Notes under the pieces: model-generated
The model's input: the letters and a program-made list of their open reading frames with translations, nothing else
What the model was told of the DNA's origin: nothing
The model's database searches: none
Assembly (NCBI GenBank): GCA_026991575.1
Contig: JALXBF010000118.1
Location: 1-64,000 of the forward strand
Reading direction: 5' to 3'
DNA from: Planctomycetota bacterium
Lineage (GTDB): Bacteria > Planctomycetota > Planctomycetia > JALXBF01
Length of the DNA: 64,000 nucleotides
Program-made: the position numbers and the translations under genes
In this document: positions 1 through 64,000 of the stretch, in pieces
How the letters are laid out: every line of letters starts with the position of its first letter
How positions within the stretch are numbered: the first letter of the stretch is position 1

Positions 1-150
1 TCCCCAGCCAGTAGCCCGTCGCCGCCACGATTCAAAGCGTTGGGTTGCTGAGCGAACCGCAGACCGGACGATGCGCCGGACTAGCCTGGTCGGCCATGAG
101 CCCCCCGTGGGTTTTGCCCTGCGGGGGCAGGCATCGTGCCAAGATGGCGA

Positions 151-675
151 TCAGGTCAGCACGAGCTGGTTGAGGCGAGCCGGAGCAAGCACGGTGGCAT
201 GTGGGTGGCGTTCCTGCCAGAGCCGCAGCGTCTTCTCGTACATCAGTTGAGCGTACTCCAGCAGCGTTTCCCGGTTCGGTGCTCGTAACCGAAGTGTGAT
301 GTCCTGTTCGTACTGCCGCAGCACCTGGCCTTTTTCCTCGTAGGTCCCCACGACTTTCAGATGCAACGTCCAGCGGAACGGCGGCAGGAACGGCTCTTTG
401 ATGTACAGGCTGCACTCCACACGTAGCGAGCTTCGTGGCTTGGTCATATGTTGTGCGATGGCCCAGCCTGCGCCCACGAGGACTGCCGCTGCAGCTGCCG
501 TAATCGTCAGTGTCAGGGCGGTCGTCCCGAAGTGCCACAGGATCACACTGGGAACGGCAAGCAGCACGATGAGCACGATCAGCAGCACCGACCACGTCCG
601 CCACCGCACCGCGGCCCACATCCGGGAGAACAGACGCCGACTCTTGTGCAGAAGCAACCCTAGCCCAAACATCAC
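151..675 (-). CDS. Hypothetical membrane protein (two N-terminal TM helices)
   Basis: 174-aa ORF with hydrophobic stretches WSVLLIVLIVLLAVPSVILW and LTITAAAAAVLVGAGWAIA, then a soluble domain; no family recognised. Confidence 0.55.
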   Translation of the reverse strand: MMFGLGLLLHKSRRLFSRMWAAVRWRTWSVLLIVLIVLLAVPSVILWHFGTTALTLTITAAAAAVLVGAGWAIAQHMTKPRSSLRVECSLYIKEPFLPPFRWTLHLKVVGTYEEKGQVLRQYEQDITLRLRAPNRETLLEYAQLMYEKTLRLWQERHPHATVLAPARLNQLVLT

Positions 676-854
676 GTGCTCCGCGCGCTCGATGCTACGA
701 CGGAACCGTACCTTATGATCTTATCGCTGCCGGTGCAGCTGGCCGCAGGATCGGGGGGCCCGCGGTTCGTTGTCCACACCCGACGGTGACGGAAGAATAC
801 TGCGTGCTGTACAGGTTCCTTCGGCACGGTCCCAAGCGAGACGAGGCGTGCGCG

Positions 855-2072
855 ATGAAATTGACACCTTGGCAGGAACTGACTCGGGAACTGCACCAGC
901 CGGCTCCGACGAAGATCATCCTGTTTGTGGCGGACGGACTGGGTGGACTGCCGCTGGAGCCGGATGGCAAGACGGAGTTGGAGACAGCTCGGACCCCGAA
1001 CCTGGATCATCTGGCGGCACAGGGGGTGACCGGTCTAAGTCAGCCTGTAGGACCGGGGATCACGCCGGGCAGTGGGCCGGGGCACATGGCGCTGTTCGGC
1101 TACGATCCGATCGCGAACGAGATCGGCCGCGGGGTGCTGGAGGCGCTGGGGATCGATTTCCCGCTGGAGCGGAGCGATGTGGCGGCGCGGGGCAATTTCT
1201 GCACGGTCGATGAGGCCGGACGAGTGGTCGATCGGCGAGCGGGTCGCATTCCGACGGAGAAGTGCATCGAGCTGTGCCGCTTGCTGCAGGAGAACGTGCG
1301 TGTCGATGAGGCGGAGGTCTTCGTGGCTCCCGTGCGCGAACACCGGTTCGTGCTGGTGATCCGAGGTGAGAATCTCGGTGATCATGTCAGCGACACGGAC
1401 CCGCAGCGAACGGGTGCCGAACCGCTGGATCCGATCGCTGAAGACCCTGCCTCGGAACGTACTGCTCAGATCGTAGCCCGGTTCGTAGCTCAGGCCAAGG
1501 AGCTGCTCAAGGACCACCATCCGGCCAACATGCTCCTGTTGCGCGGCTTTTCCAAGCATCCGGACCTGCCGACGATGACTGAAATCTACGGCCTGCACGC
1601 CGTGGCGCTGGCCGTGTACCCGATGTACCGCGGACTGGCCAAGCTGGTGGGGATGCGCGTGGCCAATGCCGGGAAGTCGCTGGCGGACCAGGTCGCGGCA
1701 CTGAAGCGCGAGTGGGAACAGGGGGATTTCTTCTTCATCCATTACAAGTACACCGACTCGACGGGTGAGGACGGAGATTTTCGGGCCAAGGTCCAACGGA
1801 TCGAAGAGGTGGACGCCGTGATTCCGGAGATCATGGCGTTGAATCCTGACGTGTTCATCTTCACGGGTGACCACTCCACGCCCAGCTTGCTGCGCAGTCA
1901 TAGCTGGCATCCGGTGCCGGTGCTGTTGGTTGCAAAGAGCTGCCGTCCGGATGAGGTGCGTGAATTCGGTGAGCGTGCGTGTGCTCGCGGCGGGCTGGGC
2001 CTGATTCCAGCATGCCAGTTGTTGCCATTGGCTCTGGCGCACGCCGGTCGGCTGCGCAAGTTCGGTGCATGA
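855..2072 (+). CDS. apgM: 2,3-bisphosphoglycerate-independent phosphoglycerate mutase (ApgM type, alkaline phosphatase superfamily)
   Basis: Motifs IILFVADGLGG, KTELETARTPNLD, ITPGSGPGHMALFGYDP, GRGVLEALG, TGDHSTP, HSWHPVP; start placed at ATG 855. Confidence 0.9.
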   Translation: MKLTPWQELTRELHQPAPTKIILFVADGLGGLPLEPDGKTELETARTPNLDHLAAQGVTGLSQPVGPGITPGSGPGHMALFGYDPIANEIGRGVLEALGIDFPLERSDVAARGNFCTVDEAGRVVDRRAGRIPTEKCIELCRLLQENVRVDEAEVFVAPVREHRFVLVIRGENLGDHVSDTDPQRTGAEPLDPIAEDPASERTAQIVARFVAQAKELLKDHHPANMLLLRGFSKHPDLPTMTEIYGLHAVALAVYPMYRGLAKLVGMRVANAGKSLADQVAALKREWEQGDFFFIHYKYTDSTGEDGDFRAKVQRIEEVDAVIPEIMALNPDVFIFTGDHSTPSLLRSHSWHPVPVLLVAKSCRPDEVREFGERACARGGLGLIPACQLLPLALAHAGRLRKFGA

Positions 2073-2370
2073 CGGGCAAGGGAGCAGACGCTTCAGCGAT
2101 TGGTTCCGTGGCAAGATAGGAAAACTTTGCTGCCTGTCGCAGGTGGACCGATTGCCCGAGCGGTGGTGGTGGGCGCGGCTGAGATCGGCTGACGTGCTAC
2201 GCTGCAGGCAATCGATACAAACGATGGGTTCAGTCCCACCGACGAACGCTGTGCCTGCGATTTCCGACTCACCACACGCCGACCTCTGGGGGAGAAGGCC
2301 CGCTGCGGAGGTGCAGGCAGCAGACCCCAGGGCACGCCAAGAATCAGCCTTGTGCGAGGAGGGACCATTC

Positions 2371-3051
2371 ATGAAATGGTGGACGAAAGGATTCGCAGCG
2401 GCGCTGCTGGCGAGTTGCGCGCTGGTGGTGGCCGACAGCTCGATGCAGCGTACGCTTGTTGCGGCCGAAACTGAAGCGGTGACGAATCAGCAGATCGCGG
2501 AACGGATCGCGACGGCAATCGCTTCGGCCCCGGAGCTGGCCGGCTACGACATCGACATCGAGTATGTCAGGGGCGTGTGCACGCTGCGCGGGACCGTCAG
2601 CCGTCCCGAGGACGTGCAGAAGGTGGTTGCCATCGTCAAGAAGCTGAACGTCGCCAAGAAGATCGTGACCGACCTGAGCGTTCGGGACCGGAGTGTGAAG
2701 CCGGCTGCGTACCGGCCGAACGCTGCGGTCGTGCCGGCCGCCATGATGGCTGGTGAGGCGAAATCGGAGATCCTGGCTCCTCCAGCGCCTGAGTATCGCT
2801 TCCGTGGCCGCGCCAGCCAGTATGAGCAGCCCTATCGGCCGCCTTTCGCCTGGCCGCTGGGGGCGCCCTACCCGAACTACTCGGCCGTCCAGTATCCGCG
2901 TCTGCTACACGGCTGCGAGTTCCCGTACATCGGGCCGTTCTATCCGTTCCCCGAACCGCCGCTCGGCTGGCGCAAGGTGACGCTCACCTGGCATGACGGT
3001 TTCTGGATGGTGAAGTTCGGCGTGGCGCCGTTTGGCCGCTACCACTACTAA
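2371..3051 (+). CDS. Secreted BON-domain protein with Pro/Tyr-rich C-terminus
   Basis: RBS GAGGAGGG before ATG 2371; signal peptide; BON pattern (NQQIAERIATAI...IDIEYVRGVCTLRGTV); tail YIGPFYPFPEPPLGWRKVTLTWHDGFW resembles planctomycete BON proteins. Confidence 0.8.
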   Translation: MKWWTKGFAAALLASCALVVADSSMQRTLVAAETEAVTNQQIAERIATAIASAPELAGYDIDIEYVRGVCTLRGTVSRPEDVQKVVAIVKKLNVAKKIVTDLSVRDRSVKPAAYRPNAAVVPAAMMAGEAKSEILAPPAPEYRFRGRASQYEQPYRPPFAWPLGAPYPNYSAVQYPRLLHGCEFPYIGPFYPFPEPPLGWRKVTLTWHDGFWMVKFGVAPFGRYHY

Positions 3052-3088
3052 CGGCACCCTAGCCGGATCCGCGAAGGACGACGACGAG

Positions 3089-3115
3089 ATGCGGGGGCTT
3101 CCACGGCCCCCGCAT
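3089..3115. terminator. Stem-loop after the BON gene, possible terminator
   Basis: ATGCGGGGGC/GCCCCCGCAT 10-bp inverted repeat about 40 nt after the stop; weak U-tract. Confidence 0.5.
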
Positions 3116-3633
3116 TGCGTGCGCGCCGGCTAGGAGCCGGGCCAGACCAGTTTGCTTCCTACCCGGTGCAGTGCGGCCGGATCGCGTGCGGCCGCGTGTA
3201 CCGGCCTGGTCGAGCGGCGCTGAGGCGGCGTGTCTGGCTCTATCGGAACCATCGTGGCCGTGTTGCCGAGCCGAGGGCCAGGCACGGCGCGCGGGTGCGC
3301 AACCCGCCGGTGACCACCTCGCGGGGCCGATGTGGGCACCGGTGTCGGCACGGCGATTGTGGGCTGCACGGCCTGCTGCTACGCACAATTCGGTCTACCA
3401 CTACTGCCAGCTTGGTCGCTGAAGTACGAAAATCCGCTAAGCAACGCATGGACGTGAGCCGATAGAGAATGGCAGAGAAAGGGACCGGTGACGCGTGGAT
3501 CGGTCCCGGCGCAGCCCTCCCGCTGCTGCGGGAGGCCCGGTACAGAAGCGGACGGAAGCACCAACCTTCATGCACGCTCCCTTTTAGAGAGAAGCCTCGC
3601 AGCGCGGGGGGACGTCTCGCACGGAGGAGAGAA

Positions 3634-4248
3634 ATGCGGCTTTCCAGGTGGACGCAAGCATTCGGGGGGCTGATCCTTACCCTGACCTTGTTGCCCGGCT
3701 GTCTTGCGCTGGAGAGGTGGGAGTTCAGCGAAATCCCCATCAGTGCCCTCGTGCCAACTCTGGCTCCAATTGCGGCCGAAGGCGGCGCTGGCTACTGGCC
3801 TGTGCCGGTGAGCCCAGCACTTTCGGACGACATCGAACGGCTGATCGACAAGCACGAGAAAGAGGGGGTGCCGGTCCTGGACCCGATCGAGAATCACAAT
3901 GCCCCGATCTTCTGCATGGATCCGCCGTCGGAGAAGGACATCTACGACGCTCTGCCGCCGATTCCGCACGGCATTCCGTTCATTGTCGAGGTGCAGCGCA
4001 ACAACGTCCGGATGACGGTTGAGAAGCTGGTCGATCAGGTGGATGAACCTCGGTTCTACCCGCTGATTGGGCCGGCCCAGGTGCACCACTGCCACTTCAA
4101 GTGCACGGTCTGGTACGACGAGACAATCTACAGTGCTTGGCCCATTCCGTTCAGCTACACGGACCACAAGCAGGAGGTGGTCTACATCGACAAGGACCAT
4201 TTCCATCGCGTGGGCAATCCTGGACGACTGACCGCCGCCGGGCGCTAG
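3634..4248 (+). CDS. Conserved hypothetical lipoprotein, planctomycete type
   Basis: RBS GGAGGAG; lipobox LLPGC; blocks DPPSEKDI...NVRMTVEKLVD...PRFYPLIGPAQVHHCHFKCTVWY...EVVYIDKDHFH recalled from planctomycete proteins. Confidence 0.75.
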   Translation: MRLSRWTQAFGGLILTLTLLPGCLALERWEFSEIPISALVPTLAPIAAEGGAGYWPVPVSPALSDDIERLIDKHEKEGVPVLDPIENHNAPIFCMDPPSEKDIYDALPPIPHGIPFIVEVQRNNVRMTVEKLVDQVDEPRFYPLIGPAQVHHCHFKCTVWYDETIYSAWPIPFSYTDHKQEVVYIDKDHFHRVGNPGRLTAAGR

Positions 4249-4366
4249 TGGTCAGCGGTGCGAGTCTGCTCGCTACCGGCCTCCACCCCTCTAGCACCGG
4301 GACTTCGCCAGACGCGTGCGGCTTTGCCCGAGCCGCACGCGTCTTTTCTTCGCCCAGCTGCCTGCG

Positions 4367-5482
4367 TCACTGCTGCTGGGCCACTTCGACGACGGGAGGG
4401 AACGCATAATCGGCGTACCGCGCCGCGGCGGCGACCATCTCTGCGTTGCCGCTGTGGATGCACAGCCGCACACAGAACCGCACCGACTCGCCGGCTGCGA
4501 GTTTCCGCCAGGGAACACCGGCTGGGCCTACCGCTCCCACGGCCAACACGCCTTCCTCCGACAGGAACCATCGCTCGCCGGCGTAGGCACCCGGCGGCAG
4601 AAACACGCTCAGGCCGACCCATCGGCCCCCGGACAGTCCCGACAAGTCCAGCCACGGGGTTGGGTATGGAAGCTGCTCCGCCGTGGTCGCCGCGCCCAGG
4701 CCGCTGTGCAGTCGGGCGCGATGAGCGGGCCACAGAGGGGGAGCGAGCTGGATGTTCACCAGCCCACGGCGCGGATGGTGATACAGTGTTGTGGGACCTT
4801 TGTTGGCCAGAAGCGTGACGGACAGTTCCAAGAGCCACCAGCGGGCCGAGGCGGCATAGATTCGGTAGGTGGTCGTGAGGCGAACGGAGCCGGCGGCCTG
4901 CCATTGTTGATCGAGCCGCAACATGGCGAAGACCGGCCCGTTCTGCCACTGCACCGGACCAAGCATCTCGACGTTTGCCTCCTGTTGCTCTGCCACGACG
5001 GGTGCTGCCGTCCAGAGGCCGGTCGGTCGGGCAACCCCTTCGGCGTCAAGCAGTTCGCCGGGAGCTGGCGTGGCGGTGACCGTGTGACCCGTCGGTGCAC
5101 GCACGGGTGTCCAGAACGGGCAGAGCCAGCCGCGCTCGAGGCGGAGCACCGCGAGCTGCCGCTGCTGCGTCAGGACATGAAGCCGGTGCGGTCCCAGCCG
5201 CTCCACGCGGACGCGGGACTTTGGACGCCGCTGCCTGCCTCCCCGCGTTAGGATGTACGTGGCTGTCGCGCCGGCTTTGAGCCGCTCGACAATCCAGGTG
5301 GCGTAGTTGCGGTGGCCGTCAGACCAAAGCTGGCAGGGTGGCGGGCGCCGCGCCCGCTCCCGGTGAAGCTGTACCAGGCTGTCGGCTGGCCAGGGCACGG
5401 GCAGCGTGACGGGGCAATACTCACGAGAACGTGGGCCGGCATAAACGCGAATCACCAATTGCTCGACGTCGGCTTCCGGCAC
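4367..5482 (-). CDS. Hypothetical protein, possibly a distant DUF6807/PmoA-like family member
   Basis: Long ORF; GTG 5482 with GGAG; PFWTPVRAPTGHTVT...GLW and final VRLCIHSG resemble DUF6807 proteins. Confidence 0.5.
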   Translation of the reverse strand: MPEADVEQLVIRVYAGPRSREYCPVTLPVPWPADSLVQLHRERARRPPPCQLWSDGHRNYATWIVERLKAGATATYILTRGGRQRRPKSRVRVERLGPHRLHVLTQQRQLAVLRLERGWLCPFWTPVRAPTGHTVTATPAPGELLDAEGVARPTGLWTAAPVVAEQQEANVEMLGPVQWQNGPVFAMLRLDQQWQAAGSVRLTTTYRIYAASARWWLLELSVTLLANKGPTTLYHHPRRGLVNIQLAPPLWPAHRARLHSGLGAATTAEQLPYPTPWLDLSGLSGGRWVGLSVFLPPGAYAGERWFLSEEGVLAVGAVGPAGVPWRKLAAGESVRFCVRLCIHSGNAEMVAAAARYADYAFPPVVEVAQQQ

Positions 5483-5709
5483 GATCCGATGCTCCGTGAG
5501 CTGACCGGTCCACCGTTGCCCGATTGTCCCATCCTGGCCGCTTGCTGGCCGGCACACCGTTCGGAGCACAACGGAGCGTCGTGCAGCGCCGACAGAGGAT
5601 GCACGCAGACAGCCGCCGCCGGCGACGCTGCTGCCCGTGACAAGTCGGCCAGCGAGGATTGTTGTGGAGAGCTTTCGGTGCGTCAACTACGGTAACAGGC
5701 GCGGTCGTG

Positions 5710-7422
5710 ATGGAACCGGAACGGGAGCAGGCTTCAGAGCCCACGCCGAAACGGATCGGCCACTACCTTCTCCGAGAACTCATCGGCACCGGGGGCATGG
5801 GGAAGGTCTACCGCGCGCACGACCCCGTGCACGACCGGGACGTGGCCATCAAGCTGCTTGCGCCCTCCTTGGCTGCTGACCCCAACTCTGTGCGCCGCTT
5901 TGAGCGGGAGATCGAAGTCCTGAAGCGGCTCGATCATCCCAACATCGTCCGGTTGCTTGATTCGGGCAGGCACGGGGGAGTGCCGTACTTCGTGATGGAA
6001 TACGTGGATGGCCAGTCGCTGACCAAGCTCATGCGCCGCCTTGGGCGCGTTCCGTGGCGTCAGGCGGTGCACTGGGCGATCCAGATCTGCGAAGCACTGG
6101 CACACGCCCATGCTCGGCAAGTTATTCACCGCGATCTCAAACCGGGCAACGTGCTGATTGCCCCCGACGGGTGCGTGAAGCTGACCGACTTCGGTGTTGC
6201 CCGGCTCTTCGGTACGGCCACGCTCACAACCGCCGGCAACGTTGTCGGCACGGTCGAGTACATGAGCCCGGAGCAGGCTGCCGGCAAGCGGGCTGATGCC
6301 CGCTCAGACCTGTACAGCCTCGGCGTGCTGCTCTACACGATGGTCACGGGCAGGACGCCGTTCCGCGGCAAGGACTACCTGGAGGTGCTGCAGAAGCACC
6401 GCTTCGGCACCTATGATCCGGCCCGAAAGCTCGTGCCCGAAATCCCGATCTGGTTGGACGACCTGATCGGTGAGCTCTTGGAGAAAGACCCGCAGCGGCG
6501 GCCGCCGAATGCCGAGACGGTGCGCCGCCGACTGAATGCCGTGCTGCGCAAGGTGGACCTACATCGGTCAGCGGAACCGCGGCCGGAACGGTCTGACACG
6601 TTCGTGCTCGAACAGGACGTGGATGACGGGGTGGTGGTCGAGCCAGAGACCGATGAGACGGCTGTGCTCATTCAACAAGCTGGCGGCCCGCGGGCGAAAG
6701 CTACCGTCGCTGGCAGCCCGACGTTGACCATGCGGCTCATGCGGGCGTTGGCCGGTTCGGACGAACGGCCCATCGAACGCCGGCGCAGGCTGTTCGGCCG
6801 GCTCCTGTTGGTGATGGCGGTGGTGATGGTGGTCTATGGCGGCTACCGCTACTGGATGCATGCTGCTGATCCTGGCTATCAGTGGCAGCGGCTTCGGCAG
6901 CGCATCTCGGAGCATCGGGAGGGGGACTTGGCGGTGTTGATTCCCGAACTGCGCAGCTTCGTCGAGCGGTTTGCGGGCACGCCTGAGGCGGAGCAGGCCG
7001 AGGAGGCTTTGGTGCAGCTGGAATTGCGCCGCCGACGGCGTCAACTGCTGCGCTCGCCACTGGTGCGCGCTCTGCGGCCCAGCGGTACGCCGGCGAGCAG
7101 GGCGGAAGAGCAGTACCTGGCAGCCTTGCTCGTCCGGTGGCTTCAGGGCCGTGATGCGGCGCTGGCCGCGTTGGAGGAGTTGCTGGGGTCCGGTTCAGGG
7201 GGGGCGGAGGCGGAACCGGTGCTCGAGATGGCGGCTCAGGACTACATCGCGCTCAGCGTCGAGAAGATCCAGCTTCTTCGCCGCGAGGGGCGAGAGGAGG
7301 AGGCCAACGAGTTGCTGCGCCGGCTCCTTGCACGCTTTCAGCAGCATCCGTCGCCCCGGGTGCGCCGTTTCCTTGCGCAACTTCTCACCAGGACCGGCCT
7401 GCACGGCGAGCTGCGTCGTTGA
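5710..7422 (+). CDS. Membrane-anchored Hanks-type Ser/Thr protein kinase
   Basis: IGTGGMGKVY, VAIK, HRDLKPGN, DFG, GTVEYMSPE, SDLYSLG; TM LLLVMAVVMVVYGGY; helical extracytoplasmic C-terminus. Confidence 0.95.
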   Translation: MEPEREQASEPTPKRIGHYLLRELIGTGGMGKVYRAHDPVHDRDVAIKLLAPSLAADPNSVRRFEREIEVLKRLDHPNIVRLLDSGRHGGVPYFVMEYVDGQSLTKLMRRLGRVPWRQAVHWAIQICEALAHAHARQVIHRDLKPGNVLIAPDGCVKLTDFGVARLFGTATLTTAGNVVGTVEYMSPEQAAGKRADARSDLYSLGVLLYTMVTGRTPFRGKDYLEVLQKHRFGTYDPARKLVPEIPIWLDDLIGELLEKDPQRRPPNAETVRRRLNAVLRKVDLHRSAEPRPERSDTFVLEQDVDDGVVVEPETDETAVLIQQAGGPRAKATVAGSPTLTMRLMRALAGSDERPIERRRRLFGRLLLVMAVVMVVYGGYRYWMHAADPGYQWQRLRQRISEHREGDLAVLIPELRSFVERFAGTPEAEQAEEALVQLELRRRRRQLLRSPLVRALRPSGTPASRAEEQYLAALLVRWLQGRDAALAALEELLGSGSGGAEAEPVLEMAAQDYIALSVEKIQLLRREGREEEANELLRRLLARFQQHPSPRVRRFLAQLLTRTGLHGELRR

Positions 7423-8329
7423 GTTCGGCCACCATTTGCTCCGTTGCCTGCCGCACCCCATCCTGCCATGGCTTGCCAACATGCTCTGCCTTCAGACCCC
7501 CCTGAAGGATTGCACGCGAGCTACTGATCAGTGCGCCGAGGCCGTCATCGCGCACGGCCACCACGACATCGTTGGCACCAGCTCCCTGAGCGCCGTAACC
7601 CGGGACCAGGAACCAAGCGTTCGGCATCCGCCGGCGGAGCAACTGCAGCGCTTCCGGCGCGGTGCCGGCCACCACGGCACCGACGGAACCCAACCCGCAG
7701 ACGCCCCTCGTTTCTTCGGCCCAGGCCTGCACCCAGTCCGCAACCAGCGCGGCAACGGTCCGCCCATCCGACAGTGCCGCTTCCTGCAAGGTCGCCGCGC
7801 CGGGATTGCTCGTGCGCACCAGAACGAACACCCCCTTACCGCCGGCCCTGACATGTCGCAGGAACGGCTCGAGAGTGTCCGGCCCCAGGTATGGGCTGAC
7901 CGTCACAGCATCTGCTTGCCACGGGCCAGTGGCGCCGAGCGCGGCCTCAGCGTACGCTTCCGCCGTCGAGCCGATGTCGCCCCGCTTGGCGTCCAGGATG
8001 ACGATCAGGCCAAGCCGCTTGGCGTGCCGAATAACCGCTTGCTGAACCGCGAAGCCCTTTGGACCGAGTGCTTCGAAGAACGCCGATTGCACTTTGACGG
8101 CCGGAACCAGATCGGCCACAACGTCAAGGGTTCCAACACAGAAGGCGTGATACGCTTCGGCGAGCCGCTCACTGGTTGCATCCTCAGGCCGTCTGCCCAG
8201 TCCGAACCGCTCACGTAACTCCCTCGGCAGCAGCGACGGCCTCGGATCCAGGCCCACGATTGCGGGCGTGCCTGCCGTGCGCACGGCGGCAGCGAGCCGG
8301 TCACCGAACCGACTAACCGCTTCGGGCAT
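7385..8329 (-). CDS. pyrF: Orotidine-5'-phosphate decarboxylase (subfamily 2)
   Basis: VGLDPR, KVQSAFFE, ILDAKRGDIGST, VRTSNPG, LVPGYGAQG, SSSRAI; RBS GGAGG before ATG 8329. Confidence 0.95.
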   Translation of the reverse strand: MPEAVSRFGDRLAAAVRTAGTPAIVGLDPRPSLLPRELRERFGLGRRPEDATSERLAEAYHAFCVGTLDVVADLVPAVKVQSAFFEALGPKGFAVQQAVIRHAKRLGLIVILDAKRGDIGSTAEAYAEAALGATGPWQADAVTVSPYLGPDTLEPFLRHVRAGGKGVFVLVRTSNPGAATLQEAALSDGRTVAALVADWVQAWAEETRGVCGLGSVGAVVAGTAPEALQLLRRRMPNAWFLVPGYGAQGAGANDVVVAVRDDGLGALISSSRAILQGGLKAEHVGKPWQDGVRQATEQMVAELNDAARRAGRSW

Positions 8330-8447
8330 GGTGTCTACCTCCAGGGTTGGGGGCCCTACATTATGCGCCACCACCATCCGACGTGGGGCGGGCAACCTGT
8401 GGCACTACAATTCGGTGTGCCGCGTGGACCAGAGGAGCAGTCGATCG

Positions 8448-9560
8448 ATGAGCTGCCAGCAAGGTGCACGGGATCTTACGGAACGAGTGCTCGAGGCGAA
8501 ACGCCGGCTGGACGCGCACGTGCGCGCGATGGTGCGCTGGCATTTTGATCCCGAGACTGGGTGTCCCTTCTGGCTCGAGAAGGCTCGCGAGCTCGGGTTC
8601 GACCCGCGCGAGGAGATTCAGACCTTTGAGGATCTGACGCAGAAGTTCCCGCTCTTCGATGACGAGTGGCTGCGCGGTGGTCCGGTACGCCGGTGGGTGC
8701 CGAAAGCGTACGCCGACCGACCGATCTACGTGTTCGAGACCGGCGGCACCACCGGAACGCCGAAGATCCGAATCAACATTGAAGACTTCAAGATCGACTA
8801 CGAATGGTTCAGCACCACGTTGCCCGATGAGTACTTTCCCCCAGGGAGCGACTGGCTAATGCTCGGGCCCACCGGACCACGCCGGCTGCGGCTGGCTGTG
8901 GAACATCTTGCCCAGTACCGCGGTGGCATCTGTTTCTTCCTTGACCTGGATCCGCGCTGGGTGGTGAAGCTCATCAAGCGCGGATGGCTTGAACACCTCG
9001 AGGCATACAAGCAACACGTCATCGAGCAGGCCATCACGGCGCTGACATCCGGCCACAACATCCAGTGCATGTTCGCGACGCCGAAGCTGATTGAGGCCCT
9101 TTGCCTGGAGCTGGAGCGGCGTGGCACGACGTTACGCAAGCTTGGTGTCCGCGGGATCTTCGGGGGGGGGACTGAGTTCACGCCGCAGTGGACGCGGTTT
9201 GCTGTCGAGGAGCTGCTTGATGGTGTCTACCTTGCGCCCACTTACGGGAACACGCTCATGGGGCTGGCCCCCGCAAAACCGATCTCAGCTGAGGACGGCT
9301 ACAAGATCACGTACTACCCGCCACAGCCCCGGGCTGTCGTGCAAGTGGTCGACTTCGACGACCCGAACCGAGTGGTGGACTACGGCCAGACGGGCCGCGT
9401 GAAGCTGACCACGCTGACGAAGGAGTTTTTTATGCCGAATTTCTTGGAGCGCGACGAAGGCGAGCGTGAGCCGCCGTGCGTGCTCTACCCGTGGGACGGC
9501 GTCAGCGGCGTGCGCCCCTACCGGGGACTGGCGGCCACGACAACAGTTGGGGTCTACTGA
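8448..9560 (+). CDS. EhpF/PaaK/LuxE-like adenylate-forming (ANL-related) protein lacking the C-terminal subdomain
   Basis: WHFDPETGCPFW start, P-loop FETGGTTGTPK, TYGNT motif, terminal NFLERD; RBS GAGGAG. Confidence 0.7.
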   Translation: MSCQQGARDLTERVLEAKRRLDAHVRAMVRWHFDPETGCPFWLEKARELGFDPREEIQTFEDLTQKFPLFDDEWLRGGPVRRWVPKAYADRPIYVFETGGTTGTPKIRINIEDFKIDYEWFSTTLPDEYFPPGSDWLMLGPTGPRRLRLAVEHLAQYRGGICFFLDLDPRWVVKLIKRGWLEHLEAYKQHVIEQAITALTSGHNIQCMFATPKLIEALCLELERRGTTLRKLGVRGIFGGGTEFTPQWTRFAVEELLDGVYLAPTYGNTLMGLAPAKPISAEDGYKITYYPPQPRAVVQVVDFDDPNRVVDYGQTGRVKLTTLTKEFFMPNFLERDEGEREPPCVLYPWDGVSGVRPYRGLAATTTVGVY

Positions 9561-9562
9561 CG

Positions 9563-11029
9563 ATGAGCCAGGTACCGGTCAAGATTCCACTGCTGCGGTG
9601 GGGAAAGCCGTACGAGAGCCTGGACGTCGTCGAGCTGCGCGACTTCGAAACCGGCGAACCGGTCGCGCTGTTGAGCCAGGCGAACGCGGCCCTCGTAGAA
9701 CGCGACCTCGCACGCGCAGCGAACGCACAAGCCGCGCTCCGCGCAGTGGGACTCGATCGGCTCTTGGACTGCTTGACCCGGGCAGCGGATCTCTACGAAC
9801 AAGCCACGCTACCGATTGTGCCTGGCGGGGGGCCGGAGCTCGACCCCGCAGCGTTTGTCGAGTTGCAGGCAGCGACGACTGGGCTGCCGGAACGGCTGTG
9901 CCGGACGAATATGACCAAAATCGCCTTCGTGTTGCGTAACCTGCGGGAGATCCTCCAGGCGTTGGCTCTCGGCGTCCGCCTCGACTGGCTCTGGCATGGC
10001 TACGGGCGGGGACCGCGGGGCGAGGTCGTGAGCTTACAGCTGCAGAGCCCCGTTCTAGGTGCGGTTCTGCCGAACAACTCGCCCGGCGTCCACACGCTCT
10101 GGCTGCCTGCTCTCGCCCTCGGTGTGGCCGTGGCCTTGAAGCCGGGAACCCAGGAGCCGTGGACCCCATACCGCGTGGCTGCCGCCATGATCGCCGCGGG
10201 CGTGCCACCGGAGGCGTTCGGGCTGTATCCCGGAGCCCAGGAGCTATCTCACACGTTGCTGGCCCATTGTCCACGGTCGATGATCTTCGGCAGCGCGGCG
10301 ACCGTCCAGCGCTATCGCGGAAATCCGGCCGTGCAGGTTCACGGGCCGGGGTTCAGCAAGATCATCCTGGCGGACGACCAGGTTGATAAGTGGCCGGAGT
10401 ACATCGAGCTGATGACCGAGAGTGTTGTCGCGAACGCAGGCCGCAGCTGTATCAACTGCTCCAGCATCTGGGTGTCGCGGCACGGACGGGCGATTGCCGA
10501 GGCGCTTGCCGAGCGACTGGCCCGCCTGGTTCCACGCGATCGGAACGATCCCGAAGCGAACCTCGCCGCGTTTACCAACCCGGCCGCGGCACGCCAGATC
10601 AACGAACTGATCGAGCAGGGAGTGCGCGAGGGGGCGGAAGACGTGACGGCTCGGTTTCGGAGCGGACCGCGGCTGGACGACCGTGGCAGTCACGCGTACC
10701 TGCTGCCTACCGTGCTCTACTGCGGCAGTCCGGAGCTTCGGCTGGCAAACCAGGAGTTCATGTTTCCGTTTGTGAGCGTGGTGGAATGTCCCCAGGAACG
10801 GATGCTCTCGGCGATCGGCCCCACGCTGGTCTGTACTGCCGTGACCGAGGATGACGGCTTTCGCCGCCGGCTACTGGACTGCACGTCCATTGACCGGTTG
10901 AACCTAGGCCCCGTTCCGACTCATCGGGTGGATTGGCGGCAGCCGCATGAGGGAAACCTGATAGCATTCCTGTTCAAACATCGAGCGCTTCAGTTAGCCG
11001 AGGCACTCGATCAGGTGCTTACTGTCTAA
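9563..11029 (+). CDS. Aldehyde dehydrogenase-fold protein, probable acyl-thioester reductase (LuxC-like)
   Basis: VLPNNSP, LKPG, catalytic Cys in AGRSCINCSS, EFMFP; HGPGFSK replaces the canonical ELGGK; starts 2 nt after the previous stop. Confidence 0.75.
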   Translation: MSQVPVKIPLLRWGKPYESLDVVELRDFETGEPVALLSQANAALVERDLARAANAQAALRAVGLDRLLDCLTRAADLYEQATLPIVPGGGPELDPAAFVELQAATTGLPERLCRTNMTKIAFVLRNLREILQALALGVRLDWLWHGYGRGPRGEVVSLQLQSPVLGAVLPNNSPGVHTLWLPALALGVAVALKPGTQEPWTPYRVAAAMIAAGVPPEAFGLYPGAQELSHTLLAHCPRSMIFGSAATVQRYRGNPAVQVHGPGFSKIILADDQVDKWPEYIELMTESVVANAGRSCINCSSIWVSRHGRAIAEALAERLARLVPRDRNDPEANLAAFTNPAAARQINELIEQGVREGAEDVTARFRSGPRLDDRGSHAYLLPTVLYCGSPELRLANQEFMFPFVSVVECPQERMLSAIGPTLVCTAVTEDDGFRRRLLDCTSIDRLNLGPVPTHRVDWRQPHEGNLIAFLFKHRALQLAEALDQVLTV

Positions 11030-11047
11030 CGGCGAGTAGCGTTCACC

Positions 11048-12340
11048 ATGGCACGCAAGCGAGTTGTCCTGGCGTATTCGGGTGGTCTGGACACGACCGT
11101 CATCTTGCACTGGCTCAGCCAGCAAGGGTACGAAGTGATTGCGTACCTGTTGAACATCGGTCAGCAGGTGGATGACCTGGACGAAATCGGGCGGCGCGCG
11201 CTGGCGTGCGGCGCGGTGGATTACGTGGCCATCGATGCCCGTGAGGAGTTTCTTCGCGACTTCTTCCTGCCTTGCCTGTGGGGCAACTGCCAGTACGAGG
11301 GTCGGTACCTGCTGGGTACCTCGATCGCGCGGCCACTGATCGCCAAGCACCAGGTAGCCGTAGCCCATCAGACCGGCGCCACTGCGGTAGCCCACGGGGC
11401 GACGGGCAAGGGCAATGACCAGGTCAGATTCGAGCTGAGCTATCAGGCACTGGACGACCGCCTGGAAATCATCTCTCCGTGGAAGGATCCGGAATTCATT
11501 GCGGCCTTCCCGGAGGGGCGCAAGAGCATGCTGGCGTACGTCGCGCGGCACGGACTGAAAGTAAAGGCAACGGCAGAGAAACCGTGGTCGTGCGATGACA
11601 ACTTACTGCATATCTCCTACGAGGCAGGGGTGCTGGAGGACCCGTGGCTGTCGCCGCCCCGCGAGATCTACGAACGGCTGGTGCATCCGACGGCAGCCCC
11701 GGACGAAGTAACCCGGTTTATCATCCACTGGGAACAGGGCGTGCCGGTGCGTGTGTCGGAGGCAGTGGCCAGAACGGAGCAGAGAGGGGGGCTAGAGGTG
11801 ACCGTTTACGAAACTGGCCGGACCTTGGCCGAGGGGCTGTTGGAAACGTTTCTGTACGTGGAGAGGGAGGCCGCGCGCAACGGCGTCGGAGCCCTCGGCA
11901 TGGTCGAGACGCGCTACGTGGGGATGAAGTCTCGCGGTGAGTACCACGCCCCTGGTCACACCGTCCTGCTGGCTGCCCACCGGGATCTGGAAGGCCTTTG
12001 CCTGCCCGGTTCGCTGATCTTGGAAAAGGACCGCCGAATGCCGGACTTTGCCAAGCTCGTCTACGACGGCTACTGGTACGACCCCGTCTGTGAGGCCCAT
12101 CGAGAGTTTGTGCGGCAGACGCAGCGTACCGTGACCGGCCAGACACGTGTGGCGCTGTACAAGGGCAGCGTCTTCGTGGAGGGCCGGCGTTCGCCGCATG
12201 CGCTCTATCTGCCGGAGCTGGCCACCATGGACGGGGAAGGGGAGCTGTATCGCCAGGAGGATGCTCGGGGGTTCATCCGGATCCACGGAGTGCCGCTACG
12301 CGTGTGGCGCCGAGTCCACGGGGCTCCTGAGGACGTCTAG
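11048..12340 (+). CDS. argG: Argininosuccinate synthase
   Basis: VVLAYSGGLDT, YEGRYLLGTSIARPLI, HGATGKGNDQVRFE, SYEAGVLEDP, GMKSRG. Confidence 0.97.
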   Translation: MARKRVVLAYSGGLDTTVILHWLSQQGYEVIAYLLNIGQQVDDLDEIGRRALACGAVDYVAIDAREEFLRDFFLPCLWGNCQYEGRYLLGTSIARPLIAKHQVAVAHQTGATAVAHGATGKGNDQVRFELSYQALDDRLEIISPWKDPEFIAAFPEGRKSMLAYVARHGLKVKATAEKPWSCDDNLLHISYEAGVLEDPWLSPPREIYERLVHPTAAPDEVTRFIIHWEQGVPVRVSEAVARTEQRGGLEVTVYETGRTLAEGLLETFLYVEREAARNGVGALGMVETRYVGMKSRGEYHAPGHTVLLAAHRDLEGLCLPGSLILEKDRRMPDFAKLVYDGYWYDPVCEAHREFVRQTQRTVTGQTRVALYKGSVFVEGRRSPHALYLPELATMDGEGELYRQEDARGFIRIHGVPLRVWRRVHGAPEDV

Positions 12341-13019
12341 CCGGGGCCAGGGACCGACCACTGGTCGCTTAGGACTAGGCACAGCTGCCACCGAGGCATT
12401 GTAGCCCGACCGGAATCACCCGGGTGGTCCAATCTGTCCCGTTCGTACCGGTGCGCAGATGGCGACAGCCCTCTGACGGCGCACGCTCCCAACGCGCAGA
12501 TTCAGCTCATGCGCGGAAGACGCTCGGCCGGTGTCCTGGGGGTGAAAGCCGGCAAGCTCGGTTCGGCTCTGCCGGTACACTCGATCACCCACCGTCAGGG
12601 TGCACAGATCGGGGAATTGTGCAAGATACCCGCCAGAGAGGTGCTATGCTGGCTCCCGCATCGCATCGAGGGGCGGCGAGAGCTGGCCCGTGACGAACTG
12701 GCGCAGGGCCGTGCCACCGCTGGTGGGCAAAGCCGTGGTTCGCGGAAATGGTAGCAGCTGAACGCCGGACCCTCTGGGACGCGGGCCACCGGGAGGATGC
12801 CGGCCGACGGATGGCGGTGCTGTCTCAGGGCATGTGGGAGTCAGCAGCACTAACCGAAGGTCAGGACGCTGGCAGCCGGCGGAGGGAGAGGCTGACACAG
12901 GGCAGTGCGGCAGAGCCGGCGTGAGCGGCAATACCATCGAAGCGGCCCGGGGTACGCGGCAGGAAAGTGCCGCCTTGATGGGGGAGGGGGCCGGGGACAC
13001 GACGATGCAACGAACAAGG

Positions 13020-13069
13020 GCCGGCCCGCATAGAAGAAGAGCCGGCCCGCATAGAAGAAGGGCCGGCCC
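13020..13069. repeat. 21-bp tandem repeat, about 2.4 copies, intergenic
   Basis: GCCGGCCCGCATAGAAGAAGA, GCCGGCCCGCATAGAAGAAGG, GCCGGCCC. Confidence 0.9.
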
Positions 13070-13226
13070 TGGGCATAGGGTCAGCGTTCCTTGTCAAGAA
13101 CGGTGTCTGCGCGCGTCGCACTGCGCGGATCGGACGACAACACACAATCTTACCGAGCCGTCGTCTCGGTCGGCAAGCTGCATGATCGCGACCGCCGCGC
13201 GTACCCGCCACGTTCCCATGCGAACG

Positions 13227-13646
13227 CTACTCGCCTGACTCTCCCCCCGTTGCTTTCGCCACGTACTCCGCCGGGTTCTCGTCGAACTTCTTCTTGCAAT
13301 GGTCGCAGCAGAGGAACACGACTTTGCCCTCATGCTCGACCTTCACGGGCGTGCCCATCGAGCCGAGTTCTTCACCGCTGACCGGGCACACACCCTGTTT
13401 CTCCGCCAGCGCGCGGTCCTCCGGAGGCAGCGCGGCCAGACCCTCCGAAGACTCGCTGCCGCTGCCACCTTCGGCTCCATGGTCTCCATGCTCCTCGTGG
13501 CCCTGGTGGTCACCACTACTTGCGGCCGGCGTTGCACCGCCTCCGCTGCCGCCACCCGACTCAGACGCACTCTGACCACCACCGCAGCCCAACGACCAGA
13601 TGGCCAAGCCGGCTCCGGCCAGGCAAAGGAAAAGAACTCGTCGCAT
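13227..13646 (-). CDS. YHS/TRASH-type metal-binding lipoprotein with a His-rich linker
   Basis: Lipobox WSLGC; HQGHEEHGDHG; CPVSGEELGSMG...VFLCCDHCKKKF. Confidence 0.85.
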   Translation of the reverse strand: MRRVLFLCLAGAGLAIWSLGCGGGQSASESGGGSGGGATPAASSGDHQGHEEHGDHGAEGGSGSESSEGLAALPPEDRALAEKQGVCPVSGEELGSMGTPVKVEHEGKVVFLCCDHCKKKFDENPAEYVAKATGGESGE

Positions 13647-14238
13647 CTCCCGTCTCCTTGCGCATCGCTCCACGCCACAGGCGGGCGACAGCCCCCATCG
13701 GACTGTCCGAACCTTCCCGCAGGCTCTATATCCTATACGACTCCCCTATGCCCTGCGCTGACTCCTGCCAGTCGAAAGTCCCCGAATCCCAGGCGTCGGC
13801 GGCAGCTTCCCAGACGGATCCTCTCCGGGCTCAGCTGACCGACGGGTCAGCGGGGTCGCGCCTGTACCCTGCCCGTTTTTCATCGGGCGGGCCCAGATTG
13901 GTGGATGCGCCGCGGGGCAACGCGCGGAAACTGTGGGCAAGCGTCCATCAAGGCGCTCACCAGCACAAGAGCCGGCGCCGCCCAATCCAGCAGCTGAGCC
14001 ATTCCTGGACAGCACACAGGCTGCTTGCGTTCGGTGCCTAGCCCTACAGCGGAGGCGGCTGTGGGCTCAGCGGGTTGGCCGACCGAAACGGGGACGGCGG
14101 GACGTTGGACTGCGTATGCTTGCAAGGAGGTGAAGTGAAACGCCGCAAGTGTGTGTTAGGTTTCCCGCGGCTACACGTCATTCTGGTGGACGTGCAGCGG
14201 ACGGATCGAGCAACCGCTTCGGGAGTCACCATCGCGCG

Positions 14239-14760
14239 ATGGAAAAGCTGACGGACGAGGTCCGTACGAAGCTGGAACGGTTGTACCGTGAGCGGGGACG
14301 GGAGCTCTGGGCCCGCCTGTACGCGGTATGCCTGGATGCGGACCTTGCGATGGACGCGTTGCACGAAGCGTTTGCCCGTTTTGCCCCTGCGGCTCAAAAC
14401 GGCGCACTCCGTAATCCGGCGGCCTGGTTGTACAAGACCGCGCGGAACTGGCTGCTGGACCAGCGGCGAGGCGAGCGACGCGTTCAGCCGGGTCGGCTAC
14501 GCTTGGCCGAGCCGAACGATCCGTCCAGCGAGGTGTTGCGCAGCGAGCTGCACGAGACGGTCCGCGATGCGCTGGCCAGCTTATCTGAAGCGGATCGTGA
14601 ATTACTTGTGCTCCGCTACGCGCTCGGCTGGCCAAGCAAGCGGATTGGCTCGCTACTTGGTATTTCTCCTGCAGCCGTCGACATGCGGTTGAGCCGGGCG
14701 CGCGACCGGCTGGCCGAACGACTGCGACAGCGAGGTGTGCACGATGGCACGGCACGATGA
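14239..14760 (+). CDS. ECF RNA polymerase sigma factor
   Basis: Region 2 (DALHEAF...AWLYKTARNWLLD) and region 4 (LASLSEADRELLVLRY...IGSLLGIS...RLSRAR). Confidence 0.92.
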   Translation: MEKLTDEVRTKLERLYRERGRELWARLYAVCLDADLAMDALHEAFARFAPAAQNGALRNPAAWLYKTARNWLLDQRRGERRVQPGRLRLAEPNDPSSEVLRSELHETVRDALASLSEADRELLVLRYALGWPSKRIGSLLGISPAAVDMRLSRARDRLAERLRQRGVHDGTAR

Positions 14761-15274
14761 GAAGACAAGCGGCGGCGATGTGGAGCAGCTTCTGCGGCAG
14801 TTCTTCGCACGCGAGCTGCCCGCGAGCCGTCCCCTGCCGCCAGTGCCCGCCCTGGCACCCGACCACTCGGGCAAGCGGCCGCGGCCCCGGCGCCGACCCG
14901 GACTGCGGACCGTGGCGGGTGTGGCGCTGCTCGCCGCTGCCAGCATTGCTGTCGCGGTCGTGTTGTGGCCCGTCCGGGGACAGCCCGGGCCCGATCGTTC
15001 GACCCCGGCACCGGATCAGGCGAACGCGGTCCCGGTCGGGCCGGCTGATGCCGAGCGGGCGCCGGTGACGGCGAGGGTCGTGCCGTACGTGGTGTTCGAC
15101 GAGCTGGAGGGGAGCCAGGTGGAGCAGGTGCAGCGGGCCGACGGATCGACAATGCTGATCCGTGCCCAGACAGGCTGGCGCCATTTGCTGGTGCGTGACC
15201 AGCGAGAGGGCGTGGCCACATGGTACGCCTTTCCGGTCATCGAGATTGCTGGATCGGTTACCAGCGCGGAATGA
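14744..15274 (+). CDS. Putative single-pass anti-sigma factor
   Basis: Overlaps the sigma stop; short cytoplasmic N-terminus, one TM (VAGVALLAAASIAVAVVLW), periplasmic tail. Confidence 0.65.
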   Translation: MARHDEKTSGGDVEQLLRQFFARELPASRPLPPVPALAPDHSGKRPRPRRRPGLRTVAGVALLAAASIAVAVVLWPVRGQPGPDRSTPAPDQANAVPVGPADAERAPVTARVVPYVVFDELEGSQVEQVQRADGSTMLIRAQTGWRHLLVRDQREGVATWYAFPVIEIAGSVTSAE

Positions 15275-15309
15275 CGACAAGCAAGAGAAACGAACAGCGG
15301 AGGATTGCC

Positions 15310-16623
15310 ATGAAACGGTGGTTGGGTGTTGTGCTAGTCGGTGCGTTGACCGTGCCCGCATGGGCACAGGAGCCGAAGGACCAGCCCGAGCGCAGTGAGG
15401 TTCAGGTCGAGGCGCCCGGCACTCGGGTTCGCAAGGATGCGAAGGGGAACGTCGAGGTCGAGGCTCCGGCGGCTCGGGTGCGGAAGGACGCGAAGGGTAA
15501 CGTCCGGGTCGAAGCGCCGGGCGTGGTCGTGGAGCGAGACGAGCGGGGCGTTCGGGTCCGCACGCCATTCGGCGTCGTGAACGTGCCGCGCGACGAGCAA
15601 CGCGACGGGCAGCGCCGGGAGCGAGGCGGTGAACAGGAGGAAGCTAGGTTTGTCGTCGTCGGCGAACGGCGTGCGTACCTTGGCGTCATGATTGGCCCCG
15701 TGCCCGAGGTGGTGGTGGCTCAGTTTCCTGACGTGTTCAAAGAGGGACGCGGGGCGTTGGTGACAAGCATCGCGGCAGACTCACCGGCTGCCAAGGCGGG
15801 GATCAAGCCGCTGGACATCATCGTGCAAGTGGGTGAGCAGAAGGTCCGCTCGCCGGAGCATCTCAGCGAGCTGATCCGTCAGCACAAGCCAGGTGAGAAG
15901 GTAAGCCTGTGGGTGCTCCGTCGGGGCAAGCTGGAACGCGTCGAAGCGGAGTTGGGCGAGCGGCTCGAGCCGATCCGCCCGTTCGGACACCGGTTCGGTC
16001 CTTCGGGACGACTGCGTCGCATGCCCGGCCGACCGGCGCCATTCCGTCCCGGACCGCCTCATCAGATGCCCCCGCTGCGGCCCTTCCGCGGCTTCGTCCA
16101 GCTGTCGATCCGGACGATCGACGACAACAAGGTCGCGGTACACGCCGAATGGAGCGCCGAAGGGCAGCGCCGTAGCCTGGAGGTAGAAGGTTCGATTGAA
16201 GAAGTGCGTGAGAAGATCGAGCAGGCGGATATCCCCGAGGACGTCAAGAAGATGATCCTCCGCCACCTCGATCGGCCCCGCGGACGCGGGTTCGGGTGGC
16301 GCTTCCGGATGGAGCCGTTCTTCCGTTTTGACGACGAGGACAGTTTCTTCTTCGGGCCCCGCTTCTGGCTCGACCGCGACGGCCGCCGACTGGACATCTG
16401 GATCCAGCCAGGCAGCCCTGACGCTGAGGCCATCGAAGAGTGGCTCGAGGATCTTCCCGACGACCTGCCCCCGGAACTGCGGGAGCGGATCGAGCGGGCG
16501 CTACGCCGGATGTTGAGGCTGTACGGCGGAGACGAAGAGCGGCACGAGCATCGCGAGCAGCACCATGAGCGGCACCGTCACCAACGGCAACGTCGGGAAC
16601 GTGACGAGAACCGCGTCCTCTGA
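15310..16623 (+). CDS. Exported PDZ-domain protein with no trypsin protease domain
   Basis: Signal peptide ending AWA-Q; repeats V(E/Q/R)VEAP..RVRKDAKGN; PDZ (AYLGV...GALVTSIAADSPAAKAGIKPLDII); His/Arg/Glu-rich tail. Confidence 0.85.
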   Translation: MKRWLGVVLVGALTVPAWAQEPKDQPERSEVQVEAPGTRVRKDAKGNVEVEAPAARVRKDAKGNVRVEAPGVVVERDERGVRVRTPFGVVNVPRDEQRDGQRRERGGEQEEARFVVVGERRAYLGVMIGPVPEVVVAQFPDVFKEGRGALVTSIAADSPAAKAGIKPLDIIVQVGEQKVRSPEHLSELIRQHKPGEKVSLWVLRRGKLERVEAELGERLEPIRPFGHRFGPSGRLRRMPGRPAPFRPGPPHQMPPLRPFRGFVQLSIRTIDDNKVAVHAEWSAEGQRRSLEVEGSIEEVREKIEQADIPEDVKKMILRHLDRPRGRGFGWRFRMEPFFRFDDEDSFFFGPRFWLDRDGRRLDIWIQPGSPDAEAIEEWLEDLPDDLPPELRERIERALRRMLRLYGGDEERHEHREQHHERHRHQRQRRERDENRVL

Positions 16624-16653
16624 AGTACGGCCGACGTGAGCGTAGCGACGTCG

Positions 16654-16684
16654 AGGCCGGGGGGCGACCAGGCCGCCCCGGCCT
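16654..16684 (+). terminator. Stem-loop after the PDZ gene
   Basis: AGGCCGGGG/CCCCGGCCT inverted repeat followed by TCGGTTT. Confidence 0.5.
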
Positions 16685-17008
16685 TCGGTTTGCGCTGAAG
16701 GACTACGCGACCGCCTCGTCACACGAGAGCATTCGTAGCCGGTCTTCCAGTACGGCGCTCTACGCCAGCGGCCCGCAGAGAGGTCATCTGTGGACGTTGG
16801 CAACGACGAACCGAGCGCTGGGGAACGGATCGACACTGTGGCCCGGTGGTGCCATCCGGTGTGGGTTGCGTTGTTCAACCGATGCTCCGACGCGAATGCC
16901 CCCGCGCGGGTTTGCTTCGCCTACGTTTGGGCTATGGCCTCGCCGTCGCTGGCGGGTTGGTTTCGCCGGCATAGGACGATCGTTCAACTGGCCAGCCGCC
17001 GTGAACTC

Positions 17009-17286
17009 GCGGGAGGGGGCTTGACGCCCCCCTCTTGCCCTGTTGATGGGTAGTGCGGGCAATGCCACTTTTTCTCCCCCCACTTGAAGAATCTCCCTGA
17101 CGCCGCGGACTCTGTCCGCGGCGTCGGCAAGCCGATATTGCGCGCGCTACGGGATCAAGGAAACGCAATCGCCCGAGCCGCGGGCGGGATCGACCCGCCC
17201 GCGGCTCGGCGGCGAAGAATCTTCCTGGGATACGCCGGCGCTATCCATCAACCTTGCGGGAGGGGGGCATAAAGCCCCCCTCCCGC
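17009..17286 (+). repeat. Structured ~280-bp dispersed element, copy 1
   Basis: Terminal hairpins, long-range pair GTTGATGGGTAGTGC/GCGCTATCCATCAAC and two internal hairpins; homologous to 51228-51539 and 47953-48136. Confidence 0.85.
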
Positions 17287-17709
17287 CCGTGCAAGCAAGC
17301 TGGCAAGTCCATGTGTTCATTGCCCTCGGCAGGGTTTCGGGTGGGTGTCCTCCCGTGCTCCATCTCGCAGATGGATTCGCACCCCCCGCGCGGGCAAGGG
17401 CACAGGGCTACGGCGCCGACCCCACGGCGGTCTCTCGGCATGTCACCGCCGTGCACTGCCGCAGGGCGAAGCCGCCACCCCATCCGCTTGACGAACACCG
17501 CCTCCCGAGCCCCTGCTTCCCCAGCGGTGGGAGACCGCGGGCAATCGGTTACGCCGACCATTGCCCCCATGCCCCGTTGGCCTGCCAGGCGCTAGGGCCT
17601 CCCTGCGCTCCCGGTGACGCCGCGACCGCCTGCTGCAACCTCCATCGCCGCCTGCCCACGAACCATCGTGCACGAGGCCGCAGCACGTCGCCACGCCCCA
17701 ATCCCTCCC

Positions 17710-18045
17710 CACGAACTTATCCAGGGACGGCTCCTGGCCCAACCGCTCCAATAGCCGCGACAGGTTCCACTTCCGTGGCTCTGCGTCTTCCGACTCAGTG
17801 CCCGCCACTTTCCGCAGTGGCTCGTTCCGCCGCAACTCCTTCAGGCAGCGCTCGATGCTTTGGTGTCGCAATGCCGCAGTCAGGACAAGAATCCGCCACG
17901 CCACCTGCACAGGCACATCATTTCAGCCACGACCGCGACGTTTCGCCGACGATGCCACCGACCGCTCGTCGGGGATGCCTTCCAGAAACTTGCGGATCGT
18001 TTGCATCGTGAGACCGTCCTCCAGGTCCTTCGGGCAAACAGCCGA
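17710..18045 (-). pseudogene. N-terminal transposase remnant (DUF772/IS1182-like or IS5-like)
   Basis: Manual translation DLEDGLTMQTIRKFLEGIPD...RRGRG*NDVPVQVAW...RHQSIERCLKELRRNEPLRKVAG...WNLSRLL; internal TGA at 17923-17925; no DDE domain. Confidence 0.7.
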
Positions 18046-18335
18046 CCGTCGTGTTCCAGGCTATCGCGCTTCCCGTGATGTCAGTGGCTTTCTCAAGGCG
18101 AGGGCCGCGTCCGACACAGCCTGGACGGCAACACATCCCCTTACCACGACCTCCGTGGTCGAGAATCGCTACCGCTCGGGGATTCGTACTTTTCGTTCCG
18201 GATACGCAAACACGGGCTCGCAACGCCACTCAGACAGCCCTTCTGCGGGGAAAGCCTTCTCCCCACCGACGCCCGGACTTGACCAGCCAACAGCTTGCGG
18301 ACATCGCAACCGCCTCCGTCACCAGGCTCCAGGGG

Positions 18336-18367
18336 TTGACAGAGAAGAAGAAGAAGAAGAAGATAAT
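18336..18367 (+). promoter_or_regulatory. Sigma70-like promoter with a (GAA)6 repeat in the spacer
   Basis: TTGACA 18336-18341; 20-nt spacer of GA plus (GAA)6 at 18344-18361; GATAAT 18362-18367; about 60 nt upstream of ATG 18427. Confidence 0.65.
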
Positions 18368-18426
18368 GCATGCAGATCGGTCTGAGTCGGTTGTATCGAT
18401 GGTATGACTAACGGGGAGGACCTGTC

Positions 18427-18846
18427 ATGAGGCTGTGCATCCACATCCTCGCCTCAGTGTGCCTCGGGGCGCTCGCCGCGACTCTGTCCGACCTTGGCCT
18501 GGGACGCCTCCATCGTCCAGCTCGGGCGGAGCTCGAACGGGTGACCGGCAGCTCGTTCTACGAGACCGGGGCCTATCTGGTCATGTGTCCCGATCCGTTC
18601 AACTGCTTGGGCCAGGGCAACTGCGCGTCTCGATCCTGCCTGAGATGTCCGGTTGTCCTGAACATGCAAGTGGCCAGCGGCGGGTTCAACCGTATCATCG
18701 TGACTACCCAGCAATGTCCGCCGGGCGTGCAGCGGGGTGTCTGTGTCACTGGTCCCAATGGCTGCATGTGCGACGGTCCTACTTTCTCGAACGTGCCCTG
18801 CGGCTCGTACAACCAGATCGTGATGTTTGATGATCAGTCAGGCTAA
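18427..18846 (+). CDS. Exported Cys-rich mini-protein or RiPP-like precursor (locus A)
   Basis: RBS GGGGAGGA; hydrophobic N-terminus; ELERVTGS at residues 35-42; 10 Cys after that motif. Confidence 0.75.
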   Translation: MRLCIHILASVCLGALAATLSDLGLGRLHRPARAELERVTGSSFYETGAYLVMCPDPFNCLGQGNCASRSCLRCPVVLNMQVASGGFNRIIVTTQQCPPGVQRGVCVTGPNGCMCDGPTFSNVPCGSYNQIVMFDDQSG

Positions 18847-18899
18847 GGTCTGCAAGACGAACGGGGACCGCCTCTGGACTGGTGCGTGAGGTAAGGTGC

Positions 18900-20291
18900 A
18901 TGTCCGGAATAGCGCTACCTTTTGTTTTGTGTGCGTTGGCGTTGGTGCCGGCAGGGCAGTTTGTCTTGAGATCCGAGGGGAAGGAGTCGAACTGCGCGGT
19001 GGTGGCGTTAACCGTGTGCCTACGCCTGTGGGGACACGACGTCAGCTGTGCGGCCGTGGCGAAGGAACTGGGCTTGTCCGATGGGAGTCGCGGCAGTGCG
19101 GATGCGGTGTCGCTTGCAGACCTTGAGCGTGCGGCAAGGCGTTGGGAGCCAAACGTGGAAGCACGGAAGGCAGGCCTGGCCACGCTTGCACGCGTCCCAC
19201 TCCCGGCCGTCGCACATGGCGTAATCACCGCCGACGGTCAGCCAGAACGACTAACCGGCGGGCATTACGTCGTTCTGCTGCGGCTTGACGCAGAGCAGGC
19301 GGTCGTGGCAGATCCGCTTACGATGCAGGTGGCCACGGTGCCGAGGTCTAGATTTGCTGCCTTCTACGACGGGTATGTGCTGGCGAGGGAGCGAAGGGGG
19401 GCCCGCTGGGCTATCCTCTTCGTATGTTTCACCACACTGGCCGCCGTTCTGCTGAGGCTGGCAAGACGTCTCGGGATCAGGGAAACCATATCCATCGTGC
19501 TTGCGTCCGGCCTCGCCCTTGGTACGACTGCCGGCTGCAGCCGGGAGCCGACACCGTTCTCGCCAGCGGAGGAAGGGGAGAGCCCACTTGAAGCGCTCCC
19601 CGCACAGCTTGATCTGGGGACAGTGTCGATCGGTGAGACCGTGACCAGGAGTGTTCGCCTGCGGAACGTCAGCTCAAAGCGGCTGCGTCTGAAACTGGTC
19701 GATCCCGGCTGCGCATCGTGCACGGCAGAACTGGTCCAGACGGAGCTGTCACCGGGAGAAACGACGGAGCTGCGTGTCAGTGTGGCATCGGACCGCGCGC
19801 CGGCTGGCCCATTCTACCGGACGATCGGGGTGGCGACCCGGGAAGGTAAGGCAGTACTGACGATCGAAGTCTCTGCCCTTGTGGAAGGATTGAAAACGGA
19901 GCCGTACACCTTCCGCTGCGGCTCGAACGCGGAGACACCACCGCCTCTCAAGGGCAAACTTATCCTGGCCGAGCGACTTGCGTCAGACTCCGTCTCCCTG
20001 CCCGAGGTCGAACTGGAGGACCTGTTGGCCAAGCAGACGTCGACGTTCAAGCCCTGCATGGCCGTGGGTGGAGAAGCCACCTGGGGGCCGTGGCAGAAAG
20101 TGCGTCTGCCCATGCCTTGCTATGAGCGGGAGTTTACGGTCCCACTTGTCTGGGTCAAGGACGCTGCGTGTGTTCCCAGACAGGTCCTGGCCCACGTCGA
20201 ATGTACGGTACGCGGTCAGCGAATACGCCACCAGACACTACTGCGGATCGTTCCCGCTGTAACCGTGACGGCTCGCCCCGCGGACCGATGA
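18900..20291 (+). CDS. Exported C39-family cysteine peptidase fused through TM segments to a DUF1573 Ig-like domain
   Basis: Signal peptide; SNCAVVAL (Cys), GHYVVL (His), ADP (Asp, 16 residues after His); two hydrophobic segments; LDLGTV...RNVSSKRLRLKLVDPGCASC...LSPGET; no ABC domain. Confidence 0.8.
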   Translation: MSGIALPFVLCALALVPAGQFVLRSEGKESNCAVVALTVCLRLWGHDVSCAAVAKELGLSDGSRGSADAVSLADLERAARRWEPNVEARKAGLATLARVPLPAVAHGVITADGQPERLTGGHYVVLLRLDAEQAVVADPLTMQVATVPRSRFAAFYDGYVLARERRGARWAILFVCFTTLAAVLLRLARRLGIRETISIVLASGLALGTTAGCSREPTPFSPAEEGESPLEALPAQLDLGTVSIGETVTRSVRLRNVSSKRLRLKLVDPGCASCTAELVQTELSPGETTELRVSVASDRAPAGPFYRTIGVATREGKAVLTIEVSALVEGLKTEPYTFRCGSNAETPPPLKGKLILAERLASDSVSLPEVELEDLLAKQTSTFKPCMAVGGEATWGPWQKVRLPMPCYEREFTVPLVWVKDAACVPRQVLAHVECTVRGQRIRHQTLLRIVPAVTVTARPADR

Positions 20292-20317
20292 GCCGGCACG
20301 TCGGGGAGGTAGACGAG

Positions 20318-21436
20318 ATGAGTGGAAGCGAGGCTGTGGACAAGATCGACCGAAGGGCCGCTTGCCACATGCTATGGGTCACCGTGTGGACCCTCGGGAC
20401 GGGGTTGGCGATTGCGAGCCAGGCGCTGGCTGCCGAAACCGGGCCAAGACCTACCAACAAGCCAGCGAAGCTGTCGCTCGAACAACTGCGTGACTGTCTG
20501 TCGCGGTTCTACGCCCAACTGCACGCCTTGGACGTTGAGTACGAAGTCCTGGACAGCCCGGACTCAGAACCTCATCGGGTGCGATACGCCTTCAAGGGTG
20601 ACAAACGCTACACGGCGCGCACCGGTCCTGGCCAGGAGGAGCCGGAATTTGTTGGCGGCATCGTCAACGGCACGTACTGGTATCTGCAGCCGGAGCAGCT
20701 TACGGCCGGCATCGTGCCTGTCGAGCAGGCAGGCGACGCACTTCACTACGACGCATTTGTGGATGCCCTGCACATTGCCTTGGCGGATGAGGCGAAGTCG
20801 GAGGCGTACCTTCGTCCCCGGTTTCTGCCGCTGGCGCTGGACGCACCAACAGCGCAATGGAAGGTCCGCCCGAAGCTGGAAGAAGTCGATGGACATCTGT
20901 GCCATGTGCTGGAGGGCAAGGCTCTCACGCTGTGGGTCGACACGGAGCTCGGTTGTGCTCCGCGTTATGCCGAGTTGTACACGGAAGTGGATGGCACCAG
21001 GCGGCTTGTGGGATCGTACCACTACGCCGATCTGGCCGACGCTGGTAGCGGGGTCTATTTGCCACGGCTGGTGGAGATCACTGCGTACTCGGTTAGCGGC
21101 AAGGAGAGCAGGCCGAGCAGACGGCAGACCCTCAAAGTGTTACGTATCGCCGTCGGGGACGATGTGCATGACGATCTTTTCGAACCGGCGTTTCCCCGGG
21201 GCACGACGGTGCTCGATGCGACGAAAGGGGAACGGTACATCGCCGGGCCGGCCGACGCGGGCGTGACACGATTGACTGAACAGGCGCGCGACGCGCTGAC
21301 GCGTCCGGGCGCACGAGGGCCTGTCGGCCCCCGGCCGACTACGTGGATCGTTCTCGGGGCCGGTGTAGCGGTCGTGGCCATCGGGTTGCTGGCGCTGTGG
21401 ATCCGAAGCCGAGCCGGCGCTAGGGGCGGCTCGTAA
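20318..21436 (+). CDS. Exported protein with C-terminal TM anchor, possibly LolA-like fold (locus A partner)
   Basis: RBS GGGGAGG; signal ending ALA; EEVDGHLCHVLE...LWVDTELG...DDLFEPAFPRGTTVLD pattern; C-terminal TM plus basic residues. Confidence 0.7.
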   Translation: MSGSEAVDKIDRRAACHMLWVTVWTLGTGLAIASQALAAETGPRPTNKPAKLSLEQLRDCLSRFYAQLHALDVEYEVLDSPDSEPHRVRYAFKGDKRYTARTGPGQEEPEFVGGIVNGTYWYLQPEQLTAGIVPVEQAGDALHYDAFVDALHIALADEAKSEAYLRPRFLPLALDAPTAQWKVRPKLEEVDGHLCHVLEGKALTLWVDTELGCAPRYAELYTEVDGTRRLVGSYHYADLADAGSGVYLPRLVEITAYSVSGKESRPSRRQTLKVLRIAVGDDVHDDLFEPAFPRGTTVLDATKGERYIAGPADAGVTRLTEQARDALTRPGARGPVGPRPTTWIVLGAGVAVVAIGLLALWIRSRAGARGGS

Positions 21437-21484
21437 CGCGCATCCGGGGTGAGAACGGGCTGGCATCGCGGGGGATTGGTCAGC

Positions 21485-23554
21485 ATGTACGGGGAGTGGC
21501 GTCTTGCAAGAACGGTGATCTTTACGGCGGCCGTCGCCCTGCCGTTCTACTGGTGGTGGTTTGGACCTGTTGTCTCGTCGGACCAGTGGGTGGTCCGCGG
21601 CTTACTGGCGGGGGCGGTGTACGGCGCCGTGGCCTGGTACGCGTGGGTCCGTCGGTCGAGTTCCGGCTCTGGTCCGGATAACGATATCGTCGAGGGAGAA
21701 CGCGACGCCGATGCTCAGGCAAGTACGGCCATGCGGCTGGGTAGGCGGTTCGCCATTGGTGTTGCCGTATTGCACGTGCTGCTCGTTGTCTGGATTGCCT
21801 GGGCACACAGCCCCACAGCGCACGAGACGCGCTATCTCGTGGCCGGTCTGAGCCACTGGGAGACGGGTCATTTCGATGTAGCCCGCGTGAACCCACCACT
21901 GGTACGGCTGTGGCAGGCTCTTTTTCCCCTTCTGGCGGGCGCTAAGACGGACTGGTCTGTGTATCCAGCCGATGAGCCGACCGCTGGCCTTGGTGGCTAT
22001 CGGCCCGACCTGGTGATGACAGCACGCTGGATCAGGCTCAATGGTGAAGCAAGCCACTGGTATGTCTTTCTTGGCCGCTGCGCGAACATACCGTTGTCAC
22101 TGCTGGGGGCGTGGGTATGTTGGCGGTGGGCGTTGGAGCTCTTCGGGCTGCGCGCCGCATGCTGCGCGGTGACGCTGTGGTGCCTGTGCCCGTTCATGCT
22201 CACTTACGCTGCACTGACGAGCCCGGATCTTGGCGGCGCTGCACTCGGAATCGCAGCAGCCTACGTGTGCTGGCGCTGGGCACGCGTGCCCAACTGGTCC
22301 CGTGCCCTGGCGTTCGGCGGTGCGCTCGGTGCCGCGATCGCTGCACGCACGACGAACATTGCGCTGTTGCCCGCCTGCGTTGCCTGTGTCTTCACGTCGA
22401 GCCGACCGCGGCGGCGTCGGGCTCTGGAGCTTGCGGCTGCCATGGGCGTCGCACTGCTGGTGCTCAACGCAACCTACGGGTTCGAAGGCACGTTTCGGCC
22501 GCTGGGCTCGTACCAGTTCATCAGTCGCTTCTTCGCCGGGCATAACTTTTCCAGACCGGTGGTGGGCAATCGCTTCCGAGACCTGATCGGTTGGCTGCCG
22601 GTGCCCCTGCCAGAGGATTTCGTCAAGGGTGTTGATCTGCAGAAGGCCGACTTCGAGGGCGTATCGCACTGGCCATGGTCCTACATGGCTGGGGTCTGGC
22701 GCGAACAGGCGTGGTGGTACTTTTACCTGTATGCCCTTGCTGTCAAGCTGCCGGCGGGGTCGCTGATCCTCCTGGCGGCTGCCGTGATTGGATTTCTTGT
22801 CCGAAAGACGGCACGGTCGGATGTGATAGCAGAGGTACTGCTCGCCTGCGCCATTGCGGCCTTTTTCCTGTTGGTTAGCAGCCAAGCTGGGTTCAGCAGG
22901 GAATCACGTTACATCGTGGGGGTGATCCCGTTTCTCTATGTGTGGGGTAGCCGCCTCGCGATCAATCCATTGCGTCGATCAAAGGAGCCGGTGCTGTGGC
23001 CAGTTCTGGTGACGGTCACTGCCGTCAGCGTGCTCACCGTCTACCCGCACTGCTATTCCTATTTCAATGCCTTCGTAGGAGGTCCATTCGGTGGTCCCCG
23101 CTGTCTTTGGGGCGGTAATATCGACTCGGGCCAAGATGCGGTGTATTTGTCACGCTGGGCCAAAGCCCACCCGGAGGCTCGGCCACTGTTCGTTGTTGTC
23201 CAAGGGCAGACGGTCTATCCGATCCATTTAAGCGGCCTGCGTGACTGGCAACCGATCCCGGCCGACCCGCGCAGCCCGGAGCCACACCCGAAATACCCTC
23301 CCCGCCCGGGCTGGTACGCGATCAGCGTCAGCGAACTGTACTATCCATCGGATGCGTACGCATACCTGCGGCAGCTCAAGCCCGTCGCCTATGCCGGCTA
23401 CTCGATCTACATCTTTCACCTGACCGAGCGCGACGTTGAAGCGCTAAGGCCGCTGTTTGCTATGATCGAGTCGCAGTCCGAACCAGATGAGCCTCCCGGC
23501 TCGGACAGTGCGTCCGACACCGGCGATTCGCCGTCCGACACGTCGCGGGATTGA
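21485..23554 (+). CDS. Polytopic GT-C glycosyltransferase (ArnT/PMT-like, GT39/GT83) (locus A)
   Basis: HSPTAHETRYLVAGLSHW...VNPPLVRL, LPVPLPEDFVKGVDLQ, WWYFYLYALAVKLP, RYIV, SYFNAFVGGP...NIDSGQD; many TM helices. Confidence 0.85.
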   Translation: MYGEWRLARTVIFTAAVALPFYWWWFGPVVSSDQWVVRGLLAGAVYGAVAWYAWVRRSSSGSGPDNDIVEGERDADAQASTAMRLGRRFAIGVAVLHVLLVVWIAWAHSPTAHETRYLVAGLSHWETGHFDVARVNPPLVRLWQALFPLLAGAKTDWSVYPADEPTAGLGGYRPDLVMTARWIRLNGEASHWYVFLGRCANIPLSLLGAWVCWRWALELFGLRAACCAVTLWCLCPFMLTYAALTSPDLGGAALGIAAAYVCWRWARVPNWSRALAFGGALGAAIAARTTNIALLPACVACVFTSSRPRRRRALELAAAMGVALLVLNATYGFEGTFRPLGSYQFISRFFAGHNFSRPVVGNRFRDLIGWLPVPLPEDFVKGVDLQKADFEGVSHWPWSYMAGVWREQAWWYFYLYALAVKLPAGSLILLAAAVIGFLVRKTARSDVIAEVLLACAIAAFFLLVSSQAGFSRESRYIVGVIPFLYVWGSRLAINPLRRSKEPVLWPVLVTVTAVSVLTVYPHCYSYFNAFVGGPFGGPRCLWGGNIDSGQDAVYLSRWAKAHPEARPLFVVVQGQTVYPIHLSGLRDWQPIPADPRSPEPHPKYPPRPGWYAISVSELYYPSDAYAYLRQLKPVAYAGYSIYIFHLTERDVEALRPLFAMIESQSEPDEPPGSDSASDTGDSPSDTSRD

Positions 23555-23859
23555 GCCAGAACCGAGCCTGGCAGTCGCAGCGAAGCCTGGGCGCAGGCCG
23601 AATTCGGTTCAACCGATTCCCCGGCTGGCAAGTTACCCCGGCGAGGCGCCGGGTCGGAGGAAGTCTGGTGCTTGGTCGCATCTGAACCGGCAACTCGTCA
23701 GCCGTCTCGGCGGTCACGAAATGCCTTTGCCCTGACGCTTTTCCTGGCGGGCAGGGTGTGAATCACCCGCCGAGCCGGAGCAACCGTCGTGCAGCGACTC
23801 TCGCGACAGCTATGCGAATGCTGCTCTTGCGAGTAGCTCAGAGGGTCTGGTTCCCCGAG

Positions 23860-24296
23860 ACCGAAAGCCTGCACGCCCGATTTCCGTCATGATCGTCAAC
23901 GGCACGAACGATCCAATTGTTCCTTTCAACGGAGGTCACGTGCGATTGTTTCGCTTTGGTCATAGCCGGGGGCGGGTCCTGTCGACGGCCGCAACTGTCG
24001 AATGGTTTCGGCGGCACAATGCGTGTACGCCTACACCCATCAGAACACGGCTCGAGGATGAAGACGCGACGGACGGAGCGACGGTGGAGGTGGAAACGTA
24101 TGGCGGAGGCATGGAGGGGACGGAAGTGGTCCTGGTGAAGGTAGTCGGTGGCGGACATACCTGGCCCGGGGGCAGGCAGTATTTGCCTCGGCGGCTTGTC
24201 GGAGGCGTTTGCCGGGACATCAATGCCAGCGAAATGATTCTGGATTTCTTCTTGCGCCACGCGCGGAAGCGGATGCCTGTTGCGAAGCCCAGGTGA
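23860..24296 (+). pseudogene. C-terminal fragment of a PHB-depolymerase/LpqP-type esterase
   Basis: PISVMIVNGTNDPIVPFNGG and GGGHTWPGG (Asp and His halves) present; the N-terminal GxSxG nucleophile half is absent. Confidence 0.75.
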
Positions 24297-24836
24297 GTCC
24301 GAGATTAGCTGCAGCGCCAGAGGGGCTGGCAGCCGACCGACGCAGAGAGCTCTTCGCCATTTGGCGGTACGGCACTCCTGATTCCGGCTTTCGAGTACCC
24401 TCCCGACCGATCGTCTCGATCCGCCGTCCGACCCGCCGCGCGGGTACAGATTAGGAAGATCGGCCCACGACGTGTTGGATGTCCCTGGCAAGAACTCCGG
24501 ATTGTGCCCGGCTGGCGCGAGGGAACAGATCAGATCGCGGAGTCCGATTCGCTCGGGCAGGTCCCCTCTGTTTCGCCAACCGGTTGACCGGGACCTCTAG
24601 TTCCGCGTCCGACTGGCCAACGGTTGCTGCGTATCTCCCAAGAACGCAGCCTCCTTTGTTATGAGCTGGCTGCGCGTGCACCTGCCGAAGCACCTTCAGC
24701 CAGCCACGCGTGATTTCTTGGCCTGTCGCCGGGGCCCGAACGTTCCGTGGATGTTCCTATCTCCTTGTCCGCTGCGGTCTTTTCTTCTCCAGCAAGGAGA
24801 GCCCAACCGTACCTACCGTGCGCTGGCAGGCAATGG

Positions 24837-25859
24837 TTATCCCTGCTGCTCGTTGCACGCTTGTCTTCGCTGGACCAAGCGGTATCTCAGCCACCACAGC
24901 ACTGCAGACAGCGCCGTAGCCAGGATGCCAAGCCACAACCATCTGCCCCGGTCGGCAGGCGGCTGGTGAATCCTTGCGTGGTCGATCCCGAACGCAGCGA
25001 GCGTGAACTCTTCGTCGCTGGGTGGTTGCTCCGGAATTCGGAACTCAAACTCACTACGCCACCAGGCATAGCCGTCCAATTCTTCGTTCTTCACCCTCCA
25101 GCGCATGTGGACTAACTTGGGGACGGGAGCCGGACGGAACGTTTCGTCATATTCGATAGTGAGCATGGCAGGTTCACCGGTGTCACCTTCCCGCCACTCC
25201 TCGCCTTTAACGATCGCCCACATCCGCTCGGGATCGACCCAGACGGAGCCGACGCGGCGCCTGAGCGGGTGGTTGATCTTGTACTCGGCCTTGAGCAGAG
25301 AGGCATCCTCTAATCCAGTCCATTCGATCGATTGAATTTCCACCGAGTCGGACCACCACGAGAAGGCGACGGACCAATCGGGACCGGGCTTGATGAAGTA
25401 CGCCCGCGCCGTGTAGTGGGAAAGTATCCAGCACGATTCTCGCACCTCGCTCACGCCGGCAGCGTACTCGGATACATACCATCGTCCGTCAGTCGCCTTG
25501 CCCAGAAGGGCCGAGCCCCGTGGCCCGTACAGCAAAGCCTTCCACGTTGGACCGGATAGACCACGGTCCCAACGTCGCTCGATCATGTAGCCATGTCGCC
25601 CGTTTTGTTTGATCTGAATCGTTGCGTCCACCCACAGTTTGTCTGTTCCTTCCGCGCCCAATCGCTCTCGCACCGTACCACAGAGGCGCGTGCCGACGCG
25701 CAGGTATTCTTCCATCGCGCTGCGGATCGTCCGTGCCAATACCTCCGGGGACTTAATTGCTTGCGCGTCTTGCGCGGGTAGGCTGTCAACAACGAGGACA
25801 GCGATGGTGGTGGCCAAGCCGATACACAATGCCGACTTTGGTGTGCTGGCAGACGCCAC
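24837..25859 (-). CDS. Exported protein with C-terminal TM anchor (partner class, locus C)
   Basis: GTG with GGGGGAG RBS; signal peptide; tail PSDEEFTLAAFGI followed by TM and basic residues, resembling 56039-57163. Confidence 0.75.
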   Translation of the reverse strand: MASASTPKSALCIGLATTIAVLVVDSLPAQDAQAIKSPEVLARTIRSAMEEYLRVGTRLCGTVRERLGAEGTDKLWVDATIQIKQNGRHGYMIERRWDRGLSGPTWKALLYGPRGSALLGKATDGRWYVSEYAAGVSEVRESCWILSHYTARAYFIKPGPDWSVAFSWWSDSVEIQSIEWTGLEDASLLKAEYKINHPLRRRVGSVWVDPERMWAIVKGEEWREGDTGEPAMLTIEYDETFRPAPVPKLVHMRWRVKNEELDGYAWWRSEFEFRIPEQPPSDEEFTLAAFGIDHARIHQPPADRGRWLWLGILATALSAVLWWLRYRLVQRRQACNEQQG

Positions 25860-26063
25860 GGTTTGGTCTCCCCCCTGACAAGGTGCCTGCTGCTTAGCTG
25901 GGCGGCGCGTGGGGGAGTGACCCTGCGTCTTTGCCCAGATTCAGCAGGACGGACAAATCAACGGGCCGATTTCACTCGTTGTACTCTCAGCCACTAGCCA
26001 ACCGAGGAAGCCTACGCATCAGAGTCTGACGTCCTCGGTACGGCAACATCACCGGAGGCCGGC

Positions 26064-26298
26064 TCACGGCTGTGGTTGACACAAGCACTCGTTGGCAACT
26101 GCTTTGCAAAAGCATCCGACGCAGTCGTCGCCTCCGATGGCCGCACATCCCGCGTAGACCGGACACCCAGGCGGGGCTACTCCGGAGCAATCGTCCCGGC
26201 TTGTTTCGGCACATTATCGGCCCTGTTGAGCGTTGGCCTACGCCCGGGGCTCTTTGACTACAAGAATACACAGACACACAGCCAGGACCGGATTTCAT
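26064..26298 (-). pseudogene. Decayed Cys-rich precursor gene (locus C), absent from the ORF track
   Basis: Manual translation MK/PVLAVCLCILVVKEPRA*ANAQQGR*CAETSRDDCSGVAPPGCPVYAGCAAIGGDDCVGCFCKAVANECLCQPQP*; stops at 26238-26240 and 26214-26216; Cys spacing matches 57417-57713. Confidence 0.7.
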
Positions 26299-26730
26299 GC
26301 ACCCGGTTTACCGGTAGGTTGCTCGCTGTGCGTGCCGGCGAGACGTTGACGGCGACGTTTGCTAGGCCAAGCGAGCCGGGCCCGGGTCAACCGATCGCAC
26401 AGCGCGACGTCGAACCACCGACCAGGTTATCCCGGTGCGCTGCCGAGTCTGAAGTCCACTCTACCACGTAGCTCTAGCCCGAGTATCGCCTGGATTCTGG
26501 CTGGCCGATCCTTGCAACCGGCCGCTGCACCCGGCTCACAAGAAACGCGCGCGAGACGATCGAGGCGCACAGCGTGCCTCCCCAATGTCAACGCGGTCGC
26601 GACCGGAAGATCTTCAGGACCTGCCGTACACCGCATCCAGCCAGGAGACTCTCGTCGGGCTAACATGGTTCGTGTTGGGTGGACTTCGGGAGCGTTGGTT
26701 CTGACGTTCCTGGTGCCGTGGGAGTAGCGT

Positions 26731-29700
26731 ATGTGCATTGACGACCGCACAGCACCCGCCGCTACCGGTGAGGTCACAGCTGCCGCTTTTGGCCCGGTGG
26801 GAGAAGGACCCAGCCGAGGGCTCCGGCCGGTGCCCCTGCTGATGCTGGCGTTGACGATCCTGTCCGTGCCGGTGTGCACAGGCCGAGCCTGGAGCCAGGA
26901 CGCCAAGCCGTTGGTCGACCCACGCTCACCCTGGGGCACGGACTACTACGCTCAGGGGGGTGTCGTCGTCGATGGCATCGCGTACTTCACGGCAAACGAC
27001 CAGTGTCGGCGCCCCGGCGTCGTGCGCACCGATCGGTTCCCCAGTGTTGTGGCATTCGATCTTGCGACGCTCCGGACACTTCGGACCTACCCGTTCCATC
27101 ACACCTATGACAGTTCGCCGCTCGTGTATCGCCGCAAGGACGGATCGTGGGTCGTGGTCGCACACGAGTGGCAGAAAGCCCGTACCCGCGCACTGGAGCG
27201 AGACACCGGCAGGGAAGTCTGGCAAAGCCCCGCCAACCAGCCTGGGATGTACTTTTTCGGCTACAGCTACTACGAGCGCTCGGACGGATCCAAGATCCTC
27301 TTCGTTGCCTCGGCGAACGGCCTGCACGCCCTCTGCGGCGAAACGGGGCAAGAGCTGTGGTGGCTACGGCAGCGAACCACAGGTGGCGTGACTCCGTGCG
27401 TCGACCAGGAGAATGGCTGGGTGTATTACCAGTGCGACGGGAAGCTGTTCAAGCTGGACGCACGTCGCGGCACAGTGCTCAGGCAGGTCCGAGTCCCTGC
27501 CCCCAACCGTTGCATTTCGTGGAACACCGTCCTGGTCAACGATGAGCACGGCTACTACGTCGCCACTCGGTGGTATGGTCGACCGGAATGGGACTCGGCC
27601 ATCCGCGTGTACGATCAGGATCTGCGCCTGGTGTGGGAACGCACCGGTTTACCTCACGGCAAGAAGGACACGCTCACGTACGCCGACGGATTGCTGGTCT
27701 GCGGCAGCGGCAATTCGTGGAGTGACCGGTACCATGGCGATGACTGGAAGTACCTGGCTGCGTATTCCGTGCGCGACGGACGGGTCGTGTGGCGATGTGA
27801 CCTGTCGCACATTGCTTACCGGGATATCCTCAATGTGCCCTACGCGGACGGGCACTTCTACGCCGAGACGGCGTGCAGTCCGCCGCTGACATCGAAGTGC
27901 CTGCGGATCGACGCTCGGTCGGGCAAGCTGGTCGAGATCCTTGACTATGGTCGCCCCGTTACCTCCTGTGCCACCCATATCCTTGCCCGCGGCTTGCTAC
28001 TCAGCGGCGACCTCTGGCAGGACGAGATCGTTGTGGTTCGCTACGCGAAGCGTGCGATCAACGACTGGCCAGGTCCTTTCGGCGACCCTCAGACGAACCA
28101 GATGGCAGCTCCGCGAAGCCCCGCCGCAGAACTCGTGCCGTTGCGGCTGGTGGGGCGGCCAGTTTCATCGAAACGTGCCACGAAGTCGAACCTGGCGATG
28201 GCTGCGCGCATCACGGCAGGGGGGCCGAATCGCGTGCCGTACGGGGCGCTGGAGCAGCTGACCGATGGCGACCTGCGCACCTGGTGGACGTCCGGGCCGG
28301 GCGATCTAGCGGTCAGTCCGGCTGATGTCGACTTGAGCTGGCAGCAGCCCGTTGTCGTGGACCATGTCGAACTGGTGACGACTCGGCTCAAAGGGTGCCT
28401 GCGGCTCACGGACTTCGACCTGTACGGCGGGATCGATGGGCAGTGGGACGGGGCAGAGCCGCTGGCGGTCGTCCGAGGCAATGCGGTGGAGCGGATCGAG
28501 GTCCGCTTTCCGGCTGTGCGCCTGGACCGCCTGCGCATTCGCATCTGGGGTACGGCCCGTCCGGACAACGCGTTTGCGCACATTGCGGAACTGGCCGTGT
28601 ATCCAGCCGGCGGTGCGCCGCAACGCGAACTGCGGCCCCGGCCCTTTCCAGCGTGGCAGCGTGCCCTGGGCGAGCACGACCCGAAGCGGCTCCGTGAGTT
28701 GCTTGGCCAGGCGGCCACCGTCGGTGACGCTTCAGCGCCACCCGAGCGGCTGATCCGCGGCTTGCGTCGCAGGCTTGAACTTGCTGAGGAAGCCGACCGC
28801 TATCGCAAGCGGCTGGAGCAGATTACCCGGGATACGCGTCGCTACGAGTCCTTGAACGCTCCCCGGTGGGCGGTCGCTCAGCAGGACGCCATGCGTCGGC
28901 TCCGGCAGTGGGCATACTACTGGATCGACCACCAACAAGAGGACGGACAGTTCGGGGCCGGGTATGAGGACGATGTGGAACTCGTATGCAGTTGGCCAGT
29001 GCTGGTGGTTGCACAAGACGACCAAAGGGTGGCCGACGCACTGCGACGCCTGGCAGAAGGCGCATGGCATAGCCGGTCGTTTGTACCGCGATACGGCTAT
29101 GACCGACTGTCCGACGTCGAACACTCGGCTGAGTTGATCGGCTACGGGCAGACGCCGATGGTCATTGTCGAACCAGATGAAACACGCTGGCTTCGGCGGT
29201 GCCGACTGTCGAGCGAAACGGTGGCACGGTACTTTCTCGGGCGTAACAAACAGGGGAGGCTCCAGTTCCGCAGCGACTATTTCGGCATCGATCCCCGGAC
29301 CGGTCGGCCGGCCGTCTTGGATGAGAAACGACCGTTTGACATTCCGGAAGGGGCCAAGGCGCTGAAACCGGCTGTCTACGTGGCGTGGGCAAGCAACGAT
29401 GAGTTTGCCAGACGGTTGGTTCTCGACTACGGCAGAACGTGGGTTGACGCGGCACGCGACGAGCGGGGGCCGGGACGCATCCGAGGCTTTCTGCCTGCCC
29501 GGATCGACTGGCCGAGTGGCCGAGCGGTGGGCACGCACGGCGTGCTATCGTCGATGCGTGCGACCCACTTCCACTTACTCGCCTGCTACGCGTTGACTCG
29601 CGATCAGCAGTTCCTGGAGCCGGTCCGAACGCTGCTGCGGACGGCGCTACTGAAGTGGACCAGGGGACAGATGCCGTGGGTTCGCTGCTCCGGTTGGACT

Positions 29701-30579
29701 GGTCCCCTGGGAGACGTGCGATCGTTCACCCGGGACCGCTTTGCTCGCCGCGATGGGCCTGAGCAGACGCAACTGTTTGAGCAACTGGCAGTGATCGCGC
29801 TGCTGTATCGACAGCTTACCGGTGATCGATCCTTCGACGATGCCCTGGCGCGCTGGACGGTCCGGGTGCGGAACAGTCTGGTAGAGGGGCGAAAGAGCTA
29901 TGTGTTCCTCGATCCGGATCTGCCAAAGCTGTGGCTGGTTGATCGTCCCCTTACCGTCGGTGCCTACCTCGAGAGCCGCTGTGCGGTTGGGGCTCAGCTT
30001 TACCTTGGCTGGCAGGTGACCGGGGATGAGGACTTTCTGGCTCGTGTTGGCTGGAACCTCAGCTCGTGCTTGACCGACAAGTGGGGGGCATTTACGTATT
30101 GGTTCTACGACGACACGGAGCCCCGTGTCACCTCCAATGACCACCTTGCGCACAAGATCCAGTACGCGGCCATGGCGCTGGCCTGGATGTACACGGGGGG
30201 GCCTGGTCCTGTGGAGGGGATCTGGCCCGGTCTGGTAGTGACCTGGGCTGGAGTGGACGAAACGTTCTGTGCGCTGGTCAGGGAGGCCGCTCACCGGCGC
30301 GTACGCGTGTCCTTGTACAGCTTTGCGCCCGAGCACCGGAATGTCACCGCCCGGTTCTGGTCGCTGGCCGAGGGAAAGTATCGCGTGTGGCTCGTGGGCC
30401 AAGAAGGCGAGGGGGACGCATCGGCACAACGTCGAAACGGTACGGTGTGGACAGGTGAGTTCGTCGTGCAACCGACCGGCGGCAGACGCAGGCCGGTCGA
30501 AGTCGCTGTACCGCTGCCGGCTCGACGGCGACTGGAACTAATCGTCTGCCCCACAGGGGAGGTGGGCGGCGATTCGTGA
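26731..30579 (+). CDS. Large secreted multidomain protein: PQQ-like beta-propeller, F5/8C (discoidin)-like module and alpha-helical domain
   Basis: Signal ending AWS-Q; repeated xxGxxxW propeller motifs; NLAMAARIT...LTDGDLRTWW...IAELAVY; QQEDGQFGAGYEDDVE; start codon uncertain. Confidence 0.75.
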   Translation: MCIDDRTAPAATGEVTAAAFGPVGEGPSRGLRPVPLLMLALTILSVPVCTGRAWSQDAKPLVDPRSPWGTDYYAQGGVVVDGIAYFTANDQCRRPGVVRTDRFPSVVAFDLATLRTLRTYPFHHTYDSSPLVYRRKDGSWVVVAHEWQKARTRALERDTGREVWQSPANQPGMYFFGYSYYERSDGSKILFVASANGLHALCGETGQELWWLRQRTTGGVTPCVDQENGWVYYQCDGKLFKLDARRGTVLRQVRVPAPNRCISWNTVLVNDEHGYYVATRWYGRPEWDSAIRVYDQDLRLVWERTGLPHGKKDTLTYADGLLVCGSGNSWSDRYHGDDWKYLAAYSVRDGRVVWRCDLSHIAYRDILNVPYADGHFYAETACSPPLTSKCLRIDARSGKLVEILDYGRPVTSCATHILARGLLLSGDLWQDEIVVVRYAKRAINDWPGPFGDPQTNQMAAPRSPAAELVPLRLVGRPVSSKRATKSNLAMAARITAGGPNRVPYGALEQLTDGDLRTWWTSGPGDLAVSPADVDLSWQQPVVVDHVELVTTRLKGCLRLTDFDLYGGIDGQWDGAEPLAVVRGNAVERIEVRFPAVRLDRLRIRIWGTARPDNAFAHIAELAVYPAGGAPQRELRPRPFPAWQRALGEHDPKRLRELLGQAATVGDASAPPERLIRGLRRRLELAEEADRYRKRLEQITRDTRRYESLNAPRWAVAQQDAMRRLRQWAYYWIDHQQEDGQFGAGYEDDVELVCSWPVLVVAQDDQRVADALRRLAEGAWHSRSFVPRYGYDRLSDVEHSAELIGYGQTPMVIVEPDETRWLRRCRLSSETVARYFLGRNKQGRLQFRSDYFGIDPRTGRPAVLDEKRPFDIPEGAKALKPAVYVAWASNDEFARRLVLDYGRTWVDAARDERGPGRIRGFLPARIDWPSGRAVGTHGVLSSMRATHFHLLACYALTRDQQFLEPVRTLLRTALLKWTRGQMPWVRCSGWTGPLGDVRSFTRDRFARRDGPEQTQLFEQLAVIALLYRQLTGDRSFDDALARWTVRVRNSLVEGRKSYVFLDPDLPKLWLVDRPLTVGAYLESRCAVGAQLYLGWQVTGDEDFLARVGWNLSSCLTDKWGAFTYWFYDDTEPRVTSNDHLAHKIQYAAMALAWMYTGGPGPVEGIWPGLVVTWAGVDETFCALVREAAHRRVRVSLYSFAPEHRNVTARFWSLAEGKYRVWLVGQEGEGDASAQRRNGTVWTGEFVVQPTGGRRRPVEVAVPLPARRRLELIVCPTGEVGGDS

Positions 30580-31252
30580 GCACCTGGCAGCAGGCATTCC
30601 GCGGCGGGCGGCTACCGCGGGGCCGATCGAGCGATCGGTCGCTGTGACCGACAACCGGATGGATGCCTGTATACCCGTGTGACCGGAAACGCGAGGCGTT
30701 TACAGTCAGACTGGTCGACCGGACTTTCCCCTGTGCCTGCGCCAGGTCGATGCGGCGAGCAGACGGGCGTATGGGTTCGCAAGCCCCCGCGTGTGGGTGC
30801 ACGCGGCCGCGGCCCCGGCCCACCGCGCTGTTTCGGCGCACCCGGCAGCGCACTGGCGCGGCGCGGAGTTGTTAACCCACGCGCGTGCGGAACAGCGTCC
30901 CGGCGCTTCCGCTTCCCTCCCGCCGGGCGACAATCGCCCATGCACGGCGCGAAGCGATTCTTGCTGCGAGGCGATTCCTGCTCTGAGAGCAAGCGTCAAT
31001 GACCGCAGGTTCTACCGGCTCTGGGAGCAACACGTCCGGCCCGCCGCCCGATGCCACAGGAAATCGTCCGCACCCGAGCGTACCGGCGCCCTTGTTCACA
31101 CGCGACGCGTGCGGCTAGAATGGGGTGCTTTCTGCTTGGTTGCCTGGCCTTTACGGTGGCGGCCAACGCCGTGTCATCAGGGACTGCGTTCGATCGGGAG
31201 TATCGGTTGGCTACGGGAGGCAGGTGGATCAGAGGCAACGGAGTGCGAGGAA

Positions 31253-33943
31253 TTGGCGGTTGAGGTAAGGCTCACACCACACGGACGTCTTCTGGTCACA
31301 CGTGCGACGGGCAGTGACGACTTGTCAGCAGACCCCTGGTTGAAGCGCGTCCTGGCCGGGTTTTCGAAGTGCCAGGCGGCAGGTCTTTTCGCGCTCGCTT
31401 CCCATCGGCCTGAGCTTCCCCCTCCGATCGACTTGGCCTTCTGGCGCGACTTCGCCTGTCGGTACCTCACCGCACTATGCCGGACGCCACCGGAGGCTGA
31501 CGAAGTTCTCCCTTCAATTCCCCCGCCGTCGGACGAAGAGTTGGCTGCGCTGGTCAGCGCGGCTCCGCCTATGACGGGTGGCGAGTACCTCAACGAGGCC
31601 GTGCTTCGTTCACTTTGGCAGGAGCTGGACGCGTGGGTGAGGCAGCAGGTGGCCGGTGCCAGCAGCCTGCACGCATGGCTCAAGCAGCATGCTCCGGTCT
31701 GGCACCGGGTCGGTCGCGTCTGCTTCCACCTTGCCGAGCGGCGAGATTCGGAAGACTACCCGTTCGCTTTCCTTGCCACCTATACGACGCGTTTGTCAAA
31801 GGCGGGCCGCGTTCAGCACCAACCGTTGAGCAGAGCGCTGAAGGAGTGCGCCGGTAACCGTCGCGCGTTGCTGAATCTGTTGATGCCGGTGCAGCGGGCT
31901 GCGCAGCGCGTTCCGTTCGTAAAGGAACTGGTCGACTCGGGCGACATTTTCCACCCGCTTGCCTGGACGCCGCGGGAAGCGTTCCGGTTTCTGAAGAGTG
32001 TCCCCGAGCTGGAAGAGTGTGGCATTCTGGTCCGCGTACCCGACTGGTGGTCGAAACGGCCGCGGGTACGGGTGAATGTGACCGTGGGCGAACAGCGGCA
32101 GGCGCGGCTCGGGGCCGACGCACTGCTCGATTTCGACGTCCAGGTGGCCGTCGGCGACCAGACCCTCAGCAACAAAGAACTGCGGCAAATCCTCAAAGGC
32201 GGCGAAGGCCTGGTGTACATCAGGGGCCAGTGGGTCGAGGTGAACGCGGAGAAGTTGCGGCAAGCACTTGATCACTGGCGGCGGGTGCAGGAAAGCGCTG
32301 AGAGGACGGCACTCAGCTTCGTTGAGGCAATGCGGCTACTCGCCGGCGCACCGGCTGACCTGCACGCAGACCAGGAGTTCGATCGGGAACTGCGTGAATG
32401 GTCACTGGTCCGGGCCGGCAACTGGCTTTCTCGCGTGCTGAAGGAACTTCGCCAGCCTGACGGTTCCATCCGTTTCGAGCTCAACGGCGCCTTCCGCGGA
32501 ACCCTGCGGCCCTACCAGAAGGTCGGCTGTCGGTGGCTTTGGTTGCTGGCAAACCTTGGGCTCGGCGGCTGCCTGGCAGATGACATGGGATTGGGCAAGA
32601 CCGTTCAGGTGCTCGCGCTGTTGCAGGCACTCAAGGAGCAGAAGCCTTCGCCCAAACCGTCGCTTCTGGTCGTACCCGCCTCCCTTCTGGCGAACTGGAA
32701 AGCCGAGATTGCTCGCTTTACACCAGAACTGCAGACCTGCTTCGTGCATCCATCAGAGCTGGATCGCCGTGCCATGTCCGCTCTGGCGCGGTCTCCTGGC
32801 CGTAGACTCAAGGACGTCGATCTTGTGATCACAACCTACACCATGCTCCTGCGGCAACAGTGGCTGCAGGACGTCGATTGGCGGCTCGTGATCCTGGACG
32901 AAGCTCAGGCGATCAAGAACCCGTCAGCTCGACAGACGCGAGCCGTGAAACGGCTGAAAGCGGAAGCCCGGTTCGCTCTCACCGGCACGCCGCTGGAAAA
33001 CCGCCTCACCGACCTGTGGTCGCTCTTCGATTTCCTCTGTCCCGGACTGCTTGGGTCGGCGAGGCAGTTCAAGGAGTTTGTCCGCGCCCTGCAGGCTCGA
33101 GAGCAAGAGCGTTACGCGCCACTGCGGAACCTCGTCCGCCCGTACATCCTGCGTCGCCTGAAGACAGACAAATCCGTCATTAGCGACTTGCCCGAAAAGA
33201 CGGAGATGAAGGTCTACTGCGGGCTGACCCGGAAGCAGGCCACCCTCTACGCTCAAACGGTCAAGGAGCTGGCCCACCGCCTGCAGCACACCAGCGGCAT
33301 CGAACGCCGCGGCACGGTCCTGGCCTACCTCATGCGGTTCAAGCAGATCTGCAATCATCCGAGTCAGTTCTGCGGCGACGGCGCGTATGAGCCGGGCGAC
33401 AGTGGCAAGTTCGAGCGGTTGGGCGCGATCTGCGAGGAGATCGCATCGCGGCAGGAGAAGGCACTCGTCTTCACTCAATTCCGTGAAATGACCGAGCCAC
33501 TGGCAGCATTCCTTGAAGAGATCTTCGGACGACCCGGACTGATCCTGCACGGTGGGACCCCCGTGAAACGGAGAAGGAAGCTGATAGAAGCATTCCAGAA
33601 GGATGACGGACCGCCGTTCTTCGTCCTATCGCTGAAGGCCGGAGGCACGGGACTGAACCTGACGGCTGCCACCCATGTCATCCACTTCGATCGGTGGTGG
33701 AACCCGGCCGTGGAGAATCAGGCGACCGACCGTGCGTTCCGAATCGGCCAACGCCGCAACGTTCTGGTACACAAGTTCGTTTGCCGGGGCACGGTTGAAG
33801 AGAAGATCGACGCCCTGATCGACGAGAAGTCTCAGCTTGCGGAGGACATCCTTCAAGGTGGCGCGGAGGTGCTTCTGACGGAAATGACAGACGAGGAGCT
33901 GTTGCAAACGGTGGCTTTGGACATCACCCGAGCTGTTATGTAG
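31253..33943 (+). CDS. SNF2-family helicase/ATPase
   Basis: LRPYQ, LADDMGLGKT, LDEAQAIKN, LTGTPLEN, LSLKAGGTGLNLT, DRWWNPAVENQATDRAFRIGQ; start placed at TTG 31253. Confidence 0.95.
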   Translation: MAVEVRLTPHGRLLVTRATGSDDLSADPWLKRVLAGFSKCQAAGLFALASHRPELPPPIDLAFWRDFACRYLTALCRTPPEADEVLPSIPPPSDEELAALVSAAPPMTGGEYLNEAVLRSLWQELDAWVRQQVAGASSLHAWLKQHAPVWHRVGRVCFHLAERRDSEDYPFAFLATYTTRLSKAGRVQHQPLSRALKECAGNRRALLNLLMPVQRAAQRVPFVKELVDSGDIFHPLAWTPREAFRFLKSVPELEECGILVRVPDWWSKRPRVRVNVTVGEQRQARLGADALLDFDVQVAVGDQTLSNKELRQILKGGEGLVYIRGQWVEVNAEKLRQALDHWRRVQESAERTALSFVEAMRLLAGAPADLHADQEFDRELREWSLVRAGNWLSRVLKELRQPDGSIRFELNGAFRGTLRPYQKVGCRWLWLLANLGLGGCLADDMGLGKTVQVLALLQALKEQKPSPKPSLLVVPASLLANWKAEIARFTPELQTCFVHPSELDRRAMSALARSPGRRLKDVDLVITTYTMLLRQQWLQDVDWRLVILDEAQAIKNPSARQTRAVKRLKAEARFALTGTPLENRLTDLWSLFDFLCPGLLGSARQFKEFVRALQAREQERYAPLRNLVRPYILRRLKTDKSVISDLPEKTEMKVYCGLTRKQATLYAQTVKELAHRLQHTSGIERRGTVLAYLMRFKQICNHPSQFCGDGAYEPGDSGKFERLGAICEEIASRQEKALVFTQFREMTEPLAAFLEEIFGRPGLILHGGTPVKRRRKLIEAFQKDDGPPFFVLSLKAGGTGLNLTAATHVIHFDRWWNPAVENQATDRAFRIGQRRNVLVHKFVCRGTVEEKIDALIDEKSQLAEDILQGGAEVLLTEMTDEELLQTVALDITRAVM

Positions 33944-33952
33944 GAGGCTCCC

Positions 33953-34885
33953 ATGTGGTGGTATGAATGGAAGCGCCGACCAACTGCGGCGGAGAGGAGT
34001 CTACTGGCGGGTAAGGCAATCCGCCAATTGCGGCAGCGTGGGATCGAACCCAAACCGGTCGTGATCGACGGGCGCAGGATCGTACATACGTTCTGGGGGC
34101 TCGCGTGGTGCGAACATTTCGAGTCGTTCCACGCTGATGATAATCGGCTGGCACGTGGGCGGACCTACGCGCGCACGGGGTCGGTTTGCCACCTGGACGT
34201 GACCGAAGGAGAGATCATCGCGATCGTCGCCGGTAGCGAGCTGTACGATGTGAGCATTCTGGTCGATCCTCTGCCCAAAGAGAAATGGGCTGCGTTGAAG
34301 AAGCGGTGTGCCGGGCAGATCGGCTCAGTCGTCGAGTTGCTGCAGGGGCAGTTGTCGGACGAGGTCATGAAGGTGGTTACCGACCCGCTGGACGGCCTCT
34401 TCCCGCGGCCCGAAGAGGTCAGCGCGGCCTGCACATGCCCCGACTGGACCGTGATGTGCAAGCATGTCGCCGCGGTGCTGTACGGCGTCGGCGCGCGGCT
34501 GGACTCCGAGCCAGAGTTGCTCTTCCGGTTACGAGGCGTTGATCACATGGAGCTGATCTCCGAATGCGTCTCGCAGGAGGCTCTGGTGCCGGGAACGACC
34601 GGCCGGAGCGAAAAGCTGGAAGAGGTGGACCTCTCTGAGGTGTTCGGCATCGAGCTCGAAGAGGAACCCGCAGAGGAAAGGAACGGAAAACCCGCACGCA
34701 ACACCGCGGAGAAGAAGACAGCAAAGCGGTCGCGCGAGGCGTCGAACGGCTCGGCAACTAGTGCGAACGCAAAGCGCACCACCGCACGCCGGCTGGTCAA
34801 GACCGGGGCGTTGAAGAAGCGGTCCAGCCGCAGGAAACGGGCCAGTCTGGCTACCGCAGCGTCCACAGCAGTCCGGAAACGCTGA
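33953..34885 (+). CDS. SWIM zinc-finger protein, SNF2 partner
   Basis: NRLARGRTYAR, CTCPDWTVMCKH (CxCxnCxH), LDSEPELLFRLRG; basic low-complexity tail. Confidence 0.9.
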   Translation: MWWYEWKRRPTAAERSLLAGKAIRQLRQRGIEPKPVVIDGRRIVHTFWGLAWCEHFESFHADDNRLARGRTYARTGSVCHLDVTEGEIIAIVAGSELYDVSILVDPLPKEKWAALKKRCAGQIGSVVELLQGQLSDEVMKVVTDPLDGLFPRPEEVSAACTCPDWTVMCKHVAAVLYGVGARLDSEPELLFRLRGVDHMELISECVSQEALVPGTTGRSEKLEEVDLSEVFGIELEEEPAEERNGKPARNTAEKKTAKRSREASNGSATSANAKRTTARRLVKTGALKKRSSRRKRASLATAASTAVRKR

Positions 34886-34987
34886 GCGCATGCGCGTGCG
34901 GGCCCCGCGCAGCCTGTCACGGACCGGGCGTGCCGGATCGTCCCGATCCACGCGGATGCCTTCTGTCCGAGCGTGCGTGGTCGGCGG

Positions 34988-36382
34988 TTAAGGACTGTGG
35001 GCCGGGGCGGGGCGCGTCGCGGCGCGGCGGTTGTCCGGGGCTGTCTCTTTCAGCATCTGGTCGATGGCTGAGAGTATTCGTTGTTCGATGCCCGGTTGGA
35101 AAGGGCCGTGCCAGCCGAAGTATCGCATCGCGCCACCACCTTCGTAACCGCCTTCGGCCAGCACCCGTTCCGACGGGACGTAGGCGAAGACTTCATCGCA
35201 GTAGGCGGCAACCCATAGCCGCAGGTCGGGGTAGTCCTTCTTCAGTCGCAACGCGTAGTCGACGACGACTTCTCCGCCCAGGGCAACCAGCGTCAGGTCC
35301 GTGCCGAAACGGATCACGTGAACCGGCATCGGATAGGACCGTTCGAGGAATCCCTGCCGCCGGAACCGTTCCAGGAGGACTTCGGTCAGACGCTGATCGT
35401 ACCGGTCTCCCTGGCCGCGGCGTGCGAGCAGTTCCTCCCGAGTCGGCGGATCGACGAAGGGCAGTGCCACGCGCCGGAAAGCCGCACGGAGCGGGGGGCG
35501 CACCGGATGCATCGGGCCGGTCAGCACGTCGTGAACCGCTTGGGCCAGCGTTTCTCCATGCTGGCGCGCCAGTTCGACCGTGCCCCTGGGTGCCGGATTG
35601 ATGTCCCCGCCGCAGCCTGCCACGAACATCGCTGTTGCGCCGGGAAGTTGCTGCTCGAGGGCTATTTGAGCAAACCCTGGGTAGTCGCCGTTGTATTGGT
35701 AGCAGTCCGGTCCGAGCGTCGTTGCGTGGCAGGCATAGCCAAAGACAACCGCGATGGCTTTGCCCTGTTCGTTGGCGACTTTGAGCACTGGCACACTGTG
35801 GTCGACTGGCCCGTTCGGGCGGATGTACGTTCTGCGATTCGCTGCGAACGTGGCTCGGCCTGTGCCAAACCAGATCGACACGGGCTGCAAGGTCGTGGCA
35901 GCCTGCTGAACTGCATGCACAATCTTCGACTCGACGTCCTTGGAGTACTGGGCGATCAGCGCCCGCTGCCGCTCATCAAGTGGGTAGGTTACCTTCGCGC
36001 CGTCCGTGACCCGGCTGACTGGTCCGCAATGCGTATGAGAGAAGTTCAGTACCAGGTGACTGCGCGCAATGCCGGTGCGGCGTGCCACGGCGTCCGCGAT
36101 CGATTCGCTGAGTTGGCGGCCAAAGTTGTCACCTACCAGGTCCAGTGTCACCAGCGCGAAGCGGTTGCCGTGACCGTCGTCCAGCACGAGCGCTTTGGCC
36201 CACAGCGGGTGCAGGCTGCCCTCGGCCTGCCGCGAGCGAGCCGCGTAGCCGGCCAACCAGATCGGCTGCTCCGGGGTGATGTCGACGCGCGCTACTCCAC
36301 CGCGCCACGGTAACACCTGACCCCAAGCAACCCCAGCCCAGCATGCGACAAGGATCAGCGGGAAAACTCTCCAACCAGTCAT
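34988..36382 (-). CDS. Secreted neutral/alkaline ceramidase-like hydrolase
   Basis: RBS GAGGAGG; GVARVDITP...LAGY, SHTHCGP, FGYACHATT, GDYPG, GCGGDINP. Confidence 0.8.
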   Translation of the reverse strand: MTGWRVFPLILVACWAGVAWGQVLPWRGGVARVDITPEQPIWLAGYAARSRQAEGSLHPLWAKALVLDDGHGNRFALVTLDLVGDNFGRQLSESIADAVARRTGIARSHLVLNFSHTHCGPVSRVTDGAKVTYPLDERQRALIAQYSKDVESKIVHAVQQAATTLQPVSIWFGTGRATFAANRRTYIRPNGPVDHSVPVLKVANEQGKAIAVVFGYACHATTLGPDCYQYNGDYPGFAQIALEQQLPGATAMFVAGCGGDINPAPRGTVELARQHGETLAQAVHDVLTGPMHPVRPPLRAAFRRVALPFVDPPTREELLARRGQGDRYDQRLTEVLLERFRRQGFLERSYPMPVHVIRFGTDLTLVALGGEVVVDYALRLKKDYPDLRLWVAAYCDEVFAYVPSERVLAEGGYEGGGAMRYFGWHGPFQPGIEQRILSAIDQMLKETAPDNRRAATRPAPAHSP

Positions 36383-36460
36383 GGCAGCCTCCTCGATAAG
36401 AGGCGGTGCACCGAAGATGACCTCCTGCGGTGCGCCGCTCCGCAGGATGTTCACAACTGG

Positions 36461-38407
36461 TCACCGTGAACCAGGGACTGGGGCTGGATCTACGGTGACT
36501 GCTATTGATTCCACCAGGAATCCTGCAGGATCGGGCCGTTCAGCGGTGGAGCGGAGCCGCAGGTAGCTGATGCCGTTCACAGTGGGCTGATTAACATTGA
36601 GAGTCTTCACATGACGGTCGTCCACCTTTACATCACAGCCCTTCGTCTCGAGATCCCAGTTCAGCGTGAGCGTGTGCCACTGGCCGGGTTCCAGGCGGAG
36701 GTCGTCCCGTTTGGGGGTGGGGCCGGCAGCGAAATGCAGCAGGAATACTGCCTGTCGGCTCCCCTGTGGGTCAGCGGGATCGAAGAAACGGTCCGCTAGC
36801 GCTATGCTCGCCCGTTGGAACCCTCTCCGCGGCATGATCCGAATGGACAATTCGCCACGATATCCCATCGGAAAATTCCAAACAGCCCCGTCACCTTCTC
36901 GCCCGGCTGCTCTGCGGACTAGCAGGACGCGACGCCCTTTCCTCGTGGGGTGCGGAATCAGCTTTGGGCCCTGAATCCGGTCGCGCCAGACATGCTCCAG
37001 GGGACCAACCGCATGGAAAACAGACCATCGCTCGAGTCCGTGGGAGAAATCTTCGAACTGGGAGGTTTCGCAGAGCCAGTCCGGGTGAAATCGGACAACG
37101 GCCCGCCGCCCCTCTCCTTGTCCGGTAACCACGACGACGAAACCGTTTGTGGTCGCTGTCGCATGCGGATATGCCGTTCCGCGGTCGCCGTGACGAGGGG
37201 GCGTTTGGTTACGCTTCGGATCACGGAAGATCTCGCGAAAGCCACGCCACGTACGTCCCTCGTCGTCGGAAATCGCCGCGTGAAGTACATCGCGTCCGCT
37301 ATAAGCCGCGTAGCGCCGGCCAGGCGGCGGGAGCAGTTCCTGGCAATTGTTCCAGATGAGAACGATACGTTGGTCTGGCAAACGCAGCAGAGTCGCCGGC
37401 GACTCGGACGAGGTGAAGCGCGAGGGCTTTGCCGGTGTCCAGACAACGCCGTCCCGGGAGAAAGCTTCGTACAGTCGCCCGGTATCAGTACGTATCAGCA
37501 TCCATATTGTGCCATCCTTCAACTGCAACGCGGTAGGTTCGACGGCGCCAATCTGGCCTCCGTGTGGACGCACGGGGGCGGTCAACGCTGCTGGCGCTTC
37601 GTGCCAGGTCGTTCCCCCGTCGTCTGAATACAGGATGCGCACTTCGTTCGAACCTGTTGCTGGCTTCCGCTCGGCTGGTGGGAGCCACTTGCCGAATGGC
37701 AGAAGGATGCGTCCGTCCTTCAACTGAAGCATGCATCGCAACGCGCCCACATACCCGGCATAGATCCGCCTGGCAGGCAGCCACTTCGACCGGTCATCGA
37801 CTGTTTTCGTATGCCAGATGTCGTAAAACAGGTCGACAGCAGGCCTGCGGTTCCCAACGCCGCGGCCGACGAGGAAGCAGACATGAATCTCGCCGTCTCG
37901 GTCTACCAGTGCCTGCGTGGTGACGTACGCATGTTCCGGCACGGAGAACTCGATCACAGGCCTGCTCCACGTCTTGCCATGGTCACGCGAACGCATCGAT
38001 GCGCAGTACTTGCCCTGGACAATCCAGAAGATTCGGAGCGTTCCGTCAGGCAAGCGAACGATAGAGGCTTCGTTCGCGGGACTTGCAGTGACGACTTCCG
38101 GAGCCCAGGGGCGCATGCCCCCGGAGCCAACTACAGGTCTGTGCTTCTCGGCGCGTTGCCGGCGGAGCAGTCTTGCCTCCGCAGTGCCAGCCATTCCGGT
38201 GCTGATCAGGGGCGAAGGGCCGCGCAGGGCAGTTACGAGGGGCTTCCGCCCGCTCGGGAGGTGCCACGCCGCTATCGCCGGGTACGGGTTGGAGCCCGAA
38301 TCGTGGGCGGACGCCGTCGTGGTCAGGCCGGAACCGGAGAGCACTGCTACCAAGATAGTACCTAGCGAGCGTTGGATTAGCAGGCGTAGCTGTCGGAACC
38401 GAGGCAT
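36461..38407 (-). CDS. Secreted sialidase-family (Asp-box/BNR) beta-propeller protein with C-terminal domain
   Basis: Asp boxes SRDHGKTW, SDDGGTTW, SRDGVVW, SDDEGRTW; EPT, AYP; start codon uncertain. Confidence 0.8.
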   Translation of the reverse strand: MPRFRQLRLLIQRSLGTILVAVLSGSGLTTTASAHDSGSNPYPAIAAWHLPSGRKPLVTALRGPSPLISTGMAGTAEARLLRRQRAEKHRPVVGSGGMRPWAPEVVTASPANEASIVRLPDGTLRIFWIVQGKYCASMRSRDHGKTWSRPVIEFSVPEHAYVTTQALVDRDGEIHVCFLVGRGVGNRRPAVDLFYDIWHTKTVDDRSKWLPARRIYAGYVGALRCMLQLKDGRILLPFGKWLPPAERKPATGSNEVRILYSDDGGTTWHEAPAALTAPVRPHGGQIGAVEPTALQLKDGTIWMLIRTDTGRLYEAFSRDGVVWTPAKPSRFTSSESPATLLRLPDQRIVLIWNNCQELLPPPGRRYAAYSGRDVLHAAISDDEGRTWRGFREIFRDPKRNQTPPRHGDRGTAYPHATATTNGFVVVVTGQGEGRRAVVRFHPDWLCETSQFEDFSHGLERWSVFHAVGPLEHVWRDRIQGPKLIPHPTRKGRRVLLVRRAAGREGDGAVWNFPMGYRGELSIRIMPRRGFQRASIALADRFFDPADPQGSRQAVFLLHFAAGPTPKRDDLRLEPGQWHTLTLNWDLETKGCDVKVDDRHVKTLNVNQPTVNGISYLRLRSTAERPDPAGFLVESIAVTVDPAPVPGSR

Positions 38408-38559
38408 CGTCGTTCTGCTACAGCGGTCGCTTTCTAAGACGGAGCAGTGTCTGCACCACAAGTCTGTGGTCTTGCTTTTCCAGTAGGTGCTCGCCGTGCT
38501 TGGTGCCAATTTGGTTCGGCTGGGTTCCAGCGCCTCTATGCCGCTGGCGTAAGCAGGCC

Positions 38560-39543
38560 CTACGAGCCGAGCCTCTTCTTGCTAAGCGTCTTCTCGAGCT
38601 CGAAGAACGGGTCCCCATCGAGCAGCCGGGCCAGATCCGAGTCCGTCAGGCAGTGTACCTTCGTCTCCAAACCGTCCCGGTAAACGGCAAGTACGTGGAG
38701 TTCCGCAGCAGGCGTTTTTTCGACCAAGGCTGTGAACATGTACGGGTTGTGTGTCGTGAGAAAATACTGTTTGCCATGGTCTAGGGCGATCTGTTTGCCG
38801 AGAAATCGGACGTAATCGGGGAAAGCGTGGACTTCTGGTTCCTCAAAGACGAGTGTTGCGTTCCCAGCTGTTTCGATCGCGGTCTGGTAGAAGAGGGTCC
38901 GCCGCAGGGTTTCGGAGGCTGCATGCAGTGGATAGGAGATAGCGATCTCCCCGGTTTGCTCCAACAATTCGATCTCGCCCGTGGCTGGTTTGAACAGGGG
39001 CTGCAGCCGAAACGGACCACAGAGCTCCCGAAACCACTTCCGCAGTTCATTGGACGTGAAGACGACCTCAAACAGGTTACTGCCGTCCGGCGGCAGGAGC
39101 GGCCTCGTAGGCGTGCGGCGGTTGGGCGGTGCTGCTCGAAACCGGTAGAAGAGAACAGGCGGTACGGCGTCATGGATGCAGAGGTCGACGGAAATGACCT
39201 GCCCGTCCGGTCCCAAGTGACCGCAGGGGGTGTCGTCGAGCTTTAGTTCGAACAACCCGTTTCGATAAACGATCTGCAGCGTTTGACTGTTGGGCGTTTG
39301 AAGCGTGACCGACACCGGCTCATCGAGCGTTCCGCGGTAGAACAGGTCGGTGACCGTGTTCATCCTGACAAAATCGCTCAACGGGCGACGCTCCGGTGCG
39401 CCAAGCCATGACCAGAGTGCGAGCGCCTCCAGCAGGTTGGACTTCCCCGTGTTGGGACCACCGATCAAGACGTTTACGCGGCGGCAGTTCAACGAGACGT
39501 CTCGGATCGACTTGAAGCGGCAGATTCGCAAATGCTGGATCGT
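38560..39543 (-). CDS. AAA-type ATPase (AAA_15/AAA_21-like); start codon uncertain
   Basis: IQHLRICRFKSI...GGPNTGKSNLLE (Walker A), VFEEPEVH (Walker B), LTTHNP; ACG lies where ATG is expected. Confidence 0.8.
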   Translation of the reverse strand, partial: TIQHLRICRFKSIRDVSLNCRRVNVLIGGPNTGKSNLLEALALWSWLGAPERRPLSDFVRMNTVTDLFYRGTLDEPVSVTLQTPNSQTLQIVYRNGLFELKLDDTPCGHLGPDGQVISVDLCIHDAVPPVLFYRFRAAPPNRRTPTRPLLPPDGSNLFEVVFTSNELRKWFRELCGPFRLQPLFKPATGEIELLEQTGEIAISYPLHAASETLRRTLFYQTAIETAGNATLVFEEPEVHAFPDYVRFLGKQIALDHGKQYFLTTHNPYMFTALVEKTPAAELHVLAVYRDGLETKVHCLTDSDLARLLDGDPFFELEKTLSKKRLGS

Positions 39544-40007
39544 GGCCGGCCCCGTTCCGGTGCAATCACGTCTCGTGCCGTTCGATACACCGTGCCGCGG
39601 CACGGCGGCACCCGGATACGATATCGCAACCGCGCCACGTCGTCCATGCGTGCAGTACGTCTGATTGTCTCGATCGGCCCCAATTCCGTCCGTCCGGCGG
39701 TTCTGACCTGTCGTTTGGCGCGCCACTCGAGCCGAGCTGGGCACCCGGGTTAGGTCCGGATACGCTCGGTACAAGACCTGGCCTGCTCAACTTGCGTGGG
39801 ACCGTTGGAATGTCGACGAAGAGCCGGCGGACGCGCATCCGACGACGCCGCCAGCGCCAGCCGCTGCGACGAAACCATACAGGGGGACCCGCGGGCGCCG
39901 GCACGTGCCCGACAGCCCAAGGTGACCGCGGCTGGTCCGGGCTGCGCTACCGTAGCGTGTCCTGAGGCCAAAGCAGGAGAGCGGTTCGCATTCCGTTCCG
40001 CAAGCAG

Positions 40008-40093
40008 TGCCGAAGGCGGGAGTCGAACCCGCACGGGGGGTGAACCCCACCGGATTTTGAATCCGGCGCGTCTGCCAATTCCGCCACTTCGGC
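40008..40093 (-). tRNA. tRNA-Leu (anticodon CAA)
   Basis: GCCGAAG acceptor pairs CTTCGGC; D-arm GCGGAATTGGCAGACGC; CCGGA-TTCAAAA-TCCGG; long variable arm; GGTTCGACTCC; CCA not encoded. Confidence 0.97.
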
Positions 40094-40101
40094 CCGTTTC
40101 C

Positions 40102-40107
40102 ATTATA
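40102..40107 (-). promoter_or_regulatory. Perfect -10 box upstream of tRNA-Leu
   Basis: TATAAT on the minus strand 8 nt upstream of the tRNA 5' end; no clear -35. Confidence 0.5.
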
Positions 40108-40124
40108 GTTCTGCCCGTCCTGCT

Positions 40125-41441
40125 TCAGATGCCAGGACGGGCGATGGGGTAACGACCATCGGCGTCGGGCTGAACTGGCGGCGGCGTCTCCCACGCCATC
40201 CGGTCCACATCAGGGGCCAGCCGCTGATCGGAAGCCAGCAGCTCGTCCCGCCGCACCAACTTGCCTGTCCACGCTGCCGTTCGTCCCATCAGCACCGTCA
40301 GGCAGGCATACGCGCAGCGTTCCGCTTCGTTGTGCGGTTTGTCGGACCGGATCGCCTCGACGAGCACGTCCAGCTCACGCTGGTACGGATTCGGCCTGGG
40401 CCCTTCGTACGTCCAGACCAGATCTTCCCGACGCATGCGGTGGTCCTTGAACAGGGCGGAAGCGGGGCGGGCGAAGTTGAGCATGATGCGGGCAGCGCCG
40501 CGAGTTCCGTGCGCGTAGTCTCCGGCCTGATTCCAACACCCGGGCATGTGACGCGCGAACACGAACAGTTTCGTCCCGTCGGCAAAGGTGTACTCCACCG
40601 AATAGTGGTCCCACATCTGATCGGGTTCATCACGGACGATGCGACCGCCCATGCCGTGCGCCTCCACGGGCCACGCCCCTTTAGCCCAGCAGGCCACGTC
40701 GACGTGGTGGATGGCCCAGTCCACGAAATAGCCGCCGTTGAGCCAACTGAAGCTGTAGAAGTTGCGGATCTGATGCGCCAGCTCCGACTCACCGGGTCGT
40801 CGCTTCGGCGAGCGGACCGGTCCCTGCATCCGATAGCTGCGCAGGCAAGTCACCTGACCGATGGCCCCGTCATGGATCCGCTTGATGACTTCCTGCCGCG
40901 GCACGGACTGGCGCCAGACGAGTCCGCCCATGATCTTCAGGTTCTTCTCAGCCGCGATCCGGCCAGCGGCCAGCACGCGGCGGACGCCCGGAGGATCAAC
41001 GGCGAACGCTTTCTCCATGAACACGTGGACAGCTTGCTGCACGGCATATTCAAGGTGGAGCGGCCGGAACACGGGCGGGGTGGCCAGCAGTACGAGCCCG
41101 CCCGGCGCGACGCAGTCGATGGCGTGCCGGTATGCGTCGAAGCCGAGAAACTGCCGTTCGGGCGGAACATCAACCGAGGATTCGAACCGGCGCTTGAGGA
41201 TCTGCAGGCTTGCGCTCAGCCGGTCGCGGAACACATCAGCCATTGCCACGAGCTTCACGGGGCCGGCAGTGGACAAAGCGTTGGCAGCGGCTCCGGTTCC
41301 ACGAGAGCCGCAACCGACCAGAGCCACGCGAAGCACGTTCTGTTCATGGATCGCTGCGTTCGATCGCAAGGGGTAAGCGGTGGCCGCAGCTGCGGTCGCA
41401 AGGAACCGGCGACGAGACAGAGTCGTACGTTCCTGCCGCAT
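40125..41441 (-). CDS. Tat-exported Gfo/Idh/MocA oxidoreductase
   Basis: SRRRFL Tat motif; VGCGSRGTG; HVFMEK; WAIHHVD. Confidence 0.9.
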   Translation of the reverse strand: MRQERTTLSRRRFLATAAAATAYPLRSNAAIHEQNVLRVALVGCGSRGTGAAANALSTAGPVKLVAMADVFRDRLSASLQILKRRFESSVDVPPERQFLGFDAYRHAIDCVAPGGLVLLATPPVFRPLHLEYAVQQAVHVFMEKAFAVDPPGVRRVLAAGRIAAEKNLKIMGGLVWRQSVPRQEVIKRIHDGAIGQVTCLRSYRMQGPVRSPKRRPGESELAHQIRNFYSFSWLNGGYFVDWAIHHVDVACWAKGAWPVEAHGMGGRIVRDEPDQMWDHYSVEYTFADGTKLFVFARHMPGCWNQAGDYAHGTRGAARIMLNFARPASALFKDHRMRREDLVWTYEGPRPNPYQRELDVLVEAIRSDKPHNEAERCAYACLTVLMGRTAAWTGKLVRRDELLASDQRLAPDVDRMAWETPPPVQPDADGRYPIARPGI

Positions 41442-41734
41442 CGGTTCGCCTCCAAGGTTGAGGACTGGCTATAGAAGATAAACCAGCGCTTGATTATAAA
41501 CAATTGCCAGCACCCCCCACAATCGGACCCCAGCTGGCGCCTGTGGGCGGTACGTCCGATCGTCGGGAACGGGCTGCCGCCCGCTGCGCGGTCCCCGAGC
41601 GGGAGACGATCGCGGCCGACGGTGTTCTCGAACGCTCCCGATACGAGAGCCACATTGCCCCCCGAAGAGACGGGCACGATCCTCTGGGGAGCCGCTACGA
41701 TAGACACTCGGACATTCCACCGGAGGAGTGGGGC

Positions 41735-42766
41735 ATGAGCCGGCGCGCCTTCCGTTCCCAACGCCTTTTGCCAAACGCCGTGTTTGTCGTGCTGCTGCTG
41801 GTCGCCGGACCGAACGGCGGTGTGGCTTGCGCTCAGACCGGCAAGCCGGTCATCACAAAGCTGGGGACGATCGATTGTGACCTTGTCGAGACGACGCCGG
41901 TCGTGTTTCGCGGCCGTCTGTACCGGTTCGAGTACGTGCGGACGCGCTATCGGCACAATCTGCTGGGCAAACCGTACTTTCGGCTGGTCGATGTGAAGCA
42001 GGGCAGGGCAGGACGGCCGTTTGGGATCGGCCTGGAGCTGGGTTGTGCGTTTGCCAGCCGTGACCAACTTTTCTGTTACGGGGTGCGCGGATGGGGGACG
42101 GACACGATCTACGGTTGCGTCAATTCCGACCTGGAGCGTTGGACGGTGTGGCCCGCGCTCCGTTTGCCGGGCTGGAAGATCTTCAACACGTCGGTAACCG
42201 CGGGGGATCGTGGCTACGTGATGGCGATCGAGATCGGCGAGCCACGCTCCGTGGCAGGAGTGCCATTCACGGTGGTATTTGCCCGTTCAGAGGACCTGCG
42301 CCACTGGGAGCTGCTCCCGACCGAACGGTTTTCTTTCGGAGTGGATCGCTATACGGCGTGTCCGACGCTGCGGTACCTCGACGGCTGGTACTACATGACC
42401 TACCTGGAGCGGCGGCCGGGGAGGCGCTACGAGACGTGGCTTGCTCGTTCGCGCGACCTGACCGCCTGGCAGCTCAGCCCGCTGAACCCGTTCTTGTCCG
42501 CTGACGAGGCCGACCGACGCATCGCAAACCCCAGGTTGACCGCCGAAGAGAGGAGGCGGATCCGATCGGCAGTGAACATCAACAATTCGGACGTCGACTT
42601 TTGCGAGTACGGCGGCCAGGTCTACATCTACTACAGCTGGGGCAACCAACGCGGCGTGGAGTTCTTGGCCGAGGCCCGCTACGAGGGCAGCTTGAATCAG
42701 TTACTAGCTGGGTTTTTTGGGGCAGCGAACGGACGGGCGCATGATCCGGGGAAGGCTGGGCCCTGA
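41735..42766 (+). CDS. Secreted five-bladed beta-propeller glycoside hydrolase-like protein
   Basis: RBS GGAGGAG; signal peptide; repeats SDLERW, SEDLRHW, SRDLTAW; ACPT...DGWYY; NNSDVD. Confidence 0.65.
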   Translation: MSRRAFRSQRLLPNAVFVVLLLVAGPNGGVACAQTGKPVITKLGTIDCDLVETTPVVFRGRLYRFEYVRTRYRHNLLGKPYFRLVDVKQGRAGRPFGIGLELGCAFASRDQLFCYGVRGWGTDTIYGCVNSDLERWTVWPALRLPGWKIFNTSVTAGDRGYVMAIEIGEPRSVAGVPFTVVFARSEDLRHWELLPTERFSFGVDRYTACPTLRYLDGWYYMTYLERRPGRRYETWLARSRDLTAWQLSPLNPFLSADEADRRIANPRLTAEERRRIRSAVNINNSDVDFCEYGGQVYIYYSWGNQRGVEFLAEARYEGSLNQLLAGFFGAANGRAHDPGKAGP

Positions 42767-42864
42767 GTGGCACAACCTGCGCGCTGGGTTCGGCCATGGG
42801 CAAGCGGGTGTCCGCGAAACTTGTGTCCGTCGGGAACAAAGCGTGACGTGAAGGGGAGCCCTAA

Positions 42865-43653
42865 ATGATGGCCCGGGGCGCACCACACAAAGAAGACAGA
42901 GAAGACGTAGACGTCTTGGCCGTTGCCATTGTTCTGGCGCCATGCGCCGCGGCCATAGCTTTCTTCTTCCCGGGGATTTTTGCTGTGCTCACGGGAGCCG
43001 TTGTCTTCGGCACGTTCTTCACCCTGATGCGCCAAAAGGAACAGGGTGTTGTCAGGGCGATCTATGGGCCAGAGCCACCCAAGAGACAGCAAACTTATGC
43101 AGTCGTGACGGCCTTGATCTGCTCAGTTGGTCTCATGTTCGTCGCAATCGTGTGGTCGCTGCTGCTTTACCTCGGTCGATCGCGGTTGCGGTCGGCTCTG
43201 GGCATCGTTTGCTTCGTGGCGTCTTTGATGGTCCTGGCTTGGCGTGCGGAGCGAGTGTACCGGATGGGGGGCGACGGGCGTAGGTGGATACTTCACCGGG
43301 GGGTACCGCTTGCTGCGATCCTCTCGTCGCTCGTTTTTGCCTTCACGAATCCAGAACCTGAGCTCCCGTCCTTTTGGGAGACGATTTCTCGCTGGCTGAA
43401 GGGAGAGGGGCGGACGCTTAGCGATGTGGTCGAGGGTGCTTACTGGACGCTCTACAAGGTGAACGAGTTGATCGAGGAGGTGATATCGCAGTTCCTCTCC
43501 TGGTTCCTCCCAGAGCGGTTAGCAGCGCTGCTGACCCGCGTCATTGCATTTCTGGTTTCGGTGAACAGCGGACACGGGGTCATTGCCGCGGCGTATGCCA
43601 TAGTTGCGTGCCCCGGTCACAGGCCTCTGGGAAAGTCGGCCGCCCTTCACTAG
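42865..43653 (+). CDS. Hypothetical integral membrane protein
   Basis: RBS GGGGAG; about six hydrophobic segments. Confidence 0.65.
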   Translation: MMARGAPHKEDREDVDVLAVAIVLAPCAAAIAFFFPGIFAVLTGAVVFGTFFTLMRQKEQGVVRAIYGPEPPKRQQTYAVVTALICSVGLMFVAIVWSLLLYLGRSRLRSALGIVCFVASLMVLAWRAERVYRMGGDGRRWILHRGVPLAAILSSLVFAFTNPEPELPSFWETISRWLKGEGRTLSDVVEGAYWTLYKVNELIEEVISQFLSWFLPERLAALLTRVIAFLVSVNSGHGVIAAAYAIVACPGHRPLGKSAALH

Positions 43654-44245
43654 CTACCACAGTCGGTTTCAGACGAGCGTTGACGCGCACGCTAGCCGAC
43701 GTCGGTTGACGTCCCGCGGTGCCTTTGGGGCTGGCCGCTCCCTGCGCGGTGGCTCATGAGCACAAGGACTTACGTTGAAGTACCGCTGACCGAACTTGAT
43801 CCTATTGTTCGACCCACGCACAATCGTTTGGTTCTTCTCAGTCGGCAGACACGGTTCGGGATTCGTGGTTTGCGGACCTGGGCAAGAGACTAGCCGGCCC
43901 GAACTGTTCTTCCGGCTCCCCCAATCGCCGAGTCCACAGGACCGTTCCTGCGAAGCGACCACGGGGGGCACGGCCACGAACCAGAACCAGCCAACGTAGG
44001 GCGAGGCCGTGGCCAAAGGTCCAAGGGATGTTCAGCTTTGTGTTAGGACAGGCCAATGCGTGGTGGACCGAGAATGTCGGCAGCTCCGGCCCAACCGGGC
44101 AGGAGGATCGGGCGGCCGGTTCCAGGTGCTGCATCGGGGCAGAGGCTGAATCGGTCCGTGGCTAGGTTCGCAAACGAGAGGCACGTTGCGATAGACTTTT
44201 TGCTTGGCTCCATTGGAGACGGCTGTCATGTTGTGGAGCAAGATC

Positions 44246-45799
44246 ATGATGACGAGCAGAGCGGGACGCGCACTTGGGCTGGTTGTCTGCCTGGTGGTTG
44301 TGAACCGGCTGGCGGCAGCGCAGGAGAGGATCGAGCCGCTGCAGCGGATTCCGGGGGCGAAACCGCGCAATGTGATCTTCATCCTCACGGACGATCACCG
44401 CTGGGACGCGTTCGGCTTCATGGGGCATCCGTTCCTGGAGACACCTCAGATGGACCGGCTTGCGCGCGAGGGAGTCCACTGTGCGAATGCGTTCGTCACG
44501 ACTTCGCTCTGCTCGCCCAGCCGGGCGTCGATCCTGACCGGCCTCTACGCGCACAACCACCGGGTGATCAACAACAACGAGCCGCTGCCGCCCGGTCTGA
44601 TCTACTTCCCGCAGTACCTTCAGAAGGCTGGCTACCAGACGGCATTCGTCGGCAAGTGGCACATGGGGCATACCGATGACAGTCCGAAGCCTGGGTTCGA
44701 CTTCTGGCTGAGTTTTCGGGGCCAGGGCTTCTACAACTCACCGCGGCCGAACTACACGCTGAACCTCAACGGCAAGCGGGTGCCTCAGACCGACTACATC
44801 ACCGACTTTCTCACGGACCACGCGATCGAATGGCTCAAGCAGCGAGACCGCTCGCGGCCGTTTTTCCTGTACCTCTCACACAAAGCCGTCCACGGTCCGT
44901 TCGAGCCAGCCAAGCGGCATCGCGGCCGGTACGCCAACCAACCGATGCCACGGCCGGTGACGCTGCACGAGACACCGGCCAACTATCTGCTCAAGCCACG
45001 CTGGGTACGGGATCAGCGGAATAGCTGGCACGGTGTGGACTTCCCGTACCACGGCCGACTCGGTTCTCTGGAGGAGCTCTACCGGCGATACTGCGAGACG
45101 CTGCTGGCGGTGGACGAGAGCGTTGGTCGGATCATGGACTATCTCAAGCAGGAAGGCATTCTGGACAGCACGATCATCATGTACATGGGCGACAACGGGT
45201 TCGGCTGGGGCGAGCACGGGCTGATCGACAAGCGCACGGCGTACGAATGGTCGATGCGTGTGCCGCTGTTGGTGCGCTGTCCGGAGCTGTTCAAGCCTGG
45301 CACGAAGCTGGAGCAGCTTGTAGCCAACATCGACATTGCGCCGACGATCCTTGAGGCTGCGGGGCTGCGAGCTCCGGAGCACATGGACGGCCGAAGCTTC
45401 CTGCCGCTGTTGCGCGGCGAGGAGGTGGCCTGGCGCGATGCGCTTCTGTACGAGTACTACTGGGAGCGGAACTTCCCGCAAACCCCGACCATGCACGCCA
45501 TTCGCACCGACCGGTTCAAGTACATCCACTACTATGGGATCTGGGACGTTGACGAACTGTACGATCTGAAGAACGACCCGCACGAACGGGTCAACCTGGC
45601 GTACGATCCGAAGTATCGCTCGGTTGTCCAGAGGCTTAATCGGCGGCTGTTTGAGCTCCTGGAGCAGACTGGCGGCATGTACATTCCGCTGTACCGCGAC
45701 CGAGGAGGCCAGCTGAATCTTCGGTCTCCCGAGGGCAGGGAGGCGGCCTCGTTTCCCAACCAGCTCATGGCTCCGTCTGTGCCGGACCGGCGCCGCTGA
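44246..45799 (+). CDS. Formylglycine-dependent (S1) sulfatase
   Basis: NVIFILTDD, CSPSRASILTG, GKWH, GDNG...GEHG..DKR; signal peptide. Confidence 0.95.
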   Translation: MMTSRAGRALGLVVCLVVVNRLAAAQERIEPLQRIPGAKPRNVIFILTDDHRWDAFGFMGHPFLETPQMDRLAREGVHCANAFVTTSLCSPSRASILTGLYAHNHRVINNNEPLPPGLIYFPQYLQKAGYQTAFVGKWHMGHTDDSPKPGFDFWLSFRGQGFYNSPRPNYTLNLNGKRVPQTDYITDFLTDHAIEWLKQRDRSRPFFLYLSHKAVHGPFEPAKRHRGRYANQPMPRPVTLHETPANYLLKPRWVRDQRNSWHGVDFPYHGRLGSLEELYRRYCETLLAVDESVGRIMDYLKQEGILDSTIIMYMGDNGFGWGEHGLIDKRTAYEWSMRVPLLVRCPELFKPGTKLEQLVANIDIAPTILEAAGLRAPEHMDGRSFLPLLRGEEVAWRDALLYEYYWERNFPQTPTMHAIRTDRFKYIHYYGIWDVDELYDLKNDPHERVNLAYDPKYRSVVQRLNRRLFELLEQTGGMYIPLYRDRGGQLNLRSPEGREAASFPNQLMAPSVPDRRR

Positions 45800-45895
45800 A
45801 CGGGTAGCGTGCCGGGACGTACTAACAGCAGTGAATCCGGCACAACCTCCAGATGACAGGCGCGCCTGGGCGCGTTCTGAGCGACGGCGAGAGAG

Positions 45896-47686
45896 ATGCC
45901 GCGCATGTTCTCGGACAAGGGGACTGTGCTCTCGCTAGCCATTGGGGCGCTACTGGCCGTAGGGGGCTGCTCGGCCGAGCCGCCACCTCGGGTGGACGAC
46001 TCGGCCGAGCCTCGCGCGGCCGCCGCGCCGGTGGCCGCGGCCACAGGCCGAGTGGCGCGGCGTGGTGCCGGCACGGTCCAGACGGAAACGAGCAATCCGG
46101 CGCCGTGGGTCCGGTTCCGGGACGAGGCGCGGCAGCGCGGCCTGACGTACGCCTGGCCGCGCAAGCCCCGTCCGATGCGCAACTTGGAGGCGTTTGGCAC
46201 AGGCTGCGCGGTGTTCGACTACGACAACGACGGCTGGCAGGACGTGCTGTTGGTTGGCGAACCCGCGCCGCTTTTGTATCGAAACCTGGGGCAGGGCCAG
46301 TTTGAGGACGTCAGTGAGGCGACGGGCCTGGCCCGCTTGCGCACGAACAACTGGAAAGGCGTGGCTATCGGTGATTACGACGGTGACGGCTGGTTGGACG
46401 TGTTCCTGGCCGGCTACCGTTGCCTGGCGCTGTTGCGAAACGTCGAGGGGAAGCGGTTTGAGGACGTCACCACAGCGGCAGGTTTTGACCGCGAGAACCG
46501 CAAGCATTGGGGAAGCGGAGCGGGCTTCATGGACCTGGACAACGACGGCGACCTGGACCTGGTGCTGCTGAACTACGTTGTGTTTGGCCCGAACGAGCGG
46601 CAGTACTGCGACTTTGGCGGCGTCAAATCGGGCTGTCCGCCTCAGACCTACCGACCGGAGTTCCCCGAGCTGTGGAAGAACGAGGGGGGAAGATTCGTCG
46701 AATGGACGGCACAGTCCGGGCTGGACGGGGCCCACGGCAAAGCACTGGTGCTGGCGTTCGCTGACATCGACAACGATGGCCTGATGGATTTCTACATCGG
46801 CAACGATGGCGAACCGGCCGAGTTGTGGATGAACAAGGGGGGATTGCGGTTCGAGGACATGGGGGCGCTCAGCGGGGTGTCTGCCGGAATGTACGGCAAC
46901 GCCATGGCCGCGATGTGTGCCGATTGGGGAGACTTCGACCGCGACGGTCATCTGGACTTGATCGTCAGCGACTTTAGCGGCGCACCCTACGCGGTGTTTC
47001 GCAACACAGGCGTCGGCCTGTTCCAGGAATACAGCGCGGCCGTCGGCGTGCGGAACGCTACGATGAACGCGCTGGGGTTCGGCGGTAAGTGGATCGATTT
47101 CGACAACGATGGCTGGCTGGACATCTCCTTCGTAAACGGTCATGTGTACGACAACGTGGAGGAGTTCGATCCGAGCACCCGGTTCCGGCAGCCGGTGATG
47201 CTGTTCTACAGCCATCAGGGCAAGCGGTTCACCGACCTCGTGCCGTTCATGCCGTCCGACGTAGGACGGCCTATCCTGGGACGCGGCCTCGCCAGCGGCG
47301 ATCTGGACAACGACGGTCGCGTGGATCTGGTTGCGGTCGATTACGAAGGACCGGTAATGGTGCTGTGGAACCACACCGAGACGGAGAACAACTGGATCAT
47401 GCTGGACGTGCGTGGGGAGGCTCCGAACACATTCGCGTACGGGGCGAAGGTGACCGTGGAGACGGACCAGGGGAGCTGCCTAGCATTTGTCTCGCCTGCG
47501 TCGAGTTATCTGTCGTCTTCAGATCCTCGCCTACACTTCGGGCTTGGCACGGCGTCCATTCGCAAGGTGCGGATCGAGTGGCGCAGCGGTACGGTACGCG
47601 AATTCGAGAACCTCACACCCAACCTGATCTACATCGTGCACGAGAACGGAGAGATCAAGCCCGCTGCCACTGGCGACCGCCGCTGA
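45896..47686 (+). CDS. CRTAC1/ASPIC-UnbV family lipoprotein (FG-GAP repeats)
   Basis: Lipobox VGGC; repeated DxDxDGxxD; C-terminal SYLSSSDPRLHFGLG. Confidence 0.9.
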   Translation: MPRMFSDKGTVLSLAIGALLAVGGCSAEPPPRVDDSAEPRAAAAPVAAATGRVARRGAGTVQTETSNPAPWVRFRDEARQRGLTYAWPRKPRPMRNLEAFGTGCAVFDYDNDGWQDVLLVGEPAPLLYRNLGQGQFEDVSEATGLARLRTNNWKGVAIGDYDGDGWLDVFLAGYRCLALLRNVEGKRFEDVTTAAGFDRENRKHWGSGAGFMDLDNDGDLDLVLLNYVVFGPNERQYCDFGGVKSGCPPQTYRPEFPELWKNEGGRFVEWTAQSGLDGAHGKALVLAFADIDNDGLMDFYIGNDGEPAELWMNKGGLRFEDMGALSGVSAGMYGNAMAAMCADWGDFDRDGHLDLIVSDFSGAPYAVFRNTGVGLFQEYSAAVGVRNATMNALGFGGKWIDFDNDGWLDISFVNGHVYDNVEEFDPSTRFRQPVMLFYSHQGKRFTDLVPFMPSDVGRPILGRGLASGDLDNDGRVDLVAVDYEGPVMVLWNHTETENNWIMLDVRGEAPNTFAYGAKVTVETDQGSCLAFVSPASSYLSSSDPRLHFGLGTASIRKVRIEWRSGTVREFENLTPNLIYIVHENGEIKPAATGDRR

Positions 47687-47952
47687 TCCCAAACAGACCC
47701 CAGGCGGGCAGCCGACCCTGCGCACGTGAGTCGGCGCTTGCCTTCCTCGCGGCGCCCCTCGTCATACGAACGCGACCTGCGACACCCAGCAACTGCTTCC
47801 GGTAGCATGGGAAGGCTCAGCGTTTGCATTGCACCAGAGCTAGCCAGGCAGTGCTTCGGAATCGCGTCGTCTCATCTGTTGGAGCATGGTCGGCGTGGCG
47901 TTGGCGGCAGGCGAACCGGAAGACGAACTGATCCGCCAGCCTACATCAAAAG

Positions 47953-48136
47953 GGTAGGGGGGGGCTTTACGCTCCCCCTGCCGCAGGTTGATTGGATAGC
48001 GCCGCGGTATCCTTGCGAATCTCTCCCTGTCCTGCCGCCGCGAGCGCAGGCCGCGGCGACAGGACGGCAGAGACGCCGTGCTCGAGCCGCGGCGCTATCC
48101 ACTTGACCGGGCGGAACGGGGCCCGAAGCCCTCCTC
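47953..48136 (+). repeat. Structured dispersed element, shortened copy 3
   Basis: G-rich CTTTAC hairpin; GGATAGCGCCGCGG/CCGCGGCGCTATCC 14-bp stem; GAATCT plus internal CGCCGCG hairpin. Confidence 0.7.
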
Positions 48137-48207
48137 GGTGCGAGTTGAGACCGAGCGCAGGGCCGAGGCGGTGATAGCACCTGGTAGGTAAGAGTGGCCG
48201 GCTCGAG

Positions 48208-48660
48208 GTGCCTTTGCTCAGCAACCTGGAGTCTCTGTTCTTGAAGCATGTCCCGGTGTGTCGTGAAGGGATCACGCGCGCCACCATGCGACACTCGCCC
48301 CTGAAGCACGCACGGTGGTGGATCAGAGAACTGCTTAAGCAGGGGGCACGACTGAAGTGTGCCAGGACCGCGGCGACGTGCCCATCCCTCCTCCCGCACG
48401 GGCCGTCGTTGTCGGTGTTGTTGCACCACGACGGCGTTGAGCAGACCAACGATCGAGCAAGCACTGCGGCCTGCGGTGATCTGGGGGAAGATCAGCTTCG
48501 CGAACGAAAGCAAATGTGGTGCTTGCCGTACGGAATGGCGGCTGAGCGTCGCCGAGACGTGCCGACTAATCGAACGCTGCATCCGGACCTTCTGCACGGA
48601 ATGACTGGTTGCCTACCGCCAAGGAAGACAACGTGCACGCCTCCTCCCTGAACCTGCCAC
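48208..48660 (+). mobile_element. IS66-family transposase C-terminal remnant, frameshifted
   Basis: LSVLLHHDGVEQTNDRA, then in another frame EQALRPAVIWGKISFANES..GA....LSVAETCRL, matching the IS66 TnpC TNN.AER.LR..V..RK.S.G motif. Confidence 0.8.
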
Positions 48661-49172
48661 ATGACGGCTGCGACTTCTCCCGTGTCCCTTCAAGCATTAC
48701 CCACGCCGCCGAACCCCGCCTCGATGCTGGCCCCACGCCATCCATCTGCGCCCCTTGAACGGTTGCGCCCCGGACGGAGTTCCGCATGATCCCGAATCGC
48801 CTCTGGTACTGCGCCCGTTCCAAACGTGCCGCGGCTCGACATTGCACCGTCGCAGCACGCGGTGCCTGGCACAGGGCATCGCGGCTCATCGGTGGTTCGG
48901 TCATGTGGTAAAGGCGTGAGCGCTCGAACTGGGTTCCGGCACCTCCGCTGCGCGCAGAAAACTTCCAATCCAAACTGACCGAAACGTCCTGCACGGCAGC
49001 CGCCTATCATGGGGACTCCGCAAGAAGTTCCGGTTGAATCGGGGCTACCGCCACCAGTTCGCGCGAGCAGTCGACACCGCCGTAAGCGGTTACGTTCTGG
49101 GGGAATCCACGAACTACGCGATGTCAGCGTCAGCGCGTGTCGCGTTTACGTCCGGAAACCGTGTGGTCGCGT

Positions 49173-49610
49173 TCACTGCTTATCGGCGAGCCACGTTGCG
49201 ATGGCAGAGATCCGCTCTACCCAGAGCCATACCGAAAGTCTTGGTCGCATCATGAGGACCAGGGTAGTTCCACGCCGCTCGACTCCGATTAGCTCGAGGC
49301 ACACTCCGGACTCGTCGAGCGTGCGCGCGGATCTATGTCGACAGACGAATCTGCATTCGACGACGGACTCCAGCACCACGTCCAGGAAGCGGGTGTAGGC
49401 ATGCTTGCGACGCAGCGATCCCAGAGCCCACCAGACGGTCTTTGCATGCCCACCCCTACCGGGGTCTGCACGTCTCCAAAGCCGCATGTGAAACGCACGC
49501 CGCGATGGAGAGTAACGCATCTCATCGATTCCAGTGTACAACCGGGTCGGACCGACCAAGATTCGCTCGAGCTCATCCACCGAGGACAGCACCTGACTTT
49601 TTCTCGGCAT
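49173..49610 (-). CDS. Putative immunity protein, paralog of 50260-50715
   Basis: RBS GGAGG; 145 aa; shares Y...F.(M/L)RL...(V/L)VL..V..C...C...VE..G...S(V/I).L.V..I.A with the upstream ORF. Confidence 0.55.
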   Translation of the reverse strand: MPRKSQVLSSVDELERILVGPTRLYTGIDEMRYSPSRRAFHMRLWRRADPGRGGHAKTVWWALGSLRRKHAYTRFLDVVLESVVECRFVCRHRSARTLDESGVCLELIGVERRGTTLVLMMRPRLSVWLWVERISAIATWLADKQ

Positions 49611-50259
49611 GTCTCGCCTCCGGGCGCGAAGGCTTCAGTCGGAGTCATCCAGGTAGCACAACTCTTCGAGATCGGTTCTGTCCCGGATGCTGGAAGGAGA
49701 ACCAGGCAATCGCCCGCCCGTTCGCACGACATAGGCCAGAACGAGGCGGCCGTATAGGCTCCTCCGGCCCTGGCTGAGGCCGTACCAGGTAGACGTACTT
49801 TGCCAGGGAAGGCTTCTTTCTCCCAGCGTGGCCGCAGAGCTTCTGTTGACGCGGTCGCCTGAGGCCGTCATAGCGATGTTGCAATGTTCCGCCCCCACAC
49901 GAGGACAGGTTCAGCCCGGAGCCGCCTACAGCGAAACGGGGCCGGACCGGTGCACGGAGCCTACCTCTGGGATCAAGTACGCCACAAGGGAGCGATTGGC
50001 GCTCGTCCGCGGGGGTTGGGCGTGCGCGTGCACGGGTGGCAGCACCTCCCCCGGCAACCCGTACCCGAAACAGCCACAACCGGCGATCCCCTAGCTGGTG
50101 AGGGCATGCGTTTGCCGCCGCGGACACTCGACCGGCCGGGAAGTCGCTCTTACAGCGACGAGTTTCGTGCGCACGCGGTCTATCCCATTCCGGTCGATGT
50201 GCCGCCGAGGGCCACAACCTCCTCGCACGCCGTCCCATACGCCCATCCAACCATTGACC

Positions 50260-50715
50260 TCACTCGCTGGCTGGTGCACGGGGGAACGGTTCCTCCGGAC
50301 GGCAGGCAACCAACTTGGCGCGGATGCTACGCACCCGCAGCCGAATGGAGACAACGTAGTGTGTCAGCAGCCAGAGCACTCCCGGTGCGCCCTGTTCAAC
50401 CCGGCTGAACTCGAAGCTAGCGTACTGTTCGAGAAAGGGCTCGTCACAGATGATCTTGCAGTCCTCCACGTCCATGAGTACCAACTCGAACCGGTCAGTG
50501 GCCGTTTCCCGTGACCGACCACGCTCCGGCACGGCCTTGGCACGTGCGCGCCCCTCAAGCAGATCGGCAAGCCACGGCGCCCTGAGCCGTAGTCGAAATA
50601 CGCCAGTTTGATCGTCATAGGCAATGTCGTGTAACCCAAAGTTCGCGTCGTATAATGGTGCGACTTCTCGTGCCAGCGTCGGAAAGTCTGCGTACGCGCC
50701 AAGAATCCAACCCAC
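50260..50715 (-). CDS. Putative immunity protein downstream of an Rhs toxin-tip remnant
   Basis: GTG with GGAG; 151 aa; lies directly after the candidate toxin C-terminus. Confidence 0.6.
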   Translation of the reverse strand: MGWILGAYADFPTLAREVAPLYDANFGLHDIAYDDQTGVFRLRLRAPWLADLLEGRARAKAVPERGRSRETATDRFELVLMDVEDCKIICDEPFLEQYASFEFSRVEQGAPGVLWLLTHYVVSIRLRVRSIRAKLVACRPEEPFPRAPASE

Positions 50716-50759
50716 TGGTCCCGTCTCCGCTCACAGCCGGTTTCATCTTTCCCACTTGA

Positions 50760-51140
50760 TTATCTGCCCCATGGCCAATGCTTGATATTGAGTGCGTGTA
50801 TGCCAATGTGGGGGCACGGTCGACCGCCAAGTCGCACGGGGTGATAATCAATGCGGGCCCGCGGCTTCATGTTGCCTGGCCCGATCTGGATGAGACCACC
50901 GCTGCCCATCCTTCCACCTACCGAAACTCCCTCTACAAGTATTGACCAGTTTCCCAGCAGACACAAGTCGATACCTACGACGACGCAAGCCGCCGCGGGC
51001 CGATGATTGCGATGACTTCGTCGGCTGCGTTGTCAAGCGTCTGCCAGACGGGGTTGTTTGTCGGGGCGGTGTCCTCATCGGGATCGATCACCTTCACCGG
51101 CCGGTGCAACAGGTCGTACTCATAGCGCACCGTGTCGCCG
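50760..51140 (-). pseudogene. Rhs/YD-repeat fragment joined to a candidate toxin C-terminal fragment
   Basis: TVRYEYDLLHRPVKVIDPD...PVWQTLDNAADEVIAIIGP (YD repeat), then in another frame RIDYHP...PHIGIH...KHWPW*. Confidence 0.6.
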
Positions 51141-51227
51141 AAGGTAGCTGCGTGCTTGCGAAGGGGGTGGAGAGCAACACCCTGCCGAAGGGATGGGCGA
51201 ACCGAGCTTGCAGCTTGCGTTGGTAGA

Positions 51228-51539
51228 CGGCAGGGGCGGGGTTTATGGCCCCCTGCCGCTCCGTTGATGGGTAGCACCGGCGGTACGGGGTTTGTTTTTC
51301 TTCCCCGTTAAGAATCGCCGGACGTCGCGGACGCTGTCCGCGGCGTCGCGGGGTGGCATCGGGCCCCCCCCGGGACGACAGCGCAGTCTCTCTGTGCACA
51401 GCCCCCGCCCAGGGGAATCCGACCACGGGGGCCGCGGGCGGGATCGACCCGCGCGCGGGGGGCAGGGGAAAATCTTTTGGAGATGGGCCTGCGCTATCCA
51501 TCAACCTTGCGGGCGCAGGGCATAAAGCCCCCTGCCTGC
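51228..51539 (+). repeat. Structured ~310-bp dispersed element, copy 2
   Basis: Same block order as 17009-17286: GTTGATGGGTAG, AAGAATC, GACGYCGCGGAC-loop-GTCCGCGGCGTC, GCGGGATCGACCCGC, GCGCTATCCATCAACCTTGCGGG, GGGCATAAAGCCCCC. Confidence 0.85.
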
Positions 51540-51810
51540 CGATTGAAGCAGGCTGCTGGGTTGATTCGGCAATTCCGGACGCAGCATCCGGGCCACTCGT
51601 CGTCGAGTGCTGTGGCGTGCGGGGCTGAACCATCCGCTGGTCGGCACACGCGCGGGTCCTGCCCCTCGCCGCAACCACACCGGCCGCGACCGTCTCCGCA
51701 CCTGTCGCTGGAATACCGATCTGCTCGCCTGGCGGCTGGGGGCGCCGGCAAAGCCGCCTGGGCGCCGGTTTGGTCGGCCTGCGTCCGAGAACCGTTTACC
51801 CCGCCGGCTA

Positions 51811-51850
51811 CCGTGAACTCGCGGGAGGGGGGCATAAAGCCCCCGCCGCC
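51811..51850 (+). repeat. Solo terminal hairpin of the dispersed element
   Basis: CCGTGAACTCGCGGGAGGGGG is identical to 16999-17019; loop CATAAAG as in the right-hand hairpins. Confidence 0.75.
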
Positions 51851-52541
51851 GGTTTACGGAGGCTGTCGGGTTGAAGGGGGCCCCAGCGCAGGCGAAAGCA
51901 AGCGGCGTGAGGCGGGTCACGACGCTGGGCCGAGCGACCGCCCGGCTGTCGCCCGGTGTGCCGCGAAAAGCACCTGGCCCACGGAGTGCGTTTCGGCTCT
52001 TGCGCGCATTCTCCCGGTGGCCCACTTGCTGTGCGTGCTGCCGAGGCGGGGGCGGAGACGCTCACCGTGTCACTGGCGTATTGCTCCGGTTCGAGGGCTT
52101 GCAGGCCCATCCGTTTGGTTGATGCGACGAGTTTAGGGCCCCCGACAGCAAAAGCGGTTCAATAGCGCGGTGGATCGGGACAAATTCCTTCTGAGGGTGC
52201 CACGGGCGGCCGTCCCCCCCGCGGCGCGGCTTCCGGGGGGCTGCCCGGCAGGCGAAGTCGACGGCGCTCGGCGGCAGGGTAGGAGGAAACGCTGCCACGC
52301 GTCACTCGATGTGGAATGGACGGCAAGCTGTGTCCTTCGGCCGGGGAATCTGCGACCGCCGCCGTCCCCGCATTCTTCTGCCTGTTGGTTCTGCGGCAGA
52401 CGGCCGTCCCGGTCACCTGACTCGGAAGAGCTGCCCTGGGGCCGCTGGGCCATTCAAGCGACCCAAGACGGAGCGTGAGGCCTTCACTCGTTTCGTTGCC
52501 AGGCCGCAGATGGTCGGCCTGTCATTCCGGCGGGCAGCAGC

Positions 52542-53036
52542 CTACTGTTCTGCCGGGAGTCGTCGCCAGACGAGCACACTGAACTCGCCCTCTTCGCCGG
52601 GGAACATGCCGTGCACCTCGTAAAAAGTGTCCCGTGTGACGCGATAGACGTAGCGGCCCCCGGCCGCATTCTTGACGATCCCGGCTCCTGGCCCCTCGAG
52701 GACGGTGTAGTCGAAGTAATGGTAAATCGTCACATCACCCACTCGCTCCAGCCGAAAGCGATTTCTGTGCGCCCGGATCTTCTCGCCAGTGTGGTACATG
52801 TAGTACTCAACGATTTCTGTGTCTCCGCGCACCGTCTTCACGACGCGAATCACCCCACCCATGATCCAGTTGCCCGTGTACGTCTCCCACCGCCCCTGCA
52901 ACAGGTCGAAGTCTTGCTTGAGCTGGGCGTCCTCAGGTGGAGCCGCTCGGTGAGCCTGGTGAGCCGCCGACAGGATGCCCGCAATGCACGCTGCCCCGAA
53001 AAGAGTAGCCACCAAGCTCTTGATGGGCAGATACAT
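52542..53036 (-). CDS. Small secreted protein, TIGR03067-like N-terminal motif
   Basis: RBS GGGAGG; signal peptide; LKQDFDLLQGRWE. Confidence 0.65.
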   Translation of the reverse strand: MYLPIKSLVATLFGAACIAGILSAAHQAHRAAPPEDAQLKQDFDLLQGRWETYTGNWIMGGVIRVVKTVRGDTEIVEYYMYHTGEKIRAHRNRFRLERVGDVTIYHYFDYTVLEGPGAGIVKNAAGGRYVYRVTRDTFYEVHGMFPGEEGEFSVLVWRRLPAEQ

Positions 53037-53494
53037 GTGACAACCTCCCGGACAGATCTTTTCTTGGTTGCTCGACGACTGTCGAGCATTAATCTAGCAG
53101 TCGTCTGCCGCGGCTGCAACCAGCCTACAAGTCGGCAAGACAGTTGAGCCGTCGTCCCCGAGTCCGCCCGAACACTCCGCTGGCTTCTACTGTCCCTGGG
53201 GCTGGGCCGCACAGTCGGTCGAGACGGCCCGCCAAATGGAGTTGGGGGCCAATCGAGACGGTCGGAGGCACTGAAGCTCCGCAATAGACAGTTTCCGCTA
53301 CGGGCAAAGGCACGGACGGCTCAGCAAGACGCACGGCGCGAGCAATCCGTGCCACTGCGGGCGGCGAATCGAAGGTGTGGCAACACAGGATGATACCCTC
53401 GGCTACGTCCCTAAGCGTGTTGTTCTACCGCCCTGAACTGCGGGCAGGAACCACAGCTCGCCAGGAAACGGGCCACCGCCCGTCGGGCTGCCCT

Positions 53495-54025
53495 CTACCT
53501 GCGCTTCGCCTCCGCGCCGGCGGCCGCCGCATCAGCGGGCTGCTCGCTGTCATTGCCGCCCTGGCCCCCACTCCGAGCTTCCGATGTCACGTCATCGGAC
53601 GTTGGTCCCTCGGCGGCAGTCACCACGATCGTCCCCTGAACCACGTACAGCTTCCGCCCGTCGGTCACATAGACCTCCACAGGGTACGAAAAGCTCTCCC
53701 CAGCACGCGGCGTATGAACACGAAAGCGGATCGCCGTACTTTGTTGCGGAGCGAGCCGGACCGGCACGCTGCTCACCCTCCGCATTGCTCACCCGCCGTT
53801 CGTCCCGACCACCACAACCTCCTCCTCGGCCACGTTCCGCACGGTCAGCTCCACCACCATCGGTTCCTCCGGAACCGGCGCACGCACTTGTACCTCAGAC
53901 GGGTCAAGCACAGCGGGCAGCAAGCTGCTCGGCAGCCAGGCTGCCACACCGGCAACGAACACGCCAGCCAAAACCATCGCCGCCCAACCGGGTATCGACT
54001 GGATCAGAAAGTTAACCCTCCGCAT
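53495..54025 (-). CDS. Membrane-anchored DUF1573-like Ig-fold protein, candidate selenoprotein (Sec79 encoded by TGA 53789-53791)
   Basis: ORFs 53789-54046 and 53495-53785 are in the same frame; the TGA aligns without gaps to the Cys of GCA in the locus A DUF1573 domain; SECIS-like hairpin follows; RBS GGAGG before ATG 54025. Confidence 0.7.
53745..53788 (-). promoter_or_regulatory. Candidate bacterial SECIS element
   Basis: After TGA: lower stem TGCGG/CCGCA and upper stem AGCG-T-GCCG-GTC-CGGC-T-CGCT; apical GGTC 26 nt from the TGA. Confidence 0.6.
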
Positions 54026-55892
54026 CGTAACGCACCTCCAATACACGCCTCGAACCCTTCTGCACCGAATCGCCCGGAGCAGACTCTTGCGTCTGACGGG
54101 GCTTCGCTGTCCCCCACAGGATCCGGGCCAGGCGGGCCGATTCTTCAGGCGTAACCTCGTAGACTAGCACGGCTGCTCCCAACGTCGCAATGGGACGCAT
54201 GTGGCGCGTGTACTCGATCACACGAGACGTCGGCACGTTGGGATAAAGTGGCATGTATCGGTGGGGATCGATGATGTAGATCCCCGCCGGCGGTCCCTCG
54301 CCCCGGAACTCATCCGGCGGCAGCGGCCGCGGCACATCGATCGGCCAGTGGCTTCCTAGCCCGCAGGGATCCTGAAACAGTGCGTACACTGTGCGGCCTG
54401 CATCGCGGTAGCGCTGCACCAACTCTCGTATGAAAAAGTAGTCTTCCCCACCAGAAACCGACGGGCCGGCGAGCTGCAGATAGCCGGACTTGCTGCCGCC
54501 CACCAACTCGTTCAGATGTCCGTGAAAGTGCGGCGCTACACTGGCCACGGACCAGATCTGCCAGCTGAGCAGCCCGGCCAGCGCCAACGGGCGCCACAGC
54601 CCGAGGCGCCAGCCGGCGGCCAGCCCGCTCGTCCACACGATGAGGTACGGCAGCACCGGTGTCGTATACCGCAAGTGAACAGTGAGCGTCTTGTGGTACG
54701 AAAGCGTAGCCAGGACCAGCAAGACGGGGCCAAGTTCCAGCAACGTGGCACGTAGGGTGCCACCGCGCGGGCATAGTAACGCCGCGATCGTTCTCCACGC
54801 AAAGCACAGCCAGAACGCAACCGGCAACTTCGCCATCAGTCCGTACAGGTAGAAATACCATACACCTCCGTTGTGACGTCTACCTGCCACCCACGTGTCC
54901 CGAGGCACCCTGGTATCATGCAGTTGGAGATCCAGCCCAAGCACATAAGCATCGGGCAGCGGCACCGGGAGCCTGTTTACGACACCGCCCGTCACCGTTG
55001 CAGCCAGCGTTTGCAACCGGCGCAGCGAATCGCTACGAAACTGGTACGACCCCAGCGTTTGCAGGCGAGCGGTCCCCGCGTAACCGCAATACACGACCGT
55101 GCAGGCAACAGCCGCGGCAAAGACCAGCAGCACTGTACGCTCCAGTGCCCGTTGACGCTGGCGGCGCACCACGGCGATCCCTACCTCAACCAGCTCAACA
55201 ACCAGGTAAAACACTGCCAGCAACAGCACGGTGAACTTGGTCAACAGCCCCAGACCAACGGTGAGCCCGAACGCAGCCGCTCGCCCCGTACCAGGCTGTT
55301 CTCGGTAGCGGAAGTACGCCCAGCCGGCTGCCGCCGCCATCGCCGCCGTCAGACCGTCCGGGTTCAGGCACCCGGACCAATGCAGCAGTTCGGGATTCAG
55401 CACGTAGAACAAGACAGCTAGCAGGCCCGCTGCAGGCCCATGCGCTTTCCTGCTCCAAGACCACACGGCAATCGGCCCGATCCCGCAGGCAAGGGCAAGC
55501 GCGACGCGCGCCCACCTGAGCCAGCTCAGCGACTCGGGCAGGTTAGCCGAAAACGTAGCAATGGCAAACGGGAAGACGGTGTACGCATCCGGTCGGTCGA
55601 CGTAGGTGGTCCAGCTTTCCCAGAGGTTCTTTCCCTCCGGCACGAGCCAGACCGAACCCAGCCCGGCCACGATCCGTGACAGCGGTGGGTTAACCGGGTA
55701 AATGTCAAACCGGCTCAACTGGTAAATCGCGTAGGCCGAACACAGGTGCGCCGGCTCATTTACGTTCGGCGCGTGGACGGTTGCTGACCAGAGCACCGCA
55801 GCAAGCCACAGGGCCACCAATGTGCCGACGGTCACCCGCTCAAGAACGGACGGCTGTGCTACAGTTCCTCGTGCGCCTGCGTCAGGGCTCAT
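54012..55892 (-). CDS. Polytopic GT-C glycosyltransferase (ArnT/PMT-like) (locus B)
   Basis: RBS GAGGAGGG; HAPNVNEPAHL...VNPPLSR, LLTKFT, LPVPLPDAYVLGLDLQ, WYFYLYGLMAKLP, NELVGG; paralog of 21485-23554. Confidence 0.85.
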   Translation of the reverse strand: MSPDAGARGTVAQPSVLERVTVGTLVALWLAAVLWSATVHAPNVNEPAHLCSAYAIYQLSRFDIYPVNPPLSRIVAGLGSVWLVPEGKNLWESWTTYVDRPDAYTVFPFAIATFSANLPESLSWLRWARVALALACGIGPIAVWSWSRKAHGPAAGLLAVLFYVLNPELLHWSGCLNPDGLTAAMAAAAGWAYFRYREQPGTGRAAAFGLTVGLGLLTKFTVLLLAVFYLVVELVEVGIAVVRRQRQRALERTVLLVFAAAVACTVVYCGYAGTARLQTLGSYQFRSDSLRRLQTLAATVTGGVVNRLPVPLPDAYVLGLDLQLHDTRVPRDTWVAGRRHNGGVWYFYLYGLMAKLPVAFWLCFAWRTIAALLCPRGGTLRATLLELGPVLLVLATLSYHKTLTVHLRYTTPVLPYLIVWTSGLAAGWRLGLWRPLALAGLLSWQIWSVASVAPHFHGHLNELVGGSKSGYLQLAGPSVSGGEDYFFIRELVQRYRDAGRTVYALFQDPCGLGSHWPIDVPRPLPPDEFRGEGPPAGIYIIDPHRYMPLYPNVPTSRVIEYTRHMRPIATLGAAVLVYEVTPEESARLARILWGTAKPRQTQESAPGDSVQKGSRRVLEVRYDAEG

Positions 55893-56038
55893 GTTGCCCC
55901 TCCTCGCGTGCAGGCTCGTCCGACTGGCTGGCGCGGCTACCACAGGTGATTTGCCGGCCGTTTGGTCATGCCCACCTCAGACCCGTGGCCTGGGCCGCGA
56001 TCGCCGCTTTGTCCATCGCGTGTCCTGAGCCCGACGGT

Positions 56039-57163
56039 TCAGGACGTCTTGAGGGACCGTAGCCAACGGCCCAGTCCGATACCAGCCAGCAACAGCGCGA
56101 TCGCGGCCAACGCCAGCTTGATCGGACGAAGGCTCCCAGGCTCCGGTGGCCCCGTGACAACGTCGTCCGGCAATCCAAAGTGCCGCAGCGAAAGTGCGTC
56201 TGCACTCAGCTCGGTGCCAAGCACCTCGTACTCTACCTCCTCCTTCGATACGTAGTAGTGCCTTGCGTCGGAGCTCTCCAGCAGCATCTCAAAGGACACC
56301 GACTTCGCCAGCGGGATACGCGCGACCTCCACGTACGAGACCGCTCGCTCAATGTTCGACACGCCGCCATCGACAACCTCTCCGCGGTACGTTTCTTGCA
56401 AAGGCAAGTACGGCGGTGTGGTCTGCAGCACGAAGCGTCCAGACTTGTAAGGAAGCAGATCTAGTCTTTCTGGCTCTGGAAGTGCCGACAGATCCAGTTT
56501 CCATTCAACAATCACCCCCTCATCCTTGGCCTCCACCCGATCAAAACAAATATGGCCTCCCTTCGCCTGGCGCAGCCACATTCGAACGCCCCGAGGCACG
56601 GGCGTGCAAAACGGTCTCTGGCTGCCGTGACACCCCAAGACGTGTTGCGTCAGGTAGTCGACGAGACTCGGCGGATCATCCGGATCGTACACGTTGCGGA
56701 GCACATTCGTGATGATCCAGCCCCCGCCGCCGCTTCCGCTGAGTAGGAACGCCTTCCCGTTCCGCACGACCCCAGCCCTCCTCCTCGTGGCTGCGTTGAC
56801 TTCCCCGTCCCGGACCGGTACAACCTTCGTCTCCTGCTCCTCCCATCGTACTTCCGGCCACTTTCCCACGAATCGTTCGATCACCGTCCATCGCTCGTGC
56901 CGGACGACCCTCAGCGGTTTTTCCTCAGTATGAGCTGCGGCACTGTGGCTAGGTGCCGTTCGCACCGAGATGATCCGCTCGCTCTGGAAGCGCCGCTCGC
57001 CAGATAGCGCGAGCCTTTCGAGCTCCCGGCACCAGTCTCTCCAGGCTGCCAGGATAGCGTCCGGCGAAACAGAAGCCTGTCCGCTGTTTGGTGCAGGTGG
57101 TCCAGTCGCATGACACAGGAGTACCAGACCGCAGCATACTCCGGTCACTGCAGTGACAGGCAT
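56039..57163 (-). CDS. Exported protein with C-terminal TM anchor (partner class, locus B)
   Basis: RBS GGAGG; hydrophobic N-terminus; tail DALSLRHFGLP plus TM and basic residues. Confidence 0.75.
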   Translation of the reverse strand: MPVTAVTGVCCGLVLLCHATGPPAPNSGQASVSPDAILAAWRDWCRELERLALSGERRFQSERIISVRTAPSHSAAAHTEEKPLRVVRHERWTVIERFVGKWPEVRWEEQETKVVPVRDGEVNAATRRRAGVVRNGKAFLLSGSGGGGWIITNVLRNVYDPDDPPSLVDYLTQHVLGCHGSQRPFCTPVPRGVRMWLRQAKGGHICFDRVEAKDEGVIVEWKLDLSALPEPERLDLLPYKSGRFVLQTTPPYLPLQETYRGEVVDGGVSNIERAVSYVEVARIPLAKSVSFEMLLESSDARHYYVSKEEVEYEVLGTELSADALSLRHFGLPDDVVTGPPEPGSLRPIKLALAAIALLLAGIGLGRWLRSLKTS

Positions 57164-57416
57164 TTCATCACCTCCACCCTAACTGCGCGCTCGACCCGCA
57201 TCATCCCTGCGAAGCGCCCCAAGCCTCCGCTGCCCACACAGCCGAACTGTGGTCCATGTCCCGTATAGCGTACCTCGCTTCGGCGGCGCGGACGTGGCTC
57301 CAACGGGGGCAACGCGCCGTCTGCCGCGCGTCGACGGCGTCACCTCGGCGGTGGCGTTGTCGTTAGCCCCGTGGCAACAGCGTGCGTCAGCTCGGTTTCG
57401 AAAGACGACAAGGTAC

Positions 57417-57713
57417 CTAGGATCCAGGGACTGTGGCACCCTGAGGGAGTTCGCAGACACATTCGTCCCGGCTTCCAATGTCACATACACAGTCGGTGCA
57501 TTTCTTGTCCTCGGTCCGGCAGCCTCCTCTACAAGCGCGGACAGCAAGTGTGCAGTCGCGATCGCAGACTGCATTACCCTCGCAAACCGGATCGCGTGGA
57601 TTGGGGTTCTGGCCATACAGAGGGCGCTCCCACGGCAAGAAGGATCCGATCGCGATCCCGATGGAAACGCACGCCAACGCCTCGACGACCATCGAAACGC
57701 TCTTGCGCAGCAT
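57417..57713 (-). CDS. Exported Cys-rich mini-protein or precursor (locus B)
   Basis: RBS GGAGG before ATG 57713; hydrophobic N-terminus; core C-x5-C-x3-C-x6-C-x3-C-x6-C-x2-C-x-C-x7-C-x-C. Confidence 0.75.
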   Translation of the reverse strand: MLRKSVSMVVEALACVSIGIAIGSFLPWERPLYGQNPNPRDPVCEGNAVCDRDCTLAVRACRGGCRTEDKKCTDCVCDIGSRDECVCELPQGATVPGS

Positions 57714-57788
57714 AGCCAATCCTCCGACACTTTGCCACATTGCGCTGGATCCTTAGAATGGCTGCCCAGAAGTCTGCGTAAAGCGACA

Positions 57789-58647
57789 CTATTTTCCTGT
57801 TGGGAAGCGGAACGGGCAGCGGGGTGGGGCTCGTCCGCGTCCCGGTTCGGGGCTCGAAAAATGCCATACGCGGCGAACTCGCCCGCCGGGCCCAACCAGG
57901 AACGCACTCGGCGATTGGCCCGGGCACAGGGCAAGCTCCTCATTCTGCACGGTCACACGGTCTCGGCCTACGTAGAGTAGCCGGACCGGGTACCCTTCGC
58001 GCTCTGCCCGATCGCCCAACCGGCGAGCCCACGCCACACATCTTGGACACCAGTCGCGCACTAACACGTAGAGTGCTGGCCCATCTGGTCGGTCGTCGAC
58101 CAGCCGTACCGGGAGACTCTTCCCAGACCAGCTATCGGGATCAACGTGAACAACAGGTGCCTCCAAATGTTTCCACACGCCTTGCCCCAGTGCCAGCAGC
58201 TGCGCGGGAGGTGGTTGCAGCGCCCACACGGCCAGAACCATTCCCAACAGCAGCGCTGCCGTAGGCGGAAACGCTTGACGGATACGGCGTGCCAATGTAC
58301 CAACTAGCGCGGCAAGCACCAACGCATCGATGGTGGCAATGGCTGGCGGCGGAACACGCAGCCGGCCAAAGCACCCGCAAGAAGGGTACCCCTGGTAGGT
58401 CAACCACAGGGCTACGAGGAAAAGAAGTCCGTAGACGGCGAGGACCAGAGCATGCACTGCGCGCGCCTGGCTTCGGTACAGGGCAGCTGCGCCGACAGCT
58501 AGTTCCACAAACGGCCATACGCCCTGGGCCGCGCGGAGGGACCACCACTCAAAGTATACCCCCCCCAACTCCACCGACGACCTTTGTTAGGCCGGCCACA
58601 ACCAGAAGGAAACCCGCAACCTTGGTCACGATAGACGACATTGGCAT
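57789..58647 (-). pseudogene. MauE/DoxX membrane protein fused to a thioredoxin-like CxxC domain, frameshifted in a G8 tract
   Basis: N-terminus MSSIVTKVAGFLLVVAGLTK in one frame; VELAVG...YPSCGCFG...WCPRC in the next; removing one G at 58559-58566 restores a single ORF. Confidence 0.75.
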
Positions 58648-60559
58648 GGGTACTTCCCACTGGCACGAAGGCCATTCGTCTGCAACCGCGCATACTTTAC
58701 CCGGTGCGTCACGTCGCGTCAAGAAGCTTCGCAGCACAGGGGAACGCTTCCGCTTTCGAATGGGACCGTTCGAACACGCCGTGCGATCGGATCGTCCTTC
58801 GCTTGGGCCCTGCGCAGTAGGCGCAGCACCCGGTGGGGACAACCGGGCAAAAGGAATTCGGGCCGAACGAGGCGACCGGATGCTGTAGCCAGGCGCGAAG
58901 GGTCAGTTGGTACGCCCACGTACTACCGGTCCAAAGCGGCAGGAAGTCCACCGGCGTACACGCGTCATCCGCGTTGGCGGGCAGCCGTGCTAACGCAAGC
59001 GCAGGTAGCGGGAGGGTCACGCCTGGAGTTGATGGCGATGGCGAGCTTTCACAAAAGGCGCCTCCGTGCCGTAGCTCAGGAAAACAAGAGCACAGGCGCG
59101 GGGGCGACCCATGAGCCGAGAAGACCGGAGGCTGACGGATGTGTGTTGTGAGGCATCGTGGCAGTTCGCACCGGATCTGGCGAGACCAATTCTGGCCGGG
59201 AGGTATCGCTGCCGCCGCATGCATCTGCGATAAGTTCGAGGCGCCTGGGCGCTGACTGTGGCCGCCATCACGCTGTACGGAGCCTGCCAGTGCGGTTTAC
59301 TGCGACAGATATGCTCCTGGCCAGAGCCATTTGCATGAACACCAGTGCCACGGACTCGGCTCTGGAACGCCTCGGCGCCGTATCCTGGATCCTGTCGGCC
59401 TGGTCCTTCTCGTACTCGTTCACGCATGCCTTACGGGCCCTCACTCCCCAGGCGAGGCGTGATTACGTGCTGCTTGTTGCTACAAAGCTTGGAAGAACCT
59501 CTCCGACGGCTGCTGACTCGCGGTCGTCACAAACTCTTGGCCCGCTGCAAAGAAGAGGCCGATAAGATCATCGGCTATCTACGCAGGATCTCCAAACACG
59601 CGGGCGGCGGCGCTACGGTCGATATTGGTGGTGCTTCAGTCCGGTGGCCGCCCGACAGCGAGTAGTTCGCGGCGATAGCCCTCGCATACCGAACAACGCC
59701 TACGGACCGGCTGCCCGCGTTGTTGCATGTCCACGACGGTTCCACGTTGATGCTGAGTTGGACACGGGGACGGAAGGTCCAAGTGCGGGCCAACGGGGCG
59801 GCTGAGTTATCGGTCGGAATTTGTGGCATGGAGTGACGCGAGATTGGCAGCGTGGTGTGTCCGTCTTACGTAGTTCTGAGACGCCACTGGGACGAATGGT
59901 CTCGTGCGCAAAAGAGACGACCATGCCCCGGAGGCGGCGTCAGCCAGTTACTGTTCGCTGTGCGGCATACAAGATATGGCCTTCGGATCGGCGTCGTCGG
60001 AGTGGCGAGCCTACCTGCTCCCAGGTGTGCCGTGGCAGGCGACAGGTGTCGGAGGCAGAGATGGGACCCGGCCGGCAACATCGGTCGCCAGATTTCCCCA
60101 ACTGTGACCCCGGCCGGCGGGGACTGGTCCCGGCGTGTACAGGAGCAGAGGGGCGCCGGTTTTCCAGGCGGCGGTGGCTTCTATGTCGCGGCGCCTGTTT
60201 GCACGGGACGCTATCCGGCAAAGTGGGGTGGGCAAGAGACAGCTCCGGTGGGGGCTGGCTGGCTTTCTTCGGCCAGGGGGCGGACAGAATCGTCCGTTCG
60301 GCTTGGGATCCGGCATACGGCATTGACGAGGGTCCCAGGGTGTGGACCATCAGGCACAGTCTCAGGCTGGCCGGAGTGGTCCGTCCAGTGCATGGACGCA
60401 TTCCTAAGACCAACGTGGAGATGGTCGTTAGGATGACCGTCTCCAGTGGGCCGTACCGATGGTGCGGTGAGTGCCGGGTGAGACGGACCGAGCGGAAGTA
60501 GACGTGTATGCAATCGGAGACTTGCACAAGAGGAACAGGCGATCTGCGAGGAGGTCGCT

Positions 60560-61702
60560 ATGCCATGGGTTGCCATCGTAGGTATGATCTTCAGCGTGTG
60601 GTGGACCGGCCAGCAGGGGCAGGCAGAGTTTCCCCCGCCAGAGCCTCAATGGCGGGTGGTCCCGGCGGCGAAGTATTTCGGTCTCCTGAGGGAAGCTCGC
60701 CAAACGCTCGCTAACGCGGTAGATCCCGCGGCATGCTGGATGTGGCGAGCCATGGGGACAGAGTTGCCGCGGGAGCCAGAGCGCGGCGTGCTGCCACTAC
60801 TGCGGGTGCTCCACATGAACGGGCGCGTGCGGGTGGACTTCTTTCCTCCAGGAACGCAAGCCACAAAGGATGGATCGTTGTTGCCGATAGTGAAGCAGCT
60901 AAGGTACTCGCTCGTTGTGGCCGGTGACCGCGTGACACGCATCGAGTATCTCCACGACACGGAACGTGTTTTGCCCGAGGATATGTCGGATAGGCCCGGC
61001 TATGCTGAGGGAATGCGCCGCTTCGTGGACAGTCTACTGATGGGACTGGAGTCGGCTTTCCGCCTCTATGAGCACCAATTGGATGAACTTGCTCAGCTGC
61101 CGGGCGCGAGGCTCTATGTCGATCAAGCGGAAAACCCCGTATACATCACGGTGTCGCTGACGCCGCCCGGCGGAGGAAGGGTTGCGTGGGGGCTCCGGCT
61201 AGATCCGTCGCGCGGATACGCCCTGTCTGAGGGCGTCGGCTGGGAGTCAGTTGATGGCGCACGAACGATTTTTAGATTCCGGGTCGCGCTTGAGCGACAT
61301 CACGATTCCTGGCGACCGGTGCAATTCACGGCGGAGGTCGCCCCGGCCGACAGCTTAAGGACTGGATTGGGTATACGGAGTCAGCCAGGTCCCTGGCGAT
61401 TATGGTGGACTGCCCAGTATGTGCCACTGGTAGCGGACGCCCGACTGTTCACGGCTGATGGCATTGCAGACGAGATTGGCTACACCGTTGTGGTGCCGCG
61501 TGGGGCAACCGATCTCGCACGGCGCGGTGGCGGGTTAAGCCGCCGACAGCTGACCACCTCGCCACATGGTTGGGACACTGGGAACCATCGGTGGGGCCTG
61601 CTCGCAGTGGCGGCGGTCGGGTGTTTGCTTGCGGCTGCTGTGGTTGTGGGCTTCTACTGGTACCGGCGCAATTCTGCTCACGGTCCTGATCGGAGCCATT
61701 GA
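60560..61702 (+). CDS. Exported protein with C-terminal TM anchor (partner-like class)
   Basis: RBS GAGGAGG; hydrophobic N-terminus; LRLDPSRGYAL; DARLFT; C-terminal TM plus YRR. Confidence 0.7.
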   Translation: MPWVAIVGMIFSVWWTGQQGQAEFPPPEPQWRVVPAAKYFGLLREARQTLANAVDPAACWMWRAMGTELPREPERGVLPLLRVLHMNGRVRVDFFPPGTQATKDGSLLPIVKQLRYSLVVAGDRVTRIEYLHDTERVLPEDMSDRPGYAEGMRRFVDSLLMGLESAFRLYEHQLDELAQLPGARLYVDQAENPVYITVSLTPPGGGRVAWGLRLDPSRGYALSEGVGWESVDGARTIFRFRVALERHHDSWRPVQFTAEVAPADSLRTGLGIRSQPGPWRLWWTAQYVPLVADARLFTADGIADEIGYTVVVPRGATDLARRGGGLSRRQLTTSPHGWDTGNHRWGLLAVAAVGCLLAAAVVVGFYWYRRNSAHGPDRSH

Positions 61703-63113
61703 GCAGGCTGCGGGCTTGTACGCGTACGGACGCTTCGCCCGTTGAGACGATGCCGACGGCCGCTTGGCATGCCACGCTCACTTGGGTTTTGTGCGCGGGC
61801 GGCACATGCCAGTGATCTTCTTGAGACTTACCCGCTCGTGGGTCGCCCGTTGGCAGGTGGGCACTCTCTGCGAGTCGGGCTGGTGGGGTGAATAGCAGAA
61901 ACCACCGGAAACCGGCGACACGTTGTTTCTTCAACGGTCCCCTGCCTGTGGCGGCGTGCTTCGCACCGGCACCCGGAATCGTCACGAGGGCTGCTCGGGC
62001 CCCGATCATCCGCGCAGCGGCCATCGCACGACAGGGTGCCTTACTTGAGCAGGACACCGATCTTCCTGTATGTCCTTAAGGCACGGTTCCGCTCAGCGAC
62101 AGTAGCTCTGCGCGTAGTCATACTGAGGTGCCTTAGCCCTGGCAGAGGATGCGAAAACGGATGCCATGTCCGGAAGACGCTGGTCGGGAGGTTTGGTTAG
62201 CGCTCATGCGGTGTACCATCGAGACAAGCTGCCATCCGATTTGCTGGCTGGTCAACTCGCATCCAGAAGCAATGCCTGCCTTGGCATCTGGCTCGGCACG
62301 GATGGGCCAGGCGCGTCAGGGGCTCGGAATGCAGCCCTGGTGACAGCGCCGGTAGCGCTCGACCCAGGGTACCTGGTCGTCATTACGACAGAAAGTGGGA
62401 TACGTGTGGGGCCTGAGATGGTCCTACCGGAAAACCGTTACAGCGTCGTGCCAGGGCTGGCGCGCGCCACGTGGCACACGACAATTGTAGCAGGAATGTT
62501 GCTTGCAGCATGCCAGCGGTTCCAGTTCACAACGACGGCGTTTGTGGTGCCAGGTACACTGGTTAGACCTACGTCGCTTGCCTATCGACGAAGCGCGGTC
62601 ACGCCGTCAATGTGGTACGCATCGTTCTTGTTGGCTCTCCTACGCATGAAGCCAGTCCATATGAGGGCAACTTCCCGTCGCATCCCGGATCGCCTACGCT
62701 GCATGAGCGTGGGCACGGCTGGCCAAGTGTCCGACCTGGGGGAGTTGCAGGCATAAGGAGCCTGTGCGTGGTGGCTCGTCGCATGCAGACTACTGCGTGG
62801 TCCCAACAGTTTGTGGAAGGGCGACATTCCGGGACGGGGACAGGCCCTCGTTGGGCACAGAGTGTGTGTCTGTGCTTTGCGTCATGCGGCGGTCTTCAAG
62901 ACTTCCAGTCCACGGCGGGTTAACCATGATGCTGGCCCGTAGTGAGGCGAGGCACCAACAGGGCGGTGTTCGCTGTGATTGGGCGTCGGCGCGCTTTCAG
63001 CTGGGCGCCGTCGCACGGATGCCGTCAACGATGCTTAGCCTATTCGTGCGTAGAGTTTCGGGAGGGTGGGGCATATCCGTGGCATGATTGGGCATTCTCC
63101 GAGAACTGCCCGT

Positions 63114-63893
63114 TCATGCGGCGGGCCGGTGCACGCGGCGGCGGCGGTGGCAGCGGATGGCCCAGGCCGCGGGAAGCAAGGCCCACAGCAGCACGCTCGA
63201 AGGCTCAGGATTCACGTAGAACTTCACGTCCGCGAAGTGGCCGCGACCGGTGTCCGGGCTCGAACCAGCTCCCCAGAACACGTACGTGCCGCTGTACGAG
63301 AAGCCTTTGTAACCGCTGTGCAGCAACGACCCGTTCACGTACAGGTCGGCCTCAGCCCGGACCGGATCGTAAATCAGTTCGTAAAGGTTGTACTGTCCGC
63401 CGAGTCCGGTTAACGTGTAGTCCACAGAAGGCCCGCTGGGGCCGCCATACAGGCGGACGATCGGATCACCGCCTGTTGTCGTGCCAAAATGTAGCTGCCA
63501 ACTCTTCGTTCCATCCCGGTACAGCACCATGGGAGATCCGCCCGCGGTACCCGAGCCCGATAGCACCCGTATGTACGCACTCAGCTTCCACCCGTAAACG
63601 TTCCCAAGAGCCACCAGCGTTGCCGAAACTGGTGCCGAGTAGCCGCCCAGATCGCCCAGGGCAGTCCCAGTGTCGTATACGTACCAGGCGTCGATTCCCG
63701 TGCCCAGATCGTTCACGACGGGCCCGGCGGTTACCGCTGCTGAGCCGAAATACACCTGAGTCCAGCCTTCGGTGAGCGGATCAGTTGCGCCGGAGTGCGC
63801 TGCGACCAGAATCGAACCACCGTAGACCTGAGGGGCAAGAAAAAGCGGTAGGAGGAACCAAGCACCGAAGAGCAACCGACGTCCGCGCATCAC
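63114..63893 (-). CDS. PEP-CTERM surface protein, Ser/Thr/Gly/Tyr-rich
   Basis: Signal peptide; C-terminal NPEPSSVLLWALL...RRRR. Confidence 0.85.
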   Translation of the reverse strand: MMRGRRLLFGAWFLLPLFLAPQVYGGSILVAAHSGATDPLTEGWTQVYFGSAAVTAGPVVNDLGTGIDAWYVYDTGTALGDLGGYSAPVSATLVALGNVYGWKLSAYIRVLSGSGTAGGSPMVLYRDGTKSWQLHFGTTTGGDPIVRLYGGPSGPSVDYTLTGLGGQYNLYELIYDPVRAEADLYVNGSLLHSGYKGFSYSGTYVFWGAGSSPDTGRGHFADVKFYVNPEPSSVLLWALLPAAWAIRCHRRRRVHRPAA

Positions 63894-64000
63894 ACCGACT
63901 CTCCGTCGGCGTCGGGCAGCGGTCCCATCTGCGACATTATCCTATCGACAAGGCGGCTGCCCCGGCAAGCCGAAACGCACCCGGGGTGTGTTCCAGCCTT

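Follow-up and report, generated by a model that had tools for sequence, protein, structure and literature searches.

A candidate periplasmic double-glycine processing module with an exported-type C39 peptidase in planctomycete genomes

Gene organization of locus A

We studied locus A, a group of four genes in a planctomycete DNA stretch of 64,000 nucleotides (hereafter the window). ORF calling on the window sequence found all four ORFs, co-oriented in the positive strand and closely spaced, confirming what an earlier note on this DNA had described. The gap between the precursor and C39 genes was 53 nt, that between the anchor and GT-C genes was 12 nt, and the C39 and anchor genes either overlapped or were 26 nt apart. 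The features of the locus and its edges are the following:

17443..17916, negative strand: transposase remnant at the upstream edge of the locus (Pfam DUF772, E 8.6e-6)
18336..18367, positive strand: possible promoter (TTGACA at 18336-18341, a (GAA)7 run, GATAAT at 18362-18367; 20-nt spacer)
18427..18846, positive strand: Cys-rich pre-pro-protein, 139 aa (ORF, ribosome binding site, homologues, motif tally)
18900..18968, positive strand: N-terminal signal-like hydrophobic segment of the C39-DUF1573 protein (hydropathy)
18972..19394, positive strand: Peptidase C39 domain (Pfam PF03412, PDB profile match, AF2 model)
19401..19538, positive strand: two-helix membrane hairpin, residues 168-191 and 195-211, followed by Gly212-Cys213 (AF2 helices)
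19587..19898, positive strand: DUF1573 Ig-like domain with CxxC (Pfam PF07610, alignment, beta-sandwich in the AF2 model)
19905..20255, positive strand: second beta-rich C-terminal domain of the same protein, without family assignment (AF2 model)
20318..21436, positive strand: predicted LolA/LolB-fold protein, 372 aa, with C-terminal TM anchor (AF2 model, Foldseek)
21449..23554, positive strand: GT-C-type membrane glycosyltransferase candidate (PMT_2, Pfam PF13231), 701 aa, accessory and not core
24837..25859, negative strand: convergent ORF of 340 aa with signal-like N-terminus and C-terminal TM; module membership uncertain

The putative promoter was read directly from the letters and missed by a consensus scan because its spacer exceeds 18 nt. 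The GC content dropped from 0.66-0.67 to 0.60-0.64 across 17.5-19.5 kb of the window. The convergent 340-aa ORF had four paralogues in the genome, and no profile similarity to the anchor family was found (hhalign probability 3%). The lack of an ABC transporter, also claimed earlier, agreed with our search of 8-34 kb of the window, which found none; in the host genome, 97.8% complete, the frames of all six C39 genes (five of 210-599 aa, the sixth an ORF of 640 aa) were too short for an ABC fusion.

A homologue search with the precursor, C39-DUF1573 and anchor genes gave, for each of the three, homologues of 52-60% identity on 14,361-bp contigs, probably one and the same contig. Since the homologues of three genes lie on what is probably one contig, and the precursor/anchor/C39 core recurs in distant genomes (see below), the arrangement is not due to chance.

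The Cys-rich precursor

The precursor gene is preceded by GGAGGA 8 nt upstream of the start. As described earlier, its product has a signal-like N-terminus (hydrophobic residues 3-21) and a core with 10 Cys, the other two of its 12 Cys lying in the hydrophobic N-terminus. About 20 residues behind this segment we found a double-glycine-type motif, with Glu at -8, Leu at -7, Val at -4, Gly at -2 and Ser at -1 (E35, L36, V39, G41 and Ser42). The earlier note had missed this motif. A cut after Gly41-Ser42 (after position 18552) is predicted from the sequence and would leave a 97-aa core with the 10 Cys, encoded at 18553-18843.

Homologues with 88% and 59% identity kept all 10 core Cys and the residues E35, L36, V39 and G41, with a variable N-terminus; these four motif residues were invariant in three precursor homologues. 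Counting against the predicted site, the closest homologue has Arg at -1, and position -12 of the window precursor is Pro, not Leu. A motif tally was made over 17 precursors belonging to about 12 unrelated core families: Gly occupied -2 in 16/17, G/A/S occurred at -1 in 15, V/I/L at -4 in 13, L/M/V at -7 in 11 and E/D at -8 in nine. The precursor had no family match in Pfam, NCBIfam or PADLOC.

The C39-DUF1573 peptidase and its proposed topology

The C39-DUF1573 gene ends at 20291 and starts at 18882 or 18900. The ATG at 18900 (463 aa) is used in the database gene model and in a 52% homologue, while the alternative GTG at 18882 would add MREVRC. The reported fusion with an intact Cys-His-Asp triad held: both Pfam domains scored above their cut-offs (Peptidase_C39, PF03412, E 3.3e-13, 50.1 bits, cut-off 22; DUF1573, PF07610, E 1.4e-9, 38.3 bits, cut-off 26.1), and Cys32 (18993-18995), His122 (19263-19265) and Asp138 (19311-19313), in the 463-aa numbering, aligned with the catalytic residues of PCAT1. 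A profile of the C39 family matched PCAT1 (4ry2, E 4.4e-15), as well as ComA and LahT150, in the PDB with Cys, His and Asp aligned, and the catalytic Cys and His were invariant in the alignment of 21 family members. At the sixth position before the catalytic Cys, where Gln is usual, the window protein has Glu, and the family shows no conservation there; we count this against the proposed function, although a role for this Gln has been questioned for LahT150. In the AF2 model most 10-residue blocks of the C39 domain had pLDDT 84-94, the blocks 61-70 and 111-120 falling to 57 and 49.

DUF1573 often partners exported-type C39s. Its CxxC here comprises Cys271 and Cys274 (19710-19721), and most relatives have CxC. 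The C-terminal beta-rich domain, modelled with pLDDT mostly above 90, was kept in the closest homologue and gave only generic tandem Ig-like matches in Foldseek.

Hydropathy, charge and the predicted model together suggest that the C39 domain and DUF1573 lie in the periplasm. A signal-type hydrophobic segment precedes the catalytic Cys in 17 of the 21 family members, several with classical A-x-A ends. The helical hairpin of the AF2 model would keep C39 and DUF1573 on one side of the membrane; its turn is short and Arg-rich in the window protein, and among the 11 family members that could be parsed the inter-helix loop had 1-9 K+R (2-5 in nine) and no D+E in ten. The second helix ends in a lipobox-like G212-C213, invariant in 21/21 members. 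Against this topology, in a protein starting at ATG 18900 no positively charged residue would precede the hydrophobic stretch.

The predicted LolA/LolB-fold anchor and the GT-C candidate gene

The anchor gene starts at 20318, or at 20288 with a 4-nt overlap of the C39 stop, and ends at 21436. Consistent with the earlier description as a TM-anchored exported partner, the protein has a hydrophobic N-terminus and a C-terminal TM helix at residues 340-368 (21335-21421). It had no Pfam match. Its AF2 model (pLDDT 69, pTM 0.62) is predicted to have a LolA/LolB fold: Foldseek searches of the PDB gave LolA3 (9tp6, E 2e-9), NE2245 (3buu, E 4e-9) and many LolA/LolB/RseB entries with E values up to 1e-5, and an Atlas lead pointed to TP_0789-like/LolA families (0.82). 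A homologue with 60% identity was found on a 14,361-bp contig. The anchor is a core member of the module, accompanying the precursor in nearly every locus; the anchors of different loci mostly lack detectable sequence similarity, and the fold was predicted for one member. Neither the fold nor this core status had been foreseen in the earlier note.

The fourth gene encodes a GT-C candidate with at least nine hydrophobic segments. Its description as an ArnT/PMT-like transferase stood on a marginal PMT_2 match (PF13231, E 7.6e-7, 29.9 bits, cut-off 26.1), and no PDB sequence match or NCBIfam family was found. The genome has about 21 paralogues. GT-C genes were present in 3/5 exported-type C39 loci of this genome and in 1/10 of those from other genomes, and six of the ten DUF1573 genes of this genome lay within 5 kb of a GT-C gene, with C39 present or not.

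Recurrence of the module

The synteny survey of Cys-rich ORFs beside C39 genes suggested earlier was done with a uniform filter: a hydrophobic N-terminus, G[GAS] 9-45 residues later, and then at least six Cys. A candidate precursor was found in 9/10 exported-type C39 loci (149 kb) and in 0/20 ABC-type or long C39 loci (291 kb). The ten exported-type loci are spread over six planctomycete genomes other than this one; a single genome supplies four of them, and they are not independent. The tenth exported-type locus has a precursor identified by eye, with Cys at -1. As judged from these sequences, the set of a Cys-rich GG protein, an anchored protein and a signal-bearing C39 recurs.

GG precursors are also encoded at loci C74 (two copies) and C16 of this genome. 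The C16 precursor belongs to a trio of paralogues (C16, C139 and C33). These three share the conserved core start DTFIG, which is preceded by GG in the copy adjoining C39 and by A-x-A in the two that have no C39 nearby. Two loci count against the preferred explanation: related locus L042, where a convincing GG site is absent, and C92 of this genome, whose Cys-rich ORF has no leader at all.

Proposed mechanism and alternatives

We propose, with a probability of roughly 0.6, that locus A represents an envelope module with a three-gene core which recurs among planctomycetes, and in which double-glycine processing takes place in the periplasm. The hydrophobic N-terminus would direct the precursor into the general export route across the cytoplasmic membrane, and the membrane-anchored C39, its catalytic domain facing the periplasm as the topology suggests, would cut the propeptide after Gly41-Ser42. 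The released 97-residue core may then fold with up to five disulfides. The most likely task of the LolA/LolB-fold anchor is to bind the precursor or product, whether as a chaperone, as a receptor or in an immunity-like role, and the DUF1573 CxxC domain probably acts on substrate cysteines. The latter is a guess from selenocysteine-containing relatives, DUF1573 being listed as a selenoprotein family with motif UGC in a review table (PMC9312934). The conserved motif, the cross-genome synteny and the topology arguments make the precursor a likely substrate of the C39 peptidase, and the candidate cut site is testable. A well-known cytoplasmic leader/protease pair thus seems to act outside the cytoplasm, given the exported precursor tag and the apparently outward-facing C39.

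The earlier note had proposed a series of export, cleavage, disulfide folding and possibly GT-C glycosylation of a RiPP-like product. By inference, the exported C39, the Cys-rich protein as its likely substrate and the lack of an ABC exporter were supported; the full series ending in glycosylation, which we regard as quite improbable, was not. The GT-C gene is co-oriented 12 nt downstream of the anchor gene, GT-C genes follow C39 in two other loci of the genome and in genome G273, and Cys-rich ORF/DUF1573/GT-C triads occur at C6 and C104. However, nine of the ten exported-C39 loci of other genomes had no GT-C, only 3/16 strictly filtered Cys-rich secreted ORFs had one within 6 kb, GT-C genes accompany DUF1573 genes even where C39 is lacking, and the PMT_2 score is marginal. 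Because GT-C is no frequent partner of C39 and pairs with DUF1573 genes here, mini-protein glycosylation and the RiPP label are unsupported, the predicted product being a 97-residue disulfide-rich protein without a demonstrated modification enzyme. GT-C would rather be a lineage-specific accessory whose more probable partner is the DUF1573 domain, direct action on the mini-protein being less likely.

The locus could also be a bacteriocin-like toxin/immunity set, the Cys-rich protein being a secreted antimicrobial activated outside the cell by leader removal and the LolA-fold anchor its cognate binding partner or immunity factor. Such a reading bears on what the product does and does not conflict with the proposed processing; we consider it rather unlikely. 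It would account for the several divergent loci per genome (five here, four in G228), the cores unrelated in sequence between loci, the duplication and divergence of precursor and anchor as a pair (C74 tandem pairs, C16/C139/C33 trio) and the GG leaders, typical of bacteriocins, but there was no similarity to a known bacteriocin or immunity family, no PADLOC match and no outer-membrane export component in the locus. A Cys-rich envelope protein would be an equally plausible product in planctomycetes, and the mature protein may also be a signal. Alternatively, a periplasmic C39 might cut another protein (the LolA-fold partner, its own DUF1573 part or an unlinked protein), with signal peptidase maturing the Cys-rich protein and the GG-like motif not being a cleavage site. 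The anchor adjoins C39 genes as regularly as the precursor does, A-L-A lies directly past the hydrophobic stretch of the window precursor, precursor/anchor pairs without a nearby C39 exist, and in the part of PMC5557850 available the periplasmic C39 protease FapD has no defined substrate and canonical C39 sites are absent from Fap proteins. This is unlikely, as precursors that are otherwise unrelated conform to the pattern recognized by C39 at -2, -4, -7 and -8, and in the paralogue trio GG occurs only in the copy adjoining C39; no GG-type motif was noticed in the anchors. Very improbable is cleavage before export by a classical leader peptidase in the cytoplasm, the textbook location of C39, with an unlinked transporter exporting the product. 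The charges about equal on either side of the first helix after C39 in the window protein would allow it, yet the hairpin would then put DUF1573 and the lipoprotein-like G-C in the cytoplasm too, the signal-type N-termini of 17/21 relatives would be ignored, the substrate has a hydrophobic export-type start and 10 conserved Cys, and the genome has no PCAT.

Comparison with known systems

The C39 domains of PCAT/AMS exporters (PCAT1, ComA, LahT150) share with locus A the peptidase family and the Cys/His/Asp residues, and their substrates share the motif of Glu at -8, Leu at -7, a hydrophobic residue at -4, Gly at -2 and a small residue at -1. They are cytoplasmic and ABC-fused, and their substrate leader is the N-terminus, whereas the locus A motif stands behind a hydrophobic export segment; the locus A C39 has its own signal, no ABC partner and an unconserved Gln position six before Cys, and its precursor has Pro at -12.

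By its predicted fold the anchor resembles the periplasmic lipid- and lipoprotein-binding proteins of the LolA/LolB/RseB superfamily, but differs from them in matching no Pfam family, in being tethered by a C-terminal TM helix and in the position of its gene, which adjoins a protease and its candidate substrate and not LolCDE. PMT/ArnT-type GT-C enzymes work at the outer membrane face, where they transfer lipid-linked sugars; the GT-C candidate resembles them in being a polytopic membrane protein and in its PMT_2 match, and departs from them in its marginal score and in matching no solved structure by sequence. The acidic motif of its first loop is H-E, and D-E in one paralogue.

Glycocins, to which the earlier note had compared the locus, receive their sugars in the cytoplasm from soluble glycosyltransferases and leave it through PCATs. 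Locus A has neither a soluble glycosyltransferase nor a PCAT exporter, and its predicted product is about 97 residues long. As predicted for that product, glycocins are disulfide-containing ribosomal peptides whose leader is removed at a double-glycine site, as described in the portion of PMC12457901 available.

The earlier note knew of no characterised system of this kind, yet a periplasmic C39 as such has already been described: according to the excerpted text of PMC5557850, on which the following comparison draws, experiments support a periplasmic location for FapD, a C39 protease that carries a Sec signal and belongs to the functional-amyloid (Fap) system of Pseudomonas. Both proteases have an N-terminal export signal and no ABC fusion, and both are encoded beside Sec-exported presumed substrates. 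FapD is active outside the cytoplasm, where we place the locus A C39 by inference, and is soluble, whereas the locus A peptidase is membrane-anchored and fused to DUF1573. The Fap operon encodes amyloid subunits and the outer-membrane channel FapF, in contrast to the Cys-rich mini-protein, LolA-fold protein and GT-C of locus A; Pfam, AF2 and Foldseek gave no amyloid-subunit or beta-barrel-channel features in the four products. Finally, the FapD cleavage site is undefined in that text, whereas locus A offers a near-canonical candidate site.

Organization of locus A and its surroundings

An ORF scan of locus A showed four tightly spaced ORFs transcribed in one direction (18427-23554). Together with Pfam searches, it confirmed the arrangement described in the earlier note, i.e., four co-oriented genes with the domains named there, and the profile check proposed in that note gave matches above the cut-off for all three families. 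The second product matched Peptidase_C39 (PF03412; 50.1 bits, cut-off 22, E 3.3e-13) and DUF1573 (PF07610; 38.3 bits, cut-off 26.1, E 1.4e-9), and the fourth, a polytopic GT-C protein, matched PMT_2 (PF13231) with 29.9 bits, just above the cut-off of 26.1. The features of the region were as follows:

14149-14760, ECF sigma factor, 2-4 kb upstream of locus A
14735-15274, possible anti-sigma ORF, overlapping the end of the ECF sigma gene
15220-16623, PDZ-domain protein, 2-4 kb upstream of locus A
17443-17916, minus strand, DUF772 transposase remnant, upstream of locus A
18427-18846, Cys-rich precursor, 139 aa, GGAGGA 8 nt upstream
18900, probable start ATG of the C39-DUF1573 ORF, 463 aa, as indicated by the database gene model, which has this length, and by a 52% homologue, which starts at the same point
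20318-21436, anchor, with an alternative ATG at 20288 that overlaps the stop of the preceding gene
21449-23554, GT-C protein, PMT_2 match, at least nine hydrophobic segments
24837-25859, minus strand, convergent 340-aa ORF (ORF340), downstream of locus A together with a PQQ-repeat protein and an SNF2 helicase

No ABC transporter was found near locus A in the 8-34 kb of the window checked, and PADLOC gave no match for any of the five proteins submitted. The GC content was 0.60-0.64 across 17500-19500 and 0.66-0.67 on the flank; from this dip and the adjoining transposase remnant, locus A may have been acquired or rearranged. At 18336-18367 a perfect TTGACA is followed by a GATAAT, with a 20-nt spacer made mostly of (GAA)7 between them. 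As a speculation, repeat slippage could vary the strength of a precursor promoter, one repeat unit fewer giving a 17-nt spacer. A promoter and terminator scan of the locus gave nothing informative.

ORF340 has four paralogues at 50-55% identity in the same genome (C150:228-3762 and C75:18940-20160), three of them in tandem on contig C150 directly 3' of an 88-aa ORF with 10 Cys. ORF340 was considered as an anchor paralogue and was not classed as such because hhalign of the two families gave a probability of 3%.

The C39-DUF1573 protein and its topology

A HMMER search of 1.84 billion representative sequences retrieved 488 proteins at E <=1e-3, 26 of them at E <=1e-10. We aligned 21 sequences: 19 that, among the 150 matches listed, had one stretch spanning both domains, the 52% homologue and the window protein. 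All 21 share the same order, i.e., a hydrophobic N-terminus, the C39 domain, two hydrophobic helices joined by a short Arg/Lys-rich loop, the second of them ending in Gly-Cys, then a linker, DUF1573 (P-S-C-x-C) and a further beta domain. The catalytic Cys (Cys32), the His (His122) and the Gly-Cys pair were invariant. Compared with the PDB, the family profile matched PCAT1 (E 4.4e-15), ComA and LahT150, and the Cys, the His and the Asp 16 residues after the His (Asp138 in the window protein) aligned with those of PCAT1; some relatives carry Glu or Asn at the Asp position. The Gln that C39 peptidases usually carry six residues before the catalytic Cys, the proposed oxyanion residue, was not conserved across the family and is Glu in the window protein. 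In LahT150 that Gln is 4.3 Å from the oxyanion and its proposed role has been doubted (PMC6363468).

With a hydropathy threshold of 1.8, a hydrophobic segment preceded the catalytic Cys in 17 of the 21 members, whereas the other four had weaker segments or long N-terminal extensions; in several members the N-terminus is a textbook signal ending in A-x-A. The loop between the central helices, in the 11 members resolved by a crude parser, contained 1-9 Lys and Arg residues (2-5 in nine), and ten of these loops had neither Asp nor Glu. Because of the positive-inside rule, this charged loop would be cytoplasmic and both the C39 and DUF1573 domains would be periplasmic. The AlphaFold2 model (pLDDT 81.7) is consistent with this topology: helices 168-191 and 195-211 form a hairpin, which would leave both domains on the same side of the membrane. 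The stand-alone DUF1573 genes of the window's genome, and that of another planctomycete genome (G273, see below), encode secreted-type proteins. A Foldseek search with the whole model returned generic tandem Ig-like matches only.

By the lipobox rule, we take the second helix to resemble a lipoprotein signal. The Gly-Cys that closes it (19533-19538, present in all 21 aligned sequences) is lipobox-like and internal to the polypeptide; judging from the sequence, it could be lipidated, or signal peptidase II could split the fusion there.

A double-glycine-type motif in the precursor

The precursor N-terminus is hydrophobic, and ten of the 12 Cys of the protein fall within the C-terminal 97 residues. 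A word-based search found two relatives, one 88% identical (on a 602-bp contig) and the other 59%. When the three sequences were aligned, the first 30 residues proved variable, and the ten core Cys together with E35, L36, V39 and G41 were invariant. These four residues belong to a double-glycine-type motif, a feature absent from the earlier note. Double-glycine leaders end in Gly-Gly, Gly-Ala or Gly-Ser (PMC6363468), and read backwards from Ser42 the window precursor has S-1, G-2, T-3, V-4, R-5, E-6, L-7 and E-8, thus agreeing with the consensus at -1, -2, -4, -7 and -8; at -12 it has Pro in place of Leu. The closest homologue carries Arg at -1. The candidate C39 cleavage site is placed after Gly41-Ser42. 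The motif lies about 20-25 residues behind the hydrophobic stretch and not in a leader at the extreme N-terminus, so that the precursor seems to begin with an export signal and to continue with a propeptide.

We compared the leader positions in 17 precursors that comprise about 12 core families without mutual relation, the loci being kin and not independent samples.

Leader positions in the 17 precursors, with the consensus used (PMC6363468)
-1: consensus Gly, Ala or Ser; found G 9, A 4, S 2, C 1, R 1
-2: consensus Gly; found G 16/17
-4: consensus hydrophobic; found V/I/L 13/17
-7: consensus hydrophobic; found L/M/V 11/17
-8: consensus Glu; found E/D 9/17
-12: consensus Leu; found L/I/V 10/17

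The sole miss at -2 was a site wrongly picked by the script at locus L056, whose motif by eye ends in ...STVGG; locus L042 had no convincing GG site. A spacing of 16-27 residues between hydrophobic segment and motif was seen in 15 of the 17 precursors; at L056 and L042, where the site is doubtful, it was 37 and 34, respectively. A Cys often follows the GG by 1-3 residues, and the precursors could on that account be read as lipoproteins. This reading was rejected, since the site lies 16-27 residues away from the hydrophobic segment and, in the window precursor, the first core Cys occurs only at +12.

With a narrow motif filter (EL..V.G plus a Cys-rich core) the sole hits were the window ORF and a spurious one, and an Atlas search with the precursor gave no usable match. 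The predicted complex of C39 residues 16-168 with precursor residues 24-80 scored 0.01, a value that carries no weight either way.

The third gene product has a predicted LolA/LolB-type fold

No Pfam or NCBIfam family matched the anchor, a protein with a signal-like N-terminus and a C-terminal transmembrane (TM) segment. A model built from five sequences (the window protein, a 60% homologue and three distant relatives; pLDDT 69, pTM 0.62) presented a beta-rich body between an N-terminal helix and a C-terminal helix (340-368). Foldseek against the PDB matched it to Porphyromonas gingivalis LolA3 (9tp6, E 2e-9), to NE2245 (3buu, E 4e-9) and to dozens more LolA, LolB and RseB structures, with probability 1.0; the TM-score on the target for the top matches was 0.60. 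By these matches, the model falls in the LolA/LolB superfamily, whose hallmark is an open beta-barrel with internal helix. A language-model Atlas search pointed likewise to a LolA-type protein (0.82), which we take as a lead.

Conservation of the module in other planctomycete genomes

When 401 genomes of the phylum were searched with C39-DUF1573 or the anchor as single queries, the matches were all weak and partial; therefore, the same genomes were searched with the C39-DUF1573 family profile, and the flanks of two groups of loci were compared. Related-locus searches yielded no confirmed relative in genome contigs (query A2) or in metagenome contigs (query A1). The exported-type group included all matches with the C39 domain outside an ABC-length frame, initially 16 places. 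We left out L054, L057, L063 and L064 (contigs of <=4.5 kb; the C39 domain of L057 is also internal) and L055 and L058, which had no hydrophobic N-terminus ahead of the C39 domain; L065 coincides with L052. The final ten loci come from six genomes: one each from G288, G223, G273 and G075, two from G098 and four from G228. The G273 and G098 genomes each consist of a single contig and look complete. The controls were 20 loci with C39 in a frame of about 720-790 aa or >900 aa.

A uniform filter was applied to both groups; it required an ORF length of 80-300 aa, a hydropathy of >=1.7 over 15 N-terminal residues, G[GAS] 9-45 residues further on and then at least six Cys. Candidates were found in nine of the ten exported-type loci (149 kb) and in none of the 20 controls (291 kb), so that Cys-rich ORFs do occur beside exported C39 genes elsewhere. 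Each of the nine positive loci had one candidate upstream of C39 on the same strand, and the tenth (L061) had a similar ORF with Cys at -1. The filter also returned four extra ORFs in the exported set, two probably spurious, one inside a GT-C gene and one possibly real. Every locus contained, between or beside the precursor and C39, an ORF of 330-480 aa whose product has a hydrophobic N-terminus; most of these products also end in a TM segment.

Some of these loci had additional features. At L059 (G075:C29, 8087-14325) the GG-leader protein has 285 aa and 50 Cys, a neighbouring 454-aa ORF has 72 Cys, and TPR proteins take the place of the usual anchor before C39. At L042 (G223:C127, 9588-10667) the C39 gene is followed by a MauE-like membrane protein (PF07291, E 3.5e-7) and then by a protein of 894 aa that carries five CarboxypepD_reg repeats; MauE has been connected with the formation of disulfides in methylamine dehydrogenase. 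Pilin-like genes of the DUF1559 type, with prepilin N-termini, often flank the modules (C16:39283-40347, C64:1-894 and C33 [L089 7156-9421] in the window's genome, and elsewhere L040 11009-12004 and L056 10865-13939), which may be due to chance since such genes are very abundant in planctomycetes.

Other module copies in the genome of the window

The genome of the window has five C39 genes detected by Pfam and a sixth detected by the family profile, and none of the six lies in an open frame that could accommodate an ABC fusion. The other contigs with module genes were:

C74: two pairs of a 119-aa Cys-rich protein (...LQGA/AC) and an anchor, then two C39 genes, then GT-C
C16: DUF1573, DUF1559, a 141-aa Cys-rich protein (...LRGG/DTF), anchor, C39
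C92: anchor, C39 (with a DUF1573-like part), GT-C; a 14-Cys ORF without leader beside transposase-like ORFs
C64: C39 and two anchors; precursor not found

A genome-wide precursor filter produced 35 candidates, mostly spurious high-GC frames, four of which were <=6 kb from the five Pfam C39 genes. The C16 precursor has two paralogues in this genome (41-46% identity), each followed by its own anchor, and no C39 was present in the contig region of either; the anchor on C139 showed 23% identity to that of C16 (E 8e-12). The conserved core begins at the same Asp-Thr in all three precursors. Gly-Gly precedes it only in the copy adjoining C39, the other two having A-L-A or A-R-A.

The window itself contains a second locus, without C39, on the minus strand (54012-57943). 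It has a GT-C paralogue (54012-55943, PMT_2 E 4.4e-8), a 374-aa ORF without family (56039-57163) and, at 57417-57740, an ORF of 107 aa whose N-terminus is hydrophobic and which has 11 Cys.

DUF1573 and the GT-C gene

The DUF1573 profile matched in six of the ten exported loci (five fused, one adjacent) and in 0/20 controls. The G273 locus, with a sub-threshold Pfam DUF1573 match, has five co-oriented genes, one for each function (precursor, anchor, C39, DUF1573-like lipoprotein and GT-C). As the same five functions occur there as separate co-directional genes, the C39-DUF1573 fusion of the window looks like a genuine functional link.

The paired-Cys motif of DUF1573 is CxxC in the window protein and CxC in most relatives. 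DUF1573 appears as a selenoprotein family with the motif U-G-C in the table of a review (PMC9312934). This motif aligns with the C-G-C of many relatives, and the Cys pair is predicted to be redox-active; such an activity would suit a Cys-rich substrate.

The earlier note had the GT-C protein possibly glycosylating the mini-protein. The comparison did not support this step: among the ten exported loci the GT-C paralogue profile matched only at G273 (0/20 controls), and in the window's genome GT-C tracks DUF1573. Six of the ten DUF1573 genes there are <=5 kb from one of about 21 GT-C genes and on the same strand, a distance within which no more than about 5% of the genome falls, and five of those six are without C39. 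Among the 16 Cys-rich secreted ORFs that passed a strict filter, only 3 are <=6 kb from GT-C. This evidence ties the GT-C gene to DUF1573 rather than to the mini-protein, and glycosylation of the precursor by GT-C is a guess. Same-strand pairs of DUF1573 and PMT_2-type GT-C genes were seen on contigs C6, C33, C39, C104 and C151 and in the window; on C6 and C104 a Cys-rich secreted ORF lies beside the pair. GT-C glycosyltransferases use a lipid-linked donor and have an acidic catalytic residue in their first outward loop; the candidate motif there is H-E in the window protein versus D-E in the C92 paralogue, and a sequence search with GT-C against the PDB gave no match.

Proposed pathway and comparison with known systems

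The earlier note had proposed that a RiPP-like mini-protein is exported, cleaved and possibly glycosylated outside the cytoplasm. The part concerning extracytoplasmic leader removal stood, with good support from the comparative evidence: we give it a probability of about 0.6, the mechanism being a prediction from sequences. Glycosylation was not supported, and neither was the RiPP label: a RiPP has a leader/core precursor and a dedicated enzyme acting on the core, whereas here the leader/core layout is a prediction and 97 residues would make an unusually long RiPP core. A fuller scheme, which we consider unlikely as a whole, would be a widespread planctomycete pathway of leader-guided mini-protein maturation wholly outside the cytoplasm: a periplasm-facing C39 would remove the GG propeptide, the CxC or CxxC of a fused or adjacent DUF1573 would form or shuffle disulfides, a cognate LolA-fold anchor would receive each product, and GT-C would add a sugar in this lineage; lipoprotein signal peptidase might even split the fusion at the internal Gly-Cys into a membrane protease and a DUF1573 lipoprotein. 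If true, that whole pathway would represent a new class of extracytoplasmically matured products.

The comparison defines a recurrent, unnamed three-gene module (Cys-rich GG protein, LolA-fold anchor and exported C39, often with DUF1573). Its several divergent copies per genome point to a family of disulfide-rich secreted proteins in organisms whose envelope biology is poorly understood, and the C39 fusion and the GT-C pairing give the uncharacterised DUF1573 domain a testable context. In the openly accessible literature, we found no earlier account of a module that combines a Cys-rich GG protein, a LolA-fold partner and an exported C39.

A C39 peptidase and a double-glycine leader are the textbook cytoplasmic pair tied to ABC exporters. 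The traits of glycocins, i.e., a cytoplasmic soluble glycosyltransferase and a PCAT exporter, were found neither in the locus nor in its 8-34 kb surroundings. To our knowledge, FapD is the sole periplasmic C39 studied. The statement of the earlier note that no characterised system has this logic was wrong, since a periplasmic C39 is already known from the FapD evidence: in the FapD account of Rouse et al. (PMC5557850), the enzyme has a Sec signal and works when given an OmpA signal, FapC secretion requires its active-site Cys, and its target "remains unclear", the Fap proteins being described there as without canonical C39 sites. The window protein, also a stand-alone C39, has a hydrophobic N-terminus that may be an export signal like that of FapD; by hydropathy, 17/21 family members have such a segment. 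In contrast with the Fap operon, which has amyloid subunits and the FapF channel, the products of locus A are, by family or fold assignment, a Cys-rich protein, a C39-DUF1573 protein, a LolA-fold protein and a GT-C protein. The planctomycete loci pair a C39 predicted to face the periplasm with a specific neighbouring candidate substrate carrying a near-canonical site (Gly41-Ser42 in the window), so that a single enzyme and a single peptide would suffice to address the targets of periplasmic C39 peptidases. Locus A adds new elements to the FapD picture: an export signal followed by a near-canonical GG propeptide, a Cys-rich cargo, a partner with the LolA fold, and a peptidase that is membrane-anchored and fused to DUF1573.

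Follow-up and report, generated by a model that had tools for sequence, protein, structure and literature searches.

The window, i.e., the whole 64,000 nt stretch of planctomycete DNA that was analysed, carries on its minus strand a frame of 176 codons (53495..54025, taken from the read-through translation) that starts with an ATG at 54025, or alternatively with a GTG at 54046, and ends with a TAG at 53497-53495. The frame from 54025 to 53495 is interrupted in one place only, by a TGA at 53791-53789, a putative selenocysteine (Sec) codon that is codon 79 when counted from the ATG and codon 86 when counted from the GTG. With translation table 11 the frame is broken into an ORF of 85 aa (54046-53789) and one of 96 aa (53785-53495), as pointed out in an earlier reading of the letters by themselves (the sequence-only reading), which proposed a hidden selenoprotein with its TGA inside this interval and gave the exact read-through peptide. 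The motif at the Sec position is U-A-M, and the read-through protein of the window contains no Cys residue at all. From the evidence presented below we infer, with high confidence, that 54025-53495 is one gene and that its UGA is read as Sec.

Five closely spaced minus-strand genes make up a cassette that ends with the Sec gene. The first gene (57789..58574) encodes a MauE-family membrane protein with a C-terminal CxxC domain, recognised by Pfam (PF07291) at 27.8 bits against a cut-off of 27. When the CxxC domain was compared with Pfam by itself no family was found at E 1 or better, and the term thioredoxin-like is therefore a description of its motif only. The second gene (57417..57740) encodes a small protein of 107 aa with 10 Cys and an N-terminal hydrophobic segment, for which there is no Pfam family, and the third (56039..57163) a protein of 374 aa with a signal-like N-terminal segment and a C-terminal membrane anchor, which belongs to no Pfam or NCBIfam family. 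The clusters closest to the 374-aa protein in an Atlas search are unnamed Planctomycetota proteins; an Atlas lead (0.81) towards LolA/TP_0789-like proteins was not relied on. The fourth gene (54012..55943) encodes a multi-pass, PMT_2-like GT-C glycosyltransferase of 643 aa (Pfam PMT_2 with E 4.4e-8 and 33.9 bits, the cut-off being 26.1), and its TAA stop overlaps the start of the Sec gene. The whole five-gene cassette is repeated on another contig of the same genome, C28, with the gene order kept, identities of 33-55% and gaps between the genes of 1-31 nt on C28. Both the C-G-C in the membrane part of the MauE protein and its CxxC (WCPRC) are invariant in the C28 paralog. The 10-Cys protein and its paralog on C28 are 44% identical and share, as invariant residues, the 10 outer Cys and a further Cys in the hydrophobic segment, and the GT-C paralog at the same position on C28 is 55% identical. 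Paralogs of the 374-aa protein adjoin the Sec genes on C28 and on a third contig, C64, where it is kept beside the Sec gene.

A second locus of interest lies on the plus strand of the window. This locus A (18882..20291) encodes a Cys-form protein in which Pfam recognises a Peptidase_C39 domain (E 3.3e-13) and, after a membrane segment, a DUF1573 domain (E 1.4e-9) with a C-A-S-C motif. It adjoins the gene of a small Cys-rich protein (18427-18846), and a second PMT_2 GT-C enzyme (E 7.6e-7) is encoded at 21449-23554 in the same region. The locus A cassette is made up of a Cys-rich protein, the Peptidase_C39-DUF1573 fusion, a protein of no family and a GT-C glycosyltransferase.

When the organism's own genome (4.96 Mb in 191 contigs) was searched with the read-through protein, paralogs were found that each contain one in-frame TGA. 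The context of this codon is VVVVGTNGG-U-AMRRVSSVPVRLAP in the window's copy, VTIVGAHRG-U-GIRLVSSVPVRLAP in the copy on C28, VTIIGAPRG-U-GIRAVVSAPVRLAP in that on C64, and LTVLGGDPG-U-GARLEAEFPLRLAP in that on contig C129. A profile made from these four paralogs, the matches of which cover positions 2-150 and run across the TGA, led to a fifth copy in the same genome (C129:10562-10939), which brings the number of copies with TGA in the same column to five in the source genome, i.e., the window's copy on contig C118, those on C28 and C64, and two on C129. The same profile identified one TGA copy in a genome of a sister genus (G001), besides the source genome the sole member of this taxonomic family that was searched, and gave no match in two other genomes of the order that are 98% and 80% complete. 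A seventh TGA form (L068) is found on a metagenome contig. The Sec genes make up two subfamilies, subfamily 1 with three genes, among them the window's copy, and subfamily 2 with four. A metagenome scan with subfamily 1 gave 283 pattern matches and zero relatives; with subfamily 2 two loci were obtained, one of which is the sister genome's own contig.

A sample of 401 genomes of the class was searched for homologues beyond these genes, and in 80 of them a match reached E 0.001 or better. An alignment of 38 rows was then made from the top 30 loci of this search together with the loci found earlier, and the residue at the Sec column was read in these rows and in L068. The column is occupied by TGA in six of the 38 rows, by Cys in 31, and by Val in one doubtful weak row from the source genome, which means that Cys is present in 31/32 of the rows that do not have TGA. 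The Cys rows stem from the source genome (2) and from 28 other genomes (29). Internal stops were listed in three rows only among the approximately 100 weaker matches of the class search, all of them away from the Sec column. In an alignment of 37 sequences N64 and residue 79 (C79) are the only invariant columns. The sequence-only reading had named homologues with TGA or Cys at this column, conserved on both sides, as the relatives to look for, and this is the pattern that emerged, with seven TGA forms and Cys in 31 of 32 others. It had also aligned the read-through protein without gaps to the protein of locus A, with the U placed on a Cys, and the profile alignment, in which locus A is row L028, likewise has no gap there. 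Pairwise similarity between the window's protein and that of locus A is weak (about 12/41 identities, E 0.027), and the four-paralog profile gives E 2.4e-5.

The seven genes that share the TGA differ widely from each other (16-45% identity). None of them (0/7) has a Cys at position +2 relative to the Sec, whereas C-x-C occurs in 25 Cys rows out of 31; judged by E-value, the closest Cys forms are L030 (CGR) and L033 (CGL), which have no Cys at +2 either. In a quick maximum-likelihood tree the Sec forms make up two clades with a support of 99 each. A single clade of all the Sec forms has a support of 63, and Sec in these genes may have originated once or twice. Because the seven Sec genes fall into two clades they represent at most a few independent events. 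The Cys homologues are single polypeptides. A word search for full-length homologues of 100-321 aa returned none.

The sequence that follows the TGA is under purifying selection. Between the copies on C28 and C64 dN/dS is 0.28 (0.29/1.05) before the TGA and 0.22 (0.21/0.96) after it, which is the outcome that the sequence-only reading had tied to a functional read-through. The same reading had offered a plain nonsense mutation, i.e., a TGC or TGT turned into TGA in a gene that is now dead, as its alternative. One base change would be enough for this and gene callers do split the gene, but the alternative is contradicted by the recurrence of the TGA in the same column of seven genes of 16-45% identity and by the selection past the TGA, and the frames downstream of the TGA are not decayed in most copies. 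A pseudogene is thus extremely improbable.

The structure that AlphaFold2 predicts from the 37-row alignment (mean pLDDT 82) consists of an N-terminal membrane helix at about residues 2-29, one beta-sandwich at residues 38-136 and a disordered acidic tail after the sandwich, with means over ten-residue blocks of 88-97 for residues 41-140. Residue 79 is placed in a turn between the strands 70-77 and 81-83. Foldseek matched the sandwich to the Ig-like domain of VesB, HYDIN/ASH/PapD-like domains, the ASH domain of CEP192 and MSP domains at E 3e-6 to 1e-4. The model thus supports the view that the product is a single-pass membrane protein with a DUF1573-like Ig/PapD-like beta-sandwich, and it agrees in both respects with the sequence-only reading, which had suggested a membrane-anchored Ig-fold protein. 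According to the positive-inside rule the sandwich would face outward, into the periplasm.

The model also bears on whether the locus could consist of two separate small genes, a membrane piece of 78-85 aa and a piece of 96 aa that are made independently of each other. The window's copy does have an ATG one codon past the TGA, and both pieces are listed in databases. On the other hand the ATG after the TGA is absent in the C28, C64, and C129 copies, and the TGA position falls in the middle of a domain, with a single sandwich spanning both halves and with Cys homologues that are made as one polypeptide, which leaves two independent genes hardly conceivable. Annotation pipelines cut this gene and all its paralogs in two, and databases store the halves only, here P0006 with 78 aa and P0005 with 90 aa. 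Among the best matches in a library of 1.84 billion representatives six (P0008, P0009, P0006, P0010, P0019, and P0047) stop exactly at profile position 74, the residue before the Sec, two further matches are C-terminal pieces, and full-length Cys forms start only at E 2e-13. As P0010, P0019, and P0047 and the C-terminal piece P0011 differ from the copies in the source genome, there are other relatives in which the split falls at this site. With only halves in the databases the real protein, and with it a five-copy expansion of selenoproteins in a hydrothermal-vent planctomycete, is invisible to work that is based on proteomes.

Contigs that extend across the TGA were also found in public sequencing runs. 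One, 98% alike, stems from a different sample of the same study, and two that are about 90% alike stem from a second study. Among the differences listed, those closest to the TGA are at 53771, 53786, 53795, and 53797, and none of the differences listed is at 53789-53791 or within the hairpin at 53750-53770 described below. These population contigs give weak support to retention of the TGA, and the relatives from the second study, being without a listed change at the TGA, speak against a nonsense mutation. None of the runs listed for this stretch is an RNA run.

A SECIS-like hairpin is located at 53750-53770 on the minus strand, as seen in the consensus fold of the three subfamily-1 paralogs. 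This is the hairpin with a GGUC apex that the sequence-only reading had placed past the TGA, and it was recovered at 53770-53750. In the window it has the form AGCG-U-GCCG / GUC / CGGC-U-CGCU, i.e., two stems of 4 bp around a U.U mismatch, with the apical loop GUC (53761-53759) starting 27 nt past the A of the UGA. The apex G30-G31-U32-C33 reads GGUC, which we take to be the same as the apex of E. coli fdhF. With the fdhF type of bacterial SECIS it shares the position in the coding sequence just past the UGA, a small apical loop with G and U and a spacing of 16-37 nt. The fdhF SECIS has its loop at about +23. The window's hairpin differs from it in having the loop at +31 (+24 in the other subfamily and +23 in one copy, counted from the U of the UGA), a loop of 3 nt, a U.U internal mismatch, no bulged U, and no Rfam model. 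In a scan of the window's hairpin region against Rfam no family was found at E 10 or better.

All three genes of subfamily 1 have in common AGCG-(U/C)-GCCG GUC CGGC-U-CGCU with the loop GUC at +31, a fold of 8 pairs that are all invariant (-11.8 kcal/mol). The four genes of subfamily 2 have in common AGCGGA GUU UCCGCU with the loop at +24, or AGUUC from +23 in one copy, and this shows two predicted SECIS types within the lone-Sec clade. Covariation support was found in the consensus fold of neither subfamily, because the stem pairs are all invariant. The constraints published for bacterial SECIS elements (PMC13188914, Figure 2 legend) call for 3-9 nt in the loop, with a G within its first two positions and as a rule G or U next to it, for 4-16 bp in the stem, for a spacing of 16-37 nt and for a folding energy of -7.5 kcal/mol or lower. 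A hairpin that satisfies all of these is found in 6/6 Sec genes (L068 excluded) and in 3/32 non-Sec homologues, where the six genes tested, falling into two clades, do not count as six independent trials.

Among columns with identical residues, the proportion with identical codons was compared between the region 5-14 codons past the TGA and the remainder of the gene, and was found to be 6/8 at the hairpin and 7/36 elsewhere in subfamily 1 (Fisher p 0.005), and 4/7 and 2/21, respectively, in subfamily 2 (p 0.02). Hairpin position, loop sequence and conservation at synonymous sites are all above chance, and the last of these is a further point against a dead gene. Folding energy was tried as a discriminator and discarded, as the window's hairpin has z = -0.6 relative to shuffled sequences and the Cys homologues are about equally stable. 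When folded alone the window's copy of the hairpin prefers a different register.

The machinery for Sec insertion, which the sequence-only reading had proposed to look for elsewhere in the genome, is present on contig C184 of the source genome. selD (358 bits), selB (383 bits), and selA (559 bits) are all above their curated cut-offs, and a tRNA-Sec with the anticodon UCA was identified by ARAGORN and by Rfam (RF01852, 73.3 bits against a cut-off of 47). selD itself has an in-frame TGA in its active-site loop (SCAG-U-AGKL), and past this TGA there is a hairpin with a stem of 7 bp and a loop GGU at +36 that is comparable to the one in the window. The sister genome has selA, and so do 3/4 of the genomes with a Cys form that were tested, so that Sec in this protein is a lineage-specific choice and not a simple consequence of the Sec trait.

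The UGA might also be a conserved recoding site that is read through without selenium, where either a near-cognate tRNA for Trp, Cys or Arg decodes it or termination is regulated, so that a shorter and a longer product are made. Other systems are known in which a hairpin stimulates read-through of a leaky stop, and the modest stability of the hairpin in the window would suit such a role. What makes this very unlikely is that the UGA replaces an invariant Cys, that the hairpin fits the constraints of the SelB type and resembles that of the organism's own selD, that the Sec machinery is complete in the genome, and that the protein family already has catalogued Sec members. In the preferred reading SelB and tRNA-Sec of the organism would instead decode the UGA at 53791-53789, with the hairpin that lies 18-39 nt downstream in the mRNA as their guide.

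The family in question is DUF1573. The read-through protein itself scores 13.6 bits (E 0.07) with the Pfam model PF07610, below the gathering cut-off of 26.1, and in a scan of three Sec forms, the window's included, against NCBIfam neither a selenoprotein model nor one for DUF1573 reached E 0.1. PF07610 is matched at E 0.01 or better by 30/37 of the aligned relatives, the window's protein not being among them. By transitivity through these relatives, and by the PapD-like/ASH fold of its model, the window's protein can be placed as a DUF1573 relative. DUF1573 stands as a prokaryotic selenoprotein family with the motif UGC in the tables of PMC9312934 and PMC13188914, where it is credited to the 2007 study of Olavius algarvensis symbionts (PMC1976440). 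The latter does not itself use the name DUF1573, and judging from the order of the tables OS_HP2 of that study is probably the DUF1573 selenoprotein. Since DUF1573 is already listed, the gene described here is less of a novelty, being neither a new family nor a new kind of selenoprotein.

The catalogued protein shares with the window's form the fold family, Sec at the first Cys of C-x-C, a small envelope protein as the product and a bacterial in-frame SECIS. It differs in its motif, which is U-G-C with a Cys at +2 in DUF1573/OS_HP2 and U-A-M in the window, none of the seven Sec forms having Cys at +2. Set against the catalogue entries, the window's form further stands apart by its membrane anchor, five paralogs in one genome, two SECIS types and the cassette with MauE, 10-Cys and GT-C proteins. 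What is new is a divergent clade of planctomycete proteins that score below the cut-offs of Pfam and NCBIfam, carry a lone Sec and are encoded by the gene that closes a duplicated cassette of five genes. The DUF1573 selenoproteins thereby gain a form with a single selenol.

The lone Sec has consequences for function. As there is no partner Cys anywhere in the window's protein the possible chemistry is limited. Sec79 would take the position of the family's invariant Cys, in a turn between two strands of the outward-facing sandwich. With the second Cys of C-x-C missing, and with no Cys in the window's copy, a lone selenol would be expected to work together with a partner, via an intermolecular selenenylsulfide or via a selenenic acid. 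The best candidates for this partner would be two products of the same operon, the MauE-CxxC protein of the membrane and the exported protein with 10 Cys, and the likely setting would be the redox handling of an envelope protein, which the neighbouring GT-C enzyme may also modify. That DUF1573 domains are repeatedly paired with small Cys-rich exported proteins and with CxxC/MauE partners is the reason for reading the gene in this way, and we give thiol-selenol redox chemistry with such a partner in the cell envelope close to, though at best, an even chance.

It is also conceivable that the protein is a genuine selenoprotein engaged in metal handling, with the lone selenolate as a ligand of a soft metal, e.g., Cu(I), a part that C-x-C may play in other DUF1573-like proteins, and with neighbours that are unrelated to its chemistry. 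A beta-sandwich is without a known catalytic scaffold, and a lone Sec without a resolving Cys suits ligation as well as it suits catalysis. However, among the ORFs scanned in the surroundings of the window's cassette Pfam recognises none for copper or another metal, the CGC, the CxxC and the 10 Cys of the conserved neighbours point to thiol chemistry, and one ligand by itself binds a metal poorly unless oligomers are formed. We regard metal handling as unlikely, yet as an alternative to be reckoned with.

Returning to redox chemistry, it is tempting to speculate on a specific role. The lone-Sec DUF1573 sandwich could be the catalytic selenol of an undescribed extracytoplasmic maturation system of Planctomycetes in which the MauE-CxxC relay recycles it and in which the five disulfides of a 10-Cys protein, glycosylated by the GT-C enzyme, are formed or shuffled. 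So detailed a scheme is a long shot; if true, it would be a selenium-dependent catalyst of oxidative folding outside the thioredoxin fold. A similar arrangement is the MauE/MauD accessory pair of methylamine dehydrogenase clusters, which is needed for the disulfide-rich light chain MauA. The window's cassette has in common with this pair a MauE-family membrane protein and a CxxC domain beside a small Cys-rich exported protein. Unlike the methylamine dehydrogenase clusters it has no MauA, MauB or TTQ genes, its CxxC domain, to which Pfam assigns no family, is part of the MauE protein itself, and it has in addition the GT-C glycosyltransferase, the anchored protein of no family and the selenoprotein. 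A literature search for MauE and selenocysteine had nothing relevant among the matches listed. The link between MauE, a Cys-rich protein and a glycosyltransferase in one cassette provides a testable handle on the function of DUF1573.

The neighbourhoods of the other relatives vary. At 10 loci of other genomes that encode Cys-form homologues the cassette is absent, save for a weak MauE match in the sister genome. Genes of subfamily 2 are accompanied by a different secreted protein of about 300 aa, by an Lnt-like CN hydrolase (Pfam, below the cut-off) and by two large proteins that by eye alone are a GT2-like and a GT-C enzyme. The no-family partner proteins of the two subfamilies gave no sign of homology in hhalign (probability 5%) or in phmmer (no match). 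Three observations to be weighed against the redox reading are that the CxxC domain is without a Pfam match, that the Cys-form homologues at these 10 loci are without the cassette, and that the neighbourhood of subfamily 2 differs. A role as a redox or disulfide catalyst for the Cys-rich product (the 107-aa protein of the cassette), which had been suggested from the letters of the window, would be compatible with the conserved operon. Near the Sec genes of subfamily 2 there is also a MauE-like gene (weak tblastn match).

The genes for the selenocysteine (Sec) machinery, selD, selB, selA and tRNA-Sec, form a compact operon on another contig of the same genome (G000:C184:25019-29791; loci L008, L013, and L014). 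selD of this operon itself contains an in-frame TGA (SCAG-U-AGKL), and after this codon comes a hairpin whose 7-bp stem closes a GGU loop.

In subfamily 2, the second clade of Sec genes, the H-C-G-S-W motif is conserved directly after the membrane helix, both at L072 (G000:C129:1-14964) and at L058 in the sister genome (G001:C343). At these two loci the neighbours of the Sec genes include a roughly 300-aa secreted protein and a CN hydrolase that is Lnt-like, assigned by Pfam with a score below its cut-off; a MauE-like gene is close by, and two more large genes are GT2-like and GT-C-like in appearance, as judged by eye only. This gene content suggests that L072 and L058 may represent a locus for envelope lipid or glycan modification.

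A sequence with 71% identity to the C-terminal part of the window's Sec gene was found on C122 of the same genome (L004, G000:C122:1094-1291, minus strand). It covers only residues 116-183, i.e., the sandwich end and the acidic tail, with neither the sandwich nor the TGA, and looks like the remnant of a partial duplication. The database protein P0007 is similar to it. L073 (G209:C24:11354-11656, minus strand), a DUF1573-like homolog, keeps the family's Cys at its usual column, but eight codons after it there is an in-frame TGA (ILAD-U-PATIPPG), in a column usually occupied by a hydrophobic residue. The locus could be a pseudogene, or its TGA could be a sequencing error or a further site of recoding.

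The window also holds a second cassette, of the Cys type (18427-23554, plus strand), which encodes a Cys-rich exported protein of 139 aa, a fusion of Peptidase_C39, a membrane segment and DUF1573 (C-A-S-C), a 422-aa protein of unknown kind and a PMT_2 GT-C. The joining of a C39 leader peptidase to DUF1573 in one fusion hints that a Cys-rich peptide may be processed. At 44204-47686 (plus strand) the window encodes a sulfatase (PF00884, E 4e-64) and, after it, a protein with FG-GAP/ASPIC-UnbV repeats; such content is ordinary for planctomycetes and is unrelated to the Sec gene.

Follow-up and report, generated by a model that had tools for sequence, protein, structure and literature searches.

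Sublancin-type glycocin clusters encode a Cys-rich precursor, disulfide oxidoreductases, a glycosyltransferase and a membrane-anchored cognate protein. They combine a double-glycine leader and a C39-ABC exporter with a cytoplasmic GT-A enzyme and the DsbB-type oxidoreductase BdbB. The membrane protein MauE was newly shown to stand in for DsbB in E. coli: CXC is required, disulfide chemistry was demonstrated for two MauE proteins other than the one described here, a role is assigned to a Lys in the first transmembrane helix (TM1), and MauE is portrayed as a generalist oxidase (bioRxiv 10.64898/2026.03.05.709764). The main text of that report has nothing on Planctomycetes, DUF1573, C39 or operons. 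Candidate RiPP clusters found by decRiPPter in Streptomyces contain mauE without other mau genes and are, as presented in that source, experimentally untested (PMC7794033). Catalogued DUF1573/OS_HP2 selenoproteins are described with a UGC motif (PMC9312934, PMC13188914, PMC1976440; NF041425).

Here we describe a five-gene locus (locus B) in a 64,000-nucleotide stretch of planctomycete DNA, referred to as the window. On balance, we favor reading this locus as one instance of a polymorphic cassette of planctomycetes, which provides an exported, disulfide-knotted mini-protein and a cognate membrane-anchored partner. The biological role of the cassette can only be inferred.

Components of locus B

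A first-pass annotation had proposed the minus-strand order MauE-like protein, Cys-rich ORF, partner, GT-C transferase and DUF1573-like protein, and we found all five genes in this order.

58694..58722, minus strand: sigma-70-like promoter match (9/12), 47 nt upstream of the mauE start; a consensus match only
58549..58647, minus strand: MauE N terminus, a 32-aa piece that includes the first TM helix and its conserved Lys; the stop is caused by a frameshift
58559..58566, minus strand: G8 run, the point of the mauE frame change, identical in the run X1 contig
57789..58574, minus strand: remaining MauE plus WCPRC thioredoxin-like domain, 261 codons, with conserved Glu and CGCFG active-site motif
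57417..57710, minus strand: exported mini-protein precursor, 97 aa; ATG at 57710 with GGAGG ribosome site, alternative start at 57740
56039..57163, minus strand: partner, 374 aa; signal peptide, predicted LolA-superfamily beta half-barrel, C-terminal TM anchor
54012..55892, minus strand: membrane glycosyltransferase of 626 aa, GT-C type, PMT_2-like; the acidic loop motif reads NE
53495..54025, minus strand: DUF1573-like Ig-fold putative selenoprotein, 176 aa, anchored by an N-terminal TM; motif G-U-A, second Cys missing
53789..53791, minus strand: in-frame TGA read as probable selenocysteine; 5 paralogs and 1 ortholog have this codon in the matching column
53746..53776, minus strand: bSECIS-type hairpin, GUC loop from 28 nt past the UGA, about -15 kcal/mol

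A Logan contig from run X1, which may be where the window comes from, agrees with positions 53613-58800 with 0 mismatches and 0 gaps. Runs X2-X5 contained small shares only. Promoter-type matches in the region numbered 3 against 1.2 expected, and terminator matches were at chance level.

The mauE gene is not a single reading frame, a point missed in the first-pass annotation: the frame changes at the G8 run at 58559-58566. The CGCFG and WCPRC motifs previously claimed for its product are both present. The protein scores 27.8 bits against PF07291 (cut-off 27) over profile positions 44-124 only, has the CXC followed by FG (CGCFG) that marks the MauE active site, and is, in its remaining part, 42% identical to an intact paralog on contig C28. 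The frameshift removes the Lys helix, so that TM1 Lys, TM2 Glu and CXC do not share one four-helix polypeptide as they do in the C28, C104 and C151 paralogs. A contig of run X2 that spans the G8 run shows 2 gaps in comparison with the window. Phase variation at this run is not supported, the genome containing 96 G/C runs of at least 8 nt, 46 of them inside called genes. The CxxC of the fusion domain is kept in 4/4 paralogs; a Pfam search with this domain gave no thioredoxin match, and its weak PDB matches (E 0.37-1.5) are of thioredoxin type in 11 of 12 cases. Neither DsbB nor VKOR was found in this genome (97.8% complete), and all five MauE-CxxC genes found lie in cassettes.

The precursor contains 10 Cys in its mature part (spacing C5C3C6C3C6C2C1C7C1C) and one in the signal, is acidic and has no double-glycine pro-leader. 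A lipobox was rejected since the Cys in question lies before the hydrophobic stretch. Such precursors are hypervariable, with about 19 copies, and carry 6-20 Cys in many spacings across cassettes. Their mature Cys count is even in 51 of 56 curated cases (binomial p 1e-10), in a list that, like the double-glycine motif, was set by eye after the data had been seen, and from loci picked via MauE or DUF matches rather than randomly. Protein searches returned no precursor homologs among longer proteins, and an Atlas search gave no usable match.

The partner is predicted to be an open beta half-barrel of the LolA superfamily. Its AF2 model (pLDDT 82) matches 4z48 (Z 12.4, rmsd 5.4, 206 residues aligned), 3bk5 (Z 11.8) and LolA3 (Z 11.4; Foldseek E 2.6e-8). 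Protein searches yielded just 1 non-self homolog per partner (2 database homologs in one count), a partner profile 5 representatives, and the Atlas matches are unnamed planctomycete clusters. Precursor clades match partner clades (rho 0.28, reached in 1 of 5000 permutations), a pattern that co-duplication of neighbors would also give.

The GT-C protein scores 34 bits against Pfam PMT_2 (cut-off 26.1; E 4e-8), and a profile search for a solved relative found none. In the first outer loop, PMT/ArnT-like GT-C enzymes have an acidic motif of the DE type; it reads NE in locus B and DE in C28 and several paralogs.

The gene for the DUF1573-like protein overlaps the end of the GT-C gene as annotated (ATG at 54025, GT-C stop at 54012). 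The suspicion that it encodes a selenoprotein has gained substance: the in-frame UGA occupies a homologous Cys column in five paralogous copies in this genome, which are just 18-39% identical, and in one from a sister genus, and the column is Cys in C63, C150 and the homologs from other genomes. Each of these six UGA sites has a bSECIS-type hairpin. All six, along with selD, pass a test that asks for a loop of 3-9 nt starting with G(G/U), located 16-37 nt past the UGA, with MFE <= -7.5, as the values are given in PMC13188914; the background among ordinary TGA stops is 175 of 1194. Between locus B and C28, 28 of 30 hairpin nucleotides are common, against 194 of 408 outside the hairpin, and hairpin stability shows no excess over shuffled sequences (z 0.28 and -0.61). 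The genome contains selA, selB, selD and tRNA-Sec, and selA is also present in the sister genome G001. We regard the case for selenocysteine at the locus B UGA, as built from these comparisons, as strong. The UGC motif is absent: the six sites read U-A-M, U-G-I, U-G-I, U-G-A, U-A-S and U-Q-Q, and there is no second Cys. The locus B protein stays below the PF07610 cut-off (14.2 versus 26.1 bits) and does not match NF041425; it is homologous to true DUF1573 (E 1e-5). Searches of low sensitivity in 40 relatives, in 300 genomes of the phylum (13 candidates scored per genome) and in G002-G004 did not find the Sec form outside the family.

Recurrence of the cassette and the relation to locus A

The view of locus B as part of a modular, repeated system is supported. 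The shared core, a Cys-rich exported mini-protein and an anchored partner of LolA fold that DUF1573 usually and GT-C often accompanies, recurs in this genome and in other Planctomycetes. The exact order MauE, mini-protein, partner occurs in 7 of 14 MauE loci outside G000, and a precursor directly follows MauE in 13 of the 20 lower-scoring loci with a full-length MauE. GT-C is not universal in the cassette. A partner-like gene lies within 4 kb of 15 of the 18 strong matches of the GT-C subfamily in this genome; a precursor-like ORF is present in only 9 of 20 GT-C-anchored loci of other genomes, and the profile used here labeled no GT-C in 40 MauE-anchored loci. Two metagenome scans for a related locus found none. 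Gene callers break the selenoprotein at the UGA, and a codon-based caller missed most precursors; annotation therefore tends to hide the system.

Among 26 MauE proteins from cassettes, a CxxC domain follows in 10 and a DUF1573 CxC in 12, one protein being counted in both groups; 4 have neither, and 1 is unclear. The CxxC and DUF1573 domains thus alternate as fusions to MauE. Of the 20 MauE loci of the class with the highest Pfam scores, 17 lie outside cassettes, and MauE has been described as a generalist, so it may serve the whole envelope.

Locus A, in the same window, had been called paralogous to locus B and was said to share four components with it.

18427..18846, plus strand: locus A precursor, in Cys class unlike precursor B, with double-glycine-like pro-leader
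18882..20291, plus strand: locus A fusion of a C39 peptidase with DUF1573 (CxxC)
20288..21436, plus strand: locus A anchored partner, LolA-like fold, low-confidence model (pLDDT 49)
21485..23554, plus strand: locus A GT-C, 26% identical to locus B GT-C

This relation holds by sequence for GT-C (26% identity, E 1e-48) and the DUF1573-like proteins (25% identity, E 1e-5), which are homologous, and for the partners by fold only: hhalign found no similarity between them (E 0.23-0.48), while the predicted models of both match the LolA superfamily. It finds no support for the precursors, for which BLAST gave no alignment (E 0.5) and the Cys spacing differs. The true paralog of locus B is the C28 locus, an intact version of the whole locus, and not locus A.

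The idea that a redox toolkit replaces C39 in locus B is not supported. MauE and C39 are both present near 4 of the 56 curated precursors, share an operon (L132) in G001, and are fused in one 785-aa protein (L067); locus A itself has a redox-type DUF1573 CxxC. C39 accompanies 7/7 precursors with a double-glycine-like pro-leader and 2/49 without the motif. It tracks the pro-leader and is therefore better seen as an add-on for a different job.

Proposed pathway and alternative readings

Based on these data we propose the following pathway. Export of the precursor would depend on its signal peptide, and signal peptidase would make the cut. Because precursor B has no pro-leader, C39, which correlates with that element, would not be needed. 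The CGC of MauE would pass electrons to quinone and oxidize the fused CxxC domain, which in turn would introduce five disulfides. Since mauE of locus B is broken in this population, the intact C28, C63, C104 or C151 paralogs would presumably act instead. The anchored DUF1573-like protein, with its lone Sec as a fast thiol-exchange nucleophile, could shuffle or relay disulfides, as fusion patterns suggest. GT-C would, judging from its family, transfer a sugar from a lipid-linked donor to the mini-protein or the partner. Finally, the cavity of the LolA-fold partner may bind the matured mini-protein, much as RseB/MucB deal with peptides, and would then hold, sense or neutralize it at the membrane.

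A narrower form of this explanation, possible though doubtful in our estimate, holds that the mini-proteins are antibacterial or kin-discriminating peptides with the partner as immunity protein, resembling an extracytoplasmic glycocin system. Hypervariable precursors in some 19 copies, one-to-one tandem precursor-partner pairs (six on contig C63), IS insertions, decayed copies and an Rhs remnant 2.5 kb away are consistent with this idea, as is the combination of precursor, oxidoreductase, glycosyltransferase and anchored protein known from the sublancin cluster. However, precursor B is acidic rather than cationic-amphipathic, locus B has no ABC exporter, and partners without an adjoining precursor fit orphan immunity genes or receptors equally well. 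We consider a structural or adhesive role of the products in the envelope unlikely, with the partner as glycosylated displayed subunit and the mini-protein as disulfide-linked accessory, possibly handled by pilin-like DUF1559 proteins. DUF1559 genes do lie within 6.5 kb of 25 of the 56 precursors, GT-C sits directly downstream of the partner in locus B, C28 and locus A, and Lnt-like paralogs and GT2 are found near some cassettes; yet DUF1559, Lnt and GT2 are all absent from locus B, and the extreme divergence of the partners suits ligand recognition better than a scaffold.

Binding of metals or sulfur species by the Cys, as in bufferins, for stress protection in a vent habitat seems a still poorer prospect. 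Signal peptide, Cys-rich precursor and DoxX-clan protein also make up the bufferin core as outlined in PMC12452194, many other planctomycete MauE genes adjoin large genes of efflux type (judged by size only), and the best DNA match comes from a hydrothermal vent metagenome, which may be the source sample. Arguments on the other side are the lack of MNIO and DUF2063 among the five locus B proteins, the predominance of even Cys counts together with a co-encoded oxidase, which favor disulfides, and a variability not expected of simple chelators. The least probable reading, in our view, is that locus B is decaying and its TGA a nonsense mutation. The data do show the mauE frameshift, and other cassettes in the genome are broken (C64 by an IS, C161, and the precursor near 26100). 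Nevertheless, the TGA is common to highly divergent paralogs and to another genus with the hairpins conserved, precursor, partner and GT-C are full length, and a relative at about 93% identity spans the partner, GT-C and DUF1573-like gene.

The cassette reading favored here allows a tentative, wider extension: Planctomycetes may possess an undescribed class-wide code of cognate pairs, in which hypervariable disulfide-knotted mini-proteins each have their own membrane-anchored LolA-fold receptor to read or hold them and are matured entirely outside the cytoplasm by plug-in enzymes. These plug-ins would be MauE, DUF1573 (non-thioredoxin redox, with a lone Sec possible), C39 for pro-leaders, GT-C and a Lnt-like acyltransferase. 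If true, locus B would show, as far as our searches reached, the first dedicated selenoprotein in ribosomal peptide maturation, and the function of DUF1573 would be that of a DsbA-like relay. The proposal connects several unknowns in a single pathway that can be tested. It supplies a concrete hypothesis for DUF1573, which alternates with a CxxC domain as fusion partner of MauE and whose first Cys can be Sec; many unnamed planctomycete proteins of 330-450 aa with a C-terminal anchor gain a LolA-like fold and a candidate ligand next door; and the mini-proteins represent a natural library of disulfide scaffolds.

Comparison with described systems

In literature searches on planctomycete DUF1573, MauE, C39, LolA, glycocins and Cys-rich proteins, we found no description of the cassette. 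The proposed MauE-type disulfide formation is supported by the described MauE pathway, with which it shares CGC-FG, TM1 Lys, TM2 Glu, a thioredoxin-type fusion (8.2% of MauE entries; a candidate domain here) and hosts without DsbB/VKOR hits; as far as that account extends, the tie to Cys-rich mini-protein cassettes and the alternative fusion to DUF1573 are particular to the present proteins, of which the locus B copy is frameshifted (bioRxiv 10.64898/2026.03.05.709764). The Streptomyces candidates are alike in that a precursor of at least 8 Cys adjoins mauE, in some cases together with mauD, but belong to another phylum, and their source, in the parts relevant here, mentions no LolA-fold partner, GT-C or DUF1573 selenoprotein (PMC7794033). 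Bufferin clusters likewise combine a DoxX-clan membrane protein and a Cys-rich precursor that carries a signal peptide (PMC12452194, PMC11626156); their MNIO and DUF2063, part of the core as summarized in PMC12452194, are missing from locus B, and the cassette differs in its variable Cys number and spacing and in the added partner, GT-C and DUF1573. The locus B precursor and partner match no Pfam or NCBIfam family of MauA/MauB from the mau cluster.

Locus A resembles the sublancin-type cluster in having C39 with a double-glycine leader. In contrast, locus B relies on signal-peptide export without C39, ABC exporter or double-glycine leader, and has a membrane GT-C, MauE instead of BdbB, and a 374-aa LolA-fold partner. 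The six DUF1573-like proteins share with the catalogued DUF1573/OS_HP2 selenoproteins Sec at the first CxC Cys, Cys homologs and bSECIS; compared with these entries as catalogued, they differ in G-U-(A/G/Q) without a second Cys, in scores below the Pfam cut-off, in the five copies within this genome and in their placement in mini-protein cassettes. Finally, LolA3, DUF1329, TP_0789-like proteins and RseB/MucB have an open beta half-barrel like the predicted fold of the partners (Z 10-14), which differ from these superfamily members by a C-terminal TM anchor, 8-12% identity, and dozens of divergent paralogs that each adjoin a mini-protein gene.

Locus B and its relatives within the genome

The five-gene minus-strand order proposed for locus B in the first-pass annotation was borne out by ORF reading, and ten Cys were counted in the mature part of its exported mini-protein precursor. 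The features in and around this cassette, and those related to it elsewhere in the window, are listed below (G000: assembly under study; C-numbers: its contigs; the window corresponds to C118:1-64000).

53495-58647, minus strand: locus B (mauE, precursor, C-terminally anchored partner, GT-C, DUF1573-like gene)
57710, minus strand: most likely start of the precursor, judged by a GGAGG site
54025, minus strand: start of the DUF1573-like ORF, 14 nt within the GT-C 3' end
53223-53666: 3' end of the DUF gene plus downstream DNA, 90% identical to G000:C122:817-1262, which is left over from another copy
52542-53036, minus strand: 164-aa signal-bearing ORF downstream of locus B, without match in Pfam or NCBIfam and absent after the C28 paralog
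49024-51130: remnant of an Rhs/YD-repeat gene, followed by an ORF of 151 aa; 91% identity to an Rhs region of C185
~48200-48770 and ~51000-51850: repeated elements found on many contigs
24837-25859, minus strand: second B-class partner
~26066-26340, minus strand: decayed precursor upstream of that partner; its 3' half matches the C150 precursor, and stops lie in its 5' part
60560-61702, plus strand: partner-like orphan sharing 28% identity with the partner of the C6 cassette, no adjacent precursor called
18343-18360: (GAA)6, the sole run of five or more in a genome scan, 65 nt upstream of the precursor of locus A (the comparator cassette) and downstream of a TTGACA hexamer

Pfam recognized MauE (27.8 bits) and GT-C (PMT_2, 34 bits) of locus B, and left the precursor, the partner and the DUF-like protein without a family at E 0.01; NCBIfam held no family close to cut-off for these three. 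The 34 matches to DUF1559 and the Atlas taxa of the locus B partner point to a planctomycete. The top DNA match for the window among public sequencing runs is a hydrothermal vent metagenome, possibly the source sample.

An intact paralog of the entire locus, with unchanged gene order, resides on C28 (identities: MauE 42%, precursor 43%, partner 33%, GT-C 55%). A third B-type locus, on C64, keeps the partner and the Sec-DUF gene; a transposase-like ORF (G000:C64:2304-3632) lies at the expected precursor site. A genome-wide scan yielded 29 signal-bearing Cys-rich ORFs, of which 19 fall in or resemble cassettes of this kind. We also gathered 40 partner-like ORFs, at least four of them false. Six scanned precursor-partner pairs stand in tandem on C63. 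Precursor similarity correlates with partner similarity over 19 pairs (rho 0.28, 1/5000 permutations), a correlation that co-duplication alone could explain. A partner-like gene lies within 4 kb of 15 of the 18 strong GT-C matches. All five MauE-CxxC genes (four found via Pfam, one on C63 via its motif) are located within cassettes, and neither DsbB nor VKOR was found in this assembly (4.96 Mb, 97.8% complete). On C63 and C129, as in the sister genus G001, two divergent Lnt-like genes, extra to the housekeeping lnt, and GT2 genes flank DUF genes. At G000:C63:11529-13163, C129:920-2563 and L070 (a further locus), DUF1573-like genes are followed by divergent Lnt-like genes, by GT2 fused to a methyltransferase and by a second type of GT-C.

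A candidate selenoprotein and a frameshifted mauE

The suggestion that the DUF1573-like gene encodes selenocysteine is upheld by several agreeing signals: a conserved TGA column, bacterial Sec hairpins (bSECIS), codon identity in the hairpin, and Sec genes. The in-frame TGA (53791-53789) follows a Gly codon. Paralogs encoded on C28, C64 and C129 (two copies), which are 18-39% identical to the locus B protein, have it at the matching column, again preceded by Gly, and so does G001, which represents a different genus within this family. In homologs from G000 and other genomes this column is the first Cys of a CxC motif. Using a simple bSECIS test based on the model outlined in PMC13188914, we found that 6/6 UGA sites and selD pass, against a background of 175/1194 ordinary TGA stops. 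The ten hairpin codons of B and C28 agree at 28/30 nt and 8/10 codons, compared with 194/408 nt and 14/45 codons (at identical residues) outside the hairpin; hairpin stability was not higher than that of shuffled sequences. The genome contains selA, selB, selD and tRNA-Sec. Published tables already list DUF1573 selenoproteins with the motif UGC (OS_HP2), whereas the six proteins described here lack the second Cys and score below the Pfam cut-off. Among the genomes searched, the Sec form was not found beyond the family. This variant without the second Cys is a well supported candidate for a new selenoprotein variant. Planctomycete selenoproteins of other families are noted in PMC4807772. A VKOR match with two in-frame TGA codons in another genome (G002:C17:3198-3569), which has selA, is a possible VKOR selenoprotein.

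The first-pass annotation overlooked a frameshift in mauE of locus B: 32 codons from 58647 are followed by a 261-codon frame, with the change at a run of eight G (58559-58566). Because a Logan contig of sequencing run X1, which is not independent of the assembly, is identical to the window across 53613-58800, we do not attribute the shift to an assembler slip. The lost piece is the first MauE helix, whose Lys a preprint describes as conserved near the quinone site (bioRxiv 10.64898/2026.03.05.709764). Since this helix and the conserved Lys are missing, the locus B copy is probably inactive. At L132 ~3840-4300 (G001:C20), a T3G8 run marks a frameshift in a GG-type precursor, whose operon also encodes MauE-CxxC, partner, C39 and GT-C.

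Variable parts and shared core of the cassettes

Locus B had been described as carrying a redox toolkit in place of C39. This reading fails, since MauE and C39 co-occur or are fused. The neighbours of 56 precursors picked by eye include both in 4 cases, C39 only in 5, MauE only in 38 and neither in 9; one single protein fuses MauE, C39 and DUF1573, and a single run of genes in G001 comprises MauE-CxxC, precursor, partner, C39 and GT-C. Seven precursors contain, between signal and first Cys, a double-glycine-like motif. With this pattern, set after data inspection, 7/7 motif-bearing precursors have C39, compared to 2/49 of the others (Fisher p 2e-7), and therefore C39 follows the pro-leader. 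The actual swap concerns the domain fused to MauE, which among 26 proteins is CxxC in 10 and DUF1573 CxC in 12.

Alignment and structure prediction of loci A and B substantiated only part of the claim that they share four components. Sequence homology holds for GT-C (E 1e-48) and for the DUF1573-like domains (E 1e-5), where U stands opposite the first Cys in A; the partners are alike by predicted fold only, and the precursors did not align and differ in Cys spacing. The partners permitted no sequence alignment. Their predicted models (pLDDT 82 for B; weaker, 49, for A) returned the same LolA-superfamily entries as top matches in structure comparison and Foldseek (4z48: Z 12.4 for B, 13.8 for A; 3bk5: 11.8, 13.6; LolA3: 11.4, 12.5), and by these models the two share the LolA-superfamily fold. 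The B class of precursors is marked by a Cys pattern ending in CxxCxC-x-CxC; its partners (B, C28, C64, C63, C129, C150, C75 and window 24837-25859) form one profile family.

The gene order does recur in other genomes: a cassette-type MauE profile matched 8/40 relatives, and 7 of the 14 loci in these have MauE, the mini-protein and a partner-like gene in precisely that order. Pfam MauE matched 90/121 genomes of the class. From this listing we took 40 loci non-randomly, finding cassettes at 3 of the 20 best-scoring and a precursor directly downstream of MauE at 13 of 20 full-length, lower-scoring ones; a GT-C profile gave no match at any of the 40 loci. The GT-C subfamily occurs in 37/61 genomes, with a precursor-like ORF at 9 of 20 loci inspected. 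Near the 56 curated precursors are DUF1573 (43), DUF1559 (25), GT-C (14) and C39 (9). Based on the MauE-locus and GT-C-locus counts, precursor and partner constitute the core; DUF1573 is usual, and MauE, GT-C, DUF1559 and C39 are variable. At L092, L094 and L100-L104, the best-scoring planctomycete MauE genes (~250 aa) have genes of 700-1300 aa and other small Cys-rich ORFs as neighbours, in what looks like a second, metal efflux-like context.

A proposed maturation pathway and its precedents

As a preprint shows, MauE substitutes for DsbB and requires its CXC (bioRxiv 10.64898/2026.03.05.709764). In the pathway we envisage, the precursor would be exported and its signal cleaved, the fused CxxC domain would convey oxidation to the mini-protein, the lone Sec of the DUF1573-like protein may shuffle or relay disulfides, GT-C would glycosylate, and the partner would bind the matured product. 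Computed support comes from motifs, even Cys counts (51/56 mature precursors), the fusion pattern, Sec signals, partner fold and gene order. We give this pathway slightly better than even chances; immunity, signalling and display are candidate biological roles.

The feature at locus B is real: a probable disulfide-rich peptide cluster with a dedicated oxidase, the mauE of this copy being broken. We found no description of such a cassette in the open-access literature searched. Parts of it have precedents. Sublancin is one, and DUF1573 selenoproteins are another for the Sec part. For one part each, precedent is also provided by Streptomyces mauE with 8-Cys precursors, as outlined in PMC7794033, and by DoxX in bufferin clusters, as outlined in PMC12452194.
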